A stretch of 64,000 nucleotides of DNA from Nitrospira sp. (GTDB lineage: Bacteria > Nitrospirota > Nitrospiria > Nitrospirales > Nitrospiraceae), in contig JAFEBH010000025.1 of the NCBI GenBank assembly GCA_018242765.1, positions 140,858 to 204,857 of the forward strand, read 5' to 3'. Positions 1 to 64,000 of this stretch are shown piece after piece. The notes under the pieces were generated by a model. It was not told where the DNA came from and searched no databases. It saw only the letters and a list, made by a program, of their open reading frames with translations. Position 1 is the stretch's first letter. Each line of letters starts with the position of its first letter. A program made the translations under genes and the position numbers.

Positions 1-964
1 CGATGGCCAAACGCACGGCGTGAGGCACTACCATCCCGATAAACCCAATCATGCCACTCATGGATACTACGGCACCGGTCACCAAGGCTGTCAGCACAAA
101 GATGGAGCGCTTTGCCTGTTCCATATCAACACCAAGCGAACGAGCCGCGTCTTCCCCTACTGCCAGAATATTCAAGACACACATCTGTCTGAACAGTAGA
201 AGGAGACCAATCGAAAGATAGACCCCTACCCCAATGAGTCCGCTATAGGTAGGTGACGTGAGTGTTCCCATCAACCAGGCCATCATGCCATACGAGCGGT
301 TGGGGTCCAGGACCGAGGTAACGAACATGATCAAGGCAGAAAAGATGGCGTTGAGGATCACTCCCGTCAACAGCAAGCTGTGAATCGGCAACCGTTCTGA
401 GCTGGTTGCCATTCGATAGACGATCACCAATGCGACGATCCCACCGGCAAAGCCACAGGCCGGCAATGCCGCTTCCGCTAAAACGGTCGTCCCTGCGCCA
501 CACAACACCCCCACGGCTGTGCCAAGCGCTGCTCCGCTGGAGACCCCAAGTACATAGGGATCGGCCAAGGGGTTGCGCAGCAGTGCCTGTAAGACGACGC
601 CTACTGCGGCCAAAGAGCATCCCACCAGAAACCCCAGCAACACCCTCGGGAGTCTGATCTGGAGTAGAATCGTGCGAGTGATATCTGTTGCGTTGCGGTC
701 CGTTCCAGGCTCATCACGTAGAATCGCGTCGACCAACACCCGGAGAATCTCTCCATACGCAATGGGTTGTGTTCCGAAGTGAAGACACATCAAGCTTACG
801 ACCGCCGACGTCAGCGTCAACAGCCCGAGTATCAGAATCAAACGTGACCGGGTAAGGAAAGCCCCTTGAAGAATACTGCCACGAGCAGAAGCCGCACCGC
901 CTGATCCGTCAGACAACCGATCGGCACAGGAACGTGGAGGCCCTGTGACGCTCGGCTGTTTCAC
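1..964 (-). CDS. FecCD/BtuC-family ABC transporter permease; 3' end runs off the window edge
   Basis: Minus-strand frame is open from GTG at 964 to position 1. It is absent from the ORF track because there is no stop in the window. Translation is multi-TM: ...LILILGLLTLTSAVVSLMCL...GVSSGAALG...MIGFIGMVVPHAVRLAI, which includes the family-typical IGF(I/V)G-x-VVPH motif. It starts 7 nt after the binding-protein stop. Confidence 0.85.
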   Translation of the reverse strand, partial: MKQPSVTGPPRSCADRLSDGSGGAASARGSILQGAFLTRSRLILILGLLTLTSAVVSLMCLHFGTQPIAYGEILRVLVDAILRDEPGTDRNATDITRTILLQIRLPRVLLGFLVGCSLAAVGVVLQALLRNPLADPYVLGVSSGAALGTAVGVLCGAGTTVLAEAALPACGFAGGIVALVIVYRMATSSERLPIHSLLLTGVILNAIFSALIMFVTSVLDPNRSYGMMAWLMGTLTSPTYSGLIGVGVYLSIGLLLLFRQMCVLNILAVGEDAARSLGVDMEQAKRSIFVLTALVTGAVVSMSGMIGFIGMVVPHAVRLAI

Positions 965-971
965 AAGATCC

Positions 972-2042
972 TCATGGATGAAGCGCAGGGGTATTGGGGC
1001 TGAACAGTTCCGGATGGATCGCCCGGACAAGCTGCTCCACGCCCTCAACGACGCGAGGGCCCGGACGATTCAGGAGACTTGACGAGACTTCATGAAATCT
1101 CTGTTGTTTGACGGCCGAGAGCGAGTCCCACCGCCGCCACTGCTGTTGCTCACTTTGCGGCACCGTTTCCACCTCGCCGCTCGGGAAAATCAGCACTTCC
1201 GGATCTTCCTTCAAGACTGTCTCCATACTCAGCCGTGGATAGGCCACACCGGCCTGAGCGGCGACGTTGACTCCTCCTGCAAGACCGATCATCTGATGGA
1301 GAAAACTTCCCGGCCCGACGCTGATCAACGGCTGGCTATTCAAGACATACAAGACTCGTTTCGCAGGGAGGGTCTCCACTTTGAGCTTAAGCTCGGCCAT
1401 ACGCTGACGCATGTGCTGCGTCACGTCGTTCGCGGCCGAGGTTTTCTCGAACATCGTGCCCAGCGTATGCAGTTGGAGCGGGATGTCCTCGACTGTCTTC
1501 GCATCAAGCACAAACACCGGAATTTTGAGCTGTTCGAGTTTCGCCTGTAGATCGGGACGGAGAAAGTCTTTGGGTGCGAGCACCAGGTCTGGTCGCAAGG
1601 CAATAATCGTTTCCACATTGGGATTTGCATATCCGACCTTGGCTTTGGACTTGGCACCAGCCGGGTAATCGCAAAACTCCGTGACCCCGACGATCTGGTC
1701 CTCCAAGCCAAGCGAAAACAGCATCTCGGTGATGCTCGGCGCCAATGACACCACGCGAGCCGGCGGCTTGGCCAGATACATGCGTCGCCCGACATCATCG
1801 ACAAAGGCTCTGGATGAAACATGGGCCATAAACGGCATGCCGGTGAGAATGCCCTGTTGCCGTCGTTTCATCACACCAACATCTCCTTCATCATATTCAG
1901 CAGACTGCGAGACACCCACAAGCAGCCCGATCAGAAACCAGGCCATCAGAATCAGATACTGTGGTCGCCATCGCGTCAATAAAAAATCCTCAAGGCCTGC
2001 ACAGACCTTGAGGATTACACCCGCTTCTTCATCCTCACGCAT
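972..2042 (-). CDS. ABC transporter periplasmic substrate-binding protein, BtuF/FhuD-like (cobalamin/siderophore class)
   Basis: 356 aa. N-terminal signal anchor (YLILMAWFLIGLLVGV) followed by RVVSLAPSITEMLFSLGLEDQIVGVTEFCDYP, typical of this binder class. GGGGA RBS before the ATG at 2042. Sits between a cobalamin riboswitch and the permease. Confidence 0.85.
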   Translation of the reverse strand: MREDEEAGVILKVCAGLEDFLLTRWRPQYLILMAWFLIGLLVGVSQSAEYDEGDVGVMKRRQQGILTGMPFMAHVSSRAFVDDVGRRMYLAKPPARVVSLAPSITEMLFSLGLEDQIVGVTEFCDYPAGAKSKAKVGYANPNVETIIALRPDLVLAPKDFLRPDLQAKLEQLKIPVFVLDAKTVEDIPLQLHTLGTMFEKTSAANDVTQHMRQRMAELKLKVETLPAKRVLYVLNSQPLISVGPGSFLHQMIGLAGGVNVAAQAGVAYPRLSMETVLKEDPEVLIFPSGEVETVPQSEQQQWRRWDSLSAVKQQRFHEVSSSLLNRPGPRVVEGVEQLVRAIHPELFSPNTPALHP

Positions 2043-2069
2043 TCCCCAGCCTCGAGGGAACGACGGTCA

Positions 2070-2290
2070 TATCTTCGAGCAGGTCTTCTGGCTCATGGTT
2101 CTCCCTACTCCCCGTCCCTTCCCATCTCTTGGACGCTATCGGCTCACAGCCCTCAGCTCAACGCTACAGGCTGACAGCTCCATGGCGACAGTGGCATCGA
2201 CGGGTTTCGTCCCCATTCACAGCGGCGGGACCGCGAGGGCTTCGACCCTCTTCCCTCACTCGAAGGCTCGTACATTGAGCACAATAGGAG
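2070..2290 (-). promoter_or_regulatory. Cobalamin (B12) riboswitch in the 5' leader of the ABC uptake operon
   Basis: Reverse complement reads AGGGAAGAGGGUCGAAGCCCUCGCGGUCCCGCCGCUGUGA ... GAUGCCACUGUCGCC ... GGGAAGG ... AGCCAGAAGACCUGCUC. The last element is the B12 box at 2077-2093, about 35 nt upstream of the start codon. The conserved core blocks occur in the canonical order. The outer boundaries are approximate. Confidence 0.8.
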
Positions 2291-2441
2291 AGGGCTGAAG
2301 AAGTTGTCAAGATCCATACGAATGAACCGCATCACCTCCCGATGCATCATGAGAAGAATCAGATGCTTGTGAGCGTTCGTCCAGCTATGGTACTATCCCT
2401 CCGTTAAACTGAATTTCACTTCAGCGAGAAGGAGTACGATC

Positions 2442-2633
2442 GTGGCATTTATGTGTGAAGTGTGCCAAAAGAAGCCGGTCTCCGGGAATAATGTCAGCCA
2501 TGCGAATAATAAGACCCGGCGCGTGTTCAACCCCAACATTCAAACCGTACGAGCTGTGGTCGGCAAGAGCCACAAGCGGATCCGTGTCTGCACCCGCTGC
2601 CTGCGTTCAGGATTGGTCAAGAAAGCCGTCTAG
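2442..2633 (+). CDS. rpmB: 50S ribosomal protein L28
   Basis: 63 aa: [37 protein letters not shown]...[10 protein letters not shown], the classic L28 sequence. AAGGAG RBS lies 7 nt before the GTG at 2442. Confidence 0.9.
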
Positions 2634-2658
2634 TTCGTTCCGCGCCGTTCACGCACCA

Positions 2659-2973
2659 TTAGGGTGCGCCCCAGAGAACCCGGCCTCCTCGCTCAACCAA
2701 CTTGATGACCAATGGATCGTCAGGCGACAGAGTGAGGGTCCGGTTTCCATCTTTGCTCCTCAGCACAAGGCCCACCTCTCCGTTCACGTCCAAGCCAAGG
2801 CCGGCTCGTGCCTTACCCTTGGCATCCAGTAACAGAAACTCCTCCGCATTCACCCCATTGGGATTCTGGGCATGAACCGATGGTGGCGAGAACAATTGAT
2901 GGCTCAGTCCACCCCCAACCATTCCACCAATAAATGTGACAGCGCACAGCACGAGCATCTGTTTGTGGGTCAT
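2659..2973 (-). CDS. Small membrane-anchored hypothetical protein
   Basis: ORF 2659..3009. The internal ATG at 2973 is preceded by an AAGGAG RBS. The N-terminal TM helix is LVLCAVTFIGGMVGGGL. No recognisable family. Confidence 0.5.
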   Translation of the reverse strand: MTHKQMLVLCAVTFIGGMVGGGLSHQLFSPPSVHAQNPNGVNAEEFLLLDAKGKARAGLGLDVNGEVGLVLRSKDGNRTLTLSPDDPLVIKLVERGGRVLWGAP

Positions 2974-3047
2974 CGCTGCTCCTTTTTTGAAATCACCATG
3001 AGGGAACAAGATGGCGAGAAGGGAGATTCACGTACAGGAAGGGAGTT

Positions 3048-3072
3048 TGGAGCGGGCGATGGGATTTGAACC
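3048..3072 (-). repeat. Duplicated 3' end of tRNA-Gly (25-nt perfect direct repeat of 3219-3243); not a functional tRNA
   Basis: TGGAGCGGGCGATGGGATTTGAACC occurs at 3048 and again at 3219. Beyond the repeat, the upstream copy has no matching 5' acceptor strand. A base change also breaks its T-stem. Confidence 0.8.
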
Positions 3073-3218
3073 ACACTCCGTCGCCGGATCGGCCCTGAAA
3101 CCTACCTCCCGGCTCCTGCAGAGGGGGCCAGCCCCCTCGCACACTCCCCACGAAAGGGGCGCACCCCTTTCGGAATCCCCTGCCGTGGGTTCAAATCATC
3201 TCGACTGTAACGTGGATT

Positions 3219-3293
3219 TGGAGCGGGCGATGGGATTTGAACCCACGACAACTTGCTTGGGAAGCAAGGACTCTACCACTGAGCTACGCCCGC
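3219..3293 (-). tRNA. tRNA-Gly (anticodon CCC), CCA encoded
   Basis: Reverse complement folds as a cloverleaf: GCGGGCG TA GCTC AGTGGTA GAGT C CTTGC TTCCCAA GCAAG TTGTC GTGGG TTCAAAT CCCAT CGCCCGC T CCA. Confidence 0.9.
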
Positions 3294-3458
3294 TCGGTAG
3301 AGATCTTATACAGGAACACCGGCTGACTGTCCAGCTGCAGGTGGGGGCCAGATGGACAGCCTATGGTGAGAGTTGGTCGAGGAATTCATATGCATGTCCA
3401 GGTCACGAAACAAAACGGACGGGAAGGACCGAAGTATTAAGACCTGCATAGGTCCAAT

Positions 3459-3851
3459 CTACCCACTGAATCGTTCCAACTGGCGTACCCGTTTTCTGAA
3501 TTCTGTACCTGCGACTGCCTTGATGAGGCGGGGGTCATCCGTGATCATAGTGATCGATTCCATCTCTGCCAATGCAAGGTACAAGCAATCGTAGACGCGG
3601 TGATTCAATCTGGTGGCTAATGCGTATGCGCGGGCTATTAATATGTCGGATTCTACAAGCCGATCAAAATACAGAGGGATGGCGCGCATCATCGCTTCTC
3701 CCTGTTCGGGCGTTATTTCTCTACGTTTTACCTTTTTCCATGCCGTATTGCTCGCCTCGACCAGAACAAGCTCCGGTGCCAGAAGGGTTTCGCCTCTCGC
3801 AAGGACGGTACGGGCTGCCAACGCCCCCCGTTCCTCGACAAACCATTTCAC
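3459..3851 (-). CDS. vapC: PIN-domain toxin (VapC-like), probably start-compromised
   Basis: 130 aa from GTG. The in-frame codons immediately upstream (3852-3872) encode VVDASVA, the PIN N-terminal acidic motif. No ATG/GTG/TTG precedes that motif after the vapB stop. Confidence 0.6.
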   Translation of the reverse strand: MKWFVEERGALAARTVLARGETLLAPELVLVEASNTAWKKVKRREITPEQGEAMMRAIPLYFDRLVESDILIARAYALATRLNHRVYDCLYLALAEMESITMITDDPRLIKAVAGTEFRKRVRQLERFSG

Positions 3852-3877
3852 TGCGACGCTGGCATCAACAACCCACT

Positions 3878-4112
3878 TTACCGGTCTCGATCCTCCCGTA
3901 TCAGGGCAGTTGAATCCGTCTGCCGACGTTTGGGCGTCAACCCACGAATACGATCAGCCAACGCAAGTGTTTCCTGTACGTTAGGGAGTGCGGCAGTGGA
4001 GAGAATAGCCCACAGTTCCTGCTCCAGAGATTGTCCGTGGACTTCAGCCCTAGCTTTCAACGCCGCAATGAATGATACGATCATCCAGGTTACGGACAAT
4101 AACTTATCCCAT
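3878..4112 (-). pseudogene. vapB: VapB/FitA-type ribbon-helix-helix antitoxin, disrupted
   Basis: An RBS-preceded ATG at 4112 reads M G TAA(stop) V I V R N L D D R I I H, the family-typical IRNLDD strand. The remainder (AALKARAEVHGQSLEQELWAIL...) continues in a different frame. The track ORF 3878..4099 starts at a TTG in that second frame. This implies a nonsense codon plus a 1-nt frameshift. Confidence 0.5.
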
Positions 4113-4122
4113 ATTCACCTCA

Positions 4123-4150
4123 ATTGTGATGGCAGTAATGCTATCACAAT
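4123..4150. promoter_or_regulatory. Perfect 8-bp inverted repeat; candidate vapB operator
   Basis: ATTGTGAT-N12-ATCACAAT lies 11-38 nt upstream of the ancestral vapB ATG. Confidence 0.35.
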
Positions 4151-4579
4151 AGCCGTGCCCAGCAAATATCAACGCAACCAATAGGGAATCAATACGCCTG
4201 GCACAGAGGAACACTACCGCCACTCAAAAGCGGAACGCATACAGAAACTGCTCGAGACACTCACAACAGGTTGACTCTTTCGAATTTCTGAACCGAGCAT
4301 AGCAAGGCACATCGATTCAGATCCTCGATGTTGATGAAACGGAAGGACATATCGGATTCTTATAAGCCCACCTCTCACCTACTCTCATTGAGAGTAGCCC
4401 TCACTTTCCCACATGCTTCAGGTTGTCAAGTGACGGCAAGCTAGCACTCGACATGAAGGCCCAATCAGTACGTCCAAACGCTAAAGACGCGCAGGATGAA
4501 AGGGGTGTCGACAGCCTGCCCGTCTACCTATCAACCTCCCGGGCTTTTCTGACAATCACACAAAGACTCCCGACCCCTT

Positions 4580-4855
4580 TTATTCAACAGAGAAGTCCTC
4601 GACCCGGTCTTGCCGTTGCTGAAACACGACGGCAATGTTCATCCCGCGCGCGCAGATGGCCTCCGCCTCAGCGAGCGTCAAGCACTTTTCTGGAAGCCTC
4701 TGGGAATTGCTGAAGTTGTAATACCGAATAATGGTCTTCACATTCTCTGCTGCGAGACAGGAAAGACTCGCGGTCGTATTCCATGGCGTATCGATGATGG
4801 TCATGGCAGGGCCCCTTCTAACAATAAGTCGATCGGATTTCCTGACACAATCCAC
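4580..4855 (-). pseudogene. N-terminal fragment of a DUF1906 / Rv2525c-like glycoside-hydrolase-like protein
   Basis: TIIDTPWNTTASLSCLAAENVKTIIRYYNFSNSQRLPEKCLTLAEAEAICARGMNIAVVFQQ matches the N-terminal pattern of this family. The ORF stops after 91 aa, whereas the domain is normally more than 200 aa. No continuation is seen in the other frames downstream. Confidence 0.45.
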
Positions 4856-4916
4856 ATGATGGCACTATCCCTTAGCGCACCACGCGAAACCTCGCCACCT
4901 AAAGACAAATTTCACA

Positions 4917-5462
4917 TTATGCTGCTGCTCTCACTAGCCTGTCGAAAGGATCATGTATTCCAAGTTTTGTAAAGACACGATAGAAGCTATGGTTCCCGCC
5001 GGCGAGAAGAAGCCCATCAACACTATTCATTAGAATCTGATGCGCGTCGCTATACTTCGTGACCCATTCGGGCTTTTTAATTTCCTGTGGTAGCACCTCT
5101 AAAATATTTTGAAACATATGAAAATCAAGGCCCCAGGCCACCAATAGTCCCAAGCCAATCGCCACAGGCGTCTTCCAGGTTTTACCTTGGAGCCACGTAA
5201 AAACTTGTTCGGCCTTGAACACAAGAGTCAGTACTATCTCTAAGAACATGGACAGCACGAGATACTTCATCAAATGAGGACCTAGTTTATCCGCGCAGTC
5301 AATGGTTGTGCCGCACTTCGGCTGCTTCTGAAGGTCTTGAGGCTCTCCCTTTGTGGAACCAGAAGACGATTGGGCATACCCTGTCTCAGAGTTAACAAAG
5401 AACTGGAAGGTTCCTAGGCTAAGAAGAAGAATGAGCAGAAAGACACGAGCGAGTAATGACAT
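4917..5462 (-). CDS. Operon-terminal small membrane protein, unknown function
   Basis: 181 aa. Signal peptide/TM (LLARVFLLILLLSLGTF) plus two further hydrophobic helices. GAGGAGAA RBS. Only 28 nt downstream of the preceding eCIS gene. The stretch is visibly AT-richer. Confidence 0.6.
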   Translation of the reverse strand: MSLLARVFLLILLLSLGTFQFFVNSETGYAQSSSGSTKGEPQDLQKQPKCGTTIDCADKLGPHLMKYLVLSMFLEIVLTLVFKAEQVFTWLQGKTWKTPVAIGLGLLVAWGLDFHMFQNILEVLPQEIKKPEWVTKYSDAHQILMNSVDGLLLAGGNHSFYRVFTKLGIHDPFDRLVRAAA

Positions 5463-5490
5463 AAAGTTCTCCTCTTGCCAGAACTGGCTT

Positions 5491-7188
5491 TTAAGCGTGA
5501 TTGGTATCAGATTGGATCTCCGTACTTTCTTGAGATTGTTTCGTTGAGCCTATAAACGGCGACAGACACCACAGCATAAGGTTGTACAGACCGGAAAAGA
5601 ACAGTCCTAGAATTCCCCCGATGCCGATGTACGTAAACAATCCCTTGACGCCCTCTGCTGGCGGCAAGTGGTTTTCCCCCACAAACCACAGTAATCCCAG
5701 GATGGCTCCGCAAATCGTGAAGGCGATAAGGTCAAGACTCAATACGAACGGATTCTTCAACGGACGTCCTACCGGCTGCCCAAGGGGACTCACGACGCAC
5801 CGACAGTCGCGCTCGACAGACACACATCCTTCCTTGTCAGCGATCACATACGCGAGAGGAGCATAGCGATGATCGATGCCACGTGGCTCCCGCTCCTCAT
5901 ACATAACGTGCCCACTCGCGTCATTTGTTTTAGGCCATTCAATATCGCGCGTCGCGGCTCTGGCTGGGATCAACCAGTAATCTCCGCTTCGATACATGGC
6001 GGGGTGGCCATTGCTCTGACTGCGAAATGTAATCTTGAGATTATCTTCGAGTTCGACCTCTACCTCCTCGCGTACAACAATCGCGCCACTAGCAATCAGC
6101 CCATTGCGGTCGCCATGGTCCCATCGTCGTAACACCGCACGACACAACTGCAGTGACGCCTCGTTCTGTGCCAGTGGATGCGTGCTCTTGAGTGTCACAA
6201 TCGTTTCCATCCCCCCCAAATCAATTTTCTCGATTTGATACAATGGTCCAGGGGTCCCCCTGAGGACGTTAGATTCATCGACGATCTCGACCCAATCATC
6301 GATATTCAATCCGCCTCGGCTATCGCTCCCGAAATACTTCAAGGTCACAAGCAATTCTTTATTATTGTGTTTAGAACACATGGCAGATTGAATGGGAAAC
6401 GTCACGGAGCCATTTTCTCGTGACCACTTGAAGGTAGCACTCCCAGATGCCGCAGTGGCTCCCTGATGAATCTCGACACGATAGAGTTGATTCTCGCCAC
6501 CTTGGTACTGTGGAGTCGTCTCAGTGCTATGCCCCCCCACCGAGGCACGCAGTGTAACGCACCCCTTCTTCTGTAATTGTTCCTCCAGAAGCTGTTGGGC
6601 GTACTCGACGAACGCTTTTCGCTTCTCTTGGACTCTCTGAGGGTTCCGAGGCCAGAGTGCTTCTCCCTTCTCGAGGCGCTGTAATTCCTTCAGCCGCGAC
6701 TCAACTTCTCCGGTCACGTGGTCATCCAGCAGAAGCGTTTTCACTTGCCACACAATCTGTCCACGAGACGACGTGTCGGCTCCTCCGAGCGCCACTTCCC
6801 GGATGCCGTCGTCTTCGGCCGCCGTCACATGCCGTTCCCACACATCGAGATAGACCAAATACTTGCCATCCGTGAGTTGCTCAGCCGCTGGGTAGTGAGG
6901 CTGCTTGTCGTACGGTTGGTCTGTGGCGTTGGTGCACCCGATACCCTGGACGTAGTAACGCCCCTTCTTAATGTGAAAGCCTGTTTCGCCTTCCTTAATC
7001 TGGAAACTCGTCGCTGTCATGCCGCCATGCGGACCGATCACATCGGCCGTCAGCGAGCGGATGGACTCCAAGAAGATCGAGACTTGTTCATTCCAATCCG
7101 CATCAAGCTGAACACGCCCTTGCTGCATGAGAACGCGCGAGAACCGTTTTTCGTGGTCATACGTCAGACGAGAAAAATCACCTTTCAT
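5491..7188 (-). CDS. DUF6519-like eCIS-associated protein with a C-terminal two-helix membrane anchor
   Basis: 565 aa. The N-terminus MKGDFSRLTYDHEKRFSRVLMQQGRVQLDADWNEQ matches the DUF6519 signature as I recall it. The C-terminus has FVLSLDLIAFTICGAILGLLWFV and LFTYIGIGGILGLFFSGLYNLMLWCL. Confidence 0.7.
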   Translation of the reverse strand: MKGDFSRLTYDHEKRFSRVLMQQGRVQLDADWNEQVSIFLESIRSLTADVIGPHGGMTATSFQIKEGETGFHIKKGRYYVQGIGCTNATDQPYDKQPHYPAAEQLTDGKYLVYLDVWERHVTAAEDDGIREVALGGADTSSRGQIVWQVKTLLLDDHVTGEVESRLKELQRLEKGEALWPRNPQRVQEKRKAFVEYAQQLLEEQLQKKGCVTLRASVGGHSTETTPQYQGGENQLYRVEIHQGATAASGSATFKWSRENGSVTFPIQSAMCSKHNNKELLVTLKYFGSDSRGGLNIDDWVEIVDESNVLRGTPGPLYQIEKIDLGGMETIVTLKSTHPLAQNEASLQLCRAVLRRWDHGDRNGLIASGAIVVREEVEVELEDNLKITFRSQSNGHPAMYRSGDYWLIPARAATRDIEWPKTNDASGHVMYEEREPRGIDHRYAPLAYVIADKEGCVSVERDCRCVVSPLGQPVGRPLKNPFVLSLDLIAFTICGAILGLLWFVGENHLPPAEGVKGLFTYIGIGGILGLFFSGLYNLMLWCLSPFIGSTKQSQESTEIQSDTNHA

Positions 7189-7197
7189 GCTTCACTC

Positions 7198-9321
7198 CTA
7201 ACTGGCGAGGATGACTCCAGCTTCCATCCCCGCCGGTATGTATTCGTTAAGCCGTCCTTCCAAGTTCGCAAGCCGCTGAGGGTGATGCAGATCATGAAAC
7301 ACCCCCAGTTCGCCTTCATCCTCTGCCCCCCGAACAATTTCCGAGCGACACGATGCAGAAAGTTGACAGTACGAGGCCATGCCATGTTGTCGGCTGGTGA
7401 AAGACGGGCGCATGCGGTTCCGTACGGCTCGTCGTGCAACAGCCACGTCCTCAGGAGTAGCCGTCGGCTGCTTCGTTCGAAGCTGGCGTTCCGCTTCCTG
7501 CTCGGCAAGGTCAGGCTGGCACTGATGACGGCTCGGTGTGCGTGATTCTGCAGGCACATAGCAGAATCGCAATGCTCCCCGTTGACGCCGATCGACATGG
7601 ATGGCACCGGTAAAGATGACATCGGCGGCTGCATCGATCGCATGGGCTCGCACCTGTCCGAGTATCGTGCTGCGCTCAATACATAACACCGCATGAGCCG
7701 CCTCATGATTCGGCGCACCCACAGCCGTTGCCTCATCACCTCCGGCGTCGATGATGCTGTTGATCACACGAATGTGGATCGGCTCAGTTCTGACCTCATG
7801 CTGCGACACCAACACCGGACCAACGATAGAGGACTCAATTACAGCCTTCTTCCCGAGACGAGTCAGCGTGAGGCTCGGCGACGCGTCTTGTCCCTTGCCG
7901 GGCACAAGCGTGCAATGCCGGAGTAGGACCTCGGCCTGTGTCGTGTCCTGTCCACCTTGCACGAGAAGAGTGCCGTCAATCAGGAGCCCGTCGAGCATCA
8001 GTCGACTCCCAGAATCGACCGTGACCTTGAACGCCCCTCGAATGACAGGGCGGGCCCTATTCGCAGCGCGTAGGTGCAGAGATTGATTCGGCCCGAGACT
8101 CAAAGAAACGACTCCGACGTCAAACTTCCCACTCGACTCAATCTCGATCACGGCGTGAGTTGGTTGATTCGTTTTCCATTGTTGCAACGTGGCGATCAAG
8201 TTTTGGCCTACGCTGACCTGATAGGGACGAGGATTCAGCGCTGTCGTCCGCACCTTCCCGACTACGTGAATCATCGGTCGATCATACTCACCGCCCCCCA
8301 CATCCGCGCTGAATCCATAGTGATAGGCAACATGTACCGTTTGAGGGGGATGCGCGAACACAATCCGTCCGCGTTCCGGATCCACGACAACCGCCGGCCG
8401 AGACTTTCTGAACGAATAGTTCCAGTCACTCAGGTCGGCCGAGACCAGATCCTTCAAGTCGACCGGGGTTTTGGCCCCGTCGATCCAGATACAGAAGCTC
8501 TTGCCTGCTCCGTAGTAATCAGCCAACCGATCACTCAGCGCACGCCGACGAATCGGAACCGGCAAGTTCATTTCATCGGCAATATGAGTTGGTTCCGGTT
8601 CTTCAATCGGCAAGGTATACAACGGGACATCGTGGCCGAATGCATCGAACCGATATCGCCCCTTAGCCGTATCGACAGCAGCAGCCTCTGTCCGTCCAAC
8701 AGGATAGGCCCTCACACGCCAGACAAAGAGGCCCACATGCGTCGGATTGTATCGACCTGGCGAACAGCGAGAAGCGAGACGGCGAACATCGACCGTGTGA
8801 GGCAGGACATCAAAGGGGGTATTCAGGAGATCAAGTTCGTCTCCACGACGGAGATCGATCATGTTGTTCCGAGACATCACGCGATGTTTCACTCCTTGAG
8901 TCCCGGCAACCAGGCGATAGAACTCCACCGCTCGCGCAGGCCATCCTGCAATATCACCGGCAAGAAACTCTAGGAGTGCGAGCGATCCCTTCCGGCGACG
9001 AAACCGCAGCGTGTTGGCAACTTCACGTCGCGAGGCGAACACGGCCTCTTGTGTCGTTGGACGTTCATCGTCGACCACGCCACGCTCACGTATTTCTGGA
9101 GCAGGCCGGTAGCCCACCAAGTCACCGAGATAAGGCACAACCCAGTCATTACAAGTCTCGATAAACCAGTTCTCATAGAGACGTTCAATGTCGTGCTCGA
9201 CAATGCCGATCTGCTCGGCGATCACGCTCAACAGCGCCTTTAACGGTTCGCCCGCCTCCTCATCACGCTGGCGGTGCACGACCGGTAAGAGTGCATAAAC
9301 CTGATCGACGGTTTTACTCAT
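7198..9321 (-). CDS. Tail protein I (gpI)-like baseplate protein fused to a parallel beta-helix-like domain
   Basis: 707 aa. The N-terminus LLPVVHRQRDEEAGEPLKALLSVIAEQ...WVVPYLGDLVGY resembles the P2 gpI/eCIS tail-protein N-terminal domain. The C-terminal half has repetitive short beta-strand rungs (LRHCTLVPG, VIESSIVGPVLV, IRVINSIIDAG, LCIERSTILGQV, VIFTGAIHV). Confidence 0.65.
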   Translation of the reverse strand: MSKTVDQVYALLPVVHRQRDEEAGEPLKALLSVIAEQIGIVEHDIERLYENWFIETCNDWVVPYLGDLVGYRPAPEIRERGVVDDERPTTQEAVFASRREVANTLRFRRRKGSLALLEFLAGDIAGWPARAVEFYRLVAGTQGVKHRVMSRNNMIDLRRGDELDLLNTPFDVLPHTVDVRRLASRCSPGRYNPTHVGLFVWRVRAYPVGRTEAAAVDTAKGRYRFDAFGHDVPLYTLPIEEPEPTHIADEMNLPVPIRRRALSDRLADYYGAGKSFCIWIDGAKTPVDLKDLVSADLSDWNYSFRKSRPAVVVDPERGRIVFAHPPQTVHVAYHYGFSADVGGGEYDRPMIHVVGKVRTTALNPRPYQVSVGQNLIATLQQWKTNQPTHAVIEIESSGKFDVGVVSLSLGPNQSLHLRAANRARPVIRGAFKVTVDSGSRLMLDGLLIDGTLLVQGGQDTTQAEVLLRHCTLVPGKGQDASPSLTLTRLGKKAVIESSIVGPVLVSQHEVRTEPIHIRVINSIIDAGGDEATAVGAPNHEAAHAVLCIERSTILGQVRAHAIDAAADVIFTGAIHVDRRQRGALRFCYVPAESRTPSRHQCQPDLAEQEAERQLRTKQPTATPEDVAVARRAVRNRMRPSFTSRQHGMASYCQLSASCRSEIVRGAEDEGELGVFHDLHHPQRLANLEGRLNEYIPAGMEAGVILAS

Positions 9322-12300
9322 ACTGGCCTCGGGGTTAATTCAATCGCACTCGGGACGGCAAAAGGGATGTAGCCCAACTGGGCAGGACGAACGGCTCCCG
9401 CGACGATGCGTGCAGGACTGACGCTGATCGCGTCCTTCGGTTGGTCCTGAGGCGTCTTTTTCATGTCCTCGATTTTTTTGCGGGCCAGCCGATCTAGCTC
9501 AGGGATCGGCAAGAGACGCCGCTGCGCTCCCGCTTCTTGTATCTGGGGAACATAATCAAACACATCGACATCGACAGAGTGCACACCACGGACGTTCTGG
9601 ATGGTTGAGATCACCTCGCTGAGATAGGCATCTTGCCCCAAGGCGCGCTTCGCGAAACTGAATTGTGCGAACAAGGTTGTCCGGACCTGCTGCTCGACAT
9701 CGGCCCATTGGTAGTCCGGATGCACCGCTACCCTGGCCGACAAGACAAGGACGAGCAATTCGCGTGAGGCAAGAGAAAATTGGTGACGGGGATCTCCATA
9801 CTTTCGCAAGGCCTCGGTTAAATGGTTGTAGAGGTCGGAACCCTGATCAATCGGACCGTCTTCGATCCCGGCAATCGTGAGATGAATGAATTGTTGCCGC
9901 CCGTGTCGTAACAACTCGGCCCGAGCCGTGCCGATTCCCGCAAAACTGCGGGCAAAGTCTTCGTAGTCTTGGACCGAGACCACACGATCAAATGCCATCA
10001 CCCCGAGAAACGCATTGGCCCGGACGAGGTCGGTCCCTTCTGGATCGGCGCCTCCGGACGCCCGTAGGGGGTTGTCCACTGCTTTCACACCCAACGGGCG
10101 TGTCATGAGGAGTCGAACCCGTTCAGCCTCGACATTCCCAACGGTACCGATTCCTGATCGGTACTCGGCCTTCACATTCTCGATCCCGGTCGGGAGACGT
10201 GTCCCATTCTGGCCGTCGCCGAAAATAATAGTCGTCTTCTGTTCCTCGTCCGTTTGCACCACAAAAGCACGATCCCTAGACCCGAGATCCGTCAGACGCA
10301 TGGCCTCCTTCCAGCGAACGCCATTGACGTAGACGCTCAAGGAGCTGGCAATACCAGCAGGCGTAGAGGCCGCCGTATAAGTCAGGGGGTTCTGAGCTAA
10401 TGGGAAATGTTGCAGCGCTTTGCCGGCGTCACCACTTCCGAGGACTTCCCTGCGACTCTCACCGTGAGTGGCACGCACGACGTTGCCGTAGATTTCTACT
10501 GTCTCCCGTTTATACTGGAACTTCAAGCTACTCTTGAGCACAACCGTCGTATGAGTTGCATTCCCCGGAGCGGGAACGAGAGTCCTTTTCTTCTCATCCG
10601 CCTTGTCGGACGCGGCGGGATAAGCAGGTTGTTGTGATGCAGGAGATGTTGTTGTCTTATCGGTCTTAGGCAACATCGCCCATCCATCCTCCACAGCACT
10701 CACCTGTACCAATTCACTTCGTCTCGTCCCTTGTATCGTGATCTCGCCCTTCGCCTCTTTCTCTTGTTCTGACGGAAGTGTGATCCGCTCAAGGGGTTGT
10801 GTGACATCGACTTCTTCCCCCGTGACGATCAACCAGCGACCGGGCTTCAGTCCCTCCACATAGCCGTCGAGCTCAATGTGTGTAGAAGCTTCTCCCCCAA
10901 TCGAATCAACAAACGGTTCGCCGGCTAGAGACAGTTCTTCACTTTGCGCATAGACAACCGTTTGACGAATAATGCCGAACCCCTCTTTGTCCTGGAACCA
11001 AGGCTGTTCTTCACCACCTGCAGAAGACAGGACCAACTTGCTGGTTTTACCCGTGATTCCGTACAACGCGCGTGACATACCCGTATCGACCGTGCTGACC
11101 CTCATCGGCACAACGATCCCTTGTGGACTATATTCAAGGATGACCCAACTGTTCGACGTAATCTTGTCGTAACTCGCATCGAGGTAAACCGTGTTCGGTG
11201 TCTTGTCCGCTGTATCAACTTGCCATTCGTAAAACGTCATCACTTTAGTTTTGTCGTTCAGCGCTGTCGGTTCCTTTGGCGCGTTATGACCAAACAGTGA
11301 CGCCTTCACCCGAAACGCGTACACTGTCACCGGATGGGTCTCTTCCAAACGTGTATGAGGGAGGCGTTCGGACACTCCCCCGTCTTTCGACAGAGGGTTT
11401 GCTGTGAGCGCAGCATAGACGAGTTCGGAAACCGGACCGTCGGCAGGCTGCCTGTCGAGCACAAAGGGCTGGGCGGACTCTTCATCCTTTGTCCCATCCC
11501 CACGGTCCTTCTTGAGTGTCTTGCTCAGCGTCGTACTGAGGTCCAGCATCCATTCTCTGGTTTCCCCTGTGCGAATTTGTTTCGCACGATGTTCAAGCGT
11601 CGTGACCTTCTTTGAGAGATCCGCAAGACGTTCTTGAGGAGGCATACGTGCCGTGATCGTTTGTTTCAGCGAATCAAGGATCTCGCGTTTGATCTTCTCT
11701 GCCTTGGTCGGCTGCTGAGCTCCTTCCGAAGTAAGGCTCTGAATGGAAGACTCTAAGGCTTGTTCCACTTCTTCCTGCAGGGGTTTCGGCTGCAAAGTCA
11801 CCATCGTTCGCTTATTCGCGAGATCTGGGTCATGGACGACGGCAATTCGGCGATAGAACGGTCTTGCTGAGTCCTGAAAGTCAAACAACACCACGTCATT
11901 GGGCTTAAGACCCGGTGCAGTACCCTCGAAATACACCGTCTTCAGCATATCGACATTGTCCGGAGTGATCCTCTGCGGACGAGTCAGACGGGGCTGCAAC
12001 TTGTTCCAACTGGCTCGTGCGTCAAGTTCCTCCGATGTTTCAAACGCTTGAGGCAACTCACCAGGACCGGGAATGGTTTGGACACGCGCGCCGGCAGGAA
12101 TGGTGACGGAAGGCTCCTTCGTTGCTGAAGTAGTTCGCCCTTGATCGGGCAAGGAGGGCGCGGCGCTCTCCACCGTATAGGCCAGATGAACACTCGCTGC
12201 CACACCGGGACGTGGCACGTACCCGACCAATCGAGCCAACTCGACGAGAGAACGATGTTCGGTCGCGGTTCGAAGATACCCTTCGTTGGCAATCCGTTCC

Positions 12301-12551
12301 TGATAGAAGGTCAACACATCGGCAACAGTGGCCCACGCGTCGAGCAGCGCCACAGCCGGATCATCGCCGGTATCCGAAGTCAGTCGTCCGAGAATAGGAA
12401 ATCCCCGACGCGAAAGCTCGGCCTTCATACTTCTGAGAAACGCCGAGTGTGTCCCGACTCGATAGCGGAGGCGGTCCAATCCCGAGCGGTTACTCACAGA
12501 GAGAGGAGTCCTGCTCTCGGCAGCCTCCCAAGAATCGTGAGACTTCGTCAT
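9318..12551 (-). CDS. Baseplate J (gpJ/gp6)-like wedge protein, paralog 2 (Afp12 position)
   Basis: 1077 aa. N-terminus: ALLDAWATVADVLTFYQERIANEGYLRTATE...ARLVGY. C-terminus: GGADPEGTDLVRANA...VVSVQDYEDFA. Both are gpJ-family signatures. 4-nt overlaps on both sides. Confidence 0.75.
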   Translation of the reverse strand: MTKSHDSWEAAESRTPLSVSNRSGLDRLRYRVGTHSAFLRSMKAELSRRGFPILGRLTSDTGDDPAVALLDAWATVADVLTFYQERIANEGYLRTATEHRSLVELARLVGYVPRPGVAASVHLAYTVESAAPSLPDQGRTTSATKEPSVTIPAGARVQTIPGPGELPQAFETSEELDARASWNKLQPRLTRPQRITPDNVDMLKTVYFEGTAPGLKPNDVVLFDFQDSARPFYRRIAVVHDPDLANKRTMVTLQPKPLQEEVEQALESSIQSLTSEGAQQPTKAEKIKREILDSLKQTITARMPPQERLADLSKKVTTLEHRAKQIRTGETREWMLDLSTTLSKTLKKDRGDGTKDEESAQPFVLDRQPADGPVSELVYAALTANPLSKDGGVSERLPHTRLEETHPVTVYAFRVKASLFGHNAPKEPTALNDKTKVMTFYEWQVDTADKTPNTVYLDASYDKITSNSWVILEYSPQGIVVPMRVSTVDTGMSRALYGITGKTSKLVLSSAGGEEQPWFQDKEGFGIIRQTVVYAQSEELSLAGEPFVDSIGGEASTHIELDGYVEGLKPGRWLIVTGEEVDVTQPLERITLPSEQEKEAKGEITIQGTRRSELVQVSAVEDGWAMLPKTDKTTTSPASQQPAYPAASDKADEKKRTLVPAPGNATHTTVVLKSSLKFQYKRETVEIYGNVVRATHGESRREVLGSGDAGKALQHFPLAQNPLTYTAASTPAGIASSLSVYVNGVRWKEAMRLTDLGSRDRAFVVQTDEEQKTTIIFGDGQNGTRLPTGIENVKAEYRSGIGTVGNVEAERVRLLMTRPLGVKAVDNPLRASGGADPEGTDLVRANAFLGVMAFDRVVSVQDYEDFARSFAGIGTARAELLRHGRQQFIHLTIAGIEDGPIDQGSDLYNHLTEALRKYGDPRHQFSLASRELLVLVLSARVAVHPDYQWADVEQQVRTTLFAQFSFAKRALGQDAYLSEVISTIQNVRGVHSVDVDVFDYVPQIQEAGAQRRLLPIPELDRLARKKIEDMKKTPQDQPKDAISVSPARIVAGAVRPAQLGYIPFAVPSAIELTPRPV

Positions 12552-15500
12552 CGTCCCCCCTCTAAGGTCATCGCCAGCGTTCCGAACTCCGGAGAGTTAG
12601 GATCATTATCGAGTCGCGCAATCTCGAACAGACCAACCGGGAGCACCCCTTCGCGAATTCCCTTGTCCGACGACAGACCCACACGCTGAAATTGAGTGAC
12701 TTCGATATTCCGAACACCGGGAACAGCTTGTGCTACGGCGACAAGACGGCTGAGATAGATGCTCTCTCCGAACGTGAGCAGATCGGGATGGAAGAATCCT
12801 TTTCGTCCATGAGGAAGCACCCCGTTCCCGAGCACAGCACGGAGTTCTTCACGCACATGGTCCCGAAGTTGATGCGGATGGAGCGTGACAGTCAGTGCAA
12901 TCTCCAGCGGCACATAGCGTGCAGGAAGGACAACGACCTCATGCCCGATGCGTCGATAGGCGTGCAGACTTCTGGTCAGTTCATCGCGCAGCCCATCCTC
13001 AAGCACGAGTCCGTGCAACGGGTCGATGAACACGCGCACTTCATACCACCCTTGTGCCCAGCGGAGTTCAGCAGCCGCGCGCTGCACCTTCGGGTTCCGT
13101 TCCGCGAGACGAGCATAGTCCTCCGCTGCCACCGCTCGCTCAAGATGAGAGCGGAGGCTTGCCGGGGCCTTGAGTTTGGCCGTGGCGATCGATTCAGGGT
13201 CGGAGCCTCCCTGCGCCCGAAAAGGATTTCGTACACGGAGCACACTCGATCCAGAAACCGTGGCGGAACGATACACGAGATGTGAAATGGCTTCCGCCAC
13301 TACGTTGCCTCTCGTGCCGTTTCCAATGCGGTACGTCGCCTTCATCGCCACACCAGGCTCGACGCGGCGTCCGAGATCACCGTTACCGAAACGTACATGT
13401 GCGACCTCTCGATCATCGACTTCCACCACGACATGCCGATCTTCTCGACGGCTGTTCAGGAGGTCGCGCCGGGGCCTCCACTCCTTTCCATCTTGGTCTT
13501 TTCCCTCATGCTCCTCTTTAATCGTGAGAGACGGCAGCGCCGCGCTGATATCCTTTCGTATTGCCCCCCGTGTCGATCCGTTGACATCCTGTGGTATTGC
13601 ATGCTGTGCCGATCCATAGAGAAGAGGATTGTTCGGCTTCAGCCATTCACTGTACTGTGGATCAAAAAGAGCTCCCACCTCTTGGGCATCACGTTCCGTC
13701 AGACAGTATCCAGAGTAGGCACGCTCGCGCAGTGCAAACAGACGTTGCATTTTATGGGCGAACACAGATCTTCCTGAGGACACACTCTGGCGAGATGAGG
13801 AAGGCAGCAGGAGCCGACCTTCCCGAAGCAGAAGCTTCTTCAACGTCTTGGTCGCATGTGTTGTGGCCTCTGAGCCAGAACGGATATTCAAATCGGCGAG
13901 GAGTTCTTCGTCAAAAATTGCCGTCAGAGTCGCCATTTCACCCACTGACAGACCCGCCACATTTCGTTCATCGGCCTCCTGTTTACGTTGCTGCACAGCT
14001 CGCCAAATCTCCACGACTCGAAGCCGGAGATCACGGATGATCTGGTCGATGACTCTTGCTTGATGCCGGGCGATCGTGCCGGTGTCAGGAAACGGGACAG
14101 CCTGCGTGACCGGCCCATGCGTCAAGACTGGGTGAAACGGCGCAGCCTGGACCGCTGTGTCAGCGGGCTGCCCTTCCCCTTCACAGGCGGTCGGTTCATT
14201 CTGTGCCGGAACGATCCACGCCTCCTGCTCAGTGACCGTACGCCCATGGTCCACAAGCACGACATTACCTCTGGCAACCGTCACGTCGTTGATCAGTTCA
14301 CAGCATGGTGCGTCGCCGATCGCCGAGATCACCAAGGGAAAACGAAGGGCATCCTCACGGTCCCATTCAATATGGACCACCGGCTGGGCATGCAGCTCAT
14401 CACAACCAGGCGTCACCTTTGCCAGCCGAACTGCGTGCCGATGCTGAGGATCTGCATCAGCCATGTGGCCTGTCCGAGGGCCTTTGACTTCTTCCAAAAT
14501 CAGGACATCGCCAGCACGCAATTGCTTCAGCGCGCGTTCACCACCCTTGTCTTCATCCCGAAGCGTGGCAGACGTCGCTCCGGCAGGCAACGAACAGACT
14601 CGATGGTCCCACGTATAAAAGTTGATGCAGTTGTGTGCGGTATACAAGTGTATTGGCCGATCCTCGATCGGTTCAAACACTTCGTATTGATTCGATGGTA
14701 CCTCATCCATGTCTCGTCCGGACATGACGACGTTCCGGCCGGTCATGGTCTGATTCGTATCGGAAACAAAATAGACCTCACCTGGCCAAAGCGGCATATC
14801 GTCGGCGGTTTCAATGCAGACCCACGCGCGGGCGTTGCAGCCGTCATGCAAGGCATAGTCGATCAAGCGCAGATGCCGCCGGACGGAGATCCGCTGCCTG
14901 GCCGTGTGGAGATAGGCTTCGGTCGCGACGGCATCTTGATAGTAGCTGAGTTGGTCGCCGATATAGGCCAACACTTCAACCAGCATCAGTCCCAAGTCGG
15001 GAGCATGCCGTTCCTGCCACGCCGGTGCGATGGTTGCAAGGCGGTCGAAAATCAGTTGGCGAAAACTCGCGTAGTCCTTGGCGAGGTAGTTGATCTCCGG
15101 TTCTTCGCGCAGAGCCCTGGCCTCTTGGATCGAAGCACAAACCGGACTGGTCGGTGCCGCACCGCGAAAGACAAAGTCAACCTTGGCGTACAGAGGATCA
15201 AATCCAGGAAGCGGCTCCGTTCCAGGCCGGTTGTACTCATCCCCTTTCACGACATGCAGCGTATAGGTTGAGAAATCACCCCACTGATTGACCGTGATCT
15301 CGAGAACGTCATCCTCATCCTTGCGCGAACCTCGAACCGGCTTCACATGCGTCGCAACGAGACCTTTCACCCGCACGCCGCCATCAATCCGCACGTTTTC
15401 TTTGTTCACCACCCCCTGAAACTTACCTAGCAGGTAGACACGGAGGAGCGGCTGCTTCTTGTCGCCGACCACAATCTCCTCAACCTCGATATAGTCAAGA

Positions 15501-15571
15501 CCATTGAGGCCCGGCTTTTGGCGCACCGCTTCCCGCCGGCGGTCGTCTCGACAGATCACTCCAGACTCCAC
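12548..15571 (-). CDS. Baseplate J (gpJ/gp6)-like wedge protein, paralog 1 (Afp11 position)
   Basis: 1007 aa. Motifs: LMLVEVLAYIGDQLSYYQDAVATEAYLHTA and GGSDPESIATAKLKAPASLRSHLERAVAAEDYARLA. Confidence 0.8.
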   Translation of the reverse strand: MESGVICRDDRRREAVRQKPGLNGLDYIEVEEIVVGDKKQPLLRVYLLGKFQGVVNKENVRIDGGVRVKGLVATHVKPVRGSRKDEDDVLEITVNQWGDFSTYTLHVVKGDEYNRPGTEPLPGFDPLYAKVDFVFRGAAPTSPVCASIQEARALREEPEINYLAKDYASFRQLIFDRLATIAPAWQERHAPDLGLMLVEVLAYIGDQLSYYQDAVATEAYLHTARQRISVRRHLRLIDYALHDGCNARAWVCIETADDMPLWPGEVYFVSDTNQTMTGRNVVMSGRDMDEVPSNQYEVFEPIEDRPIHLYTAHNCINFYTWDHRVCSLPAGATSATLRDEDKGGERALKQLRAGDVLILEEVKGPRTGHMADADPQHRHAVRLAKVTPGCDELHAQPVVHIEWDREDALRFPLVISAIGDAPCCELINDVTVARGNVVLVDHGRTVTEQEAWIVPAQNEPTACEGEGQPADTAVQAAPFHPVLTHGPVTQAVPFPDTGTIARHQARVIDQIIRDLRLRVVEIWRAVQQRKQEADERNVAGLSVGEMATLTAIFDEELLADLNIRSGSEATTHATKTLKKLLLREGRLLLPSSSRQSVSSGRSVFAHKMQRLFALRERAYSGYCLTERDAQEVGALFDPQYSEWLKPNNPLLYGSAQHAIPQDVNGSTRGAIRKDISAALPSLTIKEEHEGKDQDGKEWRPRRDLLNSRREDRHVVVEVDDREVAHVRFGNGDLGRRVEPGVAMKATYRIGNGTRGNVVAEAISHLVYRSATVSGSSVLRVRNPFRAQGGSDPESIATAKLKAPASLRSHLERAVAAEDYARLAERNPKVQRAAAELRWAQGWYEVRVFIDPLHGLVLEDGLRDELTRSLHAYRRIGHEVVVLPARYVPLEIALTVTLHPHQLRDHVREELRAVLGNGVLPHGRKGFFHPDLLTFGESIYLSRLVAVAQAVPGVRNIEVTQFQRVGLSSDKGIREGVLPVGLFEIARLDNDPNSPEFGTLAMTLEGGR

Positions 15572-15574
15572 GCG

Positions 15575-15937
15575 CTACACCTTTCGGATAAAATGGGCCG
15601 TCCGACGCTCATTCGTCCGGCGCACCACGTAATGAATCATAATAATGAGTCGGCCTTCCTGGTCGTTGCTCGTCACGTCCAACCGTTCAACCGCGATGAG
15701 ATCTCCGAGCCAGCGTTGTAAGCCGGCTTGAACGGCAAACTGCAGCGCAGCAGCGAGCTCGGAATTGTTCGGTGCAAAGACCATCTGCAACAGGCCGCTG
15801 CCGAAATCAGGGCGGTTGACGCGTTCACCGGGATTGGTGAACAGAAACTCTTCGATCATGTCGCGGATATGATCCGCTTCACCCGTTGTAGCCGTACGCC
15901 TCATCCGGTCGAAATGAAAGGGATAGTCGATATTCAT
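15575..15937 (-). CDS. GPW/gp25-like baseplate wedge protein
   Basis: 120 aa. HIRDMIEEFLFTNPGERVNRPDFGSGLLQMVFAPN is the gp25/GPW core motif. Confidence 0.9.
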   Translation of the reverse strand: MNIDYPFHFDRMRRTATTGEADHIRDMIEEFLFTNPGERVNRPDFGSGLLQMVFAPNNSELAAALQFAVQAGLQRWLGDLIAVERLDVTSNDQEGRLIIMIHYVVRRTNERRTAHFIRKV

Positions 15938-16257
15938 TAATTCCCCCTGACACGCATCTGCGTCACGACGATAGTGACACCAGTCCCATTCGGTGCACAG
16001 ACCGCCTGACTATCTTGCAGCAACACCGGAATTCCCCCTGCCTTCACACGTAATGCCGCCGTCACCCACTGGGCTGTGACACAGGGGACCGGTGAACCGC
16101 TGACATTAAATGGACATCCAGCAATCGTATGCGGTGCAGTCTGAGTCACCACCATCTGCCCACTGACCTTCACCCGAAGATTGGGGGCCGTCGCTTGGGC
16201 CTGTCCCCCATGCAAACAGAGCACTGTCGCCCCCATGTGCAGGAGATACCCTGGCAT
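15937..16257 (-). CDS. PAAR-like / DUF4280-like spike-tip protein
   Basis: 106 aa, Cys/Gly/Val-rich beta protein (GATVLCLHGG...AGCPFNV...PCVTAQW...AVCAPNG). Located directly after the spike gene and shares a start/stop nucleotide with it. Confidence 0.7.
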   Translation of the reverse strand: MPGYLLHMGATVLCLHGGQAQATAPNLRVKVSGQMVVTQTAPHTIAGCPFNVSGSPVPCVTAQWVTAALRVKAGGIPVLLQDSQAVCAPNGTGVTIVVTQMRVRGN

Positions 16258-16754
16258 TACATCACCTCCAGTGCGCCGCCATTGACGGACACTTGCGGAC
16301 CAGTAAGTTTGATGCTGGCATTCTGGCCATTAGTGATCTCGAGCCCCATTGCATTCATCACGATTTTCATTCCCGCCGTTGTCTCGATCGTGATGCCCCC
16401 TGCACCGGTCACATCGTTCAGCGTGATGGTTCCCACATCGGTTTTCAGCACCTTCATCTCAGCTACCGCTGGCGTTGCCGGCAGCTCACCCTGCGCCCAA
16501 AAACATCCGGTCCACACCGGATACTCCGGATCGCCATGCTCGAACTCGATCCAGACCGAAGCATCCGTCGGCGGAATGAGAAAGAGCCCCACGTTCTTCC
16601 CGGCATAGGGCAACGCCGGAAGGGCCCACCCGCTTTCATGTTCACCGAACACATCCTGCACCTTCGCGCGGATCCGTCCCATCATCAGCGGATCGCGGTT
16701 GTCCGACACTACCCCACGAAATTTTCCGTAAAACGGCGCGCCCTGGCTGCTCAT
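16257..16754 (-). CDS. gpV/gp5 OB-fold spike (VgrG-like, Afp8 position)
   Basis: 165 aa. FYGKFRGVVSDNRDPLMMGRIRAKV...GWALPALPYAG...PPTDASVWIEFEHGDPEYPVWTGCFW is the phage baseplate assembly protein V signature. Confidence 0.85.
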   Translation of the reverse strand: MSSQGAPFYGKFRGVVSDNRDPLMMGRIRAKVQDVFGEHESGWALPALPYAGKNVGLFLIPPTDASVWIEFEHGDPEYPVWTGCFWAQGELPATPAVAEMKVLKTDVGTITLNDVTGAGGITIETTAGMKIVMNAMGLEITNGQNASIKLTGPQVSVNGGALEVM

Positions 16755-17866
16755 GGCACCACCACCGGCGCCAAGGCACCGCGGCCTTCACGCCTGAGCG
16801 AAAAGCTCTGCTTGTATTCACCGCGCTTGATCCGATGCGTCACTTCCTGCACGTAATACATGCCGTCGTAGCTTTGCCCCACACCACGAACCCCAACCAA
16901 TCGACGTGAACGTAAGGCTCGCCCATAGCGCACGGCGTCCACTTCCCCTGTCGCCGTCACCGCATCCGACGACTGACTTGCCGAGGACAGACCCCGCAAC
17001 GCGGCCTGAATCGGATTGAGATTGGAGGTATTCCTGGGTAACGTCTTCCGCAACGAGCTGGCTGGTTGCCGAGCCAAGGGTGGATGCAGACCGCTGGGCA
17101 AGGGAATCGAGATGGACCGCTTGGTGAAGGGTTCGAGAATCGTGACTTGTGGCTCAGCCGGACCCAGCGCATCGAAGCTGAACGACATCGGTTGATCCAC
17201 ATTCGTATCGGCTCCCATATTCATGGTGAGTGCCGGTTGCGGCAATCCCAATCGGTTGTCGAGGCCCCAATAGGCGTCATTGATGCCAGGGCTTAGGGTC
17301 GGCTCGATGTAAAACACGAAGCCGTTTCGCTGAGCGAGTTCGCGGATGAAATCGAGATCGCTCCCCTGCTGCGAGGGAATCCGGTCGACCTGAATCGGCA
17401 CATCCGTCGTCGGCGTCACGCGAGGCAGCAGCCCCAACGTCGGATAGTTGCCGATCAACTTGTTGACGATGACCCAATCGGCCTGGTTGGGAAAGATTTC
17501 GCTCTTCTCCTCCAGACTGAGTTTCAAGCTGATATCCTTCCCAAACACGGTCAACGTGGACTCTCCAGGCCGATTGCTGGGAGCGATCTGATGATTGGTG
17601 ATGATGCCGTCGATCAATATTTGAGGGAACACCCCGACGAAGACTTGAATAATGACCCGGCTCGGCGGATCAAGCAGCCCGCTGAGCAAGAGTCCATAAT
17701 CGAGGATCGTCTCCTTCCCCAGACTGAACGACAGCTTGAACCCGTCGAAATCTTGATCACGATTCGTGACTTCCACATCAATCAGCGCCTCCATCACCGG
17801 ATAGGGCGCGGGGATGGCAATCGTGGGGCCGATCAATAATTGGAGACGGACGCCCAAGCTTGGCAT
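16751..17866 (-). CDS. gpD/gp27-like baseplate hub protein (Afp7 position)
   Basis: 371 aa. The C-terminal YDGMYYVQEVTHRIKRGEYKQSFSLRREG is typical of the phage late control D / VgrG N-terminal family. Confidence 0.75.
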   Translation of the reverse strand: MPSLGVRLQLLIGPTIAIPAPYPVMEALIDVEVTNRDQDFDGFKLSFSLGKETILDYGLLLSGLLDPPSRVIIQVFVGVFPQILIDGIITNHQIAPSNRPGESTLTVFGKDISLKLSLEEKSEIFPNQADWVIVNKLIGNYPTLGLLPRVTPTTDVPIQVDRIPSQQGSDLDFIRELAQRNGFVFYIEPTLSPGINDAYWGLDNRLGLPQPALTMNMGADTNVDQPMSFSFDALGPAEPQVTILEPFTKRSISIPLPSGLHPPLARQPASSLRKTLPRNTSNLNPIQAALRGLSSASQSSDAVTATGEVDAVRYGRALRSRRLVGVRGVGQSYDGMYYVQEVTHRIKRGEYKQSFSLRREGRGALAPVVVP

Positions 17867-17868
17867 AG

Positions 17869-18183
17869 CTAGATCGCCCCCGATTGGGGAAACGTAATCC
17901 GCAATCGACGACCAACCGTCCTCGTCAATTCGTCAGACCGCATGGCGTTATTCGCATCGCACAGGCGCCAGAATTGCTCGGGATCGCCGAGATACCGCGC
18001 CGTGATATTGTCGAGCCGCTCCCCTTGTGTCACGACATGTTCAGCCACAATCGGCGTATTGGGGCTGACGGCCGGCACAAATCGGCGGCGCAGGTAGGCG
18101 ATCTCCTTCCCTTCTGCCGGTTCGTACTTCGCGTTTTCGATACCGTGGTACCGACTGGTCGGAGGAAACATCGTGCACCTCAC
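17869..18183 (-). CDS. LysM/gpX-like small baseplate protein
   Basis: 104 aa. GERLDNITARYLGDPEQFWRLCDANN...LRITFP resembles the LysM-like tail protein X. The GTG start overlaps the upstream stop (GTGA). Confidence 0.6.
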   Translation of the reverse strand: MRCTMFPPTSRYHGIENAKYEPAEGKEIAYLRRRFVPAVSPNTPIVAEHVVTQGERLDNITARYLGDPEQFWRLCDANNAMRSDELTRTVGRRLRITFPQSGAI

Positions 18184-18836
18184 CCAAGCTTGATGGATGT
18201 CGCAAGATTCTGCGTACTCACGGCTACATTACTGGTCGCCATCACTTCCTTCGCGATCTGATGCACCATGAAGAGCGAGTACCCGGGGTTCGTCAGCTTC
18301 AAGTCGGCGTAGCTCAACACCGTCAGCGTCAAATCGACCTTCGCTCGAATTGGATTGAGCATCGGATCGTAGGCTTCTTCCGTGATACTGAAGCCAGTGA
18401 CCCGCACCGGCAGCACGCGCGTTGCGCCCCACACAAATAAGGTCAACGGAGCCTCCGGTGGAATGATTTCAATGTTGCCGGCTTGGGCCAGCGTTGAGTT
18501 GGCGATGACCGTTACGCTCTTCGGATACAGCAACATCTCCAGCGCCGACAGGGTCGGAGAGATCCCGGAGATCAGGGCCAGGGGATTGGCCTGCTCGAGT
18601 TGGTCGGTGGCATCTACTTCAATATTGAGTGTGATCGTCTCCTTAGGCGGACCCGTCAGCCGAAACGCTTCCGATCGGTCGCTCGTGTCGCCACCACCCG
18701 TTGACCGTGCCTCCAGTCGGCGTGTCATGGTATCCGGGTTGTATTGAAACACCACCACGCTGGCGAGCGGATTCATGGCATCCACGCCAACAATCGCGCC
18801 TTTGACTAATCGAGGAGAACCGGGGAAGGAACTCAT
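18180..18836 (-). CDS. Second tube-like protein (Afp5-type inner tube/tube initiator)
   Basis: ORF extends to 18884, but the likely start is MSSFPGSPRL at 18836. VVFQYNPDTMTRRLE...ITLNIEVDATD is the CIS tube-protein N-terminal motif. Confidence 0.7.
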   Translation of the reverse strand: MSSFPGSPRLVKGAIVGVDAMNPLASVVVFQYNPDTMTRRLEARSTGGGDTSDRSEAFRLTGPPKETITLNIEVDATDQLEQANPLALISGISPTLSALEMLLYPKSVTVIANSTLAQAGNIEIIPPEAPLTLFVWGATRVLPVRVTGFSITEEAYDPMLNPIRAKVDLTLTVLSYADLKLTNPGYSLFMVHQIAKEVMATSNVAVSTQNLATSIKLG

Positions 18837-18893
18837 AACTTTAGTCCTAATTGAATCAGAGCAGCACTCTATCCAAGACAGCAAAAACCGAAC

Positions 18894-20234
18894 TCATGGT
18901 GCGACGGGCACCCTAGCTGCCCGCTCAGCGATAAGTTGGTCAATCGTAAGCCGTCGCCCATCGCTTGTTCGCACAAATACCTCGCCACCGCGCCTTTCCT
19001 GTCCAGCACGGAGAAAAATATGAAACACTCGGTAGCCTTCTTGGCTCCTGAACGCGAACACATTTGTGCCATTGGGTCTAGTCTCTTCGAAATTGAATCG
19101 GATGGTCGGATCACCAATGACATTTCGGAGAAGCTCAGCTTCCACATCGAGACCAGCTCGATGTGCTCGATCAAACTCAGCCTGGCTGAAGTTCGTGCCA
19201 ATCCGTCGATCGTAGTTGGGCACCCTAAAACGCTCTGCCAGTAGATGGAGAAGGTTCAGCTGAAAGCTGATATCGTCAGATGAGAGTAAGTCGTCAAGGT
19301 CTAAGTAACCAGAGTCGAAGTTATCAATCAAAAGAGGCACGAATCTCCCACCATCCTGAACACGACCCGCACTTGTAATGAGCCGCAGGGGAACCACTTC
19401 TCCTCGATCTATGAAACCACGCAGATGGCAGTCAAAGGTCGTGAGCGCTGTCTCATCAACTACATCGTAGACAATCCGTCTCCCATCGAGCCGATACTGG
19501 ATGCCTGTAGAAATCGCATTGAGTCGGTCGACCAATTCCTGACGTCGATCGAAGGCAGAGGCTTCTCCTCTGCCTGGTGGTCTCACTTCAACTGTGCGCT
19601 GGATAGTCGGTGCGCCTGTTGCCTGCTGCACCACATGCGTCAACTCATGAGCAATTAACCGCTGTCCCTCGTTTGTCCCTGGAGCGAACCGCCCTGCACC
19701 AAACACAATGTTATGTCCGACGGCGTACGCACTAGCGTTTACGTCACGAGCTGATTGTGCAGCGGCTGCACCGGAATGCACCCGCACCTGGGAGAAGTCA
19801 TATCCAAAACGCTGCCCCATATCTTGCTGTAGAGCCGGTTTCAGCAACTGGCCTGTTGAGTTCAAAACTTCATGCACACTCGGCGGCACATCCCCTACCC
19901 CAATTACACCAGCGGTTGCTCGTCGTTGCACCAAGGGCTGAGTCCTGCCTCCGTTCTGTTGCCTAGTCACATCCGCAGGCGACATCCACATGACTTGCTC
20001 AGCTACACGATCGGCTTCTTGCTCAAACACATCGCCTGGCTCACTGATCGCCAGCTTGGTTTGCAGCAGCTTCCCGCCAACACCCAGTTTCTTCTTCTGA
20101 CATTCCGCACACTGCCCTCCACCCATGGTGTGTGTCCCGCAGACACATTTGCGTTGCAAAACACCGCGTGAGACTGGCGTGAAGGGCATGAAACTATTGC
20201 GCCTTGTCTGGTTGTGCGTTTTCTCACTCAACAT
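18894..20234 (-). CDS. DUF4157-led eCIS cargo protein 2 with an unassigned C-terminal domain
   Basis: 446 aa. N-terminal module: LQRKCVCGTHT..CAECQKKK..LAISEPGDVFEQEADRVAEQVM...FGYDFSQVRVHSG...AYAVGHNIVFG...HELTHVVQQ. About 235 aa follow with no motif I recognise. Confidence 0.8.
   Translation of the reverse strand: MLSEKTHNQTRRNSFMPFTPVSRGVLQRKCVCGTHTMGGGQCAECQKKKLGVGGKLLQTKLAISEPGDVFEQEADRVAEQVMWMSPADVTRQQNGGRTQPLVQRRATAGVIGVGDVPPSVHEVLNSTGQLLKPALQQDMGQRFGYDFSQVRVHSGAAAAQSARDVNASAYAVGHNIVFGAGRFAPGTNEGQRLIAHELTHVVQQATGAPTIQRTVEVRPPGRGEASAFDRRQELVDRLNAISTGIQYRLDGRRIVYDVVDETALTTFDCHLRGFIDRGEVVPLRLITSAGRVQDGGRFVPLLIDNFDSGYLDLDDLLSSDDISFQLNLLHLLAERFRVPNYDRRIGTNFSQAEFDRAHRAGLDVEAELLRNVIGDPTIRFNFEETRPNGTNVFAFRSQEGYRVFHIFLRAGQERRGGEVFVRTSDGRRLTIDQLIAERAARVPVAP
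19599..20162 (-). repeat. DUF4157 leader module, copy B (paralogous to 22135-22704)
   Basis: The protein blocks are near-identical between the two cargo genes. Nucleotide similarity is visible, for example ccacccatggtgtgtgtcccgcagacaca versus ccacccatggtgtgcgtgccacaggcaca. Confidence 0.7.
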
Positions 20235-20362
20235 TTCTATTCACTCAGCCCTATTGATCTCTCATGAAACCGTGACTCCTCTGCCACCACTCGGCAGAAC
20301 CTCTTGACTCTGGGAAGGTAGGCTGTCCCCTTTTCAATTCGTTCTGCTGACATCTAACCGCC

Positions 20363-20728
20363 TTAAGCCTGGTTTACAGTAGTTAACCACTTCTCAAAGT
20401 CCTGCAATGTCATAAGAACTTCTGGCTTCAGCCGGTAGTCGTCGTTGTCAAAATCGACAAAGCACTCTGCTGGCAAACCTGCGTATGCAGGACCACTTTG
20501 TGCTGCATAAGCTCTGAAACGCACACCGGTGTCTTGGTCGAGGATTGCATATGAGTAGTAGACATCACCTGCCGAGTCTGATGCGCCAAAACGTGCCATG
20601 AGCAGTGTGCCGAAAGCCTGCACATCAAACGCCTCATCGTCCGTTAGTGTCGGATTTGTCTCATATCGACTAGCGAGTTTGGCACCGCGCACCTCTTTTG
20701 CACCAAGCCGGACATAGCGCGATCGCAT
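20363..20728 (-). CDS. Small protein translationally coupled to cargo protein 1; candidate immunity/accessory protein
   Basis: 121 aa. Its ATG shares one nucleotide with the upstream TAA (TAATG at 20726-20730). No recognisable family. Confidence 0.6.
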   Translation of the reverse strand: MRSRYVRLGAKEVRGAKLASRYETNPTLTDDEAFDVQAFGTLLMARFGASDSAGDVYYSYAILDQDTGVRFRAYAAQSGPAYAGLPAECFVDFDNDDYRLKPEVLMTLQDFEKWLTTVNQA

Positions 20729-22803
20729 TAGTCACCCTCCGGTCGCTCTTCAGTGCTTCCAGTGGCTACAAAACGTCCAAGTGCTGGAATCAGCATCAGC
20801 AGTGCTGCGGACCCCGCACCCAGCAAGGCTTCATCACCAGGCACTGGATCGAACACCGCAATCAAAGCGAGAATTCCCAGAATGATTGCGCCCACCACCA
20901 ACAACGCAATTGCGATTGCCGCAAGTGCACGCACCAGGATTTCCCCGATTGTTAGCAACACTTCACCAATGAAACCTAGGGCTTGACCAATTGCTTCTAC
21001 CATCCGTGTCAACGTCGCGCTGAGTTCAGCTAGAATTGCAGTAGCAACACGTGCAGCAACCACTGTAACCACTACTGGAATCAGTCGCTGAGTTTGCTCA
21101 CGCAACAGCCGTCGAATCCTGTCAAGCAGATCAGACAATGCCACTGCAGGCACACCAACGCATAGCGCGACCAGCGCGTTCCGCACTAATTCAGTCAATA
21201 CGCTGCGCAGTTGGTTACGTAACTCAGAAATTAAGGTGTCTGAGACTAGCCTCACCAGGGTTGTTACGATTGAACGCACCTCTGCCCCAACGGCCTGGTC
21301 GAGCAGTTGTGCGATCTGCTCAGCGGTAGCTCGGCTCAACACCTGGTCGGCAACCGGCCCAAGATACGGTCGCAACATTTGTCGGATCTGTGTACCAAAG
21401 TGACGCTCGGCTAACCGAATCAAATCACCAAGACTCTGTCGTCGTAGTGTTGCCTCAAGTGGCCTCTGTATGTGATCACGAATGAATCCATCCAACACCT
21501 CCTGCGCCGGACCGCCAACCACGCGGTCAACATATCTTGCAGTCTCCTCTGCAGACACACCACAAGTGTAGGTATCTGAACCACCGCCAGTACACCAATA
21601 CCCAATAGCACCTGGTGCAACCGTCTTTGCTTTCAATGTACGTGTGCGGTCTCCAATAAAATCGCCGATTACGGTGGTATTAGGTAACACCCCGGTCAGC
21701 CTGGTAAATGATGGTCGCAGAGGGCCACGCAGGTAACCTCTCTGAAAATCGCGGTCATCATCGCTTGCTGTCCCACAGATACCGGTACCATACAACCGGT
21801 CTACCGACTGATCGGCACGACGAATATAGTGTTCCGATTCAAGTACACCTCGTGTCGGTGCTGAGCCTATTGGCTTGATCTCTCCAATTTCGTAGAGGAT
21901 CCCGGATCGACGCATTAAATCGGCATAACCTAAACTGGTATCAACACCCTGGCAACCTTGACTGTCAATGTTCCGCTTTGTCGCACGTGGAATCGGCACC
22001 TCGTTCAACATAGGTAGCAAGAAGGTCTGGATCTGGGTATGTGCTCGCTCCCCGGCACCCATAGGTCCATTGTCGTTCTCATCCTCCTCTGTCATTGAAG
22101 TCGCGCACCCACCTGCCCCGCGTGTAGTTGCTCGCTGCACTGAGTAGCTTGCATCTACACCCGACTGTTGAACGACATGAGTCAACTCATGTGCAAGCAA
22201 GCGTCGGCCCATGTTTGTTTCAGTCGAAAATTGACCTGTACCAAATACGATATTGTGACCCACCGTGTAGGCATGGGCGTTCACATGCCGCACCGATTGC
22301 TCGACAGTCCCACCGGAATGCACTCTCACATGACTAAAATCCTGACCAAATCTTGGCTCGAAGAAGGCACGTGTAGCTCCATCAAGTGGCTGCCCTGGTG
22401 ATTTCAAAACATCACTCACACTCGACGGAGCTTCTGCCAATCCTGTTGCACCGCCGACTGCTCGCCGTTGAACCAACGGCTGTGTCATTCCGCTCTTTTG
22501 CCGTTTACTCACATCCGCCGGCGACATGCGCATCACTTGCTCAGCGACACGATCTGCTTCCTGCTCATACACATCGCCAGGTTCACTGATCGCCAGTTTG
22601 GTTTGCAGTGGCCTACCCTCGACACCCAGTTTTTTCTTTTGACACTCCGCACACTGTTCTCCACCCATGGTGTGCGTGCCACAGGCACACTGGCGTTGAA
22701 GAAGACCAGTACAGCCTGACCGAGGAGCCTGATTCCTTCCAGCTTCAGCTTGTACGGCAGTCCGTTCCATTCCCACTCTTCCCTCAGTCTCGCGGCCCCT
22801 CAC
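20728..22803 (-). CDS. DUF4157-led eCIS cargo protein 1, multidomain with a hydrophobic C-terminus
   Basis: 691 aa. It has the same leader module as cargo 2, including HELTHVVQQ. The middle domain carries GERAHTQIQ...LGYADLMRRSGILYEIGEIKP. The C-terminal ~150 aa are very hydrophobic (ALVALCVGVPAVAL; LAAIAIALLVVGAIILGILALIAVF; LLGAGSAALLMLIPALG). Confidence 0.8.
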   Translation of the reverse strand: MRGRETEGRVGMERTAVQAEAGRNQAPRSGCTGLLQRQCACGTHTMGGEQCAECQKKKLGVEGRPLQTKLAISEPGDVYEQEADRVAEQVMRMSPADVSKRQKSGMTQPLVQRRAVGGATGLAEAPSSVSDVLKSPGQPLDGATRAFFEPRFGQDFSHVRVHSGGTVEQSVRHVNAHAYTVGHNIVFGTGQFSTETNMGRRLLAHELTHVVQQSGVDASYSVQRATTRGAGGCATSMTEEDENDNGPMGAGERAHTQIQTFLLPMLNEVPIPRATKRNIDSQGCQGVDTSLGYADLMRRSGILYEIGEIKPIGSAPTRGVLESEHYIRRADQSVDRLYGTGICGTASDDDRDFQRGYLRGPLRPSFTRLTGVLPNTTVIGDFIGDRTRTLKAKTVAPGAIGYWCTGGGSDTYTCGVSAEETARYVDRVVGGPAQEVLDGFIRDHIQRPLEATLRRQSLGDLIRLAERHFGTQIRQMLRPYLGPVADQVLSRATAEQIAQLLDQAVGAEVRSIVTTLVRLVSDTLISELRNQLRSVLTELVRNALVALCVGVPAVALSDLLDRIRRLLREQTQRLIPVVVTVVAARVATAILAELSATLTRMVEAIGQALGFIGEVLLTIGEILVRALAAIAIALLVVGAIILGILALIAVFDPVPGDEALLGAGSAALLMLIPALGRFVATGSTEERPEGD
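22135..22704 (-). repeat. DUF4157 leader module, copy A
   Basis: See the 19599-20162 entry. Confidence 0.7.
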
Positions 22804-22829
22804 TTACTCACTTTGCCTACAACTTCCTC

Positions 22830-23108
22830 TTACTGTTTCTTCGCTGAGTGACTGGTCCCAATTCCCTGATACACCGCTTGAGCAATCTGCCGTCCAAGCT
22901 GGACGGGGCTTGCACCCTCTGACATATTCATCACTGTGTGCGGCACAGAAGCACGGGCGCCTCCGGCCATGGTGTCCGGTCCAACGCCATTCACTTCAAT
23001 CAAGCGTGCCAATTCCTGCTCGACGGCCCCCTGCACGAGTGCCCGTTGGCTCCCTCGGAGAGGTAGGTCGTCCAGGATTAATCGCTCGATGTGCAATCGG
23101 ACGTTCAT
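22830..23108 (-). CDS. Small conserved-looking hypothetical protein between the ATPase and the cargo genes
   Basis: 92 aa (MNVRLHIERLILDDLPLRGSQ...). 4-nt overlap with the ATPase stop. Confidence 0.55.
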   Translation of the reverse strand: MNVRLHIERLILDDLPLRGSQRALVQGAVEQELARLIEVNGVGPDTMAGGARASVPHTVMNMSEGASPVQLGRQIAQAVYQGIGTSHSAKKQ

Positions 23109-25222
23109 GCCACCACTTCCGTTTCCTCATCCCATTGGAAATCGGCTTCGTAAATGGGTCGCTCCAGTTTGCGAAACTCCGCCCGAGCCGCCTCAAAGAT
23201 GAGCGGCATGGTCACGGGTGTACCGGCACCCGCTGCGAGAAACGCGGCGTTCATCGCAACATTGTTGATATTGCCACCATTCAGGTTGAGCTGTGCCAAC
23301 CGATCGAAGTCCAGTTGGGCCGTTTCTGTTTCTCGTGGAAAGACCCGTTCCCAGATGGCCTTTCGCTCTTGGATGCCGTGGGCACGGAACTCCACGACGA
23401 ACCGAATGCGGCGCATGAAGGCCTGGTCCAACGCACTTTTCCGATTTGTTGCCAGGATGGCCAACCCCCGATAGGCTTCGATACGCTGTAAGAGATAATT
23501 GATCTCGATGTTGGCATAGCGGTCGTGGCTGTCTTTCACGTCGCTCCGTTTGCCGAACAACGCGTCGGCCTCATCGAAAAAGAGGATCGCGCCGCCGTCC
23601 TCGGCGGCGTCGAACAACCGCCGGAGGTTTTTTTCCGTTTCTCCGATGTACTTACTGACCACCGCCGACAGGTCGATCCGAAAGAGACTCAATCGCAAGT
23701 CGTTCGCCAGCACTTCGGCTGCCATCGTCTTGCCGGTACCGCTCTCGCCGGCAAAGAGGGCATTGATGCTCAATCCGCGAGAGCGCTTCGCCGCAAAGCC
23801 CCAGTCGCTATAGACCCTGGTACGGTTCGCCACCTGTGCAGCCAGTTCATGTAGGAGCTTGAGCTCCGGTTCAGGCAACACAATGTCTTCCCAAGTCGCC
23901 TTTGGTTCGATCCGCTGCGCCAACAGCTCCAAACGTGGGCGGGTGTCCACAACACAAGCCTCCCAGAGCTGCTGGGGAATGGACTGTTGTCCGATGGCAG
24001 GAGATGACAGCGTCGTGCGCGCGATCTGATGGATCGTCGTGAGATTCAAATTAAACTGGCCGGCAAGTCTCGCCGCTGTACCGTTCTGCTGAGCCCCCAA
24101 AAGAGAATCCCACGCCTGATGTTGTTCGGATTTCGTCGGCTTCCTGATATCGAATGCGACTGAGGCACGGCCCGTTTCCATCCGACGATCCTGCGTATCA
24201 AGGAAAAAGATGCCGCTGCTCCGAGCTAAGAAGCGATGCAGCGCGGACGCATGGGTATCGCCTGTGGCCGTTTTCTCCATCTCATGGGCGTCCAGGTACA
24301 AGGCAAATGGCCAGAGAACCCCTTCACGCATGAGCAACCGCGTCAGCTGTTCCAGTTCGGCTGGTGGCGATGGGAGCAACTCGATTGGGAACCGATAGAG
24401 AGACAAGCGCAGTGCCGCTGCCGCATGACTCGCGACCAGTTGCTTGCTCGATGAATCGACACCCAGCAATTGCATGACCGGAACTGCCTGCAGCGACCAG
24501 GCCTCTCCTACCTGGCGAATCATGCTGTCCACTGTTGACCGTTGCGACGGTGGGAGATCTAGACCTCGATCTTCATACCGGAGTGGCAGTAGCAATGGCA
24601 CGAGTCGATCATCCAGATAGTTGAGCCCTTTGATGTAATTCACAATGCGCTCGTCGGCCCGCAGGGCGCTCGTCGTCAGCGGCTGTGCACCAGGTTGGTT
24701 GATTTCGAGCAGCCGCCAATATCTCAAGGGCCTCTCAGGCGACAGCACATCCCAGGCCGGCTCAGCAAACAGCGCCAACGCGAGCGCAAAGGTGGGATAG
24801 CGGCGCGCCGGATCATCCTGAGCCTGCGCACAGAGCAACGCCATTCTGGTATCAAACTCCATCGCCGCACAGAGGAGAAGCACTTCACTCTCAAACCTCG
24901 ACAAGCCCAAGTTACGGCGCAGCACAATCAACGCCGGTGGCTGGTCTACTGTTTCAAATGCCGCTAGTTCCTCAGCAGCTCGCGCCAGTTGCTTCTCACT
25001 GACACTGTTAGTTCCAACGGCAGGTTGAGCCTGTTTCGCGTCACGTCCTGATGAACGTCGAACACCTTTGTGCGGAGCCGAGCGAGGTTCTGGCTGTACC
25101 CGTGACGCTGCACCAGCTGACTGCTCGATAAACCAGGCCAGGCGGAACCGTAGCCATGCTAGTGCTTTCCTCAAATACTCATCATTCTGTTGCTGCCACG
25201 ATCTTGACTTCGAGGCTTTCAT
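23105..25222 (-). CDS. eCIS AAA+ ATPase (Afp15-like)
   Basis: Walker A is GESGTGKTMAAE and Walker B is ILFFDEADALFGKR, within a single C-terminal AAA module after an N-terminal region of about 450 aa. The likely start is the ATG at 25222, which overlaps the cap-gene stop (ATGA). The track ORF extends to 25273. Confidence 0.9.
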   Translation of the reverse strand: MKASKSRSWQQQNDEYLRKALAWLRFRLAWFIEQSAGAASRVQPEPRSAPHKGVRRSSGRDAKQAQPAVGTNSVSEKQLARAAEELAAFETVDQPPALIVLRRNLGLSRFESEVLLLCAAMEFDTRMALLCAQAQDDPARRYPTFALALALFAEPAWDVLSPERPLRYWRLLEINQPGAQPLTTSALRADERIVNYIKGLNYLDDRLVPLLLPLRYEDRGLDLPPSQRSTVDSMIRQVGEAWSLQAVPVMQLLGVDSSSKQLVASHAAAALRLSLYRFPIELLPSPPAELEQLTRLLMREGVLWPFALYLDAHEMEKTATGDTHASALHRFLARSSGIFFLDTQDRRMETGRASVAFDIRKPTKSEQHQAWDSLLGAQQNGTAARLAGQFNLNLTTIHQIARTTLSSPAIGQQSIPQQLWEACVVDTRPRLELLAQRIEPKATWEDIVLPEPELKLLHELAAQVANRTRVYSDWGFAAKRSRGLSINALFAGESGTGKTMAAEVLANDLRLSLFRIDLSAVVSKYIGETEKNLRRLFDAAEDGGAILFFDEADALFGKRSDVKDSHDRYANIEINYLLQRIEAYRGLAILATNRKSALDQAFMRRIRFVVEFRAHGIQERKAIWERVFPRETETAQLDFDRLAQLNLNGGNINNVAMNAAFLAAGAGTPVTMPLIFEAARAEFRKLERPIYEADFQWDEETEVVA

Positions 25223-26490
25223 TGTACGGTGACCTTCTTCGTCGTATCGAATTCCGGCGGCGTCTTGCTCCAATCGACCAGAAGGCTATCCACTCCATCC
25301 ACCCGTAGTCGGACGAAATAGATCCCAGGCACGATGTTCTTCAGGCGAAACTTCAAGGTATCCGTCTGTGCTGGGCGTGTTTCCGGATGCAGCTCTCGAT
25401 CGCCCAACAGGAGCGCCACACGCTGGGTCGCCTGTACCCTGGGACTCACTTGAACGGTTAATATCGCATCTCGCCTGACTGGCTTCGGAGTAACGTTCTC
25501 AATTTTTGGCGCAATAGACAGACTGAGGGCATTGGTCATCCGCTCATTCCCCGCTGCCGCCGGATCGATCGGTGTGATGTGGGCGGCCACGGTATAGAAC
25601 CCTGCCGGCAACTCGGTCGGCTTGTTCGGAACGGTCACCTTCAGCTCCTTGTCCGTTCCGTTCTTGGCCGGAATCTCCACAGTCTTCTTGAGCAACGGAT
25701 GCATCAGGTGCACTACCACCGAACTTTCACCCAAATGATGCCCCTTGATCAGGAGCTCATCTCCCAACAGTGCAGTGGGCTGTTGTTTCGGCAGTTCTGT
25801 CATATCGATCAATTTCTTACTCGGCTCTCGTGTCGGAACCGTAATCTCCGTCAGCGTTGGGAACGGCGTCGTCAAATCCGGCTGGACCACGACTCCCCGA
25901 TCATTTTTTCCGCGCAGCAACACCGGTAAGGGCGTCCTCGTCAGTCGTGTACTCTCGATCAGCACCACGGAGACTTGGTAGGCTGCCGATAGGCGGTAAT
26001 GGATCTGAAAGGTCGTCCAAAGCTTCGACATTTCTTCAAACAGCAGCGGCTGAAGGGTAATGCGAACACGCTCGACCTGGTCTGCCAGATCGCTGGCGGC
26101 CAAATCGCGGTCGGCCCGCACGGCATCTCTGATTTCGTCCGTCCCTAAGAGCGGATGGTCATGTAAAATGCGCATGGCCTCGCCGAGCAGGGCGTGACTT
26201 CTCGTCTCATCACGTTCATCGCCGCTGTACGCCGTCAGCAAGTAGTACAGTGTGAGCGGCAACGGGGGCTGGCCGGTTTCACCGGATTTCACTCGGCCCG
26301 GCATTTCCATATTGCGAAAGGCCGCATCCGGTAACGCCTGATAGAGAAAGAGATTGATCCGTTGTTTGTCGGCATTAATCCCTTCCGGCGCTTTGTCTAA
26401 TGGCCTGACCGTCACGTGTTCCACTCCACCTTTTTCCAGCAGTCGACGCAATGTCGCGGTCACCGAGGCAATCGCCAGTGAATTGCTCAT
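25219..26490 (-). CDS. DUF4255 (Pvc16/Afp16-like) tail terminator/cap with a long C-terminal extension
   Basis: 423 aa. The N-terminus MSNSLAIASVTATLRRLLEKG...INLFLYQALPDAAFRN is the DUF4255 signature. The C-terminal ~220 aa look like two beta-sandwich repeats. Confidence 0.8.
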   Translation of the reverse strand: MSNSLAIASVTATLRRLLEKGGVEHVTVRPLDKAPEGINADKQRINLFLYQALPDAAFRNMEMPGRVKSGETGQPPLPLTLYYLLTAYSGDERDETRSHALLGEAMRILHDHPLLGTDEIRDAVRADRDLAASDLADQVERVRITLQPLLFEEMSKLWTTFQIHYRLSAAYQVSVVLIESTRLTRTPLPVLLRGKNDRGVVVQPDLTTPFPTLTEITVPTREPSKKLIDMTELPKQQPTALLGDELLIKGHHLGESSVVVHLMHPLLKKTVEIPAKNGTDKELKVTVPNKPTELPAGFYTVAAHITPIDPAAAGNERMTNALSLSIAPKIENVTPKPVRRDAILTVQVSPRVQATQRVALLLGDRELHPETRPAQTDTLKFRLKNIVPGIYFVRLRVDGVDSLLVDWSKTPPEFDTTKKVTVQ

Positions 26491-27779
26491 CCGCCACTCC
26501 GCCCACCACGGCGTTTGAGATAATCGTCAAGACTCATGGCCAATGATGGCTTGGGGTTCTTCTGGTGGCGGACCGGAGGAGGCACCGCACGAACCTCCAC
26601 CCGACCGATAGTCACCTGCACAACCGGTTCTAACGGCTTTCCTCTGCTTGCCGCTGATGCCTGACTGATCGTCGCTGCCGTCATGGGTGAATCTGCTCGA
26701 CGCACTGCGACAAAGTTATTCGAGGTCCTAGGCAACGTACGAGGGGTGGCTATCGGTTCTTGTTGGTCCAATGCTGAGGACGATGTCCCTGAAAAATCTC
26801 CTGGCTGACGCGACATGAGATACTGCGATGGAGCAGCACCCTTCGTTGTCCGTACCGAAGCGACAAGAGAAGGATCAAGAGACAAGTCACCGGCATTGTG
26901 TCCAGCAGCAGCTTGCTTGCGTACCTCGGCGAGAGTCCCTTCTGATTCACTCACGGTTGTCGGAAATCGATGGTGCTGCTCGCCATCACTCCGCGCTGTT
27001 GTTGCTCTGGCAAGAGGTTGCTGGGACGACGATGCACTGACTCGTCCCCCACGCGTATTGATAGGGCTGTTCGGCTCCTGGTCATGGGCTTGTGTTGTTG
27101 GAACAAACGAACGGTTGTCCGGAGATTCACTTGAAGACTCATCCATCAATAGAGAGCTTCCGCCTTGCCCGGCACTCTTTGTCTGCGCACTCGGTATCCG
27201 TAACGGTGACCTTGCGGATTGTGCTGCAACCCTTGGCCATAAGGCTGGCATCTCCTGAGGTGGCATCATCCGCATGCTGGAAGTTGAATCAGACACAACG
27301 CTCGGATCAATCGACGAGAGGCTGATTGTATTGGCCTCTGATGGATTTCTTACTGAGGTCCCGTGAGGCTCAAAATGTCTTGAGTTCGGCGCTCCTACGG
27401 TTGATACGCTGTTCATCGCCAGGTCTACTTCCTTCAGCTCTGACAGAAGCGCTGTTTCAGAAGAAGCAAGCAGTCGCTCACCCTCGGCGATAGGTACGGC
27501 GGCCTGTTCCCGATGCTGAGTTTCTCTTTCAAGATGGGATCCACCGTCTCCTCGGTTCTGCCCTGACGTCTCCGAAGATTGGTGCATGGTCGGATCATGT
27601 CTTGGAACCGCCTGATTGACCTCAATTGCCCGATGCGGTTCTTCCCCAGGATCCCCCCCTCTCACCTCTTCGCCTCTGGAGTTCGGCGATACTGGGTCAA
27701 ACATCGAGGGCAGGCGCGGCTGAATTGTCCGTTCAGGATGCCTTGTACGAATGAGAAGGTTCGTCAGATAATCGCTCAT
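26487..27779 (-). CDS. Low-complexity Ser/Pro-rich protein with conserved termini; putative tail-length determinant (Afp14 position)
   Basis: The likely start is the ATG at 27779 (ATGA overlap). The N-terminus is MSDYLTNLLIRTRHPERTIQPRLPSMFDP. The centre is long and disordered. The C-terminus is VVQVTIGRVEVRAVPPP...SLDDYLKRRGG. Confidence 0.55.
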   Translation of the reverse strand: MSDYLTNLLIRTRHPERTIQPRLPSMFDPVSPNSRGEEVRGGDPGEEPHRAIEVNQAVPRHDPTMHQSSETSGQNRGDGGSHLERETQHREQAAVPIAEGERLLASSETALLSELKEVDLAMNSVSTVGAPNSRHFEPHGTSVRNPSEANTISLSSIDPSVVSDSTSSMRMMPPQEMPALWPRVAAQSARSPLRIPSAQTKSAGQGGSSLLMDESSSESPDNRSFVPTTQAHDQEPNSPINTRGGRVSASSSQQPLARATTARSDGEQHHRFPTTVSESEGTLAEVRKQAAAGHNAGDLSLDPSLVASVRTTKGAAPSQYLMSRQPGDFSGTSSSALDQQEPIATPRTLPRTSNNFVAVRRADSPMTAATISQASAASRGKPLEPVVQVTIGRVEVRAVPPPVRHQKNPKPSLAMSLDDYLKRRGGRSGG

Positions 27780-28504
27780 CCCTGCACCATGTCCAGATAG
27801 CACTGGCGCCGCCAGGCACTCATCCTGAGGATGTCACCCTCGGCCCACCCGTACGCCGAGGCCAGAAGATGAACCTCACCCAACAACCGCTTTGCCCAGG
27901 CACCGATCTCACGCCACACAAACGATGCAATGTCGAAGAGCGCCTGCCATTGATATCCGCATGCGGCACAAGTCACCGCAAGCTCCACATCACCTTGAGG
28001 ATCGGCTTCTGCCATCCGTTCAATCACCGGTTCTGCAAGCGAACTCGGGAATGCCGTTGTCGTCTCGCCGCGATGCATGACTCGAATCAGACACCGTTCC
28101 AGTAAGAGCTGTTTGGCTGCACCTGGTTCGGGCTTGTGCACGACCATCATCAAGTCCTCACTCGTCGGCAGTCGGAACGTCACCTGGTAGTCGTCGACGT
28201 CACAGACAAACTCTTCTTGCGTCTCACTCTTCAGCGGCACTCGAATCTGATCGACCTCAAACACGAGATCAAGACTATCCCGGCATTGAGGACACACCAC
28301 CACTGTCTGCACGCATGATCCAAACAACTGTTCCCGCAACGCGAGTAAGAGTGCGTCACGACGGCCGATCGGCAGGCGGGCCAGTTCACCGACCGCCGTC
28401 TTCGGAAGCGCCTCAGCCAACAGACTCAGTGCTTGATTGACTGAGGACTGCCCCACACCACGTTCCCACACTCTCAACAGAGCACTCGCGGTGAGTACGT
28501 GCAT
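27776..28504 (-). CDS. Conserved eCIS protein with a CxxC...CxxC zinc ribbon; possible assembly chaperone
   Basis: 242 aa. CPQC and CAAC are spaced about 115 aa apart. It sits immediately downstream of the tube gene. Confidence 0.6.
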   Translation of the reverse strand: MHVLTASALLRVWERGVGQSSVNQALSLLAEALPKTAVGELARLPIGRRDALLLALREQLFGSCVQTVVVCPQCRDSLDLVFEVDQIRVPLKSETQEEFVCDVDDYQVTFRLPTSEDLMMVVHKPEPGAAKQLLLERCLIRVMHRGETTTAFPSSLAEPVIERMAEADPQGDVELAVTCAACGYQWQALFDIASFVWREIGAWAKRLLGEVHLLASAYGWAEGDILRMSAWRRQCYLDMVQG

Positions 28505-28510
28505 CGGCTG

Positions 28511-29038
28511 TTATGCTGCCGGTTCAGTAAAAGTCGGTTCCGTCGGCTCGGCTACCTCGTAATCTCGTTCCCAACCTTCGTTCTCCAGCTTGATGGTCTG
28601 GATAGCTACGGCATTGGCATTGGCATCGAGATCAGGTTGAGCCTGGAACTCCGAGACCCAGCAGCGATAGACCTTGTACGCAATCGCCAGTTGACCTGCC
28701 TCGTTGTACATCTCGATAATAATGTCCTTTCGGAAGTCCTTGAGCGAGACCTCCGCTCCCAATCCAGACCCGAAATTCCACACTTTGTTCGCCCATTTTT
28801 CGAACTCGGTATCGTGAGTCACCCCGCGCTCCAGCGTGATCGCTTCATACTTCGTACGGCCGGGGGACTTTCTTCCGGTCGATGGATCTCCACCTTCTCG
28901 GTGTTCCACGACTTCGGTGCTCCGCTTCAGCGACCCCACCTTGCTGATCCCGGCCACGTACTTCCCATCCCATTTCACTCGAAACTTAAAGTTCTTGTAG
29001 GGATCGAACCGCTGTGCATTCACGCTAAACTGCGCCAT
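28511..29038 (-). CDS. Major tail tube protein (Afp1 / T4 gp19-like)
   Basis: 175 aa. FKFRVKWDGKYVAGISKVGSLKRSTEVVEHREGGDPSTGRKSPGRTKYEAITLERGVTHD is the conserved phage tail tube region signature. Confidence 0.92.
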   Translation of the reverse strand: MAQFSVNAQRFDPYKNFKFRVKWDGKYVAGISKVGSLKRSTEVVEHREGGDPSTGRKSPGRTKYEAITLERGVTHDTEFEKWANKVWNFGSGLGAEVSLKDFRKDIIIEMYNEAGQLAIAYKVYRCWVSEFQAQPDLDANANAVAIQTIKLENEGWERDYEVAEPTEPTFTEPAA

Positions 29039-29062
29039 ACTTATCCCTCCTCACATCAATCG

Positions 29063-30838
29063 CTAGACTTCGATTTGTCCCGCCATCTGTTGCAACTTAA
29101 TAATGACAAACTCCGCCGGTTTGAGCGGTGCAAAGCCGACCACGATGTTCACAATACCGAGGTTGATATCGTTCTGCGTCGTGGTCTCCTTGTCGCATTT
29201 GACGAAATAGGCCTCACGCGGTGTCGTGCCTTGAAAGGCTCCCTGTCGAAACAAATTGTGCATAAAGGCCCCGATGTTTAGTCTGATCTGTGCCCACAGG
29301 GGCTCATCGTTCGGCTCAAAGACGACCCACTGCGTGCCTCGATAGAGACTCTCTTCAATAAAGAGCGCCGTGCGGCGGACGGGAACATACTTCCACTCAT
29401 CGGCGAGTTGATCGGCGCCACGCAGCGTGCGCGCCCCCCAAATCACTCGACCATTGATCGGGAATATGCGCAAACAATTGATCCCCAGCGGATTCAGCAT
29501 GCCGTTCTCATTATCATTAAGGGAAACGTTCAGACCCTGAATGCCGTTGATGGCTGCATCAAGTCCGGCAGGCGCTTTCCATACACCGCGTGCAGTATCA
29601 GTGCGTGCCATGACCCCGGCAATAATTCCGCACGGAACAAAGGTATCAATTTGCCCATCACGGAGCGGGTCGGCTTCAAGCACCCGTGGAAAGTACAAGG
29701 CAGCATTGCGGGCCATGGTGCCAGACAGTCCGAGCCCTCCCAGGCCCTTCTTGGCCTCAGCTGTCGCTGTATCTTTGTTCTTACTCCAACTTGCTGGAGA
29801 GTCGACAATCAGCATCGCCCGTCGTTCGGTGCAGTACGCCATGGCCACTTGATACACAATGGGAGGTACATCGTCTTCTCGTTTGTCCGGGGGGATACAG
29901 AGAAGGTTAAACAGATCCGCTTTGTCCAGTGCGAACATTCCGGTTTTGAGATCTTTTTTACCCTCATATTCCGCCTGCTTCAGATCACCGCCATCGGACC
30001 CCTTCATGTCTTCTTCAGCTTTTTTCAGTTCAGTTTCAGCCTTGGTAATGTCACCTGGTACCTGCGGCCTGGCATCTTTTGCTGCGATAAGTTTAATTTC
30101 GGCGCTTGTGGCTGCATCCGCCAACTCACTCTTGGCAGTTTCCTTCGCAGACGCTAAGGCCTTTTCTGCCGCATCGATCTTCGCTTGGTCCGGTGGGTTA
30201 GCACTGGTTGCCTTATTCAATTCGTCGTTCAGCTTTTTAAGCTTGTCTGATGTGTCTACCGCCTTCTTGACCTTGGGCAGTTTGTCACCTGTCAATTCCA
30301 CTAGACTTGATTCAGCCTTAAGCACTCTATCGATCCGCCGCGTGGTGTCAGCGACCGTCAGATTCAAGAACTTTTCACTACTATTCCCCAGCCGAACTGT
30401 AAGGTTGAATAGAGCATCGGTGGCGCTGAGCCCTAAACGTGTCCGCATCTCATCGGAGACTTCCACGTCTATCGTTGCCCGCAGCTTCTTACCCCATGTG
30501 CCAGGACTTTTTGCGACGAGAGCCAGATCATCTACTCCCAAGCTCGCCCTAGCATCGTCAGGTGCCTGCGGATCCTTATAGAGTCTGACAATGATCGCTT
30601 GACTACCGCCGTTCAGATAAAAATCTCGAACAGCGTAACTCATGGGATAGTTCACCCCCAACCCGCCAAACTGCCGTTCAAAGTCCCCGAAACTGTTTAT
30701 TGTCACCGGCTCGTTCGCAGGCCCCCAAATAGCCCGGCCCAAGAATGCTGTAATGGAAGTCGCAACTCCCGTAATCGTACGCACTCCGCTCGGGATTTCT
30801 TCGATGTACACTCCTGGATATGTCGGCGATGTCGGCAT
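29063..30838 (-). CDS. Contractile tail sheath protein
   Basis: 591 aa. The N-terminus PTYPGVYIEEIPSGVRTITGVATSITAFLG is the canonical sheath N-terminus. The conserved C-terminal half includes ADLFNLLCIPP...YFPR...WGARTL. GGAGGA RBS. Confidence 0.92.
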   Translation of the reverse strand: MPTSPTYPGVYIEEIPSGVRTITGVATSITAFLGRAIWGPANEPVTINSFGDFERQFGGLGVNYPMSYAVRDFYLNGGSQAIIVRLYKDPQAPDDARASLGVDDLALVAKSPGTWGKKLRATIDVEVSDEMRTRLGLSATDALFNLTVRLGNSSEKFLNLTVADTTRRIDRVLKAESSLVELTGDKLPKVKKAVDTSDKLKKLNDELNKATSANPPDQAKIDAAEKALASAKETAKSELADAATSAEIKLIAAKDARPQVPGDITKAETELKKAEEDMKGSDGGDLKQAEYEGKKDLKTGMFALDKADLFNLLCIPPDKREDDVPPIVYQVAMAYCTERRAMLIVDSPASWSKNKDTATAEAKKGLGGLGLSGTMARNAALYFPRVLEADPLRDGQIDTFVPCGIIAGVMARTDTARGVWKAPAGLDAAINGIQGLNVSLNDNENGMLNPLGINCLRIFPINGRVIWGARTLRGADQLADEWKYVPVRRTALFIEESLYRGTQWVVFEPNDEPLWAQIRLNIGAFMHNLFRQGAFQGTTPREAYFVKCDKETTTQNDINLGIVNIVVGFAPLKPAEFVIIKLQQMAGQIEV

Positions 30839-30907
30839 TGGTGTCCTCCACTCAGCTGTTGGTTCGTTCTAATTCACCTCTGACTTCCCTCTTTCTTGCC
30901 CCGTCAA

Positions 30908-31342
30908 TCAGTGACTGATTCTGCTTGCCTCTCGAAGCCTCTGCACAATGTCTTCTCGACCGATGTTGATAAAGTCTCTCCGGTGCGAAGTGAGCTGGAA
31001 CGTACAGGCCGCCGTCAGGTCTGGTGTCACGCTCATAATGATCAAATCCGGATACGTAGCGAGCAGCTGACTGCAAAGACCAGGCTCATGCTCGCCTTCC
31101 TGAGTGAGGATGACAGCATCGGCATTAGCCCGACCGGTCTCTTGCAATATTTTCATCGGCCCACGACAATCGCCGACCACTTCCATATCGTCCTGTTCGT
31201 CCACGAGCCTTCGAACAGTATCGGGAACCATTGCGGGATGATTCGCAAAAAGCACCCTAATCCTGTCCACTGACGACCTCACATTGCTGAATACACACGG
31301 TAGTGCCACTAGCGCTGAATTCCCATAGATCTGGATGATCAA
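30908..31342 (-). CDS. Stand-alone receiver-like (pseudo-receiver) protein
   Basis: REC-like layout IRVLFANHPAMV...MEVVGDC...ADAVILTQEGE...LIIMSVTPD, but without the acidic pocket or the phospho-acceptor Asp. The start is uncertain: TTG at 31342 or GTG at 31282. Confidence 0.55.
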   Translation of the reverse strand: MIIQIYGNSALVALPCVFSNVRSSVDRIRVLFANHPAMVPDTVRRLVDEQDDMEVVGDCRGPMKILQETGRANADAVILTQEGEHEPGLCSQLLATYPDLIIMSVTPDLTAACTFQLTSHRRDFINIGREDIVQRLREASRISH

Positions 31343-31470
31343 TTTGGATCTACAGCGTGATCAAGACGGATCTAGATCTTCTCGAATCCTTCACGCGCGA
31401 GCGTGTACGCATTTCCCGTTGTTTCCGAAAAATCGATCGTGGCTACTTTGGGGAAGGAAGGGAGGGGTGG

Positions 31471-32151
31471 CTAGACGCTGCCGGCTCTACTTACTCGTTC
31501 TTTCACATGTTTCACAACTAAATAACGATTGGGTACCTGAAGTTTATCGAGAATATTATGAACATGATTCTTGACCGTCGACACTTCGACGTGAAGTCTG
31601 GTCGCGATTTCCTTATTGCTCAACCCATCTTCAATCAGCTGCACAATCTCGGTCTCTCGTCTGGTCAGAGCTATGCCGTTCGACACTCCGACTCTTTCTT
31701 CCTGACGAGCAAGCAATGACATTCGACAGAATGCGAGGTGAGCGATTCTTGGAGAACAGAGGGTCTCTCCTCGTGCGATCACCCGGAGATTGGCTTCCAG
31801 GTCCTTGAGAGACGCGTTCTGTAGCAAATAGCCGGAAGCCCCTCCGGCCTCAATACAATAGAGAATATCGGCTTCTCGATCAGGGACATCGATCACCAGG
31901 ACCTTCACTCCCAGCGGCAACCCATTCACCCAAGGACTGTTCTTTTCACCCTGTTGACGCAATAATGGAAACTCTACAATCAGGACATCAGATCTACATT
32001 CAGCGATATTCCGTTCTGGCTCCCCTAATTGCGCCGCCATGTGCACGACGCAGAAGGAACCGCACTGCGAAAGACAACAACTGAGAGATTCACGAAGAAG
32101 CTGGTTACTATGGACGATGGCGATCCGAACTTCTGAAGTCTGCATGACCAT
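31471..32151 (-). CDS. LuxR/NarL-family transcriptional regulator with an atypical receiver domain
   Basis: The C-terminal HTH is LTRRETEIVQLIEDGLSNKEIATRLHVEVSTVKNHVHNILDKL. The N-terminal REC-like fold reads IAIVHSNQ where DD is expected and DVLIVEFP where the D-L-x-MP acceptor is expected. Confidence 0.8.
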   Translation of the reverse strand: MVMQTSEVRIAIVHSNQLLRESLSCCLSQCGSFCVVHMAAQLGEPERNIAECRSDVLIVEFPLLRQQGEKNSPWVNGLPLGVKVLVIDVPDREADILYCIEAGGASGYLLQNASLKDLEANLRVIARGETLCSPRIAHLAFCRMSLLARQEERVGVSNGIALTRRETEIVQLIEDGLSNKEIATRLHVEVSTVKNHVHNILDKLQVPNRYLVVKHVKERVSRAGSV

Positions 32152-32663
32152 CCAATCGTGAGCATCAACAGAGGTTCCGCAAGACGACCATTCGAATCCT
32201 GTTCTTCAAATAGGGTCCAACGCCAACTTGAACATCGGCTACTTGGATCAAGAGGCTCACGAAGTCTAAACATATGGAATGCAAACATCATTCCATTGAA
32301 ATAATTATCTTGTCTCTCTCACTGATTACTTTTTACGATCCCATACAATCCTCATGCGATTCTAAGCCCTGTACTTTATTGGAGTTTTCATGTTCCATTC
32401 GCATGCTGTCTACGCTCGATTCACATCCAATCTGTCTCAAAGAAATACGCCACGCAAAGGTGTCACGACTGCTGTATCGAAAAAGATTCAGAGCTGGTGA
32501 ATCTAAAAGGATTCAATCCGCTCTTAGCGGAACTGAGAGAGTTTGACGAACGTAAGATGAGGTCGCTTCAGAAGAATACGAAGAGAAACTCGCGCTGGAT
32601 CTACACCTGCATGTTATCGCTCAGCTTACGTAGGAAGGCATTCACTCCGCAAAGGGCCTGTCG

Positions 32664-33875
32664 CTATTGGACACGTTCCACCGTCGCAAATTTTCGTCGC
32701 CCGATTTTCAGGCGATGCTGCTTGCCCTGAACAACCTCGAGCGTGGCATTGGCATCGCCCTGTTTCTGCCCATCGATCTCGACGCCGCCTTGAATGATCA
32801 ACCGGCGCGCTTCGCTCTTGCTGGGAACTAGCCCTGTTTTAGCGACGAGATCAACCAGCCCGATGGCCTTTCCATCTCGCAGGTCCTGCGCAGTCAGCTG
32901 CACGCGCACATCCGGCTCATCGGGAAATTCTTGTTTCTGGAACTTGTGTGAGAACTCCGCTCTGGCCTGTTTCCCTGCTTCAGCTCCGTGGTACTGCGCC
33001 ACAATCAGTTCAGCGAGCGTCTGTTTGGCTTCCATCGGATGCAGTGATCTGGCCTGACCGAGATCTTCCCTCGTGAGCAATTCATAATAGCGATACATCA
33101 ACGTGTCACTGATCGACATCACCTTGCCGAACATCTCGCCTGGCTTGTCTTCCAGCGCGATGTAGTTGCCGACGCTCTTGCTCATCTTCTTCACGCCGTC
33201 AGTGCCTTCGAGCAACGGCATCGTGATGACCACCTGTGATTCTTGACCATAGTCTCGTTGTAACTCGCGCCCGACTAGTAGGTTGAATTTTTGATCCGTC
33301 CCTCCCAACTCTACATCCGCTTTCAACGCGACGGAGTCGTATCCCTGAACAAGTGGATAGAGAAATTCGTGGACACTGATGGGCTTTTGCTCATGATACC
33401 GTTTGTGAAAATCATCCCGTTCCATCATTCTGGCGACTCGATAATGTGCGGCCAACTGGATCAATCCATCGGCCGTCATCGGTCCCATCCAGCGACTATT
33501 GAATTCGATAGTGGTCTTCTCAGGATCGAGAATCTTGAAGATCTGACGCTGGTAGGTCTTGGCATTCTCTTGGACTTGTTCTTTTGTCAGGGCCTTGCGT
33601 GTCTCGGATACGCCGGTCGGATCGCCGATCATGCCTGTGAAATCACCGATCAGGAAAATCACGTTGTGTCCCAGGTCTTGGAAGTGTTTCAGTTTATGGA
33701 TAAGGACCGTATGTCCAAGGTGCAGATCGGGCGCCGTCGGATCGAATCCCGCCTTGATACGTAGGGGCCGCTTCTCCAAGAGCGATCGCTTCAGCTTGGC
33801 CTCGAGCTCGGTCTGCTGAATGACCTCCACCGCACCACGGAGTATCAAGTCGAGTTGTTGGGCTATATCCTTCAT
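32664..33875 (-). CDS. tyrS: Tyrosine--tRNA ligase
   Basis: 403 aa. Contains HLGH (HIGH motif), KMSKS and a C-terminal S4-like domain. Confidence 0.92.
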
Positions 33876-34318
33876 GACACACGTCGCTCCGTCTCTTGTT
33901 GTGTCTCCCCTGTAGAGACCATCACCAATGGTTTCAGCCGTTCAAATTTCTTGGCCCCGATTCCTTTGACGCCACGAAGATCCTCAACTGTCCGGAACCG
34001 TCCCGCCGACTCTCGAAACACAATCACCCGTTGTGCCAAGACAGCACCAATACCGGGCAAGGCCTCCAATTCATCGGCAGTGGCTCGATTCAGATCCAGC
34101 AATACCGGCGTCTGAAGGTGGGCTACCTTGATCGATGCTTTGGTCGCACCGCCCTGATCCGGCTCATGATGAGTGGGATGGATCACAAACTGCGTGACCT
34201 CCCCTTGCATGGAGACGTGATGCGGTTGGACGGACGGTTGACGCACCCATCCCATCCACAACACAACTCCTATCGTGACGGCCAGCATTCCCAATTTAAG
34301 GAATAGAGACTTGATCAT
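33872..34318 (-). CDS. ComEA-like helix-hairpin-helix DNA-binding protein
   Basis: N-terminal TM followed by [55 protein letters not shown]. Confidence 0.75.
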
Positions 34319-35748
34319 CCCTTCCCCGTCTTTCTCAGCTGGTGAATAGCAGCCCCATCAAGATCTTCGATGGCTTCCATGACGCCCTCGGCGAGCGTCG
34401 GATGGGCATGGATGAGTCCAGACACTTGGGTAGCCGTCGCCCCGACTTGCATCGCCAACGCCGGTTCATGGATGAGATCCGCTGCATGGGCTCCGAGGAT
34501 ATGCATGCCCAAGATCCGATCCGTCTCAGCATCGGCAATAACTTTGTAAAACCCCGTTGTGTCTCCCGTCGCCTGAGCCTTCCCCAGAGCCCCATAGCGA
34601 AATCGTCCGACCTTCACCGCTTGGTTCGGATCCTTCCCATTCTGCACCGCACGCGCCCGGGCCTGTTGTTCGGTCAATCCCACACGTCCGATCTCCGGTA
34701 GCGTGAAGATACCGGCTGGGATCACGTCATAATCGATGGCTCGTTGATGCCCAAGAATATGCTCGACCGCCACCTGCCCTTGCGTTGATGCGACATGAGC
34801 CAACATCGCCTTGCCTGTCACATCACCGATTGCATAGATACCTGAGACATTCGTGCGCATGTGTTCATCAACCAGCACTTCGCCACGCTGCCCAATCGAA
34901 ACACCGACCTGTTCCAATCCGATCCCTCGCGAGTTGAATCCGCGCCCCACCGAGACTAAGAGCTTCTCGGTCGTCATCGTGCTTCCGTCTTTCAACGACA
35001 GCACCACTGATTCGGATGATCGTTCTACCTGCTCCACGGTGGTTCCGGTCAGGACCGTGACCCCACGCTTCTTCAACTCCCGCTCCATCGTGGACGAAAT
35101 CTCCTCATCCTCCAATGGGAGGAGCCGCGGCATCAGCTCCAGAATAGTAACCTGCGTCCCAAGACCGCTGTACAACGCGGCGAACTCGCACCCCTCCACC
35201 CCACCACCCAGGATGGCAAGGCTGGCCGGAACCTGTGTCAGGTCGAGTATCTGCTGGCTCGTCACAATCTGCCGACCATCAATGGGAAATTGGGGGAGGT
35301 TCGGCCATGAAGATCCGGTGGCGATCACCAATGCATCGGCATGAATCTCACGCTGTGCTCCATCCGGCAGTGTCACGGCAAGGGTGCGTGCGTCCTTGAC
35401 AACCCCCTGCCCTGTGACCTGTTCGATCCCCCAACCTTTGAACAGAGTCGCAATCCCTTTCACAAGCGTGGCAACCACCTTCTCTTTCCGAGTCACCATG
35501 CGGGCAAGATCGTAGGTCACAGGCGCCTGAAGCACGAGCCCCAGATCCTCCGATTTCTTGAGCTTGTCACCGAGCTCCACGACGGAGAGCAGCGCCTTGC
35601 TGGGAATACAGCCCCAGTTGAGGCAGACCCCGCCGAGCTGTTCTCGCTCGATGACTGTCACCCGCGCGCCGAGTTGAGCCGCACGAATGGCTGCGACATA
35701 GCCGCCGGGACCAGCTCCAAGAATCGCGATGTGGGGTGAAGAAGTCAT
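34315..35748 (-). CDS. lpdA: Dihydrolipoyl dehydrogenase
   Basis: 477 aa. FAD motif GAGPGGYVAAIRAAQLG and redox-active GGVCLNWGCIPSKALL. Confidence 0.92.
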   Translation of the reverse strand: MTSSPHIAILGAGPGGYVAAIRAAQLGARVTVIEREQLGGVCLNWGCIPSKALLSVVELGDKLKKSEDLGLVLQAPVTYDLARMVTRKEKVVATLVKGIATLFKGWGIEQVTGQGVVKDARTLAVTLPDGAQREIHADALVIATGSSWPNLPQFPIDGRQIVTSQQILDLTQVPASLAILGGGVEGCEFAALYSGLGTQVTILELMPRLLPLEDEEISSTMERELKKRGVTVLTGTTVEQVERSSESVVLSLKDGSTMTTEKLLVSVGRGFNSRGIGLEQVGVSIGQRGEVLVDEHMRTNVSGIYAIGDVTGKAMLAHVASTQGQVAVEHILGHQRAIDYDVIPAGIFTLPEIGRVGLTEQQARARAVQNGKDPNQAVKVGRFRYGALGKAQATGDTTGFYKVIADAETDRILGMHILGAHAADLIHEPALAMQVGATATQVSGLIHAHPTLAEGVMEAIEDLDGAAIHQLRKTGKG

Positions 35749-35839
35749 TGGATCAATCGCTCATCGTTGATTGAGGCATTGCAACCAGTCACCAATGATC
35801 CAATCACACAATGGTTCGGCGATCCAACGGACAAGACGT

Positions 35840-36226
35840 TCAATGTTTCTGACTGGCGAGAAAAGCCTCGTATTGCGCGGCCGTCATCAGTCGATCAACT
35901 TCTCCGGGACTGCTCAGCTCGATGACAGCCATCCATCCCTTGCCATAGGGGTCTGAATTCACCACCTCAGGATGATCTTTTAGATCTGTATTGATCTTGG
36001 TGACCGTGCCGCTCACCGGCGTGTAGATCGTTGAAGTGGTTTTGGTCGACTCAACCTCCCCGATCTGCTGTCCGACCTTCACCGTCGCCCCGACCTTGGG
36101 AAGCTCCAGAAAGACGATGTCGCCCAACGCATCCTGCGCAAAGTGGCTGATCCCCACCGTCGCTTGTTTGCCGTCAACTCGAACCCACTCATGCTCTTGA
36201 TGATAGCGCAAATCGGATGGAATCAT
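35840..36226 (-). CDS. gcvH: Glycine cleavage system protein H
   Basis: 128 aa. YHQEHEWVRVDG...GISHFAQDALGDIVFLELP...GEVESTKTTSTIYTPVSG, which includes the lipoyl-lysine motif. Confidence 0.92.
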   Translation of the reverse strand: MIPSDLRYHQEHEWVRVDGKQATVGISHFAQDALGDIVFLELPKVGATVKVGQQIGEVESTKTTSTIYTPVSGTVTKINTDLKDHPEVVNSDPYGKGWMAVIELSSPGEVDRLMTAAQYEAFLASQKH

Positions 36227-36356
36227 GTCGGCTCCGTTTTTGAGATTCAGTATGAGAAGCTGAGGTTCAGGCGAGGACAGGCACCCGATTGCTCAGCCTC
36301 AACCCTGACCTGGTAAATTCCTCAGGATGGTAGAGGGAGCGAGTGGCATTGTCAAG

Positions 36357-36387
36357 AAACGGGCCGGCCATCATCGCCGGCCCGTTT
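36357..36387 (-). terminator. Rho-independent-type hairpin downstream of ndk
   Basis: AAACGGGCCGGC-(6 nt)-GCCGGCCCGTTT is a perfect 12-bp stem. On the minus strand it is followed by TTTCTTG. It lies 10 nt after the ndk stop. Confidence 0.6.
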
Positions 36388-36397
36388 ACGAATGATG

Positions 36398-36817
36398 CTA
36401 TGCGAAGATCTCCATACCGGGGAAGAAGTAGCCGATCTCAAACTGAGCAGTCTCCGGCGAGTCTGAACCATGCACGGCATTGAACTCGATATTCGCTCCA
36501 TGGGTTTTGCGAATGGTTCCCGCGTCCGCCTTTGCCGGGTCCGTCGCGCCCATCAGCTCCCGGTTCCTTTTAATGGCATTCTCACCTTGGAGCACAATGA
36601 CCACGGCAGGACCGGAAGACATGAAGGCGCACAAGCTCCCGAAAAATGGTCGCGCTTTGTGGACCGCATAAAACCCTTCCACAACAGACTGAGACATATG
36701 AATCATCTTGATGGCAATCGGCTTCAATCCCGCTTGTTCATATCGAAGGATAATATCCCCGATGACATTTTTCTTTACAGCATCCGGTTTGACGATGGCC
36801 AATGTTCGTTCGTTCAT
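36398..36817 (-). CDS. ndk: Nucleoside diphosphate kinase
   Basis: [14 protein letters not shown]...NAVHGSDS. The track ORF extends upstream to 36943, but the canonical N-terminus begins at 36817. Confidence 0.92.
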
Positions 36818-37018
36818 GATCGATCCGACTCCTCTAGTATTGAATATTATTAGCGAATCCACTGGAACAGTGGACACATTATAGGAGGGCACTCTTCCGG
36901 CTTGCAAGCATGGTGCAGCGGCACGACACAGCACCTCCAGCACAATTTTTTGTACGGCAACCGCTCATCCGGAACTCATCGAAGGGCTCGCACGAGGAGA
37001 GAAGACGTCCCTCCGACC

Positions 37019-38533
37019 TCAGACGGCCTTGAGACGAAAGAAACCGTAGACGACCATCTTGAACAGCACCCATCTCTGCCCGACACGTCGAATCATGTTG
37101 GTGCCGTAGGTCCGTGCTTCGTAACGAATGGGAATCTCCACAATCTGCAGATTGAGCTTGGACGCACCGAACAGCAGATTGAAATCCCCAGGAGGATCGA
37201 CATCGTCGAAATACTGTCGATTGGCCGCCAGGCGTTCATAGTCACGCCGGAAGAAGACTTTGGTCCCACAACGCGGGTCCTTGATTCGCTGATTGAGCAG
37301 CCACGAGAATGCCGCTCCAAATACCGTATTGACGAACAGAACGAGCAGACGCCTCGTATGTCCCTCCTGAGGGTAGATCAGCCGACAGCCTATGATGAAC
37401 TCCCCCTTTCCGCTCGCGATCGCTTCATAGAATTTCGGAAGGGCCTCCGGTGGCATCGACACATCCGCGTCCAGGATCATGAGAATATCGCCCAGGGCAT
37501 GGGCAAATCCCTTGCAGATCGCATCGTGTTTTCCTTGCCCATCCTGTACCAAGAGTTTGATATTCCTACTTGGATAAAATGCCCTGACGCGTGTGATCTC
37601 TTCCACGGTTCCGTCGATCGAATGCCCGTCGACAAACAGAATCTCCTGGCGGCCTCCGAACTCCGGAATCCGTCTCAAGATCGCATCAATATGGCCTTGT
37701 TCGTTCCGACACGGGATGACGATGGTCGTTGAATAGGGCCGTTCCGGCCTCCGGAGCCTCGCACGAGCAATCACATAATGCGACAGACAGAGTCCACGCC
37801 ATCCTGGGAGATGGGCGAGCAGCCTGTTGCACAACGGACCAAGCAGCGGAACTGACAAGGGTAACAACAATCGTCGCTCGACCTTCACGACATCGAAATC
37901 GGCGAGATACAGGAGATTCGTGAGATCCGCCGGCGAGAGCCAGCTTTGCTCGCGCTGCGGCATCTTCAGCCCAACGTTCTCACACAACCGGAGAATCGGT
38001 TCCCACACATGGTTGTGAGACGACATGATGACTCTGGTCTGGGCGGTACAGAGACGGCGTAGACGTTTGAACGCCGCCTGGACATCCAGCAAATGGCCGA
38101 CCACATCCGCGAGAATGATGACATCGAAGTGTTCATCAAGCTCGAGTGTTTCGACATCCCCGACTCGAAACTCCAAGGCCGGATGCCGTTGAGCCGCCTC
38201 CTTCACCATGACAGGACTCAAATCGATACCAAGTCCACGCGACGGCTTCAACGCGGCAAGGAGATTGCCGATCCCTGACCCGATTTCCAAGACCCGTAAT
38301 CCCTCGGGTACAAGAAACTTGAGATAGCGGGTTTGATCATCGTAGTAGGCCTTGGCCTTCTTCTCCCAGAACAGCCGATGCGGGGCGTAGGCATCGAAAT
38401 GATCGCGGATCGCTTTTTTCTTGGTACTGGTCTGGAATCGCCCTCCCGGATGAAAAGGATCAGACGACGTCTCGAGATCCGTCTCATCCCAATCCGGCGA
38501 GGGAAAGAGTTTATAAAGTCTCGCTGGTCCCAT
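37019..38533 (-). CDS. Fusion protein: class I SAM-dependent methyltransferase + family 2 glycosyltransferase
   Basis: 504 aa. N-terminal half has VLEIGSGIGNLL. C-terminal half has TIVIPCRNEQGHI...LFVDGHSIDGT...LMILDADVS. Confidence 0.75.
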   Translation of the reverse strand: MGPARLYKLFPSPDWDETDLETSSDPFHPGGRFQTSTKKKAIRDHFDAYAPHRLFWEKKAKAYYDDQTRYLKFLVPEGLRVLEIGSGIGNLLAALKPSRGLGIDLSPVMVKEAAQRHPALEFRVGDVETLELDEHFDVIILADVVGHLLDVQAAFKRLRRLCTAQTRVIMSSHNHVWEPILRLCENVGLKMPQREQSWLSPADLTNLLYLADFDVVKVERRLLLPLSVPLLGPLCNRLLAHLPGWRGLCLSHYVIARARLRRPERPYSTTIVIPCRNEQGHIDAILRRIPEFGGRQEILFVDGHSIDGTVEEITRVRAFYPSRNIKLLVQDGQGKHDAICKGFAHALGDILMILDADVSMPPEALPKFYEAIASGKGEFIIGCRLIYPQEGHTRRLLVLFVNTVFGAAFSWLLNQRIKDPRCGTKVFFRRDYERLAANRQYFDDVDPPGDFNLLFGASKLNLQIVEIPIRYEARTYGTNMIRRVGQRWVLFKMVVYGFFRLKAV

Positions 38534-38685
38534 AGGGATCCGTGCACGGCTAGCAGTGGATCCACAGTAGCACCGGCAGATCGTTTTGGCACGAGTTCCG
38601 AAAGAATCGGCGGGAAGAGATTGTGGTCACACCACGTCAGAGCACCGACGATGCGCTGCCGACAGAGGACACTGGATGTTCATGA

Positions 38686-39195
38686 TCAGCGATCACACTC
38701 CAGGCCATATTGTTTCCGAATGTTTTGGGCAACATCTGGTGGTTCTTTGGTCAAGAGCGCACAGGTCGTAAAGTTGCCGATGACCTTTTTCCTGCCCTTA
38801 TCGACGTAAGTCCAGTCGACAATTTCCGTCTTTGCAAACGAATACATCTGGCCCTTCTTCAATGATCGAACCACCGGCAGATTTTCGATCTGCCCCGACC
38901 ACAGATCGCCTTCCCCTTTCAGATTGGAAATCCAGAGGTACTCAAGACTCTCCCCTTCACTCACCCGCACCTTCACCGAATAGTGGCCGGTATCGGACGG
39001 CGGTGATCCCGCTTTTTTCAGAAAACCCTCCAGTCCGGCACGGGCGCGCGCCATGGCCTTTTGCATCGCCGGATCCTCATCGCTGATCTCGACCGTACTA
39101 TCGCTTTTCGCCTTGTCGGTGAATGAATCAGCGAACACCGGTGGGGACATCAGTGCCACAATGAGCCCAATCTTCAGCGCTACCAGTCCTCTCAT
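38686..39195 (-). CDS. Secreted DUF2314-like protein
   Basis: Signal peptide followed by EYLWISNL...WSGQIENLP...IVDWTY. Confidence 0.55.
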   Translation of the reverse strand: MRGLVALKIGLIVALMSPPVFADSFTDKAKSDSTVEISDEDPAMQKAMARARAGLEGFLKKAGSPPSDTGHYSVKVRVSEGESLEYLWISNLKGEGDLWSGQIENLPVVRSLKKGQMYSFAKTEIVDWTYVDKGRKKVIGNFTTCALLTKEPPDVAQNIRKQYGLECDR

Positions 39196-39341
39196 ACCTA
39201 CCCTCCCACGCGCGTGCAGAACATCCGTCCGTCTAGGGCGACCATATTGACCCTTCTGCCGACTCTAATGCAAGATCGTCGGTTGGCTCCCCACCTCACC
39301 TCATCACCGCTCAAAGTCTCCCGACCACCCCCGTTGACAGA

Positions 39342-40217
39342 ATGAGTTCATCTGGTCATTGTTACACCGACACCATGTCGCGTCGTCACGGTGCCCCCCA
39401 CACGCCTTCCCGCCACCAGCGTCCCAAGCATCCACTGGTACGCGTTGTTCGTGGAAGCTGGCGGGTGCTCATCGCATGTCTGCGTGCCATCCTCAAGGCT
39501 CCGCCGACCATTCAAGTATGGAGTACGGTAGCCATCCTCATCACTGTGGCTTTAACCATCAATTGGATCTATCACGCCTATTATAAGCCGACGGAACTAT
39601 TCTTTCCGGTCGAACCGGCCTTTCACAAAAGCCCTCGTGAAACGTGGGGAGAGTATGGACCACTGTTCGAGATCCATTCGACGGCGATCATTACACCGGA
39701 GCTGCTGGCCGCCATCGCGCAAGCCGAAGGCTCCGGCAATCCTGTTGCGCGAACCTACTGGAAATGGCGCCTCACCTCGCACAATCCGCTGGAGTGGTAT
39801 CAACCTGCCTCCACGGCTGTCGGGATGTTTCAGATCACCGACGGCACGTTTCAAGAAGGGAAACGCTATTGTATTCACAACCATGTCGTCGTTGAAACGG
39901 GACCATGGAACAATTTCGATTCCTGCTGGTTCAACAGCCTGTATAGTAGAGTCATTCCTGGACATGCCATGGAACTGACCGCCTCGTTGCTCGACCGACA
40001 GGTCACGCGGTTGATTGGAGACCGCGAGGCTACGTTCGAACAAAAACAGGAGCTGGCCGCAGTCATACATCTCTGCGGCGCAGGAGCCGGCCGCAACTAT
40101 GTCAAACGGAACTATCGACTGACGCCGCACCAGCACTGTGGCGCCCATGATCTCAGAACCTACCTACTGAGGATTTCCGCTTTGAAACAGCAGTTCACGT
40201 TCCTCAGGGGACAGTGA
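39342..40217 (+). CDS. Membrane-anchored lytic transglycosylase (SLT-like) domain protein
   Basis: TM helix (VWSTVAILITVALTINWIY) followed by LLAAIAQAEGSGNP...AVGMFQITDGTF. Confidence 0.55.
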   Translation: MSSSGHCYTDTMSRRHGAPHTPSRHQRPKHPLVRVVRGSWRVLIACLRAILKAPPTIQVWSTVAILITVALTINWIYHAYYKPTELFFPVEPAFHKSPRETWGEYGPLFEIHSTAIITPELLAAIAQAEGSGNPVARTYWKWRLTSHNPLEWYQPASTAVGMFQITDGTFQEGKRYCIHNHVVVETGPWNNFDSCWFNSLYSRVIPGHAMELTASLLDRQVTRLIGDREATFEQKQELAAVIHLCGAGAGRNYVKRNYRLTPHQHCGAHDLRTYLLRISALKQQFTFLRGQ

Positions 40218-40278
40218 GGACGAGTGCTACGTCATGAGTGCTGAGTCTGATCGAAAAACGTAAGAGTCAGCAGAGGGA

Positions 40279-41169
40279 TTAGCAAGGGTTGACGGAAGCG
40301 AGCGCACCCAACGAGGACTCCATGTCCGCCAGGATCTGAGTCCGGCTCGGTTCAGCGGTGAGATACCCGATGAAGCTATGCCCACCAGAATAGGTTGGAG
40401 AAAGCAGCAACGGACTGATCCCCCAATTGGTATTGGCCGGTAACGTGCCAGGCAGGGCAAGGCGAATCCCATTGATGAGCAGATCGGCGCTCGACGTACG
40501 GTAGAGTCCGTTGCCACGCACTGTATCGGCCGGTGTGGCAACCCCCACAATCTTCACGGCACCCACCGGTGGCTTCTGCACCTGTCCAAACACCTCGTCA
40601 TATGACGCATTACTGTAGAGATTTCCTTGAGAATGTGGCACGACAAGCACACGACGGCAGGATGGGAATGCAAGTTGTTCCCGATAGGTGGTCGCATGGC
40701 GAGTGATCGTCGCCTGATCGATTTGATCGGCCTTAGTAATCGGACGTTGCAAGACCTGGGCAATCATGCCGGAGGTCGCCAATCCCACTCCTTCCAACCC
40801 GCGCCAAAAAGCAGGCACCGTAAGCCCTAACCGTTGCTGACCTGCTTCAAGAAAATCTTTAACGGCTCCGGAGGTCGGATTGATGTTCAGAAAGAACAGA
40901 TGGCACATGGCCTGAACGGACGGAATCATCGTCGGGAGCTTGCTTAGAAACTCCAGCTCCAATTTCCCACCGTTCAGTCTCGCTTCATCGAGCGTCGTCG
41001 TCACCCCGTTCACAAAATAGATCGCCGCGCGAGGAGCCCCCGCATTCTGGCAAGCCGGTTGAGGTTGTCCTTGCACGTCCGCATCAGGCAACCACCCCGC
41101 TCCCATGAGCGCGAGCAGCGACAGCACAAGAGACCATCGGATGCTCACGATTGACATGCCGTCACCCAT
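40279..41169 (-). CDS. Secreted hypothetical protein, possible alpha/beta-hydrolase
   Basis: Signal peptide, and a VVPHSQGN motif that resembles the nucleophile elbow. The functional call is weak. Confidence 0.35.
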   Translation of the reverse strand: MGDGMSIVSIRWSLVLSLLALMGAGWLPDADVQGQPQPACQNAGAPRAAIYFVNGVTTTLDEARLNGGKLELEFLSKLPTMIPSVQAMCHLFFLNINPTSGAVKDFLEAGQQRLGLTVPAFWRGLEGVGLATSGMIAQVLQRPITKADQIDQATITRHATTYREQLAFPSCRRVLVVPHSQGNLYSNASYDEVFGQVQKPPVGAVKIVGVATPADTVRGNGLYRTSSADLLINGIRLALPGTLPANTNWGISPLLLSPTYSGGHSFIGYLTAEPSRTQILADMESSLGALASVNPC

Positions 41170-41669
41170 TGGTCCGCCGGCAGCACAGGGATGCTCGCGG
41201 TCTTCACCTGATCATCGGCTTTCAGATAGGCCTCCGAACGGCTCGACGTATTCAAAAGTTGCGCGCGCACGTCAACAAACACCGTATGGAAGTCACGAGG
41301 TCGTCTCGCCATCAGGCACTCCAAGGCCCGAAACCGTTCCGTTGCGTGGGTGAGGGATAGGGTTGGACTGCCTGCATCAATCAGGGATGACTGAACGGCC
41401 CTCGCATACTGACGCACGGCCTTCTTGAGATCAGCGCTGGCCTGGTCAGCATAGGTCGTGTCGATATACCGATCGACGTCATCACGCACCCCGTTCGTGT
41501 CGGCATCCACCCCGGCAACGGTCTCCGTTTGGATCGGGGACGATAATGGTGCGTTCTCCCCGCTGCAGGATATCAACAGACCAGCCAACAATCCCGTTGT
41601 CACAACAAAGGCAAACACCTCGATTCCCCACCGGCACAACGAATGGCTCTGGTTCTCGCGGCCTGTCAT
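41145..41669 (-). CDS. Hypothetical lipoprotein
   Basis: LLAGLLISC lipobox-like signal. No recognisable family. Confidence 0.45.
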   Translation of the reverse strand: MTGRENQSHSLCRWGIEVFAFVVTTGLLAGLLISCSGENAPLSSPIQTETVAGVDADTNGVRDDVDRYIDTTYADQASADLKKAVRQYARAVQSSLIDAGSPTLSLTHATERFRALECLMARRPRDFHTVFVDVRAQLLNTSSRSEAYLKADDQVKTASIPVLPADQWVTACQS

Positions 41670-41759
41670 GGAACGACTCTACCGAGCCCTCACGGGGAAA
41701 CGCAACTCTCGCACGGGATGCTTCGGTTCATGGTATGGTGGGTACGCAACCGCACCGTG

Positions 41760-43073
41760 ATGAATACCAACCCCTCCATAGCTCCGGAGAGGCCCCACGC
41801 ACTCCGCACAACGGTCCTGGCCGGTGCGATCGGGAATGTGCTGGAATGGTATGATTTCGCGCTCTTCGGATACTTTGCCCCCGTCTTGTCCGTCCTGTTT
41901 TTTCCTGCCTCCGATCCCTCATTGTCGTTGATCGCCACATTCAGCGTGTTTGCCGTCGGATTTTTGGCCAGACCGCTGGGTGCGCTGTGCTTCGGCTATT
42001 GGGGAGATACGCGAGGACGCCGATCAGCGCTTTCATGGTCGGTCATCCTCATGGCAATCCCCACCTGTCTCCTCGGCCTGCTGCCGACCTACGCGCAGAT
42101 CGGCCTCGCCGCGCCAATTGCGTTGACCCTCTTACGGTTTATTCAAGGATTCTCAGTCGGTGGAGAATTTACCGGATCCGTGACCTTTCTGATCGAACAT
42201 GCCGCACGAAACGAACGAGGCTATATCGGCAGTTGGGCCGGTTTCAGCGCACAAATCGGCGCCTTGTTGGGCTCCGGAGTCGGCGCTATCGCCGGTGCGA
42301 GTTTCACGCCGGAGACTCTGCACGATTGGGGCTGGCGCATTCCGTTCTTGGCAGGAAGTGTCATCGCCGTAGTCGGTTGGTATCTCCGCCGAAACCTCCC
42401 TGAATCACCGGCCTTTGAACGACTCCAACAAAGTGGAGTGGTCTCGTCCACACCGATTCGTGACTTCGCAACGCAGAACCAGGCACCGCTGCTTCAAGTT
42501 GTCGGCCTCGTGCTGCTGCACGGCGTAGGGTTCTATATCTTTTACGTCTATCTCCCCACCTATCTGACGAAGGTAACCGATCTCCCGATGCAGACCGCCT
42601 TAACCATCAATACCATCTGTATGGCCATGATGGCGGTGCTGATCCCGATCATGGGCAAGGTAGCCGATCGAGTCGGACCTCAATGGGTCCTCACCGCCGG
42701 TGCGGTTGGGCTCGCGTTCGGCACCATCCCATTCTTCATGTGCTTCAGCAGCGGACAGGTGATGGCGGTGGTCATGGCGCAGTTGGGTGTCACCCTCTTC
42801 GTCGCCGCCTACATGGGCCCCTTCTTTGCCGTCGTCGCCATCCTCTTTCCGGTTGCCCATCGCTACACGGGGCTTTCAATTTCGTACAATATGGCATCGG
42901 CTCTGTTTGGTGGGACCGCTCCGTTGATCGCCACCATGATTGTTGAACGAAGTGGAAGCCCGCTTGCTCCAGGCTGGTACGTGAGTCTCTGTGCCATCAT
43001 CTCGCTTTTCGTGCTTCTGACCATTCAGGCCGAAAAGAATGCCGCCGCTCAAGCCCATCCCAACCCTCATTGA
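41760..43073 (+). CDS. MFS transporter (ProP/metabolite:H+ symporter-like)
   Basis: MNTNPS...GNVLEWYDFALFGYFAPVL...GYWGDTRGRR, with 12 predicted TMs. The track ORF starts upstream at 41643. Confidence 0.85.
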   Translation: MNTNPSIAPERPHALRTTVLAGAIGNVLEWYDFALFGYFAPVLSVLFFPASDPSLSLIATFSVFAVGFLARPLGALCFGYWGDTRGRRSALSWSVILMAIPTCLLGLLPTYAQIGLAAPIALTLLRFIQGFSVGGEFTGSVTFLIEHAARNERGYIGSWAGFSAQIGALLGSGVGAIAGASFTPETLHDWGWRIPFLAGSVIAVVGWYLRRNLPESPAFERLQQSGVVSSTPIRDFATQNQAPLLQVVGLVLLHGVGFYIFYVYLPTYLTKVTDLPMQTALTINTICMAMMAVLIPIMGKVADRVGPQWVLTAGAVGLAFGTIPFFMCFSSGQVMAVVMAQLGVTLFVAAYMGPFFAVVAILFPVAHRYTGLSISYNMASALFGGTAPLIATMIVERSGSPLAPGWYVSLCAIISLFVLLTIQAEKNAAAQAHPNPH

Positions 43074-43107
43074 CAGCGAAGACACACCGTGCTGTAGTTC
43101 CCCTGGC

Positions 43108-44553
43108 ATGACCTCGCCACCCCTGATAGATCACACGAATCTAGGTACGGGTCTGTCCGGCCCACCCGTCTCACGCTGGTGGGGGTATTTCCCTGAACTT
43201 CGCCGTGACACCCTCGGCTTTCTCTTACGCTGCCAAACCTATGGCGACGTCGTCAAACTCCCAATGGGACATGTCCTGGAGTTTTTCCTGCGGCAACCAG
43301 ATGCCGCCATGTACGTCCTGAACCATCCCGCTGATGTGAAACACATCCTGGTGACGAATCAAGACAATTATCAGAAGGGACCGGTTCCGCCGGTTGAATC
43401 CAGAATTTTCGGGCAAGGCGTCCTGCATACAGAAAGCACTATCCACCATCGTCAACGACGGCTTTTCCTCCCATTTTTTCACGGGCATCAAGTCGCCGCG
43501 TACAGCAGCCTCATCACCAGCACGGCCCACGCCCATGTCGCAGAGTGGTATGATGGCATGACAGTCGACATCGGACAAGAAATGGCTCACCTCACCCTCT
43601 CGATTATTTGGCGCCTGCTGTTCGGACAAGACTTACAGGCGGATGCCAGCCTCATCCGTGATGCCATTTCAGCCGGCCAACGGCTCATCAAGCTACAGTA
43701 CGACTCGTTCCTCGCAAGCCTGATCCCGCTCTGGATTCCCCTTCCTCGGCATCGTCGATTTCTGCGTGGTTTCCACGTGATAGAAGAAACACTCATTCAA
43801 TTGATTCGTGATCGGCGACGTAATCCCTCGTATCGGAACGACGTACTCTCGCTCTTACTGGCCGCGAAGGATGCCGATGGTCACTCACTGAACGAGAGAG
43901 AGATTCGTGATGAGCTCATGACTTTTTTGCTGGCCGGCCATGAAACCACTGCCAATGCGTTGACCTGGACCTGGGCTCTTCTGTCTCAGACCGAATCGGT
44001 TAGGGAACGGTTGGTCTGCGAGTTGAATGACGTGCTGGGCGATCGACCTCCTGACGCGGCCGACCTGCCTCGGTTGCGCTATCTCAAGATGATCTGGGAC
44101 GAGTCGCTTCGCCTCTATCCTCCCGCATGGAGCCTCCATACTCGTGTCGCCCATGCCGAGGATCGACTTCCATCGGGGGCAATCCTTCCGCCCGGATCGT
44201 GGGTCTTCATCAGCCCCTGGAATCTGCACCGAAATCCACGCTGGTTCCCTGATCCCACGCAGTTTGATCCGGAGCGGTTTTCTGAGGCAGCATGCCAGAC
44301 TCGCCCGGCCTTCACGTATATCCCATTCGGTGCCGGCGGGCGTCGATGTCTGGGGGAATCCTTCGCAGAACTTGAGGGGCTCTTGGTCCTAGCGACTGTG
44401 GCATCAAAGATTCGCCTGCGCCTGAATGACGGACGGGTGATTAAGCCGGAACCTGGCATGACCTTACATCCTCACATCCCGGTGCAGATGACCGTTGAAC
44501 AACTCCGCCCCCTCCAAACACCGAGCACCGTGGCATCAGTCGACTGCTTCTGA
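43108..44553 (+). CDS. Cytochrome P450
   Basis: AGHETT (I-helix), ESLRLYPP (ExxR region) and FGAGGRRCLGESFA (heme Cys loop). Confidence 0.88.
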   Translation: MTSPPLIDHTNLGTGLSGPPVSRWWGYFPELRRDTLGFLLRCQTYGDVVKLPMGHVLEFFLRQPDAAMYVLNHPADVKHILVTNQDNYQKGPVPPVESRIFGQGVLHTESTIHHRQRRLFLPFFHGHQVAAYSSLITSTAHAHVAEWYDGMTVDIGQEMAHLTLSIIWRLLFGQDLQADASLIRDAISAGQRLIKLQYDSFLASLIPLWIPLPRHRRFLRGFHVIEETLIQLIRDRRRNPSYRNDVLSLLLAAKDADGHSLNEREIRDELMTFLLAGHETTANALTWTWALLSQTESVRERLVCELNDVLGDRPPDAADLPRLRYLKMIWDESLRLYPPAWSLHTRVAHAEDRLPSGAILPPGSWVFISPWNLHRNPRWFPDPTQFDPERFSEAACQTRPAFTYIPFGAGGRRCLGESFAELEGLLVLATVASKIRLRLNDGRVIKPEPGMTLHPHIPVQMTVEQLRPLQTPSTVASVDCF

Positions 44554-44627
44554 CTCCTAGTCATCTGCCCGCTGATGTGATACAACCCGCCAGTGCGCAT
44601 CAGAACTTCACGCCACATCATGAACGC

Positions 44628-45830
44628 ATGACTGACAAGAGAGTATTCACGGCGGTCGGCTGCAGCCTACTCAGTATGATCGGCATGGTTCTGCAGGCCG
44701 GCTGCTTGTCACCGGTCAGTTTGACACGAGCCGTGATCGCCTACGACGATGCCATCACCGAATCGCAATCCAAGCAACTGCTGGTGAACATCGCTCGAGC
44801 GCAACACCATCAGCCGATTCACTTCACCGGCGTCTCCAATGTCGCGGCGACGTTCGATTTTCGGTTCACCGCCGGCGCCACACCGGCATTGACCGGTGAT
44901 GCCAGCCGAACGATCCTCCCAGTGATCGGCGGAAGCGTGGCTGAGAATCCCACGATCAGCATCGCCCCGATTGAGGGCGAAGAGTTTACCCAACGCCTCC
45001 TCACGCCGTTCCATGAAGCCAAACTGACCTTGCTCCTGCGGCAAGGAATCGATATCGACCTCCTCCTTCGATTGATGGCCAAGGAAGTCCGAATGAGCCA
45101 TGGCGATGGGACAATCGCCTATCGAAACAATCCGTCCGACAAGGCCAGCTACGAGATGTTCCGACGGGTGGTCCTTCATCTCTCCGCAATTCAAGATCAC
45201 AATAGCCTCTATGTCGAGCCCTTGAATGTGGAACAAAGTTGGACCATTCCAGCGGAATCAGTCACCGCCGAAGGTTTCAAAGCACTCGAACAGGAGTACC
45301 ACGTGTCCTACCATGCCAAGGACAAAACGTTTACGTTACGGAAACAAGTTGAAGTCGGGACATTCATCACGAATTACGATCCGAATCTCCTGTCTCGAGA
45401 CGAGCGGGCCCATTTGCAGCATGAGAATGAACAAGGGCTCCCGCACGATGTGACGTTTGATATTCGACCGGGACACTATGGCGGTGACTGGCCACTCAAG
45501 GGAGACGTTCGGCTACGCAGTTTCAACGCGATGCTGAATTTTCTCGGGCTTTCCATCGCGGAAGAGCCGGAATACCATGTCGAGAAAGACACCCGCACGC
45601 CGGAGGTTGCTGAAAATCCCGTAAAGACGATGGACCTTCTCGTCTTGTCGTCAGCTCCGTCCGAACTCGACCTCGCGATGAAATCTCATGGGAACTACTA
45701 CGCCGTGAATACGACCGGCCCTCAAGCGCGATGGAACCGCGAAGCGTTCAAACTCTTGTCGCAACTGTTTCAGATGACCGTCACGGAAGTCCCGCGGGCC
45801 GGCGTCCCAAGCATTACGATCGCGAAATAG
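44628..45830 (+). CDS. Hypothetical lipoprotein
   Basis: MTDKRVFTAVGCSLLSMIGMVLQAGC lipobox, then about 380 aa with no recognisable family. Confidence 0.55.
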   Translation: MTDKRVFTAVGCSLLSMIGMVLQAGCLSPVSLTRAVIAYDDAITESQSKQLLVNIARAQHHQPIHFTGVSNVAATFDFRFTAGATPALTGDASRTILPVIGGSVAENPTISIAPIEGEEFTQRLLTPFHEAKLTLLLRQGIDIDLLLRLMAKEVRMSHGDGTIAYRNNPSDKASYEMFRRVVLHLSAIQDHNSLYVEPLNVEQSWTIPAESVTAEGFKALEQEYHVSYHAKDKTFTLRKQVEVGTFITNYDPNLLSRDERAHLQHENEQGLPHDVTFDIRPGHYGGDWPLKGDVRLRSFNAMLNFLGLSIAEEPEYHVEKDTRTPEVAENPVKTMDLLVLSSAPSELDLAMKSHGNYYAVNTTGPQARWNREAFKLLSQLFQMTVTEVPRAGVPSITIAK

Positions 45831-46017
45831 TGCGTCACGAATATCGAGGCGTGAAGCAACGCTGAGCTCTCGCAGAGTGCGCAAAAGGCTGTCGAGCAAG
45901 GAGGCCCGCACATACGTTGGTCGTCGTCTTTCGCAAGCGACCGACGTTTCACAAGATACGCTTCACGCCGGTTGAAGCGACGTGAGAACGCCGCTGGCGG
46001 TCTTTTTCCGCGTCCGG

Positions 46018-46404
46018 CTACGCGTCGACCCGATCGAGATTGGGCTTCGGTGGACGGCGACCGATCAGATAGATAATACCGGGGAAAAGCATGGTCGTTC
46101 CCGGGAAAATAATCCGATTTCCCCACCAAGGCAGTTCCCAACCGGATAACTTGAGCTTGAGAAGTCCCAACCCATAGGTGAGCGATATCGACGCCAGGAT
46201 TCCATAGACATAGGCAGGCACCAGCGTCGTGGACTGATCTTCGCTTCGCTGGCGTGAAGCGGCAACAATGCCCTTGAAGAGAAGATACACGGAAAGGATG
46301 AGACAGGCAGTTCCGTAATACACTGCATATTCTTGCATAGCACCGACCTCGTTAATGCCGTTGAACACCCGATCAGCTGCTAATTTATAGCGTATCTTCT
46401 CCAA
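46018..46404 (-). CDS. Small integral membrane protein, hypothetical
   Basis: 128 aa with 3 hydrophobic helices. Confidence 0.4.
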   Translation of the reverse strand: MEKIRYKLAADRVFNGINEVGAMQEYAVYYGTACLILSVYLLFKGIVAASRQRSEDQSTTLVPAYVYGILASISLTYGLGLLKLKLSGWELPWWGNRIIFPGTTMLFPGIIYLIGRRPPKPNLDRVDA

Positions 46405-46558
46405 ACTTGTCGAGCCGGATCCCTGTTATTCCTCGACAAGGATCCTGTCGCTCTGGCCCTTCCGCTTGTTTTTTTTGCCTACTCCCAAGACAATGGCGTC
46501 ACAATGGTCGGAGGATATCCGGATTACCACTTCTCGCTCACGCACAGGAGTATCACGT

Positions 46559-46864
46559 ATGAAAATGTTGGTCATTGTATTCCGTGAATCACTCGTGGAA
46601 CAGATACACGCGTTACTCACTGAGTACGAAGTAGCCGCCTACAGCGAACTGCACAATGTCACCGGGAAAGGCGCGACAGGCTTAACCAGCCAATTCTTTC
46701 TCGCCCCCACGACCAACCGCATGATCTTAACGGCGGTCTCCGACCAGTTGGCCTACCGTCTCATTGATGTATTCACACGTTTCCGATCGGAACAAGAATC
46801 GGCCACAGGCGACAGTATCGTCCCACTCCATGTATTTGTCTTAGCTTGTGAGCAAGTGGTGTAG
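46559..46864 (+). CDS. P-II-fold-like small protein, hypothetical
   Basis: MKMLVIVFRESLVEQIHALLTEYEVAAYSELHNVTGKGATG resembles the GlnB-like beta-alpha-beta start. The call is weak. Confidence 0.35.
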   Translation: MKMLVIVFRESLVEQIHALLTEYEVAAYSELHNVTGKGATGLTSQFFLAPTTNRMILTAVSDQLAYRLIDVFTRFRSEQESATGDSIVPLHVFVLACEQVV

Positions 46865-47009
46865 CTCACCCCGTTGGCCTCATCACACCCACACGCAGAG
46901 AACCCGCTTGGATGGTTGTACGCGTCCTGCCTACACCACGCTCACACACAACGGCCTCCAAGAGGCTCCTCTTGAAGGCCGTGTTGGAACTCGCGGTGGG
47001 AACGCTCGT

Positions 47010-47378
47010 TCAGTGCGTATCTCCCTCCAATGACTCCACGGCTTCTGTCGCATGCTTCTTCGCCTTGTCCCTCTTGGCCTTTGCCCTCTTTTTCATCTCC
47101 TTTCGCTCAGCCTTGAGCGCATCTCTTTTCTCCTTCATCTCCGATCGCATCTGCTCCCGCTTGGCCTTTGCGGCGGCCTTCATCTCGTCTTTCTTTGACT
47201 TAAAACTCTCCCTCATCTGTTCCTGCTCGGCCTTCATCTCGCCTTTGGCTTCGCCGGCCACAGAGCCCATTTCACTCTTCAATTCTGAGCCGAGATTAGT
47301 CAGCTCATCTGCCATCGCCACGACACCAGTTCCAACCGCGAGGGCGAACGCCACTGCCGGTACAACGATGAACCGCAT
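47010..47378 (-). CDS. Secreted Lys/Glu-rich helical protein
   Basis: Signal peptide MRFIVVPAVAFALAVGTGVVAMA followed by KE-rich repeats. Confidence 0.5.
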   Translation of the reverse strand: MRFIVVPAVAFALAVGTGVVAMADELTNLGSELKSEMGSVAGEAKGEMKAEQEQMRESFKSKKDEMKAAAKAKREQMRSEMKEKRDALKAERKEMKKRAKAKRDKAKKHATEAVESLEGDTH

Positions 47379-47958
47379 GAACTACCTCCCCTGAAATAGG
47401 TGACCCGAATATGACCGACGCTGGAAACCAGCGCCCAGTCTACGGCTACCGTGAGACGGGATTTCTGGCAACTGATTTTGTGGTTTTCGACTCGAGCATT
47501 TCGCAGAAATGATAGAACAAGCCGTGCGCACAGACCCGCATACCTACGGCGCCCAGCTGGTTGTCCCCTGGAGGCCGTGCAAGATCATGCGGGTGAGGTG
47601 CGCACGCCCAATGGAGCTACTTACAGCCGCGCACTACGCCCTGATCTGCCACAGCAAATACACCAACCCAACCGCCACTGCCGCGACGACGACAAGATGC
47701 ATGAACATCCTCCTCCCTATCCTTGAGCGTGAAGACCGGTTTGACGCCGGAAACCGGCGTTCGATCTACGGGTATCGCGAGATGAGTTTTCACGCAACGC
47801 ATTTCAAGATTTTCGACGGGACCGCTTCGGTTCGGCCACGAATGCAAAGGGTTTGGCACGACAACCAAACCGGTAGTACCATGCAGACGATGCCGGTCAC
47901 ACCATGTTGTCATCACCGAACTCAGCGCTCACACCGCCGACGACATGCCTCGCCGTCG

Positions 47959-48450
47959 ATGCGCGGCACCATCACGTCAGGCAGATTCGTTATCGGCTTA
48001 CTGGCGTGGATCCTCACTGCATCGGGACTCCAGCACGATCCTGCCATAGCCGATCAACCGCCCCCTGTCGGGCTATGGCACAACAGCGACGACCGGACAG
48101 CCGCGCACGGAAATTTGCATTACCGAGCAGGAGGGGGTGCTCACTGGACATCTTGAGCGCAGCCTGTCACCTGATCCCTCGAAGGAAGAGACTCATTGCA
48201 GAAAATACACGGATGACCGGAAAGATCAGCTCCTCAAGGGCATGGAAATCATCAGAGGGGTTCGTCCGGCGCAAGACCCGTGGTGGGAAGGAGGCCGTAT
48301 CTTTGATCCGGATAACGGGAACACCACTTCCTGCGGTTGCGTCTCACCGATGACAATCGTTCGCCGGTGGTTCGTGGCGATATCGGCCCATTCTCTCGCA
48401 CACAAACCTGGTACCGAGTTCATAATGGAGGAGGAGGTTCGGTCAAGTAA
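47959..48450 (+). pseudogene. DUF2147-family secreted protein interrupted by two compensating frameshifts
   Basis: The signal peptide plus VGLWHNSD is in frame 1. TGQPRTEICITEQEGVLTGHLE...GGRIFDPDNGNTTSCG is in frame 2. LRLTDDNRSPVVRGDIGPFSRTQTWYRV is back in frame 1. The shifts occur near 48090 and 48338. Confidence 0.6.
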
Positions 48451-49043
48451 GTCTATCAGCACTGAGGCGACGCCGGTGCCGCTGTAGGATTCGGTTCAAG
48501 GTTTGAAACATCTGCTTCGAAGAGAATTTCGGAGGTATTATTTGTGATTGTTCTTACTCTGTAGCCTTCCCAAGCGCATGGCGACGAGGTCTTTCCTGGA
48601 AAGATCATCCTTGGTACCTCGGGTAATCGTATCGCCTCCTCCACAACCATCTTTCCCGCCGTCGTGTCCGGAGGATGTGCCATTGATGTGTTGAGTCCCA
48701 TCACTACTGCACAGCATTTGTTCGACATTCAGAATATTGTTCTCGTGTATCATTTCTATTGCGGGGACACGACTTTTACAACGGATCGTCTCATTGAAGC
48801 GTCTAAGCAAGAGCAGGAAGCGAATAGTTCAGAGCTGTACGATCGACACAATGTCTGTATCAAGAATTATGAGACATTGCCTTCATCAAGACACGGCCCT
48901 TATCCGTCGCCATATCGGCACCCTACGCACGCAAACATCTATGGCTATTTCTACAGTGATACGGACCGGATGACGATGTGGGTTTGATCAGGCGGTTGTC
49001 GTAAGCCACCTGCCCAAGTGGTTTACGACAACCAGTTCACTTT

Positions 49044-49946
49044 TCATCGTTTCACCAATTCGACCCTCCGGTTCTTCGCTCGGCCTTCTTCTGTACGATT
49101 GTCCGCGACTGGCTGTTCCATGCCGAATCCTGCTGCCGTCAGTCGTGTTGCGTCGACGCCTTGCGCCACCACAGCCTTCATCACAGCGCGGGCGCGGTCT
49201 TCTGACAGTTTTTTGTTCGACTTCGCATCGCCGATTTTATCAGTATGGCCTTCTATCGAAATCTTGAAATCAGGATTTGCCTTCAGCATGGAGGCGATCT
49301 CTTTAATCATTCCCTGTGCATCCGACTTGAGATCGGACTTGGCGGTATCAAAATTGATATAGAGAGTGGCGAACCCCTGCTTCTTGATTTGTGCAGCTAA
49401 CTGACCGGCCGTCACCGTCTGTTGCAGCATAGCCGGCTCGATGATGGCTAAGCGGTACCCGGAGGCGCTGATAATATTGAGAGCAACCCACGTCGTCGCA
49501 CCGTCTTTCTCGATCCGGAACACATGGCGCCCAAAAGTATACTTGGTTAGATTGACGCGCACACCTCCTAACGACTGAATGGCGTTTTCGTAGTTGCGAA
49601 GAATGGCCAATTCCCCCACATCCTTGATTGCCGAATAGTCTAGCTCGGTCACACGTCCTTCAGTCTGAAAGGTGGAGTTTTGAATCGCGTCGGACTTGCA
49701 GCCGTTTGATCCGCAATCAATCGGCCCATCTTGGAAACGGTCGAAGTCGACGCTCTTTTTCCCTCGTATCTCGAAGTCGGCCATGCCGCTCAATAGAGGA
49801 TGATCTGTCTCAGCTGCCTGCAATGGAACGGTGCTGAGCAAGACTACGACGGTCCACCATAGCAACCCGTAATGCCCAATGATCCGATATGATACGCGGT
49901 GCATGTCCATCTCCCCTCTGATATTTTCAACGACCACTCTGGACAC
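49044..49946 (-). CDS. OmpA-family (OmpA_C-like) protein
   Basis: The C-terminus is ISIEGHTDKIGDAKSNKKLSEDRARAVMKAVVAQGVDATRLTAAGFGMEQPVADNRTEEGRAKNRRVELV. Confidence 0.8.
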   Translation of the reverse strand: MSRVVVENIRGEMDMHRVSYRIIGHYGLLWWTVVVLLSTVPLQAAETDHPLLSGMADFEIRGKKSVDFDRFQDGPIDCGSNGCKSDAIQNSTFQTEGRVTELDYSAIKDVGELAILRNYENAIQSLGGVRVNLTKYTFGRHVFRIEKDGATTWVALNIISASGYRLAIIEPAMLQQTVTAGQLAAQIKKQGFATLYINFDTAKSDLKSDAQGMIKEIASMLKANPDFKISIEGHTDKIGDAKSNKKLSEDRARAVMKAVVAQGVDATRLTAAGFGMEQPVADNRTEEGRAKNRRVELVKR

Positions 49947-50036
49947 CGTTCGTTAGGGAATGCGTCCGCGAATGGTATCTGTCTCCCCTTGAATCGTATG
50001 GTTTGATTAATTATCATTCAGCAGTATAATCACTGC

Positions 50037-50387
50037 ATGTACAAGAGCGCGGCATGCCTCATTCTAATAGCAATCGGAAGCGTCTCGCCAAGTCTATCGC
50101 TTGCCGATGAGGAGATACCATCTCCACAGCCCAGCGCGAAGGACCGGTTACAGCAAGTGCTGAATGAAGAAGGGGGCACAACCGTCTACATGGATGCTGC
50201 CGGAAATATACATAACACAACCAATCTCCCGAACGGCGAACAAATCATCCGGGTACAGCCACCACAAATTCCCGGACTCAATCTTGGTCCCCCGCTGCAA
50301 TTGAAGAATCGGACCCTTCAGCTTTCGCCCACGCCCCCTGTTCCGCCCACGCCCCCTCCGCCAGAGTACCCACAGAGGGCTCGGTAG
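50037..50387 (+). CDS. Small secreted Pro-rich protein
   Basis: Signal peptide and a PTPPVPPTPPPP tail. Confidence 0.45.
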   Translation: MYKSAACLILIAIGSVSPSLSLADEEIPSPQPSAKDRLQQVLNEEGGTTVYMDAAGNIHNTTNLPNGEQIIRVQPPQIPGLNLGPPLQLKNRTLQLSPTPPVPPTPPPPEYPQRAR

Positions 50388-50395
50388 AATTCATC

Positions 50396-50902
50396 TTGAC
50401 GATCCATTCGCCTGCGCGGCATACTCAGCAGTTCATGCATGCCATTGCCGTCATCATCCTTCTGGCGACTCTTGTGCTCCCCGTTGGGTCTAGCATGGCG
50501 TTCCCACCGGCCGGCACGAAAGACCTATCTACGCTTCAGGCTCAGGCCAATCAGGGAAATGCGGAGGCACAGAACGGCCTCGGGGAGCTGTATGCCAAAG
50601 GGAAAGGAATGCCACAGGACCATGCCCAAGCGCGAACCTGGTATGAGAAGGCCGCAGCACAGGGTCATCCGATGGCACAAAACAACCTCGCGGAGCTCTA
50701 TTTCGCAGGGCTCGGCGGTCCTCAAGACCTTGTGCGGGCCTATATGTGGGTGAATCTTGCAGCCTCACATATGCAGGGTGACGAAAAGAAGCAAGCGGAA
50801 GAAAATCGTGATGATGTCGCCCAGCGCATGACTCCCGCACAAATCACAGAAGCCAAGAGGCTTTCACAACAGTGCCAGGCCAACCAGTTTAAGGGTTGCT
50901 GA
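50396..50902 (+). CDS. Sel1-like repeat (SLR/TPR) protein
   Basis: AEAQNGLGELYAKGKGMPQDHAQARTWYEKAAAQGHPMAQNNLAELYFAGLGGPQD. The likely start is the Met at 50435, before the signal peptide. Confidence 0.8.
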   Translation: MTIHSPARHTQQFMHAIAVIILLATLVLPVGSSMAFPPAGTKDLSTLQAQANQGNAEAQNGLGELYAKGKGMPQDHAQARTWYEKAAAQGHPMAQNNLAELYFAGLGGPQDLVRAYMWVNLAASHMQGDEKKQAEENRDDVAQRMTPAQITEAKRLSQQCQANQFKGC

Positions 50903-51025
50903 GAGCTACTCGCATTTCCCAGCACTCACTGGCATCTATCCTTCCAATCCCATACTTCAGGTCAAACCTCTCGGCATCGCGAAAATGGCAACCAGGTGAT
51001 TGCGTACAAATGGTAGCTAAGGGAG

Positions 51026-52108
51026 TTACGAGACGTGGGAAACGCGGGTGTTGCCATGCATCCGACTGAAGACGTCCCAGTCGAACTGCTTCGGCATAAC
51101 TGCGTGGAGTGGAATCGGACTGATTGATCCCCGTTCACGATAGGCCAAGAGACAGCCGACAATCTCTTCAGGCGATTCGATCAGCCGGTGCACAACTTCA
51201 TAGGCAAGATGCTGAGCAATTGCTTTGTCCTCGGGTATCGGCCGGGCACCCCGAAGCGTATGGCCAAGAATAGTGGCTTTGGTGGCTGGCGTGAGTGGAT
51301 AGTGATCCGACCGCGCCTGCCGTTCCGGCCATTGGGCGATCACACTGGCCACGTAATCAACGAGACCATGGACTCCGCCGTCCTTATGGTGCCGATGCGG
51401 TGTACGCTCGGCGACGACGAATAGGTGACTCTTGTTCGGCACACCCAATGTCCGCTTGAGCGTGCCCAGAATGATCTCATCAATATAGGCGTTGGGGTCT
51501 GGATGTTCATTGACCAACAAGCCCTCGGCTCGAGCTTGGTACGCGCATGCCAGCGCAAGATGCCCTGAGCCGGCGCCCATGATCTCCACAAAAAACACAC
51601 TTCCCATCGCCGCGCTGGTGGCTTTGAGAGATTCAATGGACTGATCCGCCAGTGTCACTGCGGACTGAAACCCGAGAGAGATTGTTCCTTCAAGATTGTT
51701 GTCAATGCTGCCGGGAATGCCAACCACCTGCACGCCGAATTCTTCGTAAATGGCACGAGCTCCTCGCATGCTGCCGTCGCCTCCAAGCACAATCAGTGCG
51801 CCATCTCGCACGTAAGGCTCCAGGTGGCGCATGGCTACGTGCTGCACCATCTCCTGTTTGAACTCTTCGAAACGGCTACTGCCGATGGGGCTGCTGGGAT
51901 GGCTGCCCATGCCGCGAGTATGTTCTTCGGTAACACGTTCGATCCAATTATTGGCCAGACCCAGATAGCCGTGCCGAACGAAATAAACCTCCAACCCCAT
52001 GCGTTGGCCGGTCACATGCAATTCTTTTAGGGCAGCGCCGGCGCCGGCAAAATCCCCTCCGGACACGAGGGCCACAATCCGCTTGAGTCCTCTGGGCTTG
52101 AGTGTCAC
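51026..52108 (-). CDS. Phosphofructokinase-family protein (divergent)
   Basis: RIVALVSGGDFAG...LIVLGGDGS...GIPGSIDNN...FFVEIMGAGSGHLAL. The likely GTG start at 52108 overlaps the upstream stop (GTGA). The track ORF extends to 52201. Confidence 0.75.
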   Translation of the reverse strand: MTLKPRGLKRIVALVSGGDFAGAGAALKELHVTGQRMGLEVYFVRHGYLGLANNWIERVTEEHTRGMGSHPSSPIGSSRFEEFKQEMVQHVAMRHLEPYVRDGALIVLGGDGSMRGARAIYEEFGVQVVGIPGSIDNNLEGTISLGFQSAVTLADQSIESLKATSAAMGSVFFVEIMGAGSGHLALACAYQARAEGLLVNEHPDPNAYIDEIILGTLKRTLGVPNKSHLFVVAERTPHRHHKDGGVHGLVDYVASVIAQWPERQARSDHYPLTPATKATILGHTLRGARPIPEDKAIAQHLAYEVVHRLIESPEEIVGCLLAYRERGSISPIPLHAVMPKQFDWDVFSRMHGNTRVSHVS

Positions 52109-53334
52109 GCGGTCTTTCCTCGCGCGCTCCACCGTGACCCATGTATTGCGCACAACTCGTTCCCGCTCGGACAGGCCGACTGCTGTTGAGTAGCCAGACA
52201 TCCGTCCCTGTTCGACCGTGAGCAGTACGACATTGTCTTGGCTTTCCTTGTAGTCGCTGAACTCACTGAGGCTTCATGGAATGGGCGTTGGTCCAAATAG
52301 ATCATCAAAGCCCGCAATGTGGAACTGTGGGTATAGAGGCAAGCCACTTTTCCCTTTTGTATGACGCCTAATCGATGGAGGCCATCGATGACATCGACAT
52401 AGAGGTCGAAGAAGGAGTTACCATCCGGATAACAATACAGCGGATCTTTCATCAGCCGCTTGGCTGTGGATGTCTCGACGCCGAACGCACGTGCCGCTTC
52501 TTCGACTTCAAGGGACTTCTCCAATCCCGTGACCCAACCGAAATCCGACGATTCGAGAGCCGACTCGGCAATCGGTTCAGATGCGAACGTACCTTGCAGC
52601 AGCGCCGCAGATACCTGTTCGTACAGCTGCCTGGTATTTGGGCTACGACTGATGCAATGCAGAAACGTACGCGGATCGAGGTAGTTGGTGAGATGCAAGA
52701 AATCGAGCTGCTGCCCCACAACACCGATCATGCGAGCGAGCGCCGACCCCACTGCATCGGCTTTGGCAATACCTCGTTCACGGTCCAATTGATTCGGCAA
52801 GCGGCACCCGACGCGATGGGTCTTGCTATCAACTTGCGACACCCCATGGCGCATCGTGAAGAACAGTGTTCGGTCACCAAGATCCCGAGGCAACAACCAA
52901 AACCGGTCGTTGCCCAGTTCCAACACAATACGACTCTCCGCCAGCGCAGGGGTGAGCTGCGCGCGGGGCACGATGGCAACCGGACGCCGATAAGTCGGTT
53001 TGGCGACCGCCCCGATCGTGGCCCGGAGTAAGTGCTGCAGCGAACCTTCGGCAAGGAGTGCGTTCCAGGCGGCAAAGAACACAAGCTGGTCATCGATGAG
53101 GCGTTCCCGAGCCGACCGGTACTCTTCAGCGGTTGCAAACCCGGACTTGGAGCGTTCGACGAACGAGCGGAGTTGCTCCATCTTAACTTGGACGCGATCA
53201 GCATCATCGCTGGACGCTTCTCTTAGCGTGGGTTGGACGAGTCCCCGTTCCGACGCTCGTTGAGCAAGGGCGCGACCATAGGCAAGGAGTCCTTCAATGG
53301 AGACGAAATCCAGTGAGTTGCTCATGGTTTCCAA
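52105..53334 (-). CDS. Histidine phosphatase superfamily protein with an unknown N-terminal domain of about 150 aa
   Basis: FFTMRHGVSQ (RHG motif), CISRSPNTRQL and LYTHSSTLRAL (second His). Confidence 0.6.
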   Translation of the reverse strand: METMSNSLDFVSIEGLLAYGRALAQRASERGLVQPTLREASSDDADRVQVKMEQLRSFVERSKSGFATAEEYRSARERLIDDQLVFFAAWNALLAEGSLQHLLRATIGAVAKPTYRRPVAIVPRAQLTPALAESRIVLELGNDRFWLLPRDLGDRTLFFTMRHGVSQVDSKTHRVGCRLPNQLDRERGIAKADAVGSALARMIGVVGQQLDFLHLTNYLDPRTFLHCISRSPNTRQLYEQVSAALLQGTFASEPIAESALESSDFGWVTGLEKSLEVEEAARAFGVETSTAKRLMKDPLYCYPDGNSFFDLYVDVIDGLHRLGVIQKGKVACLYTHSSTLRALMIYLDQRPFHEASVSSATTRKAKTMSYCSRSNRDGCLATQQQSACPSGNELCAIHGSRWSARGKTA

Positions 53335-53719
53335 TCATAGGCCAACGCATACCCCTCAGCAAGGGAGGAAAAATGATGGGACATAAAATTTATGCCAATG
53401 AGGGATGAGGCCGGAAACTCGTGAGACAGAGCGAGCTCAAGGTCCTATCGGCCCGGCGATGCCGACACAGATCATACTCGACCACTGTAATCCATCACCT
53501 GTGAAGTGGCGATTCGAAACACACTGCTATGACCCACCAGGCTGTCAACGTTACAAACCGGGGCGTCCCTATCACGATTCCGGGCGAAGAGGCGACATGG
53601 TGTGTATCGATGATGACATAGAGCGAGCGGCGCAAGAAGATCGAGGTCGCCTCTCAGAAGTGTGATTGCAAGACCCAACCCCGTGGCTTGAACTATAGCC
53701 GCACTGCGTGAGACCCATT

Positions 53720-54301
53720 CTAGAGGGATGCTTCAATCTCATCTCGAAGGCTTGCGAATGTTACAGTTTTGCCTCTGAAACGGACACGTTGATGAGGAAT
53801 ATTGCACATAAACCATTTTCTGGATTCAAAGCGAAGGAGAGTTTTCCACACTGTGTCAAATACCTTTAGTAAATCCCTGCGATCTATTCGTGTCGGAATA
53901 ACTGATAGGTTCAGCGCCTTTGTTCGTCGCGCAAGAGGATCGACACGACTTCTGTACTTTGTGTCTCCGTATGCCTGGTGAAGGATTGCATCTTTCAGTA
54001 CCATTGGTACTGGGCCACCCCATTCATATTTGATCTCCCAAAGATGAGCGTGCATTAGAATATCACGCAGTACATAAACGTCATGTAGAGCTTCCCTATG
54101 CCGAAGCCTTGGAAAAACAGATAAGACGATATCAACAGCATTTCGCTTTAAAACAGGCTCTGGCTTTGGGCAAGTGTCGCGCAGACGAGACACGTAGGAT
54201 TCGAACATCGCGACAAGTAATATGACCCCAGATGCACAATAACCGCATTCATGATGTGTCGATTGAATACGGCTAGGACGGGCATGCTTACGCAGTATCA
54301 A
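53720..54301 (-). CDS. Hypothetical protein with an R-x4-H (HEPN-like) motif
   Basis: 193 aa from a TTG start, in a locally AT-rich patch. Contains VLRDILMHAHLW. The upstream in-frame sequence is open but has no start codon. Confidence 0.35.
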   Translation of the reverse strand: MILRKHARPSRIQSTHHECGYCASGVILLVAMFESYVSRLRDTCPKPEPVLKRNAVDIVLSVFPRLRHREALHDVYVLRDILMHAHLWEIKYEWGGPVPMVLKDAILHQAYGDTKYRSRVDPLARRTKALNLSVIPTRIDRRDLLKVFDTVWKTLLRFESRKWFMCNIPHQRVRFRGKTVTFASLRDEIEASL

Positions 54302-54462
54302 TCGATCAATTAGATCAGCGGTTGCAGATATGCTGACCCGATAATGGTAATCAGATCATCCTGGATTCGTGGCATTTTGCCGCTCCTGATTCCTTGGATA
54401 CAGTCGTAGCCAGAGTGGACCCGACCTGCGGGTGGCGCTCCTCGGCAATCGTAGCTTCTGGA

Positions 54463-54660
54463 CTAACGCTTGGTCGGGCAGCCACTGGAAGGAGGGACGG
54501 GGGTTGGAGAACACCCCGCTTTCAGCTTCACCCCTAAAGCCCTGATGACGTGTAGGATCGTATCAACGGTTGGGCTCCGTTCGCCAGACAAGGTTTTGTG
54601 CCGTCTTTCACGAGGCAGTGCCATATCCCACGCCAAAACATCGCAAAGGGCCGTCATCAC
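54463..54660 (-). CDS. XRE/HigA-like HTH fragment
   Basis: LSGERSPTVDTILHVIRALGVKLKA resembles the C-terminal half of an XRE-family HTH. The N-terminal helices are not recognisable. Confidence 0.3.
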   Translation of the reverse strand: MMTALCDVLAWDMALPRERRHKTLSGERSPTVDTILHVIRALGVKLKAGCSPTPVPPSSGCPTKR

Positions 54661-54707
54661 TTCCCCAACAGAGATTCACTCACGCGACTCTGGATGGGGC
54701 CATGATT

Positions 54708-55061
54708 TTATCGGAGCAGCAATATCAGGACCAACCCCAGTGACACCACCACCATCACTCCCATGGCGAGACATAGCGTGAGAAGACGTCGATACCGATG
54801 TTCCGCCGGAACCATACCCTGTTCGAGCGTCTCGAGCGCTGCTCGCATTTGTGTCGCCAAGTCCTTGATGTCGGTGTCGTTCCGTGCCACTGCAGCCTGA
54901 AGCTCAGTAATCTGCTGTTGCAGCGTCGCCATCTGATCGCCAGGCACATCGCCACGCTTTTTAGTAAACACAGGAGCCGCAGCAGACAAGATGGTCCCCA
55001 CATGCGGCAGTGCGACTTTCAACGCAGGAAGGAACCAAGCCGGCATCGTTGAAGACCTCAC
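54708..55061 (-). CDS. Small coiled-coil protein with a C-terminal TM anchor
   Basis: 117 aa. The C-terminus is LLTLCLAMGVMVVVSLGLVLILLL. Confidence 0.4.
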   Translation of the reverse strand: MRSSTMPAWFLPALKVALPHVGTILSAAAPVFTKKRGDVPGDQMATLQQQITELQAAVARNDTDIKDLATQMRAALETLEQGMVPAEHRYRRLLTLCLAMGVMVVVSLGLVLILLLR

Positions 55062-55070
55062 GAAGGCGGT

Positions 55071-56144
55071 TTGAATCGGATTAGCAACTCAGATTCATTA
55101 TGCAGTGAAATTGTCTCTGAATCGCGCGTTATTCTCACAATGGCTCAATCACTTGTCAATCCCTCTCAGTTCACCCTCCCATCTGAAAGGATTCCTCCTC
55201 TCGTCCCATATCCTCCTGTGACTGCCATACACCGCCAGGCCACTCAGGAGGAGTCTATGGAGCAAGGCAACGGCACGAGCCAAGCGAACACACCGACTTT
55301 CCGGCGTGATCCCCGCCTCTATCAAATTGTCAGCCTGTCGACTCTCCTTCTCTACGGCCTCTTCTGGCTTCATTTCGATGTCTCAATCTGGCAGATCCTC
55401 ATCACACTCGGTGTCGCCCAACTGACCCAGTATGCCGGCACCCGTTATTTCAACCTCCCTTTCTTTGATCCTAAGAGCGCACTGATTTCCTCTCTTTCAC
55501 TATGCCTTCTACTTCGCACCAATGATCTTGCAGTTGCTGCTCTAGCCTCGTTCATTGCCATTGGTAGCAAGTTCGTCATCCGCTGGAAGAACAAACACAT
55601 CTTCAATCCGACGAATCTTGCTCTTGTTGTCATGCTCGTGAGTGGTCTCGGCTGGATTTCTCCTGGACAATGGGGACAGGTGGCTTGGTTCGGCTTTCTG
55701 GTCGCGTGTCTTGGGAGCCTTGTCATAACACGAGCAGCTCGCGCCGATGTCACACTGGCATTTCTGACCTTCTATATCGGACTGCTCATCGCCCGAGCTC
55801 TGTGGCTTGGTGATCCATTGACGATTCCACTGCATCAGGTTGAGAGTGGCGCACTGCTCATTTTCTCCTTCTTCATGATTTCCGATCCCAAGACGACACC
55901 GGACTCACGATGCGGGCGGATCCTGTTTGCGCTGATCGTCGCCCTCACCGCCCTCTACACCCAATTCGGATTTTTCAAACCCAATTGCCTGCTGTGGGGA
56001 CTCATCATCTGTTCACCAATCGTGCCGTTCATTGACCGACTCTTGCCAGGTCTTCATTACAACTGGTTGAGACCAACTATCGGTCACGGTTCTGTGCCTG
56101 TTCAACTGACTCCGGTGCTTCAACCACAAAGGAGGTTTTCATGA
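55071..56144 (+). CDS. RnfD/NqrB-like polytopic membrane protein
   Basis: DPRLYQIVSLSTLLLYG...GSKFVIRWKNKHIFNPTNLALVVML...FMISDPKTTP. The probable start is the internal Met at 55257. Confidence 0.6.
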   Translation: MNRISNSDSLCSEIVSESRVILTMAQSLVNPSQFTLPSERIPPLVPYPPVTAIHRQATQEESMEQGNGTSQANTPTFRRDPRLYQIVSLSTLLLYGLFWLHFDVSIWQILITLGVAQLTQYAGTRYFNLPFFDPKSALISSLSLCLLLRTNDLAVAALASFIAIGSKFVIRWKNKHIFNPTNLALVVMLVSGLGWISPGQWGQVAWFGFLVACLGSLVITRAARADVTLAFLTFYIGLLIARALWLGDPLTIPLHQVESGALLIFSFFMISDPKTTPDSRCGRILFALIVALTALYTQFGFFKPNCLLWGLIICSPIVPFIDRLLPGLHYNWLRPTIGHGSVPVQLTPVLQPQRRFS

Positions 56145-57490
56145 ATCCTGTACTCGGCCCCATCATGACCTTTGCCATAAGTCTATTTCTCTGGTGCAGT
56201 GAAGCATCAGCATTCTGCGGATTTTATGTCGGCAAAGCGGATACCAAGCTCTTTAACAAAGCATCCGAAGTTGTCATTACTCGCCATGACAACAAGACCG
56301 TCATCACAATGGCCAATGACTTCAAGGGCGATGTGAAGGAATTTGCAATGGTTGTCCCAGTACCAACCGTGCTGGAGAAAGACCAGATCCACATCGGCGA
56401 TCCGTCCGTGCTGAAACACCTGGCCGATTACTCGGCGCCTCGGCTCGTCGAATACTTCGATCCCAACCCTTGTCAGGCGCCATCCCCGGAAAGTCGTGTC
56501 ATGGACATGATGGCGAAGTCGGCTGCGGCTCCGGCGAGACAAGAACGAGAAAAGGCGCTCGGCGTGACCGTTGAAGCACAGTATGCAGTCGGCGAATACG
56601 ACATCCTTATTCTCTCAGCCAAGGAAAGCACCGGTCTCGAAACCTGGCTGAGTGAAAACGGGTACAAGATGCCAAAGGGAGCGTCACCTGTGCTCCAGAG
56701 TTACTTAAAACAGCGCATGAAGTTCTTTGTGGCCAAGGTGAATGTGTCCGAACAATCCAAGCTTGGCTTTACCCATCTGCGTCCTCTCCAAATTGCGTTT
56801 GAATCACCCAAGTTCATGTTGCCGATCCGGCTCGGGACGGTGAATGCCGACGGGACACAAGAACTCTTCATCTATACCCTGACACAGCAAGGCCGCGTCG
56901 AAACAACAAACTACCGAACGATTCGGTTACCGGAAGCCCAGGAGATTCCGCTCTATGTCAAAGACAAGTTCGGCGAGTTCTATCAAGACCTGTTCTCGCA
57001 GCAAGTGAAACGCGAGAGTGAGCGAGGCGTATTCCTTGAGTATGCCTGGGATATGAATTGGTGTGATCCCTGCGCCGCGAACCCGTTATCGGCTGAAGAG
57101 CTGCGGAGTTTGGGCGTTTTTTGGCAAGACAACCCTAAGGTGGTGGAGCACGGACGACCGTTCATGCCACAGGCGCAGAACGTCTTTCTCACAAGACTGC
57201 ACGTTCGCTACGATGCCGCCCACTTTCCAGAAGACCTCATGTTTCAGGAAACGTCCGATCGGAATAATTTCCAAGCCCGCTATATCCTTCGCCATCCATG
57301 GACCGGCATTGACGACTGTCCCACCGCAACCACCTATCGAGAACAGTTGCGGGAACGGTATGAGCGTCAAGCACAGACACTCGCCAATCTGACCGGGTGG
57401 AACATCGGAGAGATTCGCAAGGCCATGAACCTCGCCTCATTGCCGGGAGACGCGGATAAGAAATGGTATCAGCGCTTGTGGGTAGACTGA
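56141..57490 (+). CDS. DUF2330 domain protein (secreted)
   Basis: Signal peptide followed by FCGFYVGKADTKLFNKASEVVITRHDNKTVITMANDFKGDVKEFAMVVPVP. 4-nt overlap with the upstream gene. Confidence 0.75.
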   Translation: MNPVLGPIMTFAISLFLWCSEASAFCGFYVGKADTKLFNKASEVVITRHDNKTVITMANDFKGDVKEFAMVVPVPTVLEKDQIHIGDPSVLKHLADYSAPRLVEYFDPNPCQAPSPESRVMDMMAKSAAAPARQEREKALGVTVEAQYAVGEYDILILSAKESTGLETWLSENGYKMPKGASPVLQSYLKQRMKFFVAKVNVSEQSKLGFTHLRPLQIAFESPKFMLPIRLGTVNADGTQELFIYTLTQQGRVETTNYRTIRLPEAQEIPLYVKDKFGEFYQDLFSQQVKRESERGVFLEYAWDMNWCDPCAANPLSAEELRSLGVFWQDNPKVVEHGRPFMPQAQNVFLTRLHVRYDAAHFPEDLMFQETSDRNNFQARYILRHPWTGIDDCPTATTYREQLRERYERQAQTLANLTGWNIGEIRKAMNLASLPGDADKKWYQRLWVD

Positions 57491-57567
57491 CCGAACGTGT
57501 GGCCGGCACAGTCGGCCTGGCTGTGCCGGCAATGACTCGATGCCGACGCGAGATGAACTGGAAGGGT

Positions 57568-58482
57568 CTACACCTCAAGAGAGAATGAGGTCGAAGTCTC
57601 TGTAATCCTCTGATAGGCGATAAGCAAATTGTGACTGGATGTCAACGGTTCATCCGGACGTAGCCTATCCTCGGCTACATGTCGGTGATCATCCGTCGTA
57701 GATCCTGGCTCTTGTCGTAATTCCTTGGCGAGCTGCTCGCGTACCTTGTCGAGGAGCGCCGGCAGATGATGTCGAACTTTTTCGGTATCGATTCTCAGTT
57801 CATTCAAGGCGTCGAAAACCTGCTTCATCAATGCAGCGAATTGCTCGCCGTTCACCGGTGCCACAAGATGCGTTGCGTCAACGGAGTTAGGTGACGGGGT
57901 GGGCACCGTGGTACCGTCGGACGACTGCGGGATCACCGCCGCCGCCCCTGGCGCCCCACCCGGGGTAACGCCTGAAACCGACACAACCGTCACGGACCGG
58001 ACAATCTCGATGCTGAGATCCAGACTGGAGAGACTCTCCAGCCCATGAAACCCGTCGGCGAGGTGAACAGTTTGGGCCTTGGCCTCCTCATCATCCCCTT
58101 GAAAGAATCCACGAAAGATACTCGAGACGTTTTCAAACAATTTCTCGAGGTCCGTCACTTCGGCCTCGTTGAGATCTCCACTGACTGCCACGCCGAAATT
58201 GCGAGCACGTGCACTCTGCGCCAACCCAGCGCTGACAGTCCCAGTTCCTTGCGAAGTCTCAATAGAGGACTGGAGAGAACCGGCTTTATACTCCTCATCA
58301 ATATCGGCCACCAGCGTCACTCGGTCGCCATCGGCCGTGATCACATTCAACCGTCCTGAAAATTCATGTGAGATCGAGAGCCCGCTGATCTTGGTATCCA
58401 GTCGCTGGATTCCCCCATCCGATCGTGACCCCAGACTGAAGAGTTGTTGTGGATCAAACGATGTGAGGGACTGAACCTGCAT
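57568..58482 (-). CDS. Acidic hypothetical protein
   Basis: 304 aa ORF with coding-like composition and no recognisable motif. Confidence 0.45.
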   Translation of the reverse strand: MQVQSLTSFDPQQLFSLGSRSDGGIQRLDTKISGLSISHEFSGRLNVITADGDRVTLVADIDEEYKAGSLQSSIETSQGTGTVSAGLAQSARARNFGVAVSGDLNEAEVTDLEKLFENVSSIFRGFFQGDDEEAKAQTVHLADGFHGLESLSSLDLSIEIVRSVTVVSVSGVTPGGAPGAAAVIPQSSDGTTVPTPSPNSVDATHLVAPVNGEQFAALMKQVFDALNELRIDTEKVRHHLPALLDKVREQLAKELRQEPGSTTDDHRHVAEDRLRPDEPLTSSHNLLIAYQRITETSTSFSLEV

Positions 58483-58613
58483 GACCTATTCTCTGTCTTA
58501 CCAAGATGAGAAGAAGACCGTCCTGTCACTCACCTATCGGTGCACAGACGACCGAACTTGAGGAACTCTATGTTATAGTGACGCCAATGTCCCTATCGAC
58601 ATGGAGGTCCACA

Positions 58614-59012
58614 ATGCAGAACCGTTTACAATGTTTGGCAGTCGTGGGTGCAAGTCTAGTGCTGGGACTGACCGGCTGCACGATCAAATCCACCGTGAAA
58701 GAAATCACTGATACCACGTCCAACATCACAGGGACGACATCAGGGGCAGCCTGGTGGAGCGAGGATGGCCAGCTCAAACCGGACTTCAAGGCAACGGCCT
58801 TTGTGACTTTTAATCAGGCGAATCTCCAACAGGATTTGGCAGCAGGACGAGGCGAGTACCTGGCGTCGATGGGCAGACTGTTGGGAGTGTCGGCTGACCG
58901 CGAACCAGCCTTTTTCTCTGCCGTCCAAGCCAGCTATACCAAGACAGTTGATCAGAGTCCCGGAGAGCTGCTTGCGCTTCTGCGCGAAACATCAAAACCG
59001 TTCGTGCACTGA
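58614..59012 (+). CDS. DUF3015-like lipoprotein
   Basis: MQNRLQCLAVVGASLVLGLTGC lipobox, followed by FVTFNQANLQQDLAAGRGEYLASMGRLLGV. Confidence 0.55.
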   Translation: MQNRLQCLAVVGASLVLGLTGCTIKSTVKEITDTTSNITGTTSGAAWWSEDGQLKPDFKATAFVTFNQANLQQDLAAGRGEYLASMGRLLGVSADREPAFFSAVQASYTKTVDQSPGELLALLRETSKPFVH

Positions 59013-59020
59013 TCAGTAAA

Positions 59021-62000
59021 TCAAGCAGGCTGCTGAACGGTTGCCGAACCAGGCGGTTCGGCAACCGTGAGGTCAGCGTGGCGCCCGATCACCGTGCGGA
59101 CCACTGCGCCATCTCTCAATACGAGAAAGTTTGTGGGTATGGCAGAAACACGAGGGCCCGGCAGGATCACCCCGGCGAGGTTCAATGGGTCTGTGGCTGA
59201 CAGTTTGATCTCTTGCCCTGTCCCTGGCGATGCAGTCATTTTCCTGATCGCTCGCAAGCCCTCCACCGCTTCAGGCAACGCGAATTGTTCTCCTGTGAAT
59301 CCGTCGACGAACCGGCCGCCGCGCACTTCCCCGGCCATCTCCATCCTCCGATACTGCACCAACAGATCTCGCCACGAAGAAACTAGCGATTCACGCACCA
59401 ACAGATCTCGAAACACCACGCCGTAGCGGCGGAGCAATTGCTGAGCCACGTGTTCGCTTACACTGACAGCCGACAGCCGGTCGCTCTCAGCTGTCCGCAA
59501 CAGCGACCACCGGCCGGCCGAGTGCCGAGGCCGCCGCGATCGCTCACGCCCTTCAGCGCGACGTCGATGCGGGTCCATGAGCGCCCGAAGATTATCGAAT
59601 CCATCAGCCGTGACCAACCCAGCCGCCACCAATTCCCACAATCCCTGTTCCACTTCCGTCGCAAGATGATTGGTGCTCCTCACAAGATCACCGAAGAAAC
59701 TGGCGCCCTGTTGCTGCAGCGTACGATAGAGATCTTGTCCCACTGCACTCAACGGTGCGAAAGGATCAAGACCCTCTACAGCCACATCACGATAGTACGC
59801 AGTGAGCAACCAGTTCCTCTCGTCGCGAGGAAAGACACTGATGGGCGCAAGGCTGGTAGGAGTGATGCGCCGCCGCTCCATCCCGCCACCCTGAGTCAAT
59901 TTCGGATGAGGTGAGAGACGCCCCCAGCTCACCGCTCCACTCAGACACAGTCTGTCTAACAGTTCCGGTTCGTACTTGGCCATGCGGACTCGTAAAAGCT
60001 GTGGCTCCCAGGCAGAGGCTGCAGCTTCAAACCCGGCTAGCTGTTTGATCACCTCAGTCAGCCCCGCCTCACCATGCTGACGAGCCCCTGGCATCACATG
60101 CTGCCATTGCAGCAAGAATCGCATGAAGTCCGACGCTGTGACCGGCTCCACTTCCTTGCGCAAGATGCCGATCGTCAGGCGATGGATCCGAGCTAACAGG
60201 CGGCGGTGACACCATTCCGACGTAGAAACGATCGAGAGGACTGAGGACTGCCCTTCGACAGGCTCAGAGTCCCGAGCACCGTCGAGGGAAGGACTGAGTG
60301 CTGATATTCCTCGGAATCGACCACGGAGAACTTGCCCCTGCCCTTCCAATCTCATCATCGCTGTCTCCACTGCGGGCGATGGCACATGCAGCCGATGGGC
60401 CAATTCGTCTATCGTTGTCGGGCCAATGCTCTCCATCCACCCCAACACGATCACATCGAGCATTGAGTCATCCCTACCCGTTAATACTTGTTCGACTCTC
60501 TCATGATATTCTGTCGCACTCCATCCCCTCACTCCTAACCCCTCACCCCTCACGGTGAGTAGGAGTGCCCGCCCGGATTCCACAAGTTCTGGTAAATAGG
60601 AGACCCACTGTGTGGCTTCAGACTCCGGCACCCAGACCAAGGTCAACAGTGCATCGTGCAGTTCATCGGCATCACGCACCAGCGGCCATGATTCACGGCC
60701 CACTTCCTCAATCGCCTTCGGATCGAGCGCGCCGATCTCTCCAAGCAGTTCCGGCGGCAAGGTCCGCCGTAGTTCAACTGCACGAGATCGCCGTTCCTCC
60801 AATGGGGCATCGTCCAGAAAGGCATAGGGATTGGCATTGAGAATTTCATGGGAAAAGCCTGACGGCGCCGGCGTCTCCACCGCCACACAGCGGATCGCGC
60901 CGGATTCGACCCGTCGGAGAACCTCCGTGAGCCCCTCCACATCCATCGCCTCCGTCAGACAGTCGCGCAGTGTCTCCTGTACCAGCGGATGGTCAGGAAT
61001 GTGTCGGGCCGCCCGTTGCCCTGTGAGGTTTTCCTGGCAAGCGATCGCATCAGGAAAGACCGCAGCCAACAAATCCTCTGCTTTCATCCGCTGAATCTGC
61101 GGAGGAACTTTCCTGCCGTTGGAAAAACGCAGCAGCGCCAGCGCTCGTGACACATTCCATCGCCAGCGGGTGGTGAACATCGGCGCGAGTAGGACGGCCT
61201 GGATCAAGACCTCACGCACCGTCTTGGAGTGGAGATAGCCGAAGACAGATTCAAGCGGAAAACTGTGCTTCTCACCGAGCGAGATTACAAGACCATTGTC
61301 CGTCGCCGCAGCCTGTAACTCGAAGTCGAATGTCACACAGAACCGTTTGCGCAGCGCCAGCCCCCAGGCCTTGTTGATCCGTCCGCCGAATGGTGCGTGG
61401 ATCACCAGCTGCATCCCGCCGCTTTCATCGAAGAACCGTTCGGCGACAATGGTATCTTGCGTCGGGACTACGCCAAGCACACCCTTTCCTGCCAACACAT
61501 ATTCAATCGCCTGTTGAGCGCCCCGTTGATCGAGTCCGCATGCGTGGTGAAGCCACTGAACAGGTGAGGCGTAAGAGGTCAAGGGTGAAGAAGTTCCGTT
61601 CGCAATTCTATCAATCTCAGCGCGCAATAACGCCACTTCCGCGGAGAGTTCGGTTGTACGGGAAGGAGCCTCGCCGCGCCAGAAGGGAATGCTGGGTGGT
61701 GCACCGTGAGCATCCTCCACCCGCACCTTGCCCATTTCAACGCCTTTGATCCGCCAGGATGTGTTGCCGAGCAACATGATGTCGCCGGCGAGACTCTCCA
61801 CGGCAAAATCTTCATCCACCGTGCCCACCACCGTACCGTCCGGCTCTGCCACCACCGCATAGTTCGCTGTGTCGGGAATCGCGCCACCGGAGGTGATCGC
61901 CGCAAGCCTCGCCCCACGCCGCCCCTTGATCCGACCGTTAATACGGTCATGGTACAGATAGGCCAACCCTCTTCCTCGGTTGGTGGCGATCCCTTCCGTC

Positions 62001-63424
62001 AACATGCGGACGATCCGATCAAACGTTGCCCGCTCTAGATGACGATAGGGATCAGCACAGCGCACAAGCGTAAACAGGTCCTCTTCCGTCCAGCTCTGGG
62101 TCGCTGCCGCCGCGACGATCTGTTGAGCCAGGATATCCAATGGTGCCGATGGGACCTCTATGCGATCCAACGTTCCATTCTTGATCGCACAGATCAGCGC
62201 CGCACATTCGAGTAATTCGTCTCTCGTCGTGGCGAACAGGCGGCCTTTTGGAATGGCCTTGATCCAGTGGCCGGCACGACCGATTCGCTGGAGACAGGTC
62301 GCAATCGCTCTCGGTGAACCGATCTGGCAAACCAGATCGACGGTGCCCACATCAATGCCGAGTTCCAGTGATGCCGTTGCCACGACCACGCGCGTCTTGC
62401 CCGACTTCAAGCGTTCCTCGGCTGATAAACGGATTTGCCGTGAGAGGCTGCCGTGATGGGCCGCGACCGCGTCAGGCCCGAGATTCGAAAGCCGTTCCTC
62501 CAGATAGTGCGAGACCCTCTCGGCCAAGCGGCGTGTATTGACGAACACCAAGGTCGTGCGATGTTCTCGCACCAATTCAGCCAACCGGTCGTAGATATCG
62601 GACCAGATCGCATTGGTGGCAATGGCACTCAGCTCATCTTTTGGTACTTCAACCGCGAGATCCATCTGGCGGGTGTGGCCGACGTTGATGATACGGCAGA
62701 GGGCTGAAGGCTGAGGACTCGGGACTGAGTAGAGATCAGTTGATAGAGCACGTTTGCCCACAAGAAATGCGGCCACGGTTTCAATGGGGCGTTGCGTAGC
62801 GGAGAGGCCGATACGCTGCGGCTTCGTGAACGTCAACGCTTCCAGCCGTTCGAGTGACAGCGCCACATGGGCACCACGTTTATTTGGCGCAAGGGCATGG
62901 ATCTCATCGACAATCACTGTGCGCACTGTCTGCAACAGCCGTCGGCTCTTGTCAGCCGTCAGTAAGATGAAGAGAGACTCCGGCGTCGTCACGAGAATGT
63001 GCGGCGGCCGCTTGAGCATCTGCTGTCGATCCGCCATCGGGGTATCGCCGGTACGGACCAGCACGCGCAACTCCGGCATCATGAGTCCGGCTTGAAGTGC
63101 ACGCTCACCGATCTCGGCAAGAGGCTTCTGGAGATTTTTCTGGATGTCGTTACTCAGGGCCTTCAGCGGGGAAACGTAAAGCACCTGAGTGTGATCATCA
63201 AGCTCGCGATTGAGGGCTTGCTTGAAGAGGTGGTCAATGCAGGAGAGAAAGGCTGCGAGGGTCTTGCCCGATCCGGTCGGTGCCGCGATCAGTGCATCTG
63301 CTCCAGACTGAATCGCTGGCCACGCCTGTTGCTGAACCTCCGTTGGTTCACCGACCGACGACTGAAACCATTCAGCAATGAGGGGATGAAAACCCGAGAG
63401 CGGCATGGTGTGGAATCGTACCAC
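59021..63424 (-). CDS. lhr: Lhr-family large ATP-dependent DEAD/DEAH helicase
   Basis: 1467 aa. Contains APTGSGKTLAAFL and VIVDEIHAL, helicase motifs V-VI, and the long Lhr-type C-terminal extension. Confidence 0.9.
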   Translation of the reverse strand: MVRFHTMPLSGFHPLIAEWFQSSVGEPTEVQQQAWPAIQSGADALIAAPTGSGKTLAAFLSCIDHLFKQALNRELDDHTQVLYVSPLKALSNDIQKNLQKPLAEIGERALQAGLMMPELRVLVRTGDTPMADRQQMLKRPPHILVTTPESLFILLTADKSRRLLQTVRTVIVDEIHALAPNKRGAHVALSLERLEALTFTKPQRIGLSATQRPIETVAAFLVGKRALSTDLYSVPSPQPSALCRIINVGHTRQMDLAVEVPKDELSAIATNAIWSDIYDRLAELVREHRTTLVFVNTRRLAERVSHYLEERLSNLGPDAVAAHHGSLSRQIRLSAEERLKSGKTRVVVATASLELGIDVGTVDLVCQIGSPRAIATCLQRIGRAGHWIKAIPKGRLFATTRDELLECAALICAIKNGTLDRIEVPSAPLDILAQQIVAAAATQSWTEEDLFTLVRCADPYRHLERATFDRIVRMLTEGIATNRGRGLAYLYHDRINGRIKGRRGARLAAITSGGAIPDTANYAVVAEPDGTVVGTVDEDFAVESLAGDIMLLGNTSWRIKGVEMGKVRVEDAHGAPPSIPFWRGEAPSRTTELSAEVALLRAEIDRIANGTSSPLTSYASPVQWLHHACGLDQRGAQQAIEYVLAGKGVLGVVPTQDTIVAERFFDESGGMQLVIHAPFGGRINKAWGLALRKRFCVTFDFELQAAATDNGLVISLGEKHSFPLESVFGYLHSKTVREVLIQAVLLAPMFTTRWRWNVSRALALLRFSNGRKVPPQIQRMKAEDLLAAVFPDAIACQENLTGQRAARHIPDHPLVQETLRDCLTEAMDVEGLTEVLRRVESGAIRCVAVETPAPSGFSHEILNANPYAFLDDAPLEERRSRAVELRRTLPPELLGEIGALDPKAIEEVGRESWPLVRDADELHDALLTLVWVPESEATQWVSYLPELVESGRALLLTVRGEGLGVRGWSATEYHERVEQVLTGRDDSMLDVIVLGWMESIGPTTIDELAHRLHVPSPAVETAMMRLEGQGQVLRGRFRGISALSPSLDGARDSEPVEGQSSVLSIVSTSEWCHRRLLARIHRLTIGILRKEVEPVTASDFMRFLLQWQHVMPGARQHGEAGLTEVIKQLAGFEAAASAWEPQLLRVRMAKYEPELLDRLCLSGAVSWGRLSPHPKLTQGGGMERRRITPTSLAPISVFPRDERNWLLTAYYRDVAVEGLDPFAPLSAVGQDLYRTLQQQGASFFGDLVRSTNHLATEVEQGLWELVAAGLVTADGFDNLRALMDPHRRRAEGRERSRRPRHSAGRWSLLRTAESDRLSAVSVSEHVAQQLLRRYGVVFRDLLVRESLVSSWRDLLVQYRRMEMAGEVRGGRFVDGFTGEQFALPEAVEGLRAIRKMTASPGTGQEIKLSATDPLNLAGVILPGPRVSAIPTNFLVLRDGAVVRTVIGRHADLTVAEPPGSATVQQPA

Positions 63425-64000
63425 ACCCTACCAAGTAGCTCTATCGCGGGTCAGTCAAGAATCCCTGACTCACCCGGCTCACCTCCCTCGTTACCGATAC
63501 CGGTTGGTCCAGACATTCTTGCGCGTCCGGTCAGGCTGTCACCCTACGGCTACCGCATTGCCGCCGCTGTCGATTCTAATTTATGAAAGATTCGCATAGC
63601 TGCAGCCATGGCTCTCAATCAGGCACGTCGTCTGCCAACTTTTTGAGATCGAACTAGTCGGGCTGCTGCTGGTATCAGGCTACCAGCCAACAGCGGCATG
63701 CAGAGAAATGTGAGTCCCAGCACTAAAGCATGTATCATCATAGAGTCCTCCAAGGGAATAGCATTGTGTCCTCTCTCGGTTAATCCTTGGTCGGACTTTA
63801 CTGACAGTCCTTTCAGGACACGTCTCATCCATCTGCTACATTTCGGCCTAACACTCAAGTCGTCGGCCGCACGATGACCCTTCCCAGGTCGACCGCCACG
63901 CCAACAACGGACATGTCCGGTCCTTGAGACTCTCACCGGACGAGTTATCCACCGCAGTATGAAAGGCCCAACTATGTGGGTGTTCCTGATCATCCTGCTC

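Follow-up and report, generated by a model that had tools for sequence, protein, structure and literature searches.

On balance, we lean towards the 691-codon open reading frame found at 20728..22803 of the window (the whole 64,000-nucleotide stretch of Nitrospira sp. DNA analysed here) encoding an eCIS cargo protein, made up of a loading leader, a PD-(D/E)xK-like nuclease domain and a membrane-inserting tail resembling tape-measure proteins (TMPs), and accompanied by a small partner dedicated to that tail. The protein belongs to a known class of injected toxins, in which its family had not been described, and neither of its C-terminal parts had been named previously. An earlier note on this DNA had proposed the frame and a three-part domain division that proved essentially right, and it had left both C-terminal parts without a family; no named family was found for either of them here.

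All features described lie on the minus strand. The target frame opens with a GTG at 22803 and ends with a TAA at 20728-20730. Since a Shine-Dalgarno-like stretch, GAGGGAAGAG, precedes the ATG at 22768-22770 (M12), and the resulting 680 aa agree with the length of the database protein P0001 (99% identical to the target), this ATG rather than the GTG is probably the start in use. The gene belongs to a complete eCIS operon containing sheath, tube, Pvc16_N, AAA+, CIS_tube, Phage_base_V, gp25 and Baseplate_J genes, all in the same orientation, and no recognisable tape-measure gene was found at this locus. Two genes upstream of the target, at 23105..25273, a Pvc15/Alg15-like AAA+ ATPase with WHD and AAA domains is encoded, the presumed cargo loader. 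A 92-aa ORF without family assignment (22830..23108) lies between both genes, showing 47% identity to its counterpart at locus L014 and only doubtful counterparts at other loci. The order of AAA+ gene, small ORF and gene joining DUF4157 to the middle domain is common to the window and to loci L003, L012, L014 and L017.

The N-terminal region of the target (residues 12-138, 22390..22770), a presumed system-specific loading sequence, carries a CxC-x9-CxxC motif formed by C39, C41, C51 and C54 (nt 22642-22689). It is followed by the DUF4157 domain (residues 139-215, 22159..22389), matched by PF13699 with an E-value of 1.9e-30 and a score of 105.3 bits (gathering cut-off 22), and containing an HExxH motif as HELTH at residues 205-209 (H205-E206-L-T-H209). 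Pfam now names this family the eCIS core domain. The Cys-rich DUF4157 module formerly drawn over residues ~34-223 is thus confirmed as to its domain and its cysteines, but the Pfam domain itself spans only residues 139-215, and residues ~33-138, with the CxC...CxxC motif, form a separate N-terminal region. A linker (residues 216-247, 22063..22158) with a conserved TRGAGGC...DED motif comes next, a Cys being found at the TRGAGGC position in 95 of 98 full-length family members.

Downstream in the same operon, a second cargo-like DUF4157 protein of 446 aa (18894..20234) displays the same N-terminal and DUF4157 block, which includes residues 33-138 of the N-terminal region, but has its own C-terminal domain of ~240 aa, unrelated to the target, and no small partner gene. 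Both proteins share 69% identity over residues 33-214 of the target and no similarity beyond, and it is this pattern, as in Cgo1/Cgo2 of AlgoCIS, that makes the target cargo-like: an N-terminal region common to co-encoded cargo, a DUF4157 domain and a divergent C-terminal part. By analogy to Cgo1/Cgo2, we infer that the N-terminal region would act as the loading signal.

The middle domain (residues 248-411, 21571..22062) is predicted to adopt a divergent PD-(D/E)xK phosphodiesterase fold. Its AF2 model, with pLDDT above 95 over residues 251-401 and a pTM of 0.78, arranges the elements H26-40, E45-50, E71-79, E82-90 and H94-117 (model numbering), followed by more strands, in the alpha-beta-beta-beta-alpha topology of the PD-(D/E)xK core, so that the core that the earlier note had proposed is predicted with high confidence. 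Its placement of GERAH at 251-255, LGYADL at 291-296 and YEIGEIKP at 304-311 was likewise accurate, as was its numbering of D295, E308 and K310. In the model, D295 falls on strand 2 (71-79) and E308 and K310 on strand 3 (82-90), and none of the three varies among 32 sequences whose identity falls as low as 24%. The proposed E...D...ExK site stands, therefore, in its D and ExK but not in its first residue: across the same 32 sequences E252 is variable and H255, on helix 1, is conserved in at least 90%, and the signature is consequently H...D...ExK. The same variant characterises cap-snatching endonucleases. E268 is not conserved in homologues, and the remaining invariant residues are K276, Y326, R336 and Y402-W403-C404, within a family consensus of AHxQIQ...IPRATK...GxADL...IGEIKP. 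Conserved Cys residues flank the domain.

Foldseek searches with this model gave lists dominated by PD-(D/E)xK nucleases. At least 30 of the best 50 PDB matches belong to this group, including TnsA, R2 RLE, cap-snatching endonucleases, Cas4, RecB, Can2, Bax1, McrC and MGME1, and the BFVD list is of similar composition. In this check, proposed with the original assignment, the lists as a whole point to the superfamily but no single entry is significant, the best E-values being 0.18 (TnsA, PDB) and 0.029 (BFVD), with TM-scores of 0.2-0.33. At the sequence level, PDDEXK_1 (PF12705) is the top Pfam match among all families, with an E-value of 0.004 in one of 32 members, and PDB profile searches returned no match; no individually significant match to a known PD-(D/E)xK protein was obtained, by structure or sequence, in PDB, BFVD or Pfam. 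From the model and its conservation pattern, H255-D295-E308-K310 is the candidate site, catalysis by the domain is inferred, and cleavage of nucleic acid in the target cell would be its most likely activity.

The C-terminal domain (residues 429-691, 20731..21519) is modelled by AF2 as all helix, with helices of 41, 54 and 38 residues and moderate confidence (pLDDT 72, pTM 0.60), and these ~260 residues are rich in Leu, Ala and Val. A single strong transmembrane segment is found at residues ~622-652 (20848..20940; core IAIALLVVGAIILGILALI), with a KD19 maximum of 3.2 and a summed Hessa-type dG of about -5.05 kcal/mol, and it is kept in 37 of 37 class-1 relatives with dG values of -3.5 to -6.5. 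It is followed by a conserved stretch (20767..20847) comprising an acidic turn, DPVPGDE (residues 653-659), whose D657 is invariant, and a marginally hydrophobic helix (residues 660-679) that may pair with the transmembrane segment as a hairpin. Scoring above +1 kcal/mol, the other helices taken as hydrophobic are either amphipathic or only marginally hydrophobic. The strongly hydrophobic helical C-terminus announced from the sequence is, then, all-helical and membrane-competent as described, but transmembrane prediction supports one clear spanning segment at about -5 kcal/mol instead of three or four.

Among 15 diverse tails, PHROGs of tape-measure type recurred as matches (six TMP and one large tail-protein), with E-values of only 6e-4 to 0.09, while none of 10 shuffled tails matched anything, indicating that the similarity depends on residue order. 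This weak TMP-like signal may stem from a common helical periodicity and not from homology, and the Pfam family CIS_TMP gave no match in the target. A PDB structure search with the tail model returned nothing significant. ClyA and AhlC appeared only at E-values of 2-7 and TM-scores of about 0.2, so that structural similarity of the tail to alpha-helical pore-forming toxins of ClyA/AhlC or colicin type was not significant. Designed helical bundles and ABC-transporter transmembrane domains were matched alongside them.

Directly downstream of the target lies the 121-aa partner gene (20363..20728), whose ATG overlaps the target TAA by one base (TAATG) and is preceded at 8 nt by a GGAGG; from this arrangement, both genes appear to be translationally coupled. 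The product is, by its sequence, soluble and acidic, and belongs to an unannotated family without any match in Pfam (even at E<=10), NCBIfam or PDB. The partner family is present at all 11 independent loci that carry this tail, distributed over Nitrospira, Myxococcus, four Bacteroidota, metagenomes and a haloarchaeon, and searches seeded with the partner recovered a gene with the middle domain and this tail upstream in three of three loci. The downstream gene is, hence, tightly linked to and co-conserved with one effector module. Tails are interchangeable, relatives carrying unrelated ones behind the middle domain, and next to relatives with other tails the partner is missing, or unrelated ORFs take its place; those lacking hydrophobic tails have no partner. 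The middle domain also occurs without a tightly linked small downstream gene, at L003, L012 and L017, where an active self-toxic nuclease would therefore have no obvious immunity. These co-occurrence patterns suggest that the partner goes with the helical tail and not with the nuclease-like domain, contrary to the implicit earlier view of the 121-aa ORF as immunity to the nuclease.

The family comprises 111 representative clusters in 1.84 billion proteins, from Bacteria and a haloarchaeon. Its middle domain was found solely directly behind DUF4157 (109 of 109), and in 86 of the 119 members whose tails reach 100 aa or more it is followed by strongly hydrophobic segments.

In the favoured reading as eCIS cargo, the protein would be threaded in unfolded form into the lumen of the tube by the AAA+ ATPase, as an analogy with Cgo1/Cgo2 of AlgoCIS suggests. 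After ejection, the tail would insert into the cytoplasmic membrane of the target cell as a hairpin, a mode of insertion proposed for phage tape-measure proteins, Tme and Sle1, with the effect either of harming the membrane or of easing the entry of the nuclease domain into the cytoplasm. In the producer cytoplasm the 121-aa protein would bind the hydrophobic or amphipathic tail helices, keeping the cargo soluble and off the producer's own membrane, and would in this way serve as holdase and immunity in one until stripped from the cargo by the ATPase during loading. DUF4157 proteins of Halogeometricum have been described as CIS-secreted toxins neutralised by downstream partners. Several points speak against this explanation: the middle domain has no individually significant match to a known PD-(D/E)xK protein and never stands behind a trafficking domain other than DUF4157, as one would not expect of a polymorphic toxin domain that is free-standing; the relatives at L003, L012 and L017 have no tightly linked small gene downstream; the partner is soluble, unlike the usual immunity proteins against membrane-inserting toxins; and the TMP-like signal is weak and the tail model of moderate confidence.

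The association of the partner with the tail also admits a different division of roles, in which the tail is the real toxin, membrane-depolarising or pore-forming, the 121-aa protein is its immunity, and the PD-(D/E)xK-like domain is a conserved accessory functionally tied to DUF4157, for instance in processing, regulation or particle association. We regard this as possible but rather unlikely. Polymorphic toxins reportedly pair their extreme C-terminal module with the gene just downstream as toxin and immunity, and the partner here indeed follows the tail, not the middle domain, and is missing from relatives without hydrophobic tails. The hydrophobic segments of 86 of the 119 members and the obligate neighbourhood of middle domain and DUF4157 (109 of 109) point the same way. 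On the contrary, the D, ExK and H residues persist at identities as low as 24%, which argues that catalysis has been retained, one strong and one marginal transmembrane helix offer little material for a pore, and the tail shows no significant similarity to pore formers (ClyA and AhlC at E above 1, TM about 0.2). Immunity proteins against membrane-inserting toxins are, moreover, usually membrane proteins, unlike the soluble, acidic partner. As for the middle domain, it is improbable that it is no functional PD-(D/E)xK enzyme at all, but an alpha/beta sandwich of generic kind in which D...ExK occurs by chance, or a scaffold for binding that has lost its activity. Such a domain would be in keeping with the lack of significant hits in PDB, BFVD, Pfam and PDB-sequence searches, with the lack of conservation of E252 and E268, which would supply the extra acidic ligand in many family members, and with flanking conserved Cys residues that suggest an unusual stabilising feature. 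It would hardly account for a PD-(D/E)xK enrichment far above the library share in two independent Foldseek libraries, for invariant residues falling exactly on the canonical secondary-structure elements, or for the presence of cap-snatching endonucleases, with their H...D...ExK variant, among the PDB matches.

We give equally little credence to the target being a structural or ancillary part of the producer's own eCIS, be it a lumen protein of tape-measure type or a factor anchored in the membrane that tethers, assembles or releases particles. Its fixed place by the AAA+ ATPase and just upstream of tube-initiator and baseplate genes at five eCIS loci, a place also taken by tme and, in phage tail modules, by tape-measure genes, would suit such a role, as would the lack of a recognisable tape-measure gene at the window locus, the weak TMP-like similarity of the tail and its C-terminal transmembrane anchor. 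Nonetheless, (i) in Myxococcus fulvus and Halogeometricum limi the target-partner pair stands as an orphan amid housekeeping or unrelated genes, with no CIS gene within 10 kb, as is typical of mobile toxin modules, (ii) a tail that is swapped among relatives would not be tolerable for a length-determining or anchoring part, (iii) a co-translated dedicated partner and an enzyme-like conserved site are foreign to tape-measure proteins, and (iv) at L002, a separate CIS_TMP gene is found two genes upstream of the relative.

The cargo reading may be carried further, to a compact nuclease effector that translocates itself and is served by the first dedicated cargo chaperone known from an eCIS. There, the tail would form a conduit through the cytoplasmic membrane of the target cell for the DUF4157-coupled PD-(D/E)xK domain, the 121-aa protein would be an Eag-like holdase and not a classical immunity protein, and the constant adjacency of DUF4157 and nuclease would reflect intramolecular control of the latter by the former. 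In this full form we consider the proposal speculative and unlikely to hold.

About half of all predicted eCIS toxins carry DUF4157 as a marker, most of these having no annotated toxin domain, and the present analysis defines one such unannotated family by its nuclease-like domain, its interchangeable and mostly membrane-competent tails, and a partner co-inherited with one of these. If the partner is a holdase for a TMP-like tail, both the view of CIS effectors as derived from phage tape-measure proteins and the use of chaperones for transmembrane effectors, known from the T6SS, would extend to environmental eCIS, and those engineering programmable eCIS would gain a means of loading cargo that acts on membranes. 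The obligate coupling of DUF4157 to the nuclease-like domain also provides a handle on DUF4157 function, which would become concrete if DUF4157 controls the nuclease intramolecularly.

Regarding known systems, the AlgoCIS cluster of Algoriphagus machipongonensis similarly encodes two DUF4157 proteins, Cgo1 and Cgo2, each with an N-terminal domain, DUF4157 and a variable C-terminal domain. Their N-terminal domains are alike within the system, as in the window, and a neighbouring AAA+ ATPase has been linked to loading. Both are loaded into the tube lumen via this common domain, which is required for the process. Their C-terminal domains, that of Cgo1 being a predicted metalloprotease, are unrelated to those of the target, and a PD-(D/E)xK-like domain, a transmembrane tail or a dedicated small partner are not reported for them.

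The nuclease-like domain recalls BaCT (Bacteroidetes C-terminal toxin) and PoNe, PD-(D/E)xK DNase toxins that are likewise divergent, with an invariant (D/E)xK, missed by standard homology searches and provided with cognate downstream immunity genes. On the contrary, the target domain occurs solely directly after DUF4157. BaCT domains lie at the extreme C-terminus, have BaCTic immunity proteins of 326-358 aa and are almost confined to Bacteroidetes; the target, with an internal domain (residues 248-411 of 691) and a 121-aa partner, is set apart from them by description. Spirosoma panaciterrae DSM 21099 carries a homologue of the target (L006) and was in the genome set of the BaCT study, yet is absent from its BaCT table. 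Membership of PoNe was also rejected, the family consensus lacking GIDxxY and Yx3ExK of the PoNe motif Kx3GEx(n)GIDx2Yx(n)Yx3ExK, and so was that of the partner in PoNi, since it shows no DUF1911 or DUF1910 and no Pfam match at E<=10.

For the partner, a further parallel is offered by T6SS effectors with transmembrane domains, such as Tse6, whose transmembrane helices are shielded in the producer by a small cytosolic Eag (DUF1795) chaperone and are proposed to help the toxin domain across the inner membrane of the target. In these effectors the helices are N-terminal and the chaperone gene lies upstream, the opposite of the target, and the 121-aa protein, having no Pfam match, is not a DUF1795 protein, so that the parallel is one of analogy only.

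Tme (BN159_7576) of Streptomyces davawensis comes nearer, combining an N-terminal DUF4157, predicted transmembrane helices, long helical or coiled-coil regions and a nuclease domain, with remote TMP similarity and a gene just upstream of the baseplate genes. It differs in its 2247 aa, about 70% of them disordered, in being the largest ORF of its cluster, and in a C-terminal nuclease that, by description, is EndA-like with a catalytic His and not PD-(D/E)xK, while the 680-aa target has the reverse order, with the nuclease-like domain before the helical transmembrane part, and a dedicated 121-aa partner. The target gene is not a tme gene as defined: its 691-aa product is exceeded in length by the baseplate proteins of the cluster, with 1007 and 1077 aa, and it does not lie immediately upstream of the baseplate genes (the partner and second DUF4157 genes stand between it and the tube-initiator gene). 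Sle1 from the SLP of Streptomyces lividans, which associates with membranes, also features a helical C-terminal domain with a predicted transmembrane helical hairpin, remote TMP similarity and a link to DUF4157. Compared by description, it receives its DUF4157 in trans from Sle2, has a 440-aa N-terminal coiled coil and lacks a PD-(D/E)xK-like domain; a relative, RS14790, is neutralised by the downstream gene RS14785. The target tail shares with Tme and Sle1 the placing of predicted transmembrane helices in a long helical region, and the BaCT paper tabulates DUF4157-6TM-BaCT proteins, with six predicted transmembrane helices. Because all these proteins have been published, the architecture of the target is less unusual than the earlier note supposed, and its closest published analogues are the tape-measure-related CIS effectors Tme and Sle1 together with the DUF4157-TM-BaCT proteins.

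The gene at 20728-22803 (minus strand), which the earlier note described as encoding a cargo protein with a DUF4157 module, lies within a complete extracellular contractile injection system (eCIS) operon transcribed from the same strand. In transcription order, this operon comprises the sheath (29063-30838) and tube (28511-29038) genes, a T4_baseplate-like gene, an ORF of 438 aa without Pfam or PHROG match (26487-27803), Pvc16_N (25219-26490), a Pvc15-like AAA+ ATPase with WHD and AAA domains (23105-25273), an ORF of 92 aa without family match (22830-23108), the target, an ORF of 121 aa (20363-20728), a second DUF4157 protein of 446 aa (18894-20234), and CIS_tube, Phage_base_V and gp25. Two Baseplate_J-like proteins of 1007 and 1077 aa (9318-15571) and a DUF6519/DUF4815 protein (5491-7188) occupy its distal end, and are followed by housekeeping genes. 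A LuxR/GerE-family regulator (31471-32151, minus strand) is found just upstream of the sheath gene, in keeping with published reports that link GerE-type regulators to eCIS operons, with an ORF of 144 aa and no family in between (30908-31342). The oversized Baseplate_J-like proteins may match the cage extensions described for AlgoCIS, and no tape-measure gene is recognisable anywhere in the eCIS locus of the window. An uncultured Nitrospira MAG has a collinear locus, 81-88% identical at the DNA level, which places the window in a Nitrospira-like organism.

Five eCIS loci, otherwise different in gene order, have the ATPase followed by a small ORF and then by a DUF4157-middle-domain protein. The small ORFs, of 70-98 aa, which separate the Pvc15-like ATPase from the first DUF4157 cargo gene, stand at 22830-23108 (minus strand) in the window and, among the loci of relatives, at 7642-7938 in L014, 3094-3348 in L012, 9528-9803 in L003 and 7755-7967 in L017. 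Their treatment as one conserved family was rejected, clear homology being restricted to the window and L014 ORFs (47% identity), and no match to a known family emerged.

The target ORF is real and the longest of its region, and a Pfam scan places PF13699 (DUF4157, renamed eCIS core domain) at residues 139-215 (E 1.9e-30), which bears out the gene and module originally proposed. Translation probably begins not at the GTG at 22803 but further in, at M12 (ATG at 22770), since a database protein 99% identical to the target has 680 aa and GAGGGAAGAG precedes that ATG. Full-length searches against the PDB by sequence and profile returned nothing with a useful E-value. Target and second DUF4157 protein share 69% identity over residues 33-214, a block formed by a Cys-containing N-terminal region plus DUF4157, and are unrelated beyond it; the second protein continues into a C-terminal domain of ~240 aa without Pfam or PHROG match, and is followed directly by the CIS_tube gene, with no partner gene of its own. 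This arrangement resembles that of Cgo1 and Cgo2 from AlgoCIS, which have a common N-terminal region and differing C-terminal domains and both fill the tube lumen; their N-terminal region is needed for loading, for which DUF4157 is dispensable, and the AAA+ ATPase has been implicated in the process. A CxC-x9-CxxC motif (QCACGTHTMGGEQCAEC; residues 39-54, 22642-22689, minus strand), which the second DUF4157 protein and some homologues share, may form a small zinc knuckle inside the presumed loading sequence.

A search with residues 225-691 retrieved 26 proteins, nearly all with the whole architecture. The middle domain (residues 248-411) belongs to a family of only 111 representative clusters in 1.84 billion proteins, visible only by exhaustive profile search of representatives, a word-indexed profile search having returned one fragment only. 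In all 109 non-fragmentary members the domain starts ~30 residues past a DUF4157 domain, none of them carrying it behind any other trafficking domain. Sequence and profile searches of Pfam, NCBIfam, PHROG and the PDB gave nothing with a useful E-value, the best Pfam match over all families being PDDEXK_1, at E 0.004, for one of 32 divergent members.

Residues 222-431 yield a confident AlphaFold2 model (pLDDT above 95 at residues 251-401, pTM 0.78) with a helix, three strands, a long helix and further strands. D295 falls on strand 2 and E308/K310 on strand 3, as is canonical for the PD-(D/E)xK core that structure prediction had been expected to reveal. Individual Foldseek matches are not significant (best E 0.18 for the PDB, 0.029 for BFVD; TM-scores 0.2-0.33). 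Nonetheless, at least 30 among the 50 best PDB matches are PD-(D/E)xK nucleases, including TnsA, R2 RLE, arena-, hanta- and bunyavirus endonucleases, Cas4, RecB, AF1548, Can2, Bax1, McrC and MGME1, and the named BFVD matches agree with this theme. The motifs GERAH, LGYADL and YEIGEIKP, from which an E...D...ExK site had been read, are indeed found at residues 251-255, 291-296 and 304-311. Across a 32-sequence alignment reaching down to 24% identity, D295, E308 and K310 are invariant, together with K276, Y326, R336 and Y402-W403-C404, but the proposed first acidic residue, E252, varies among homologues, while H255 in the first helix is kept in at least 90% of the sequences. Thus, the conserved signature is H...D...ExK, the variant used by cap-snatching endonucleases. 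On this evidence the PD-(D/E)xK fold is a probable assignment, and catalysis by this domain is plausible.

Two cysteines flank the domain: C233 (~22105-22107, minus strand), ~20 residues ahead of its first helix, a position holding Cys in 95 of 98 full-length members (in GAGGC, PGSC or TNCHNW contexts), and C404 (~21592-21594, minus strand), in the invariant YWC motif at its end. They may staple the two ends of the domain together through a disulfide or a metal, in a way that recalls the Cys clusters of Cas4/AddB-type nucleases.

The C-terminal domain (residues 429-691), in which three or four membrane-spanning segments had been anticipated, is indeed predicted to be helical and membrane-competent. 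Several hydrophobic stretches appear on the Kyte-Doolittle scale, but only one clear transmembrane segment, at residues ~622-652, emerges from membrane-insertion free-energy sums (~-5 kcal/mol, with Hessa-scale values). A strong segment of this kind is conserved in 37 of 37 relatives with the same tail. Just past it lie DPVPGDE, the most conserved motif of the tail, and a marginally hydrophobic helix, and the three elements could form a hairpin. The helices ahead of the segment are moderately amphipathic, and the all-helical AlphaFold2 model, of moderate quality (pLDDT 72, pTM 0.60), contains helices of 41, 54 and 38 residues. The Foldseek matches of this model, generic long-helix or membrane bundles, are not significant, and a ClyA- or colicin-like pore former was rejected for want of significant structural support. 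The best PHROG matches of the tail are two tape-measure families (E 0.004 and 0.036), and over 15 diverse tails the recurring matches were six tape-measure families and one large tail protein (best E 6e-4). None of ten shuffled tails (five shuffled globally, five within 15-residue blocks) matched anything in PHROG, so a purely compositional origin is rejected for this weak signal, which possibly reflects shared helical periodicity instead of homology.

The stop codon (TAA) of the target overlaps by one base the ATG of the 121-aa ORF, preceded 8 nt upstream by GGAGG. A homologue of this partner directly follows the target-type gene in all 11 independent loci with this tail (window, Nitrospira MAG, Myxococcus fulvus, Flavobacteriaceae MAG, Spirosoma, Aquimarina, Ferruginibacter, Halogeometricum limi and three metagenomic contigs), and the three loci found with the partner as seed all carry middle domain and tail upstream. 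On the contrary, middle domains bearing other tails are followed by unrelated ORFs (~195 aa or 129 aa) or by no small ORF, indicating that the partner tracks the tail and not the nuclease-like domain. Its family comprises 22 unannotated clusters, predicted to be soluble and acidic, and returned nothing with a useful E-value from Pfam, NCBIfam, PHROG or PDB sequence and profile searches. The ~195-aa ORF, observed after relatives with a short, very hydrophobic tail (3592-4185 in locus L010; 3692-4276 in the contig of protein P0096), is unrelated to the partner and has no NCBIfam match, which points to a separate cognate partner family for each class of tail. In Myxococcus fulvus (L001, 8332-12524) and H. 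limi (L008, 9182-11808) no CIS gene lies within 10 kb of the effector-partner pair, which is thus an orphan and behaves like a mobile effector module; the former pair adjoins a reverse-transcriptase (RVT_1) gene, and the latter lies among housekeeping genes. The family crosses the boundary between Bacteria and Archaea and looks mobile.

Considering the observed context, modularity, conservation and co-inheritance together with the predicted folds, the best-supported reading is that of an eCIS cargo with four working parts, whose loading, activity, insertion into membranes and binding by the partner are inferred. The N-terminal region would direct ATPase-dependent loading, the middle domain would be a phosphodiesterase of the PD-(D/E)xK type and probably a nuclease, the tape-measure-like tail would insert into the target-cell membrane after ejection, and the small partner would hold the tail in the cytoplasm of the producer. 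The observations of the earlier note are therefore largely confirmed, with corrections, and its interpretation is partly supported.

In the main rival reading, toxicity resides in the tail, against which the partner confers immunity, and the middle domain is an accessory enzyme coupled to DUF4157. Co-variation of partner and tail speaks for it, as do three middle-domain relatives without any linked small gene, but the membrane-active apparatus is thin and the partner soluble. Long tails of other relatives are silent on whether the middle domain is the toxin, Pfam showing DUF4157 and no further domain in ten of them. Interchangeable tails and the occurrence of the pair as an orphan make it less likely that the protein has a structural, tape-measure or anchor role.

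DUF4157-led effectors are well known, and Halogeometricum borinquense has CIS-secreted DUF4157 toxins that their downstream partners neutralise. Upon tblastn against plasmids, that of H. borinquense included, only the DUF4157 segment matched, and the termini of the H. borinquense toxin genes, as deduced from published primers, differ from those of the H. limi homologue; thus, no orthology with these toxins was seen among the plasmids and primer-derived ends compared. Regarding PD-(D/E)xK DNase toxins, PoNe is excluded by its motif and immunity type. BaCT, by its description, differs in position in the protein, size of the immunity protein and taxonomic range, and was not detected by its authors in Spirosoma panaciterrae, a species that has a homologue of the target. 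The database protein P0130 was rejected as a DUF4157-6TM-BaCT protein, having no transmembrane segment and a beta/Gly-rich tail. Functionally, the nearest parallels are Tme (DUF4157, transmembrane helices, a tape-measure-like region and an EndA-like nuclease), Sle1 (a tape-measure-like coiled coil and a helical domain with a transmembrane hairpin, associated with DUF4157) and the tabulated DUF4157-6TM-BaCT proteins. With these precedents, the combination of DUF4157, nuclease and membrane helices is not without precedent, and the payload architecture is less unusual than had been claimed. What is new is the nuclease-like family with its obligate coupling to DUF4157, together with a domain order that is both reversed and compact and a dedicated family of partners.
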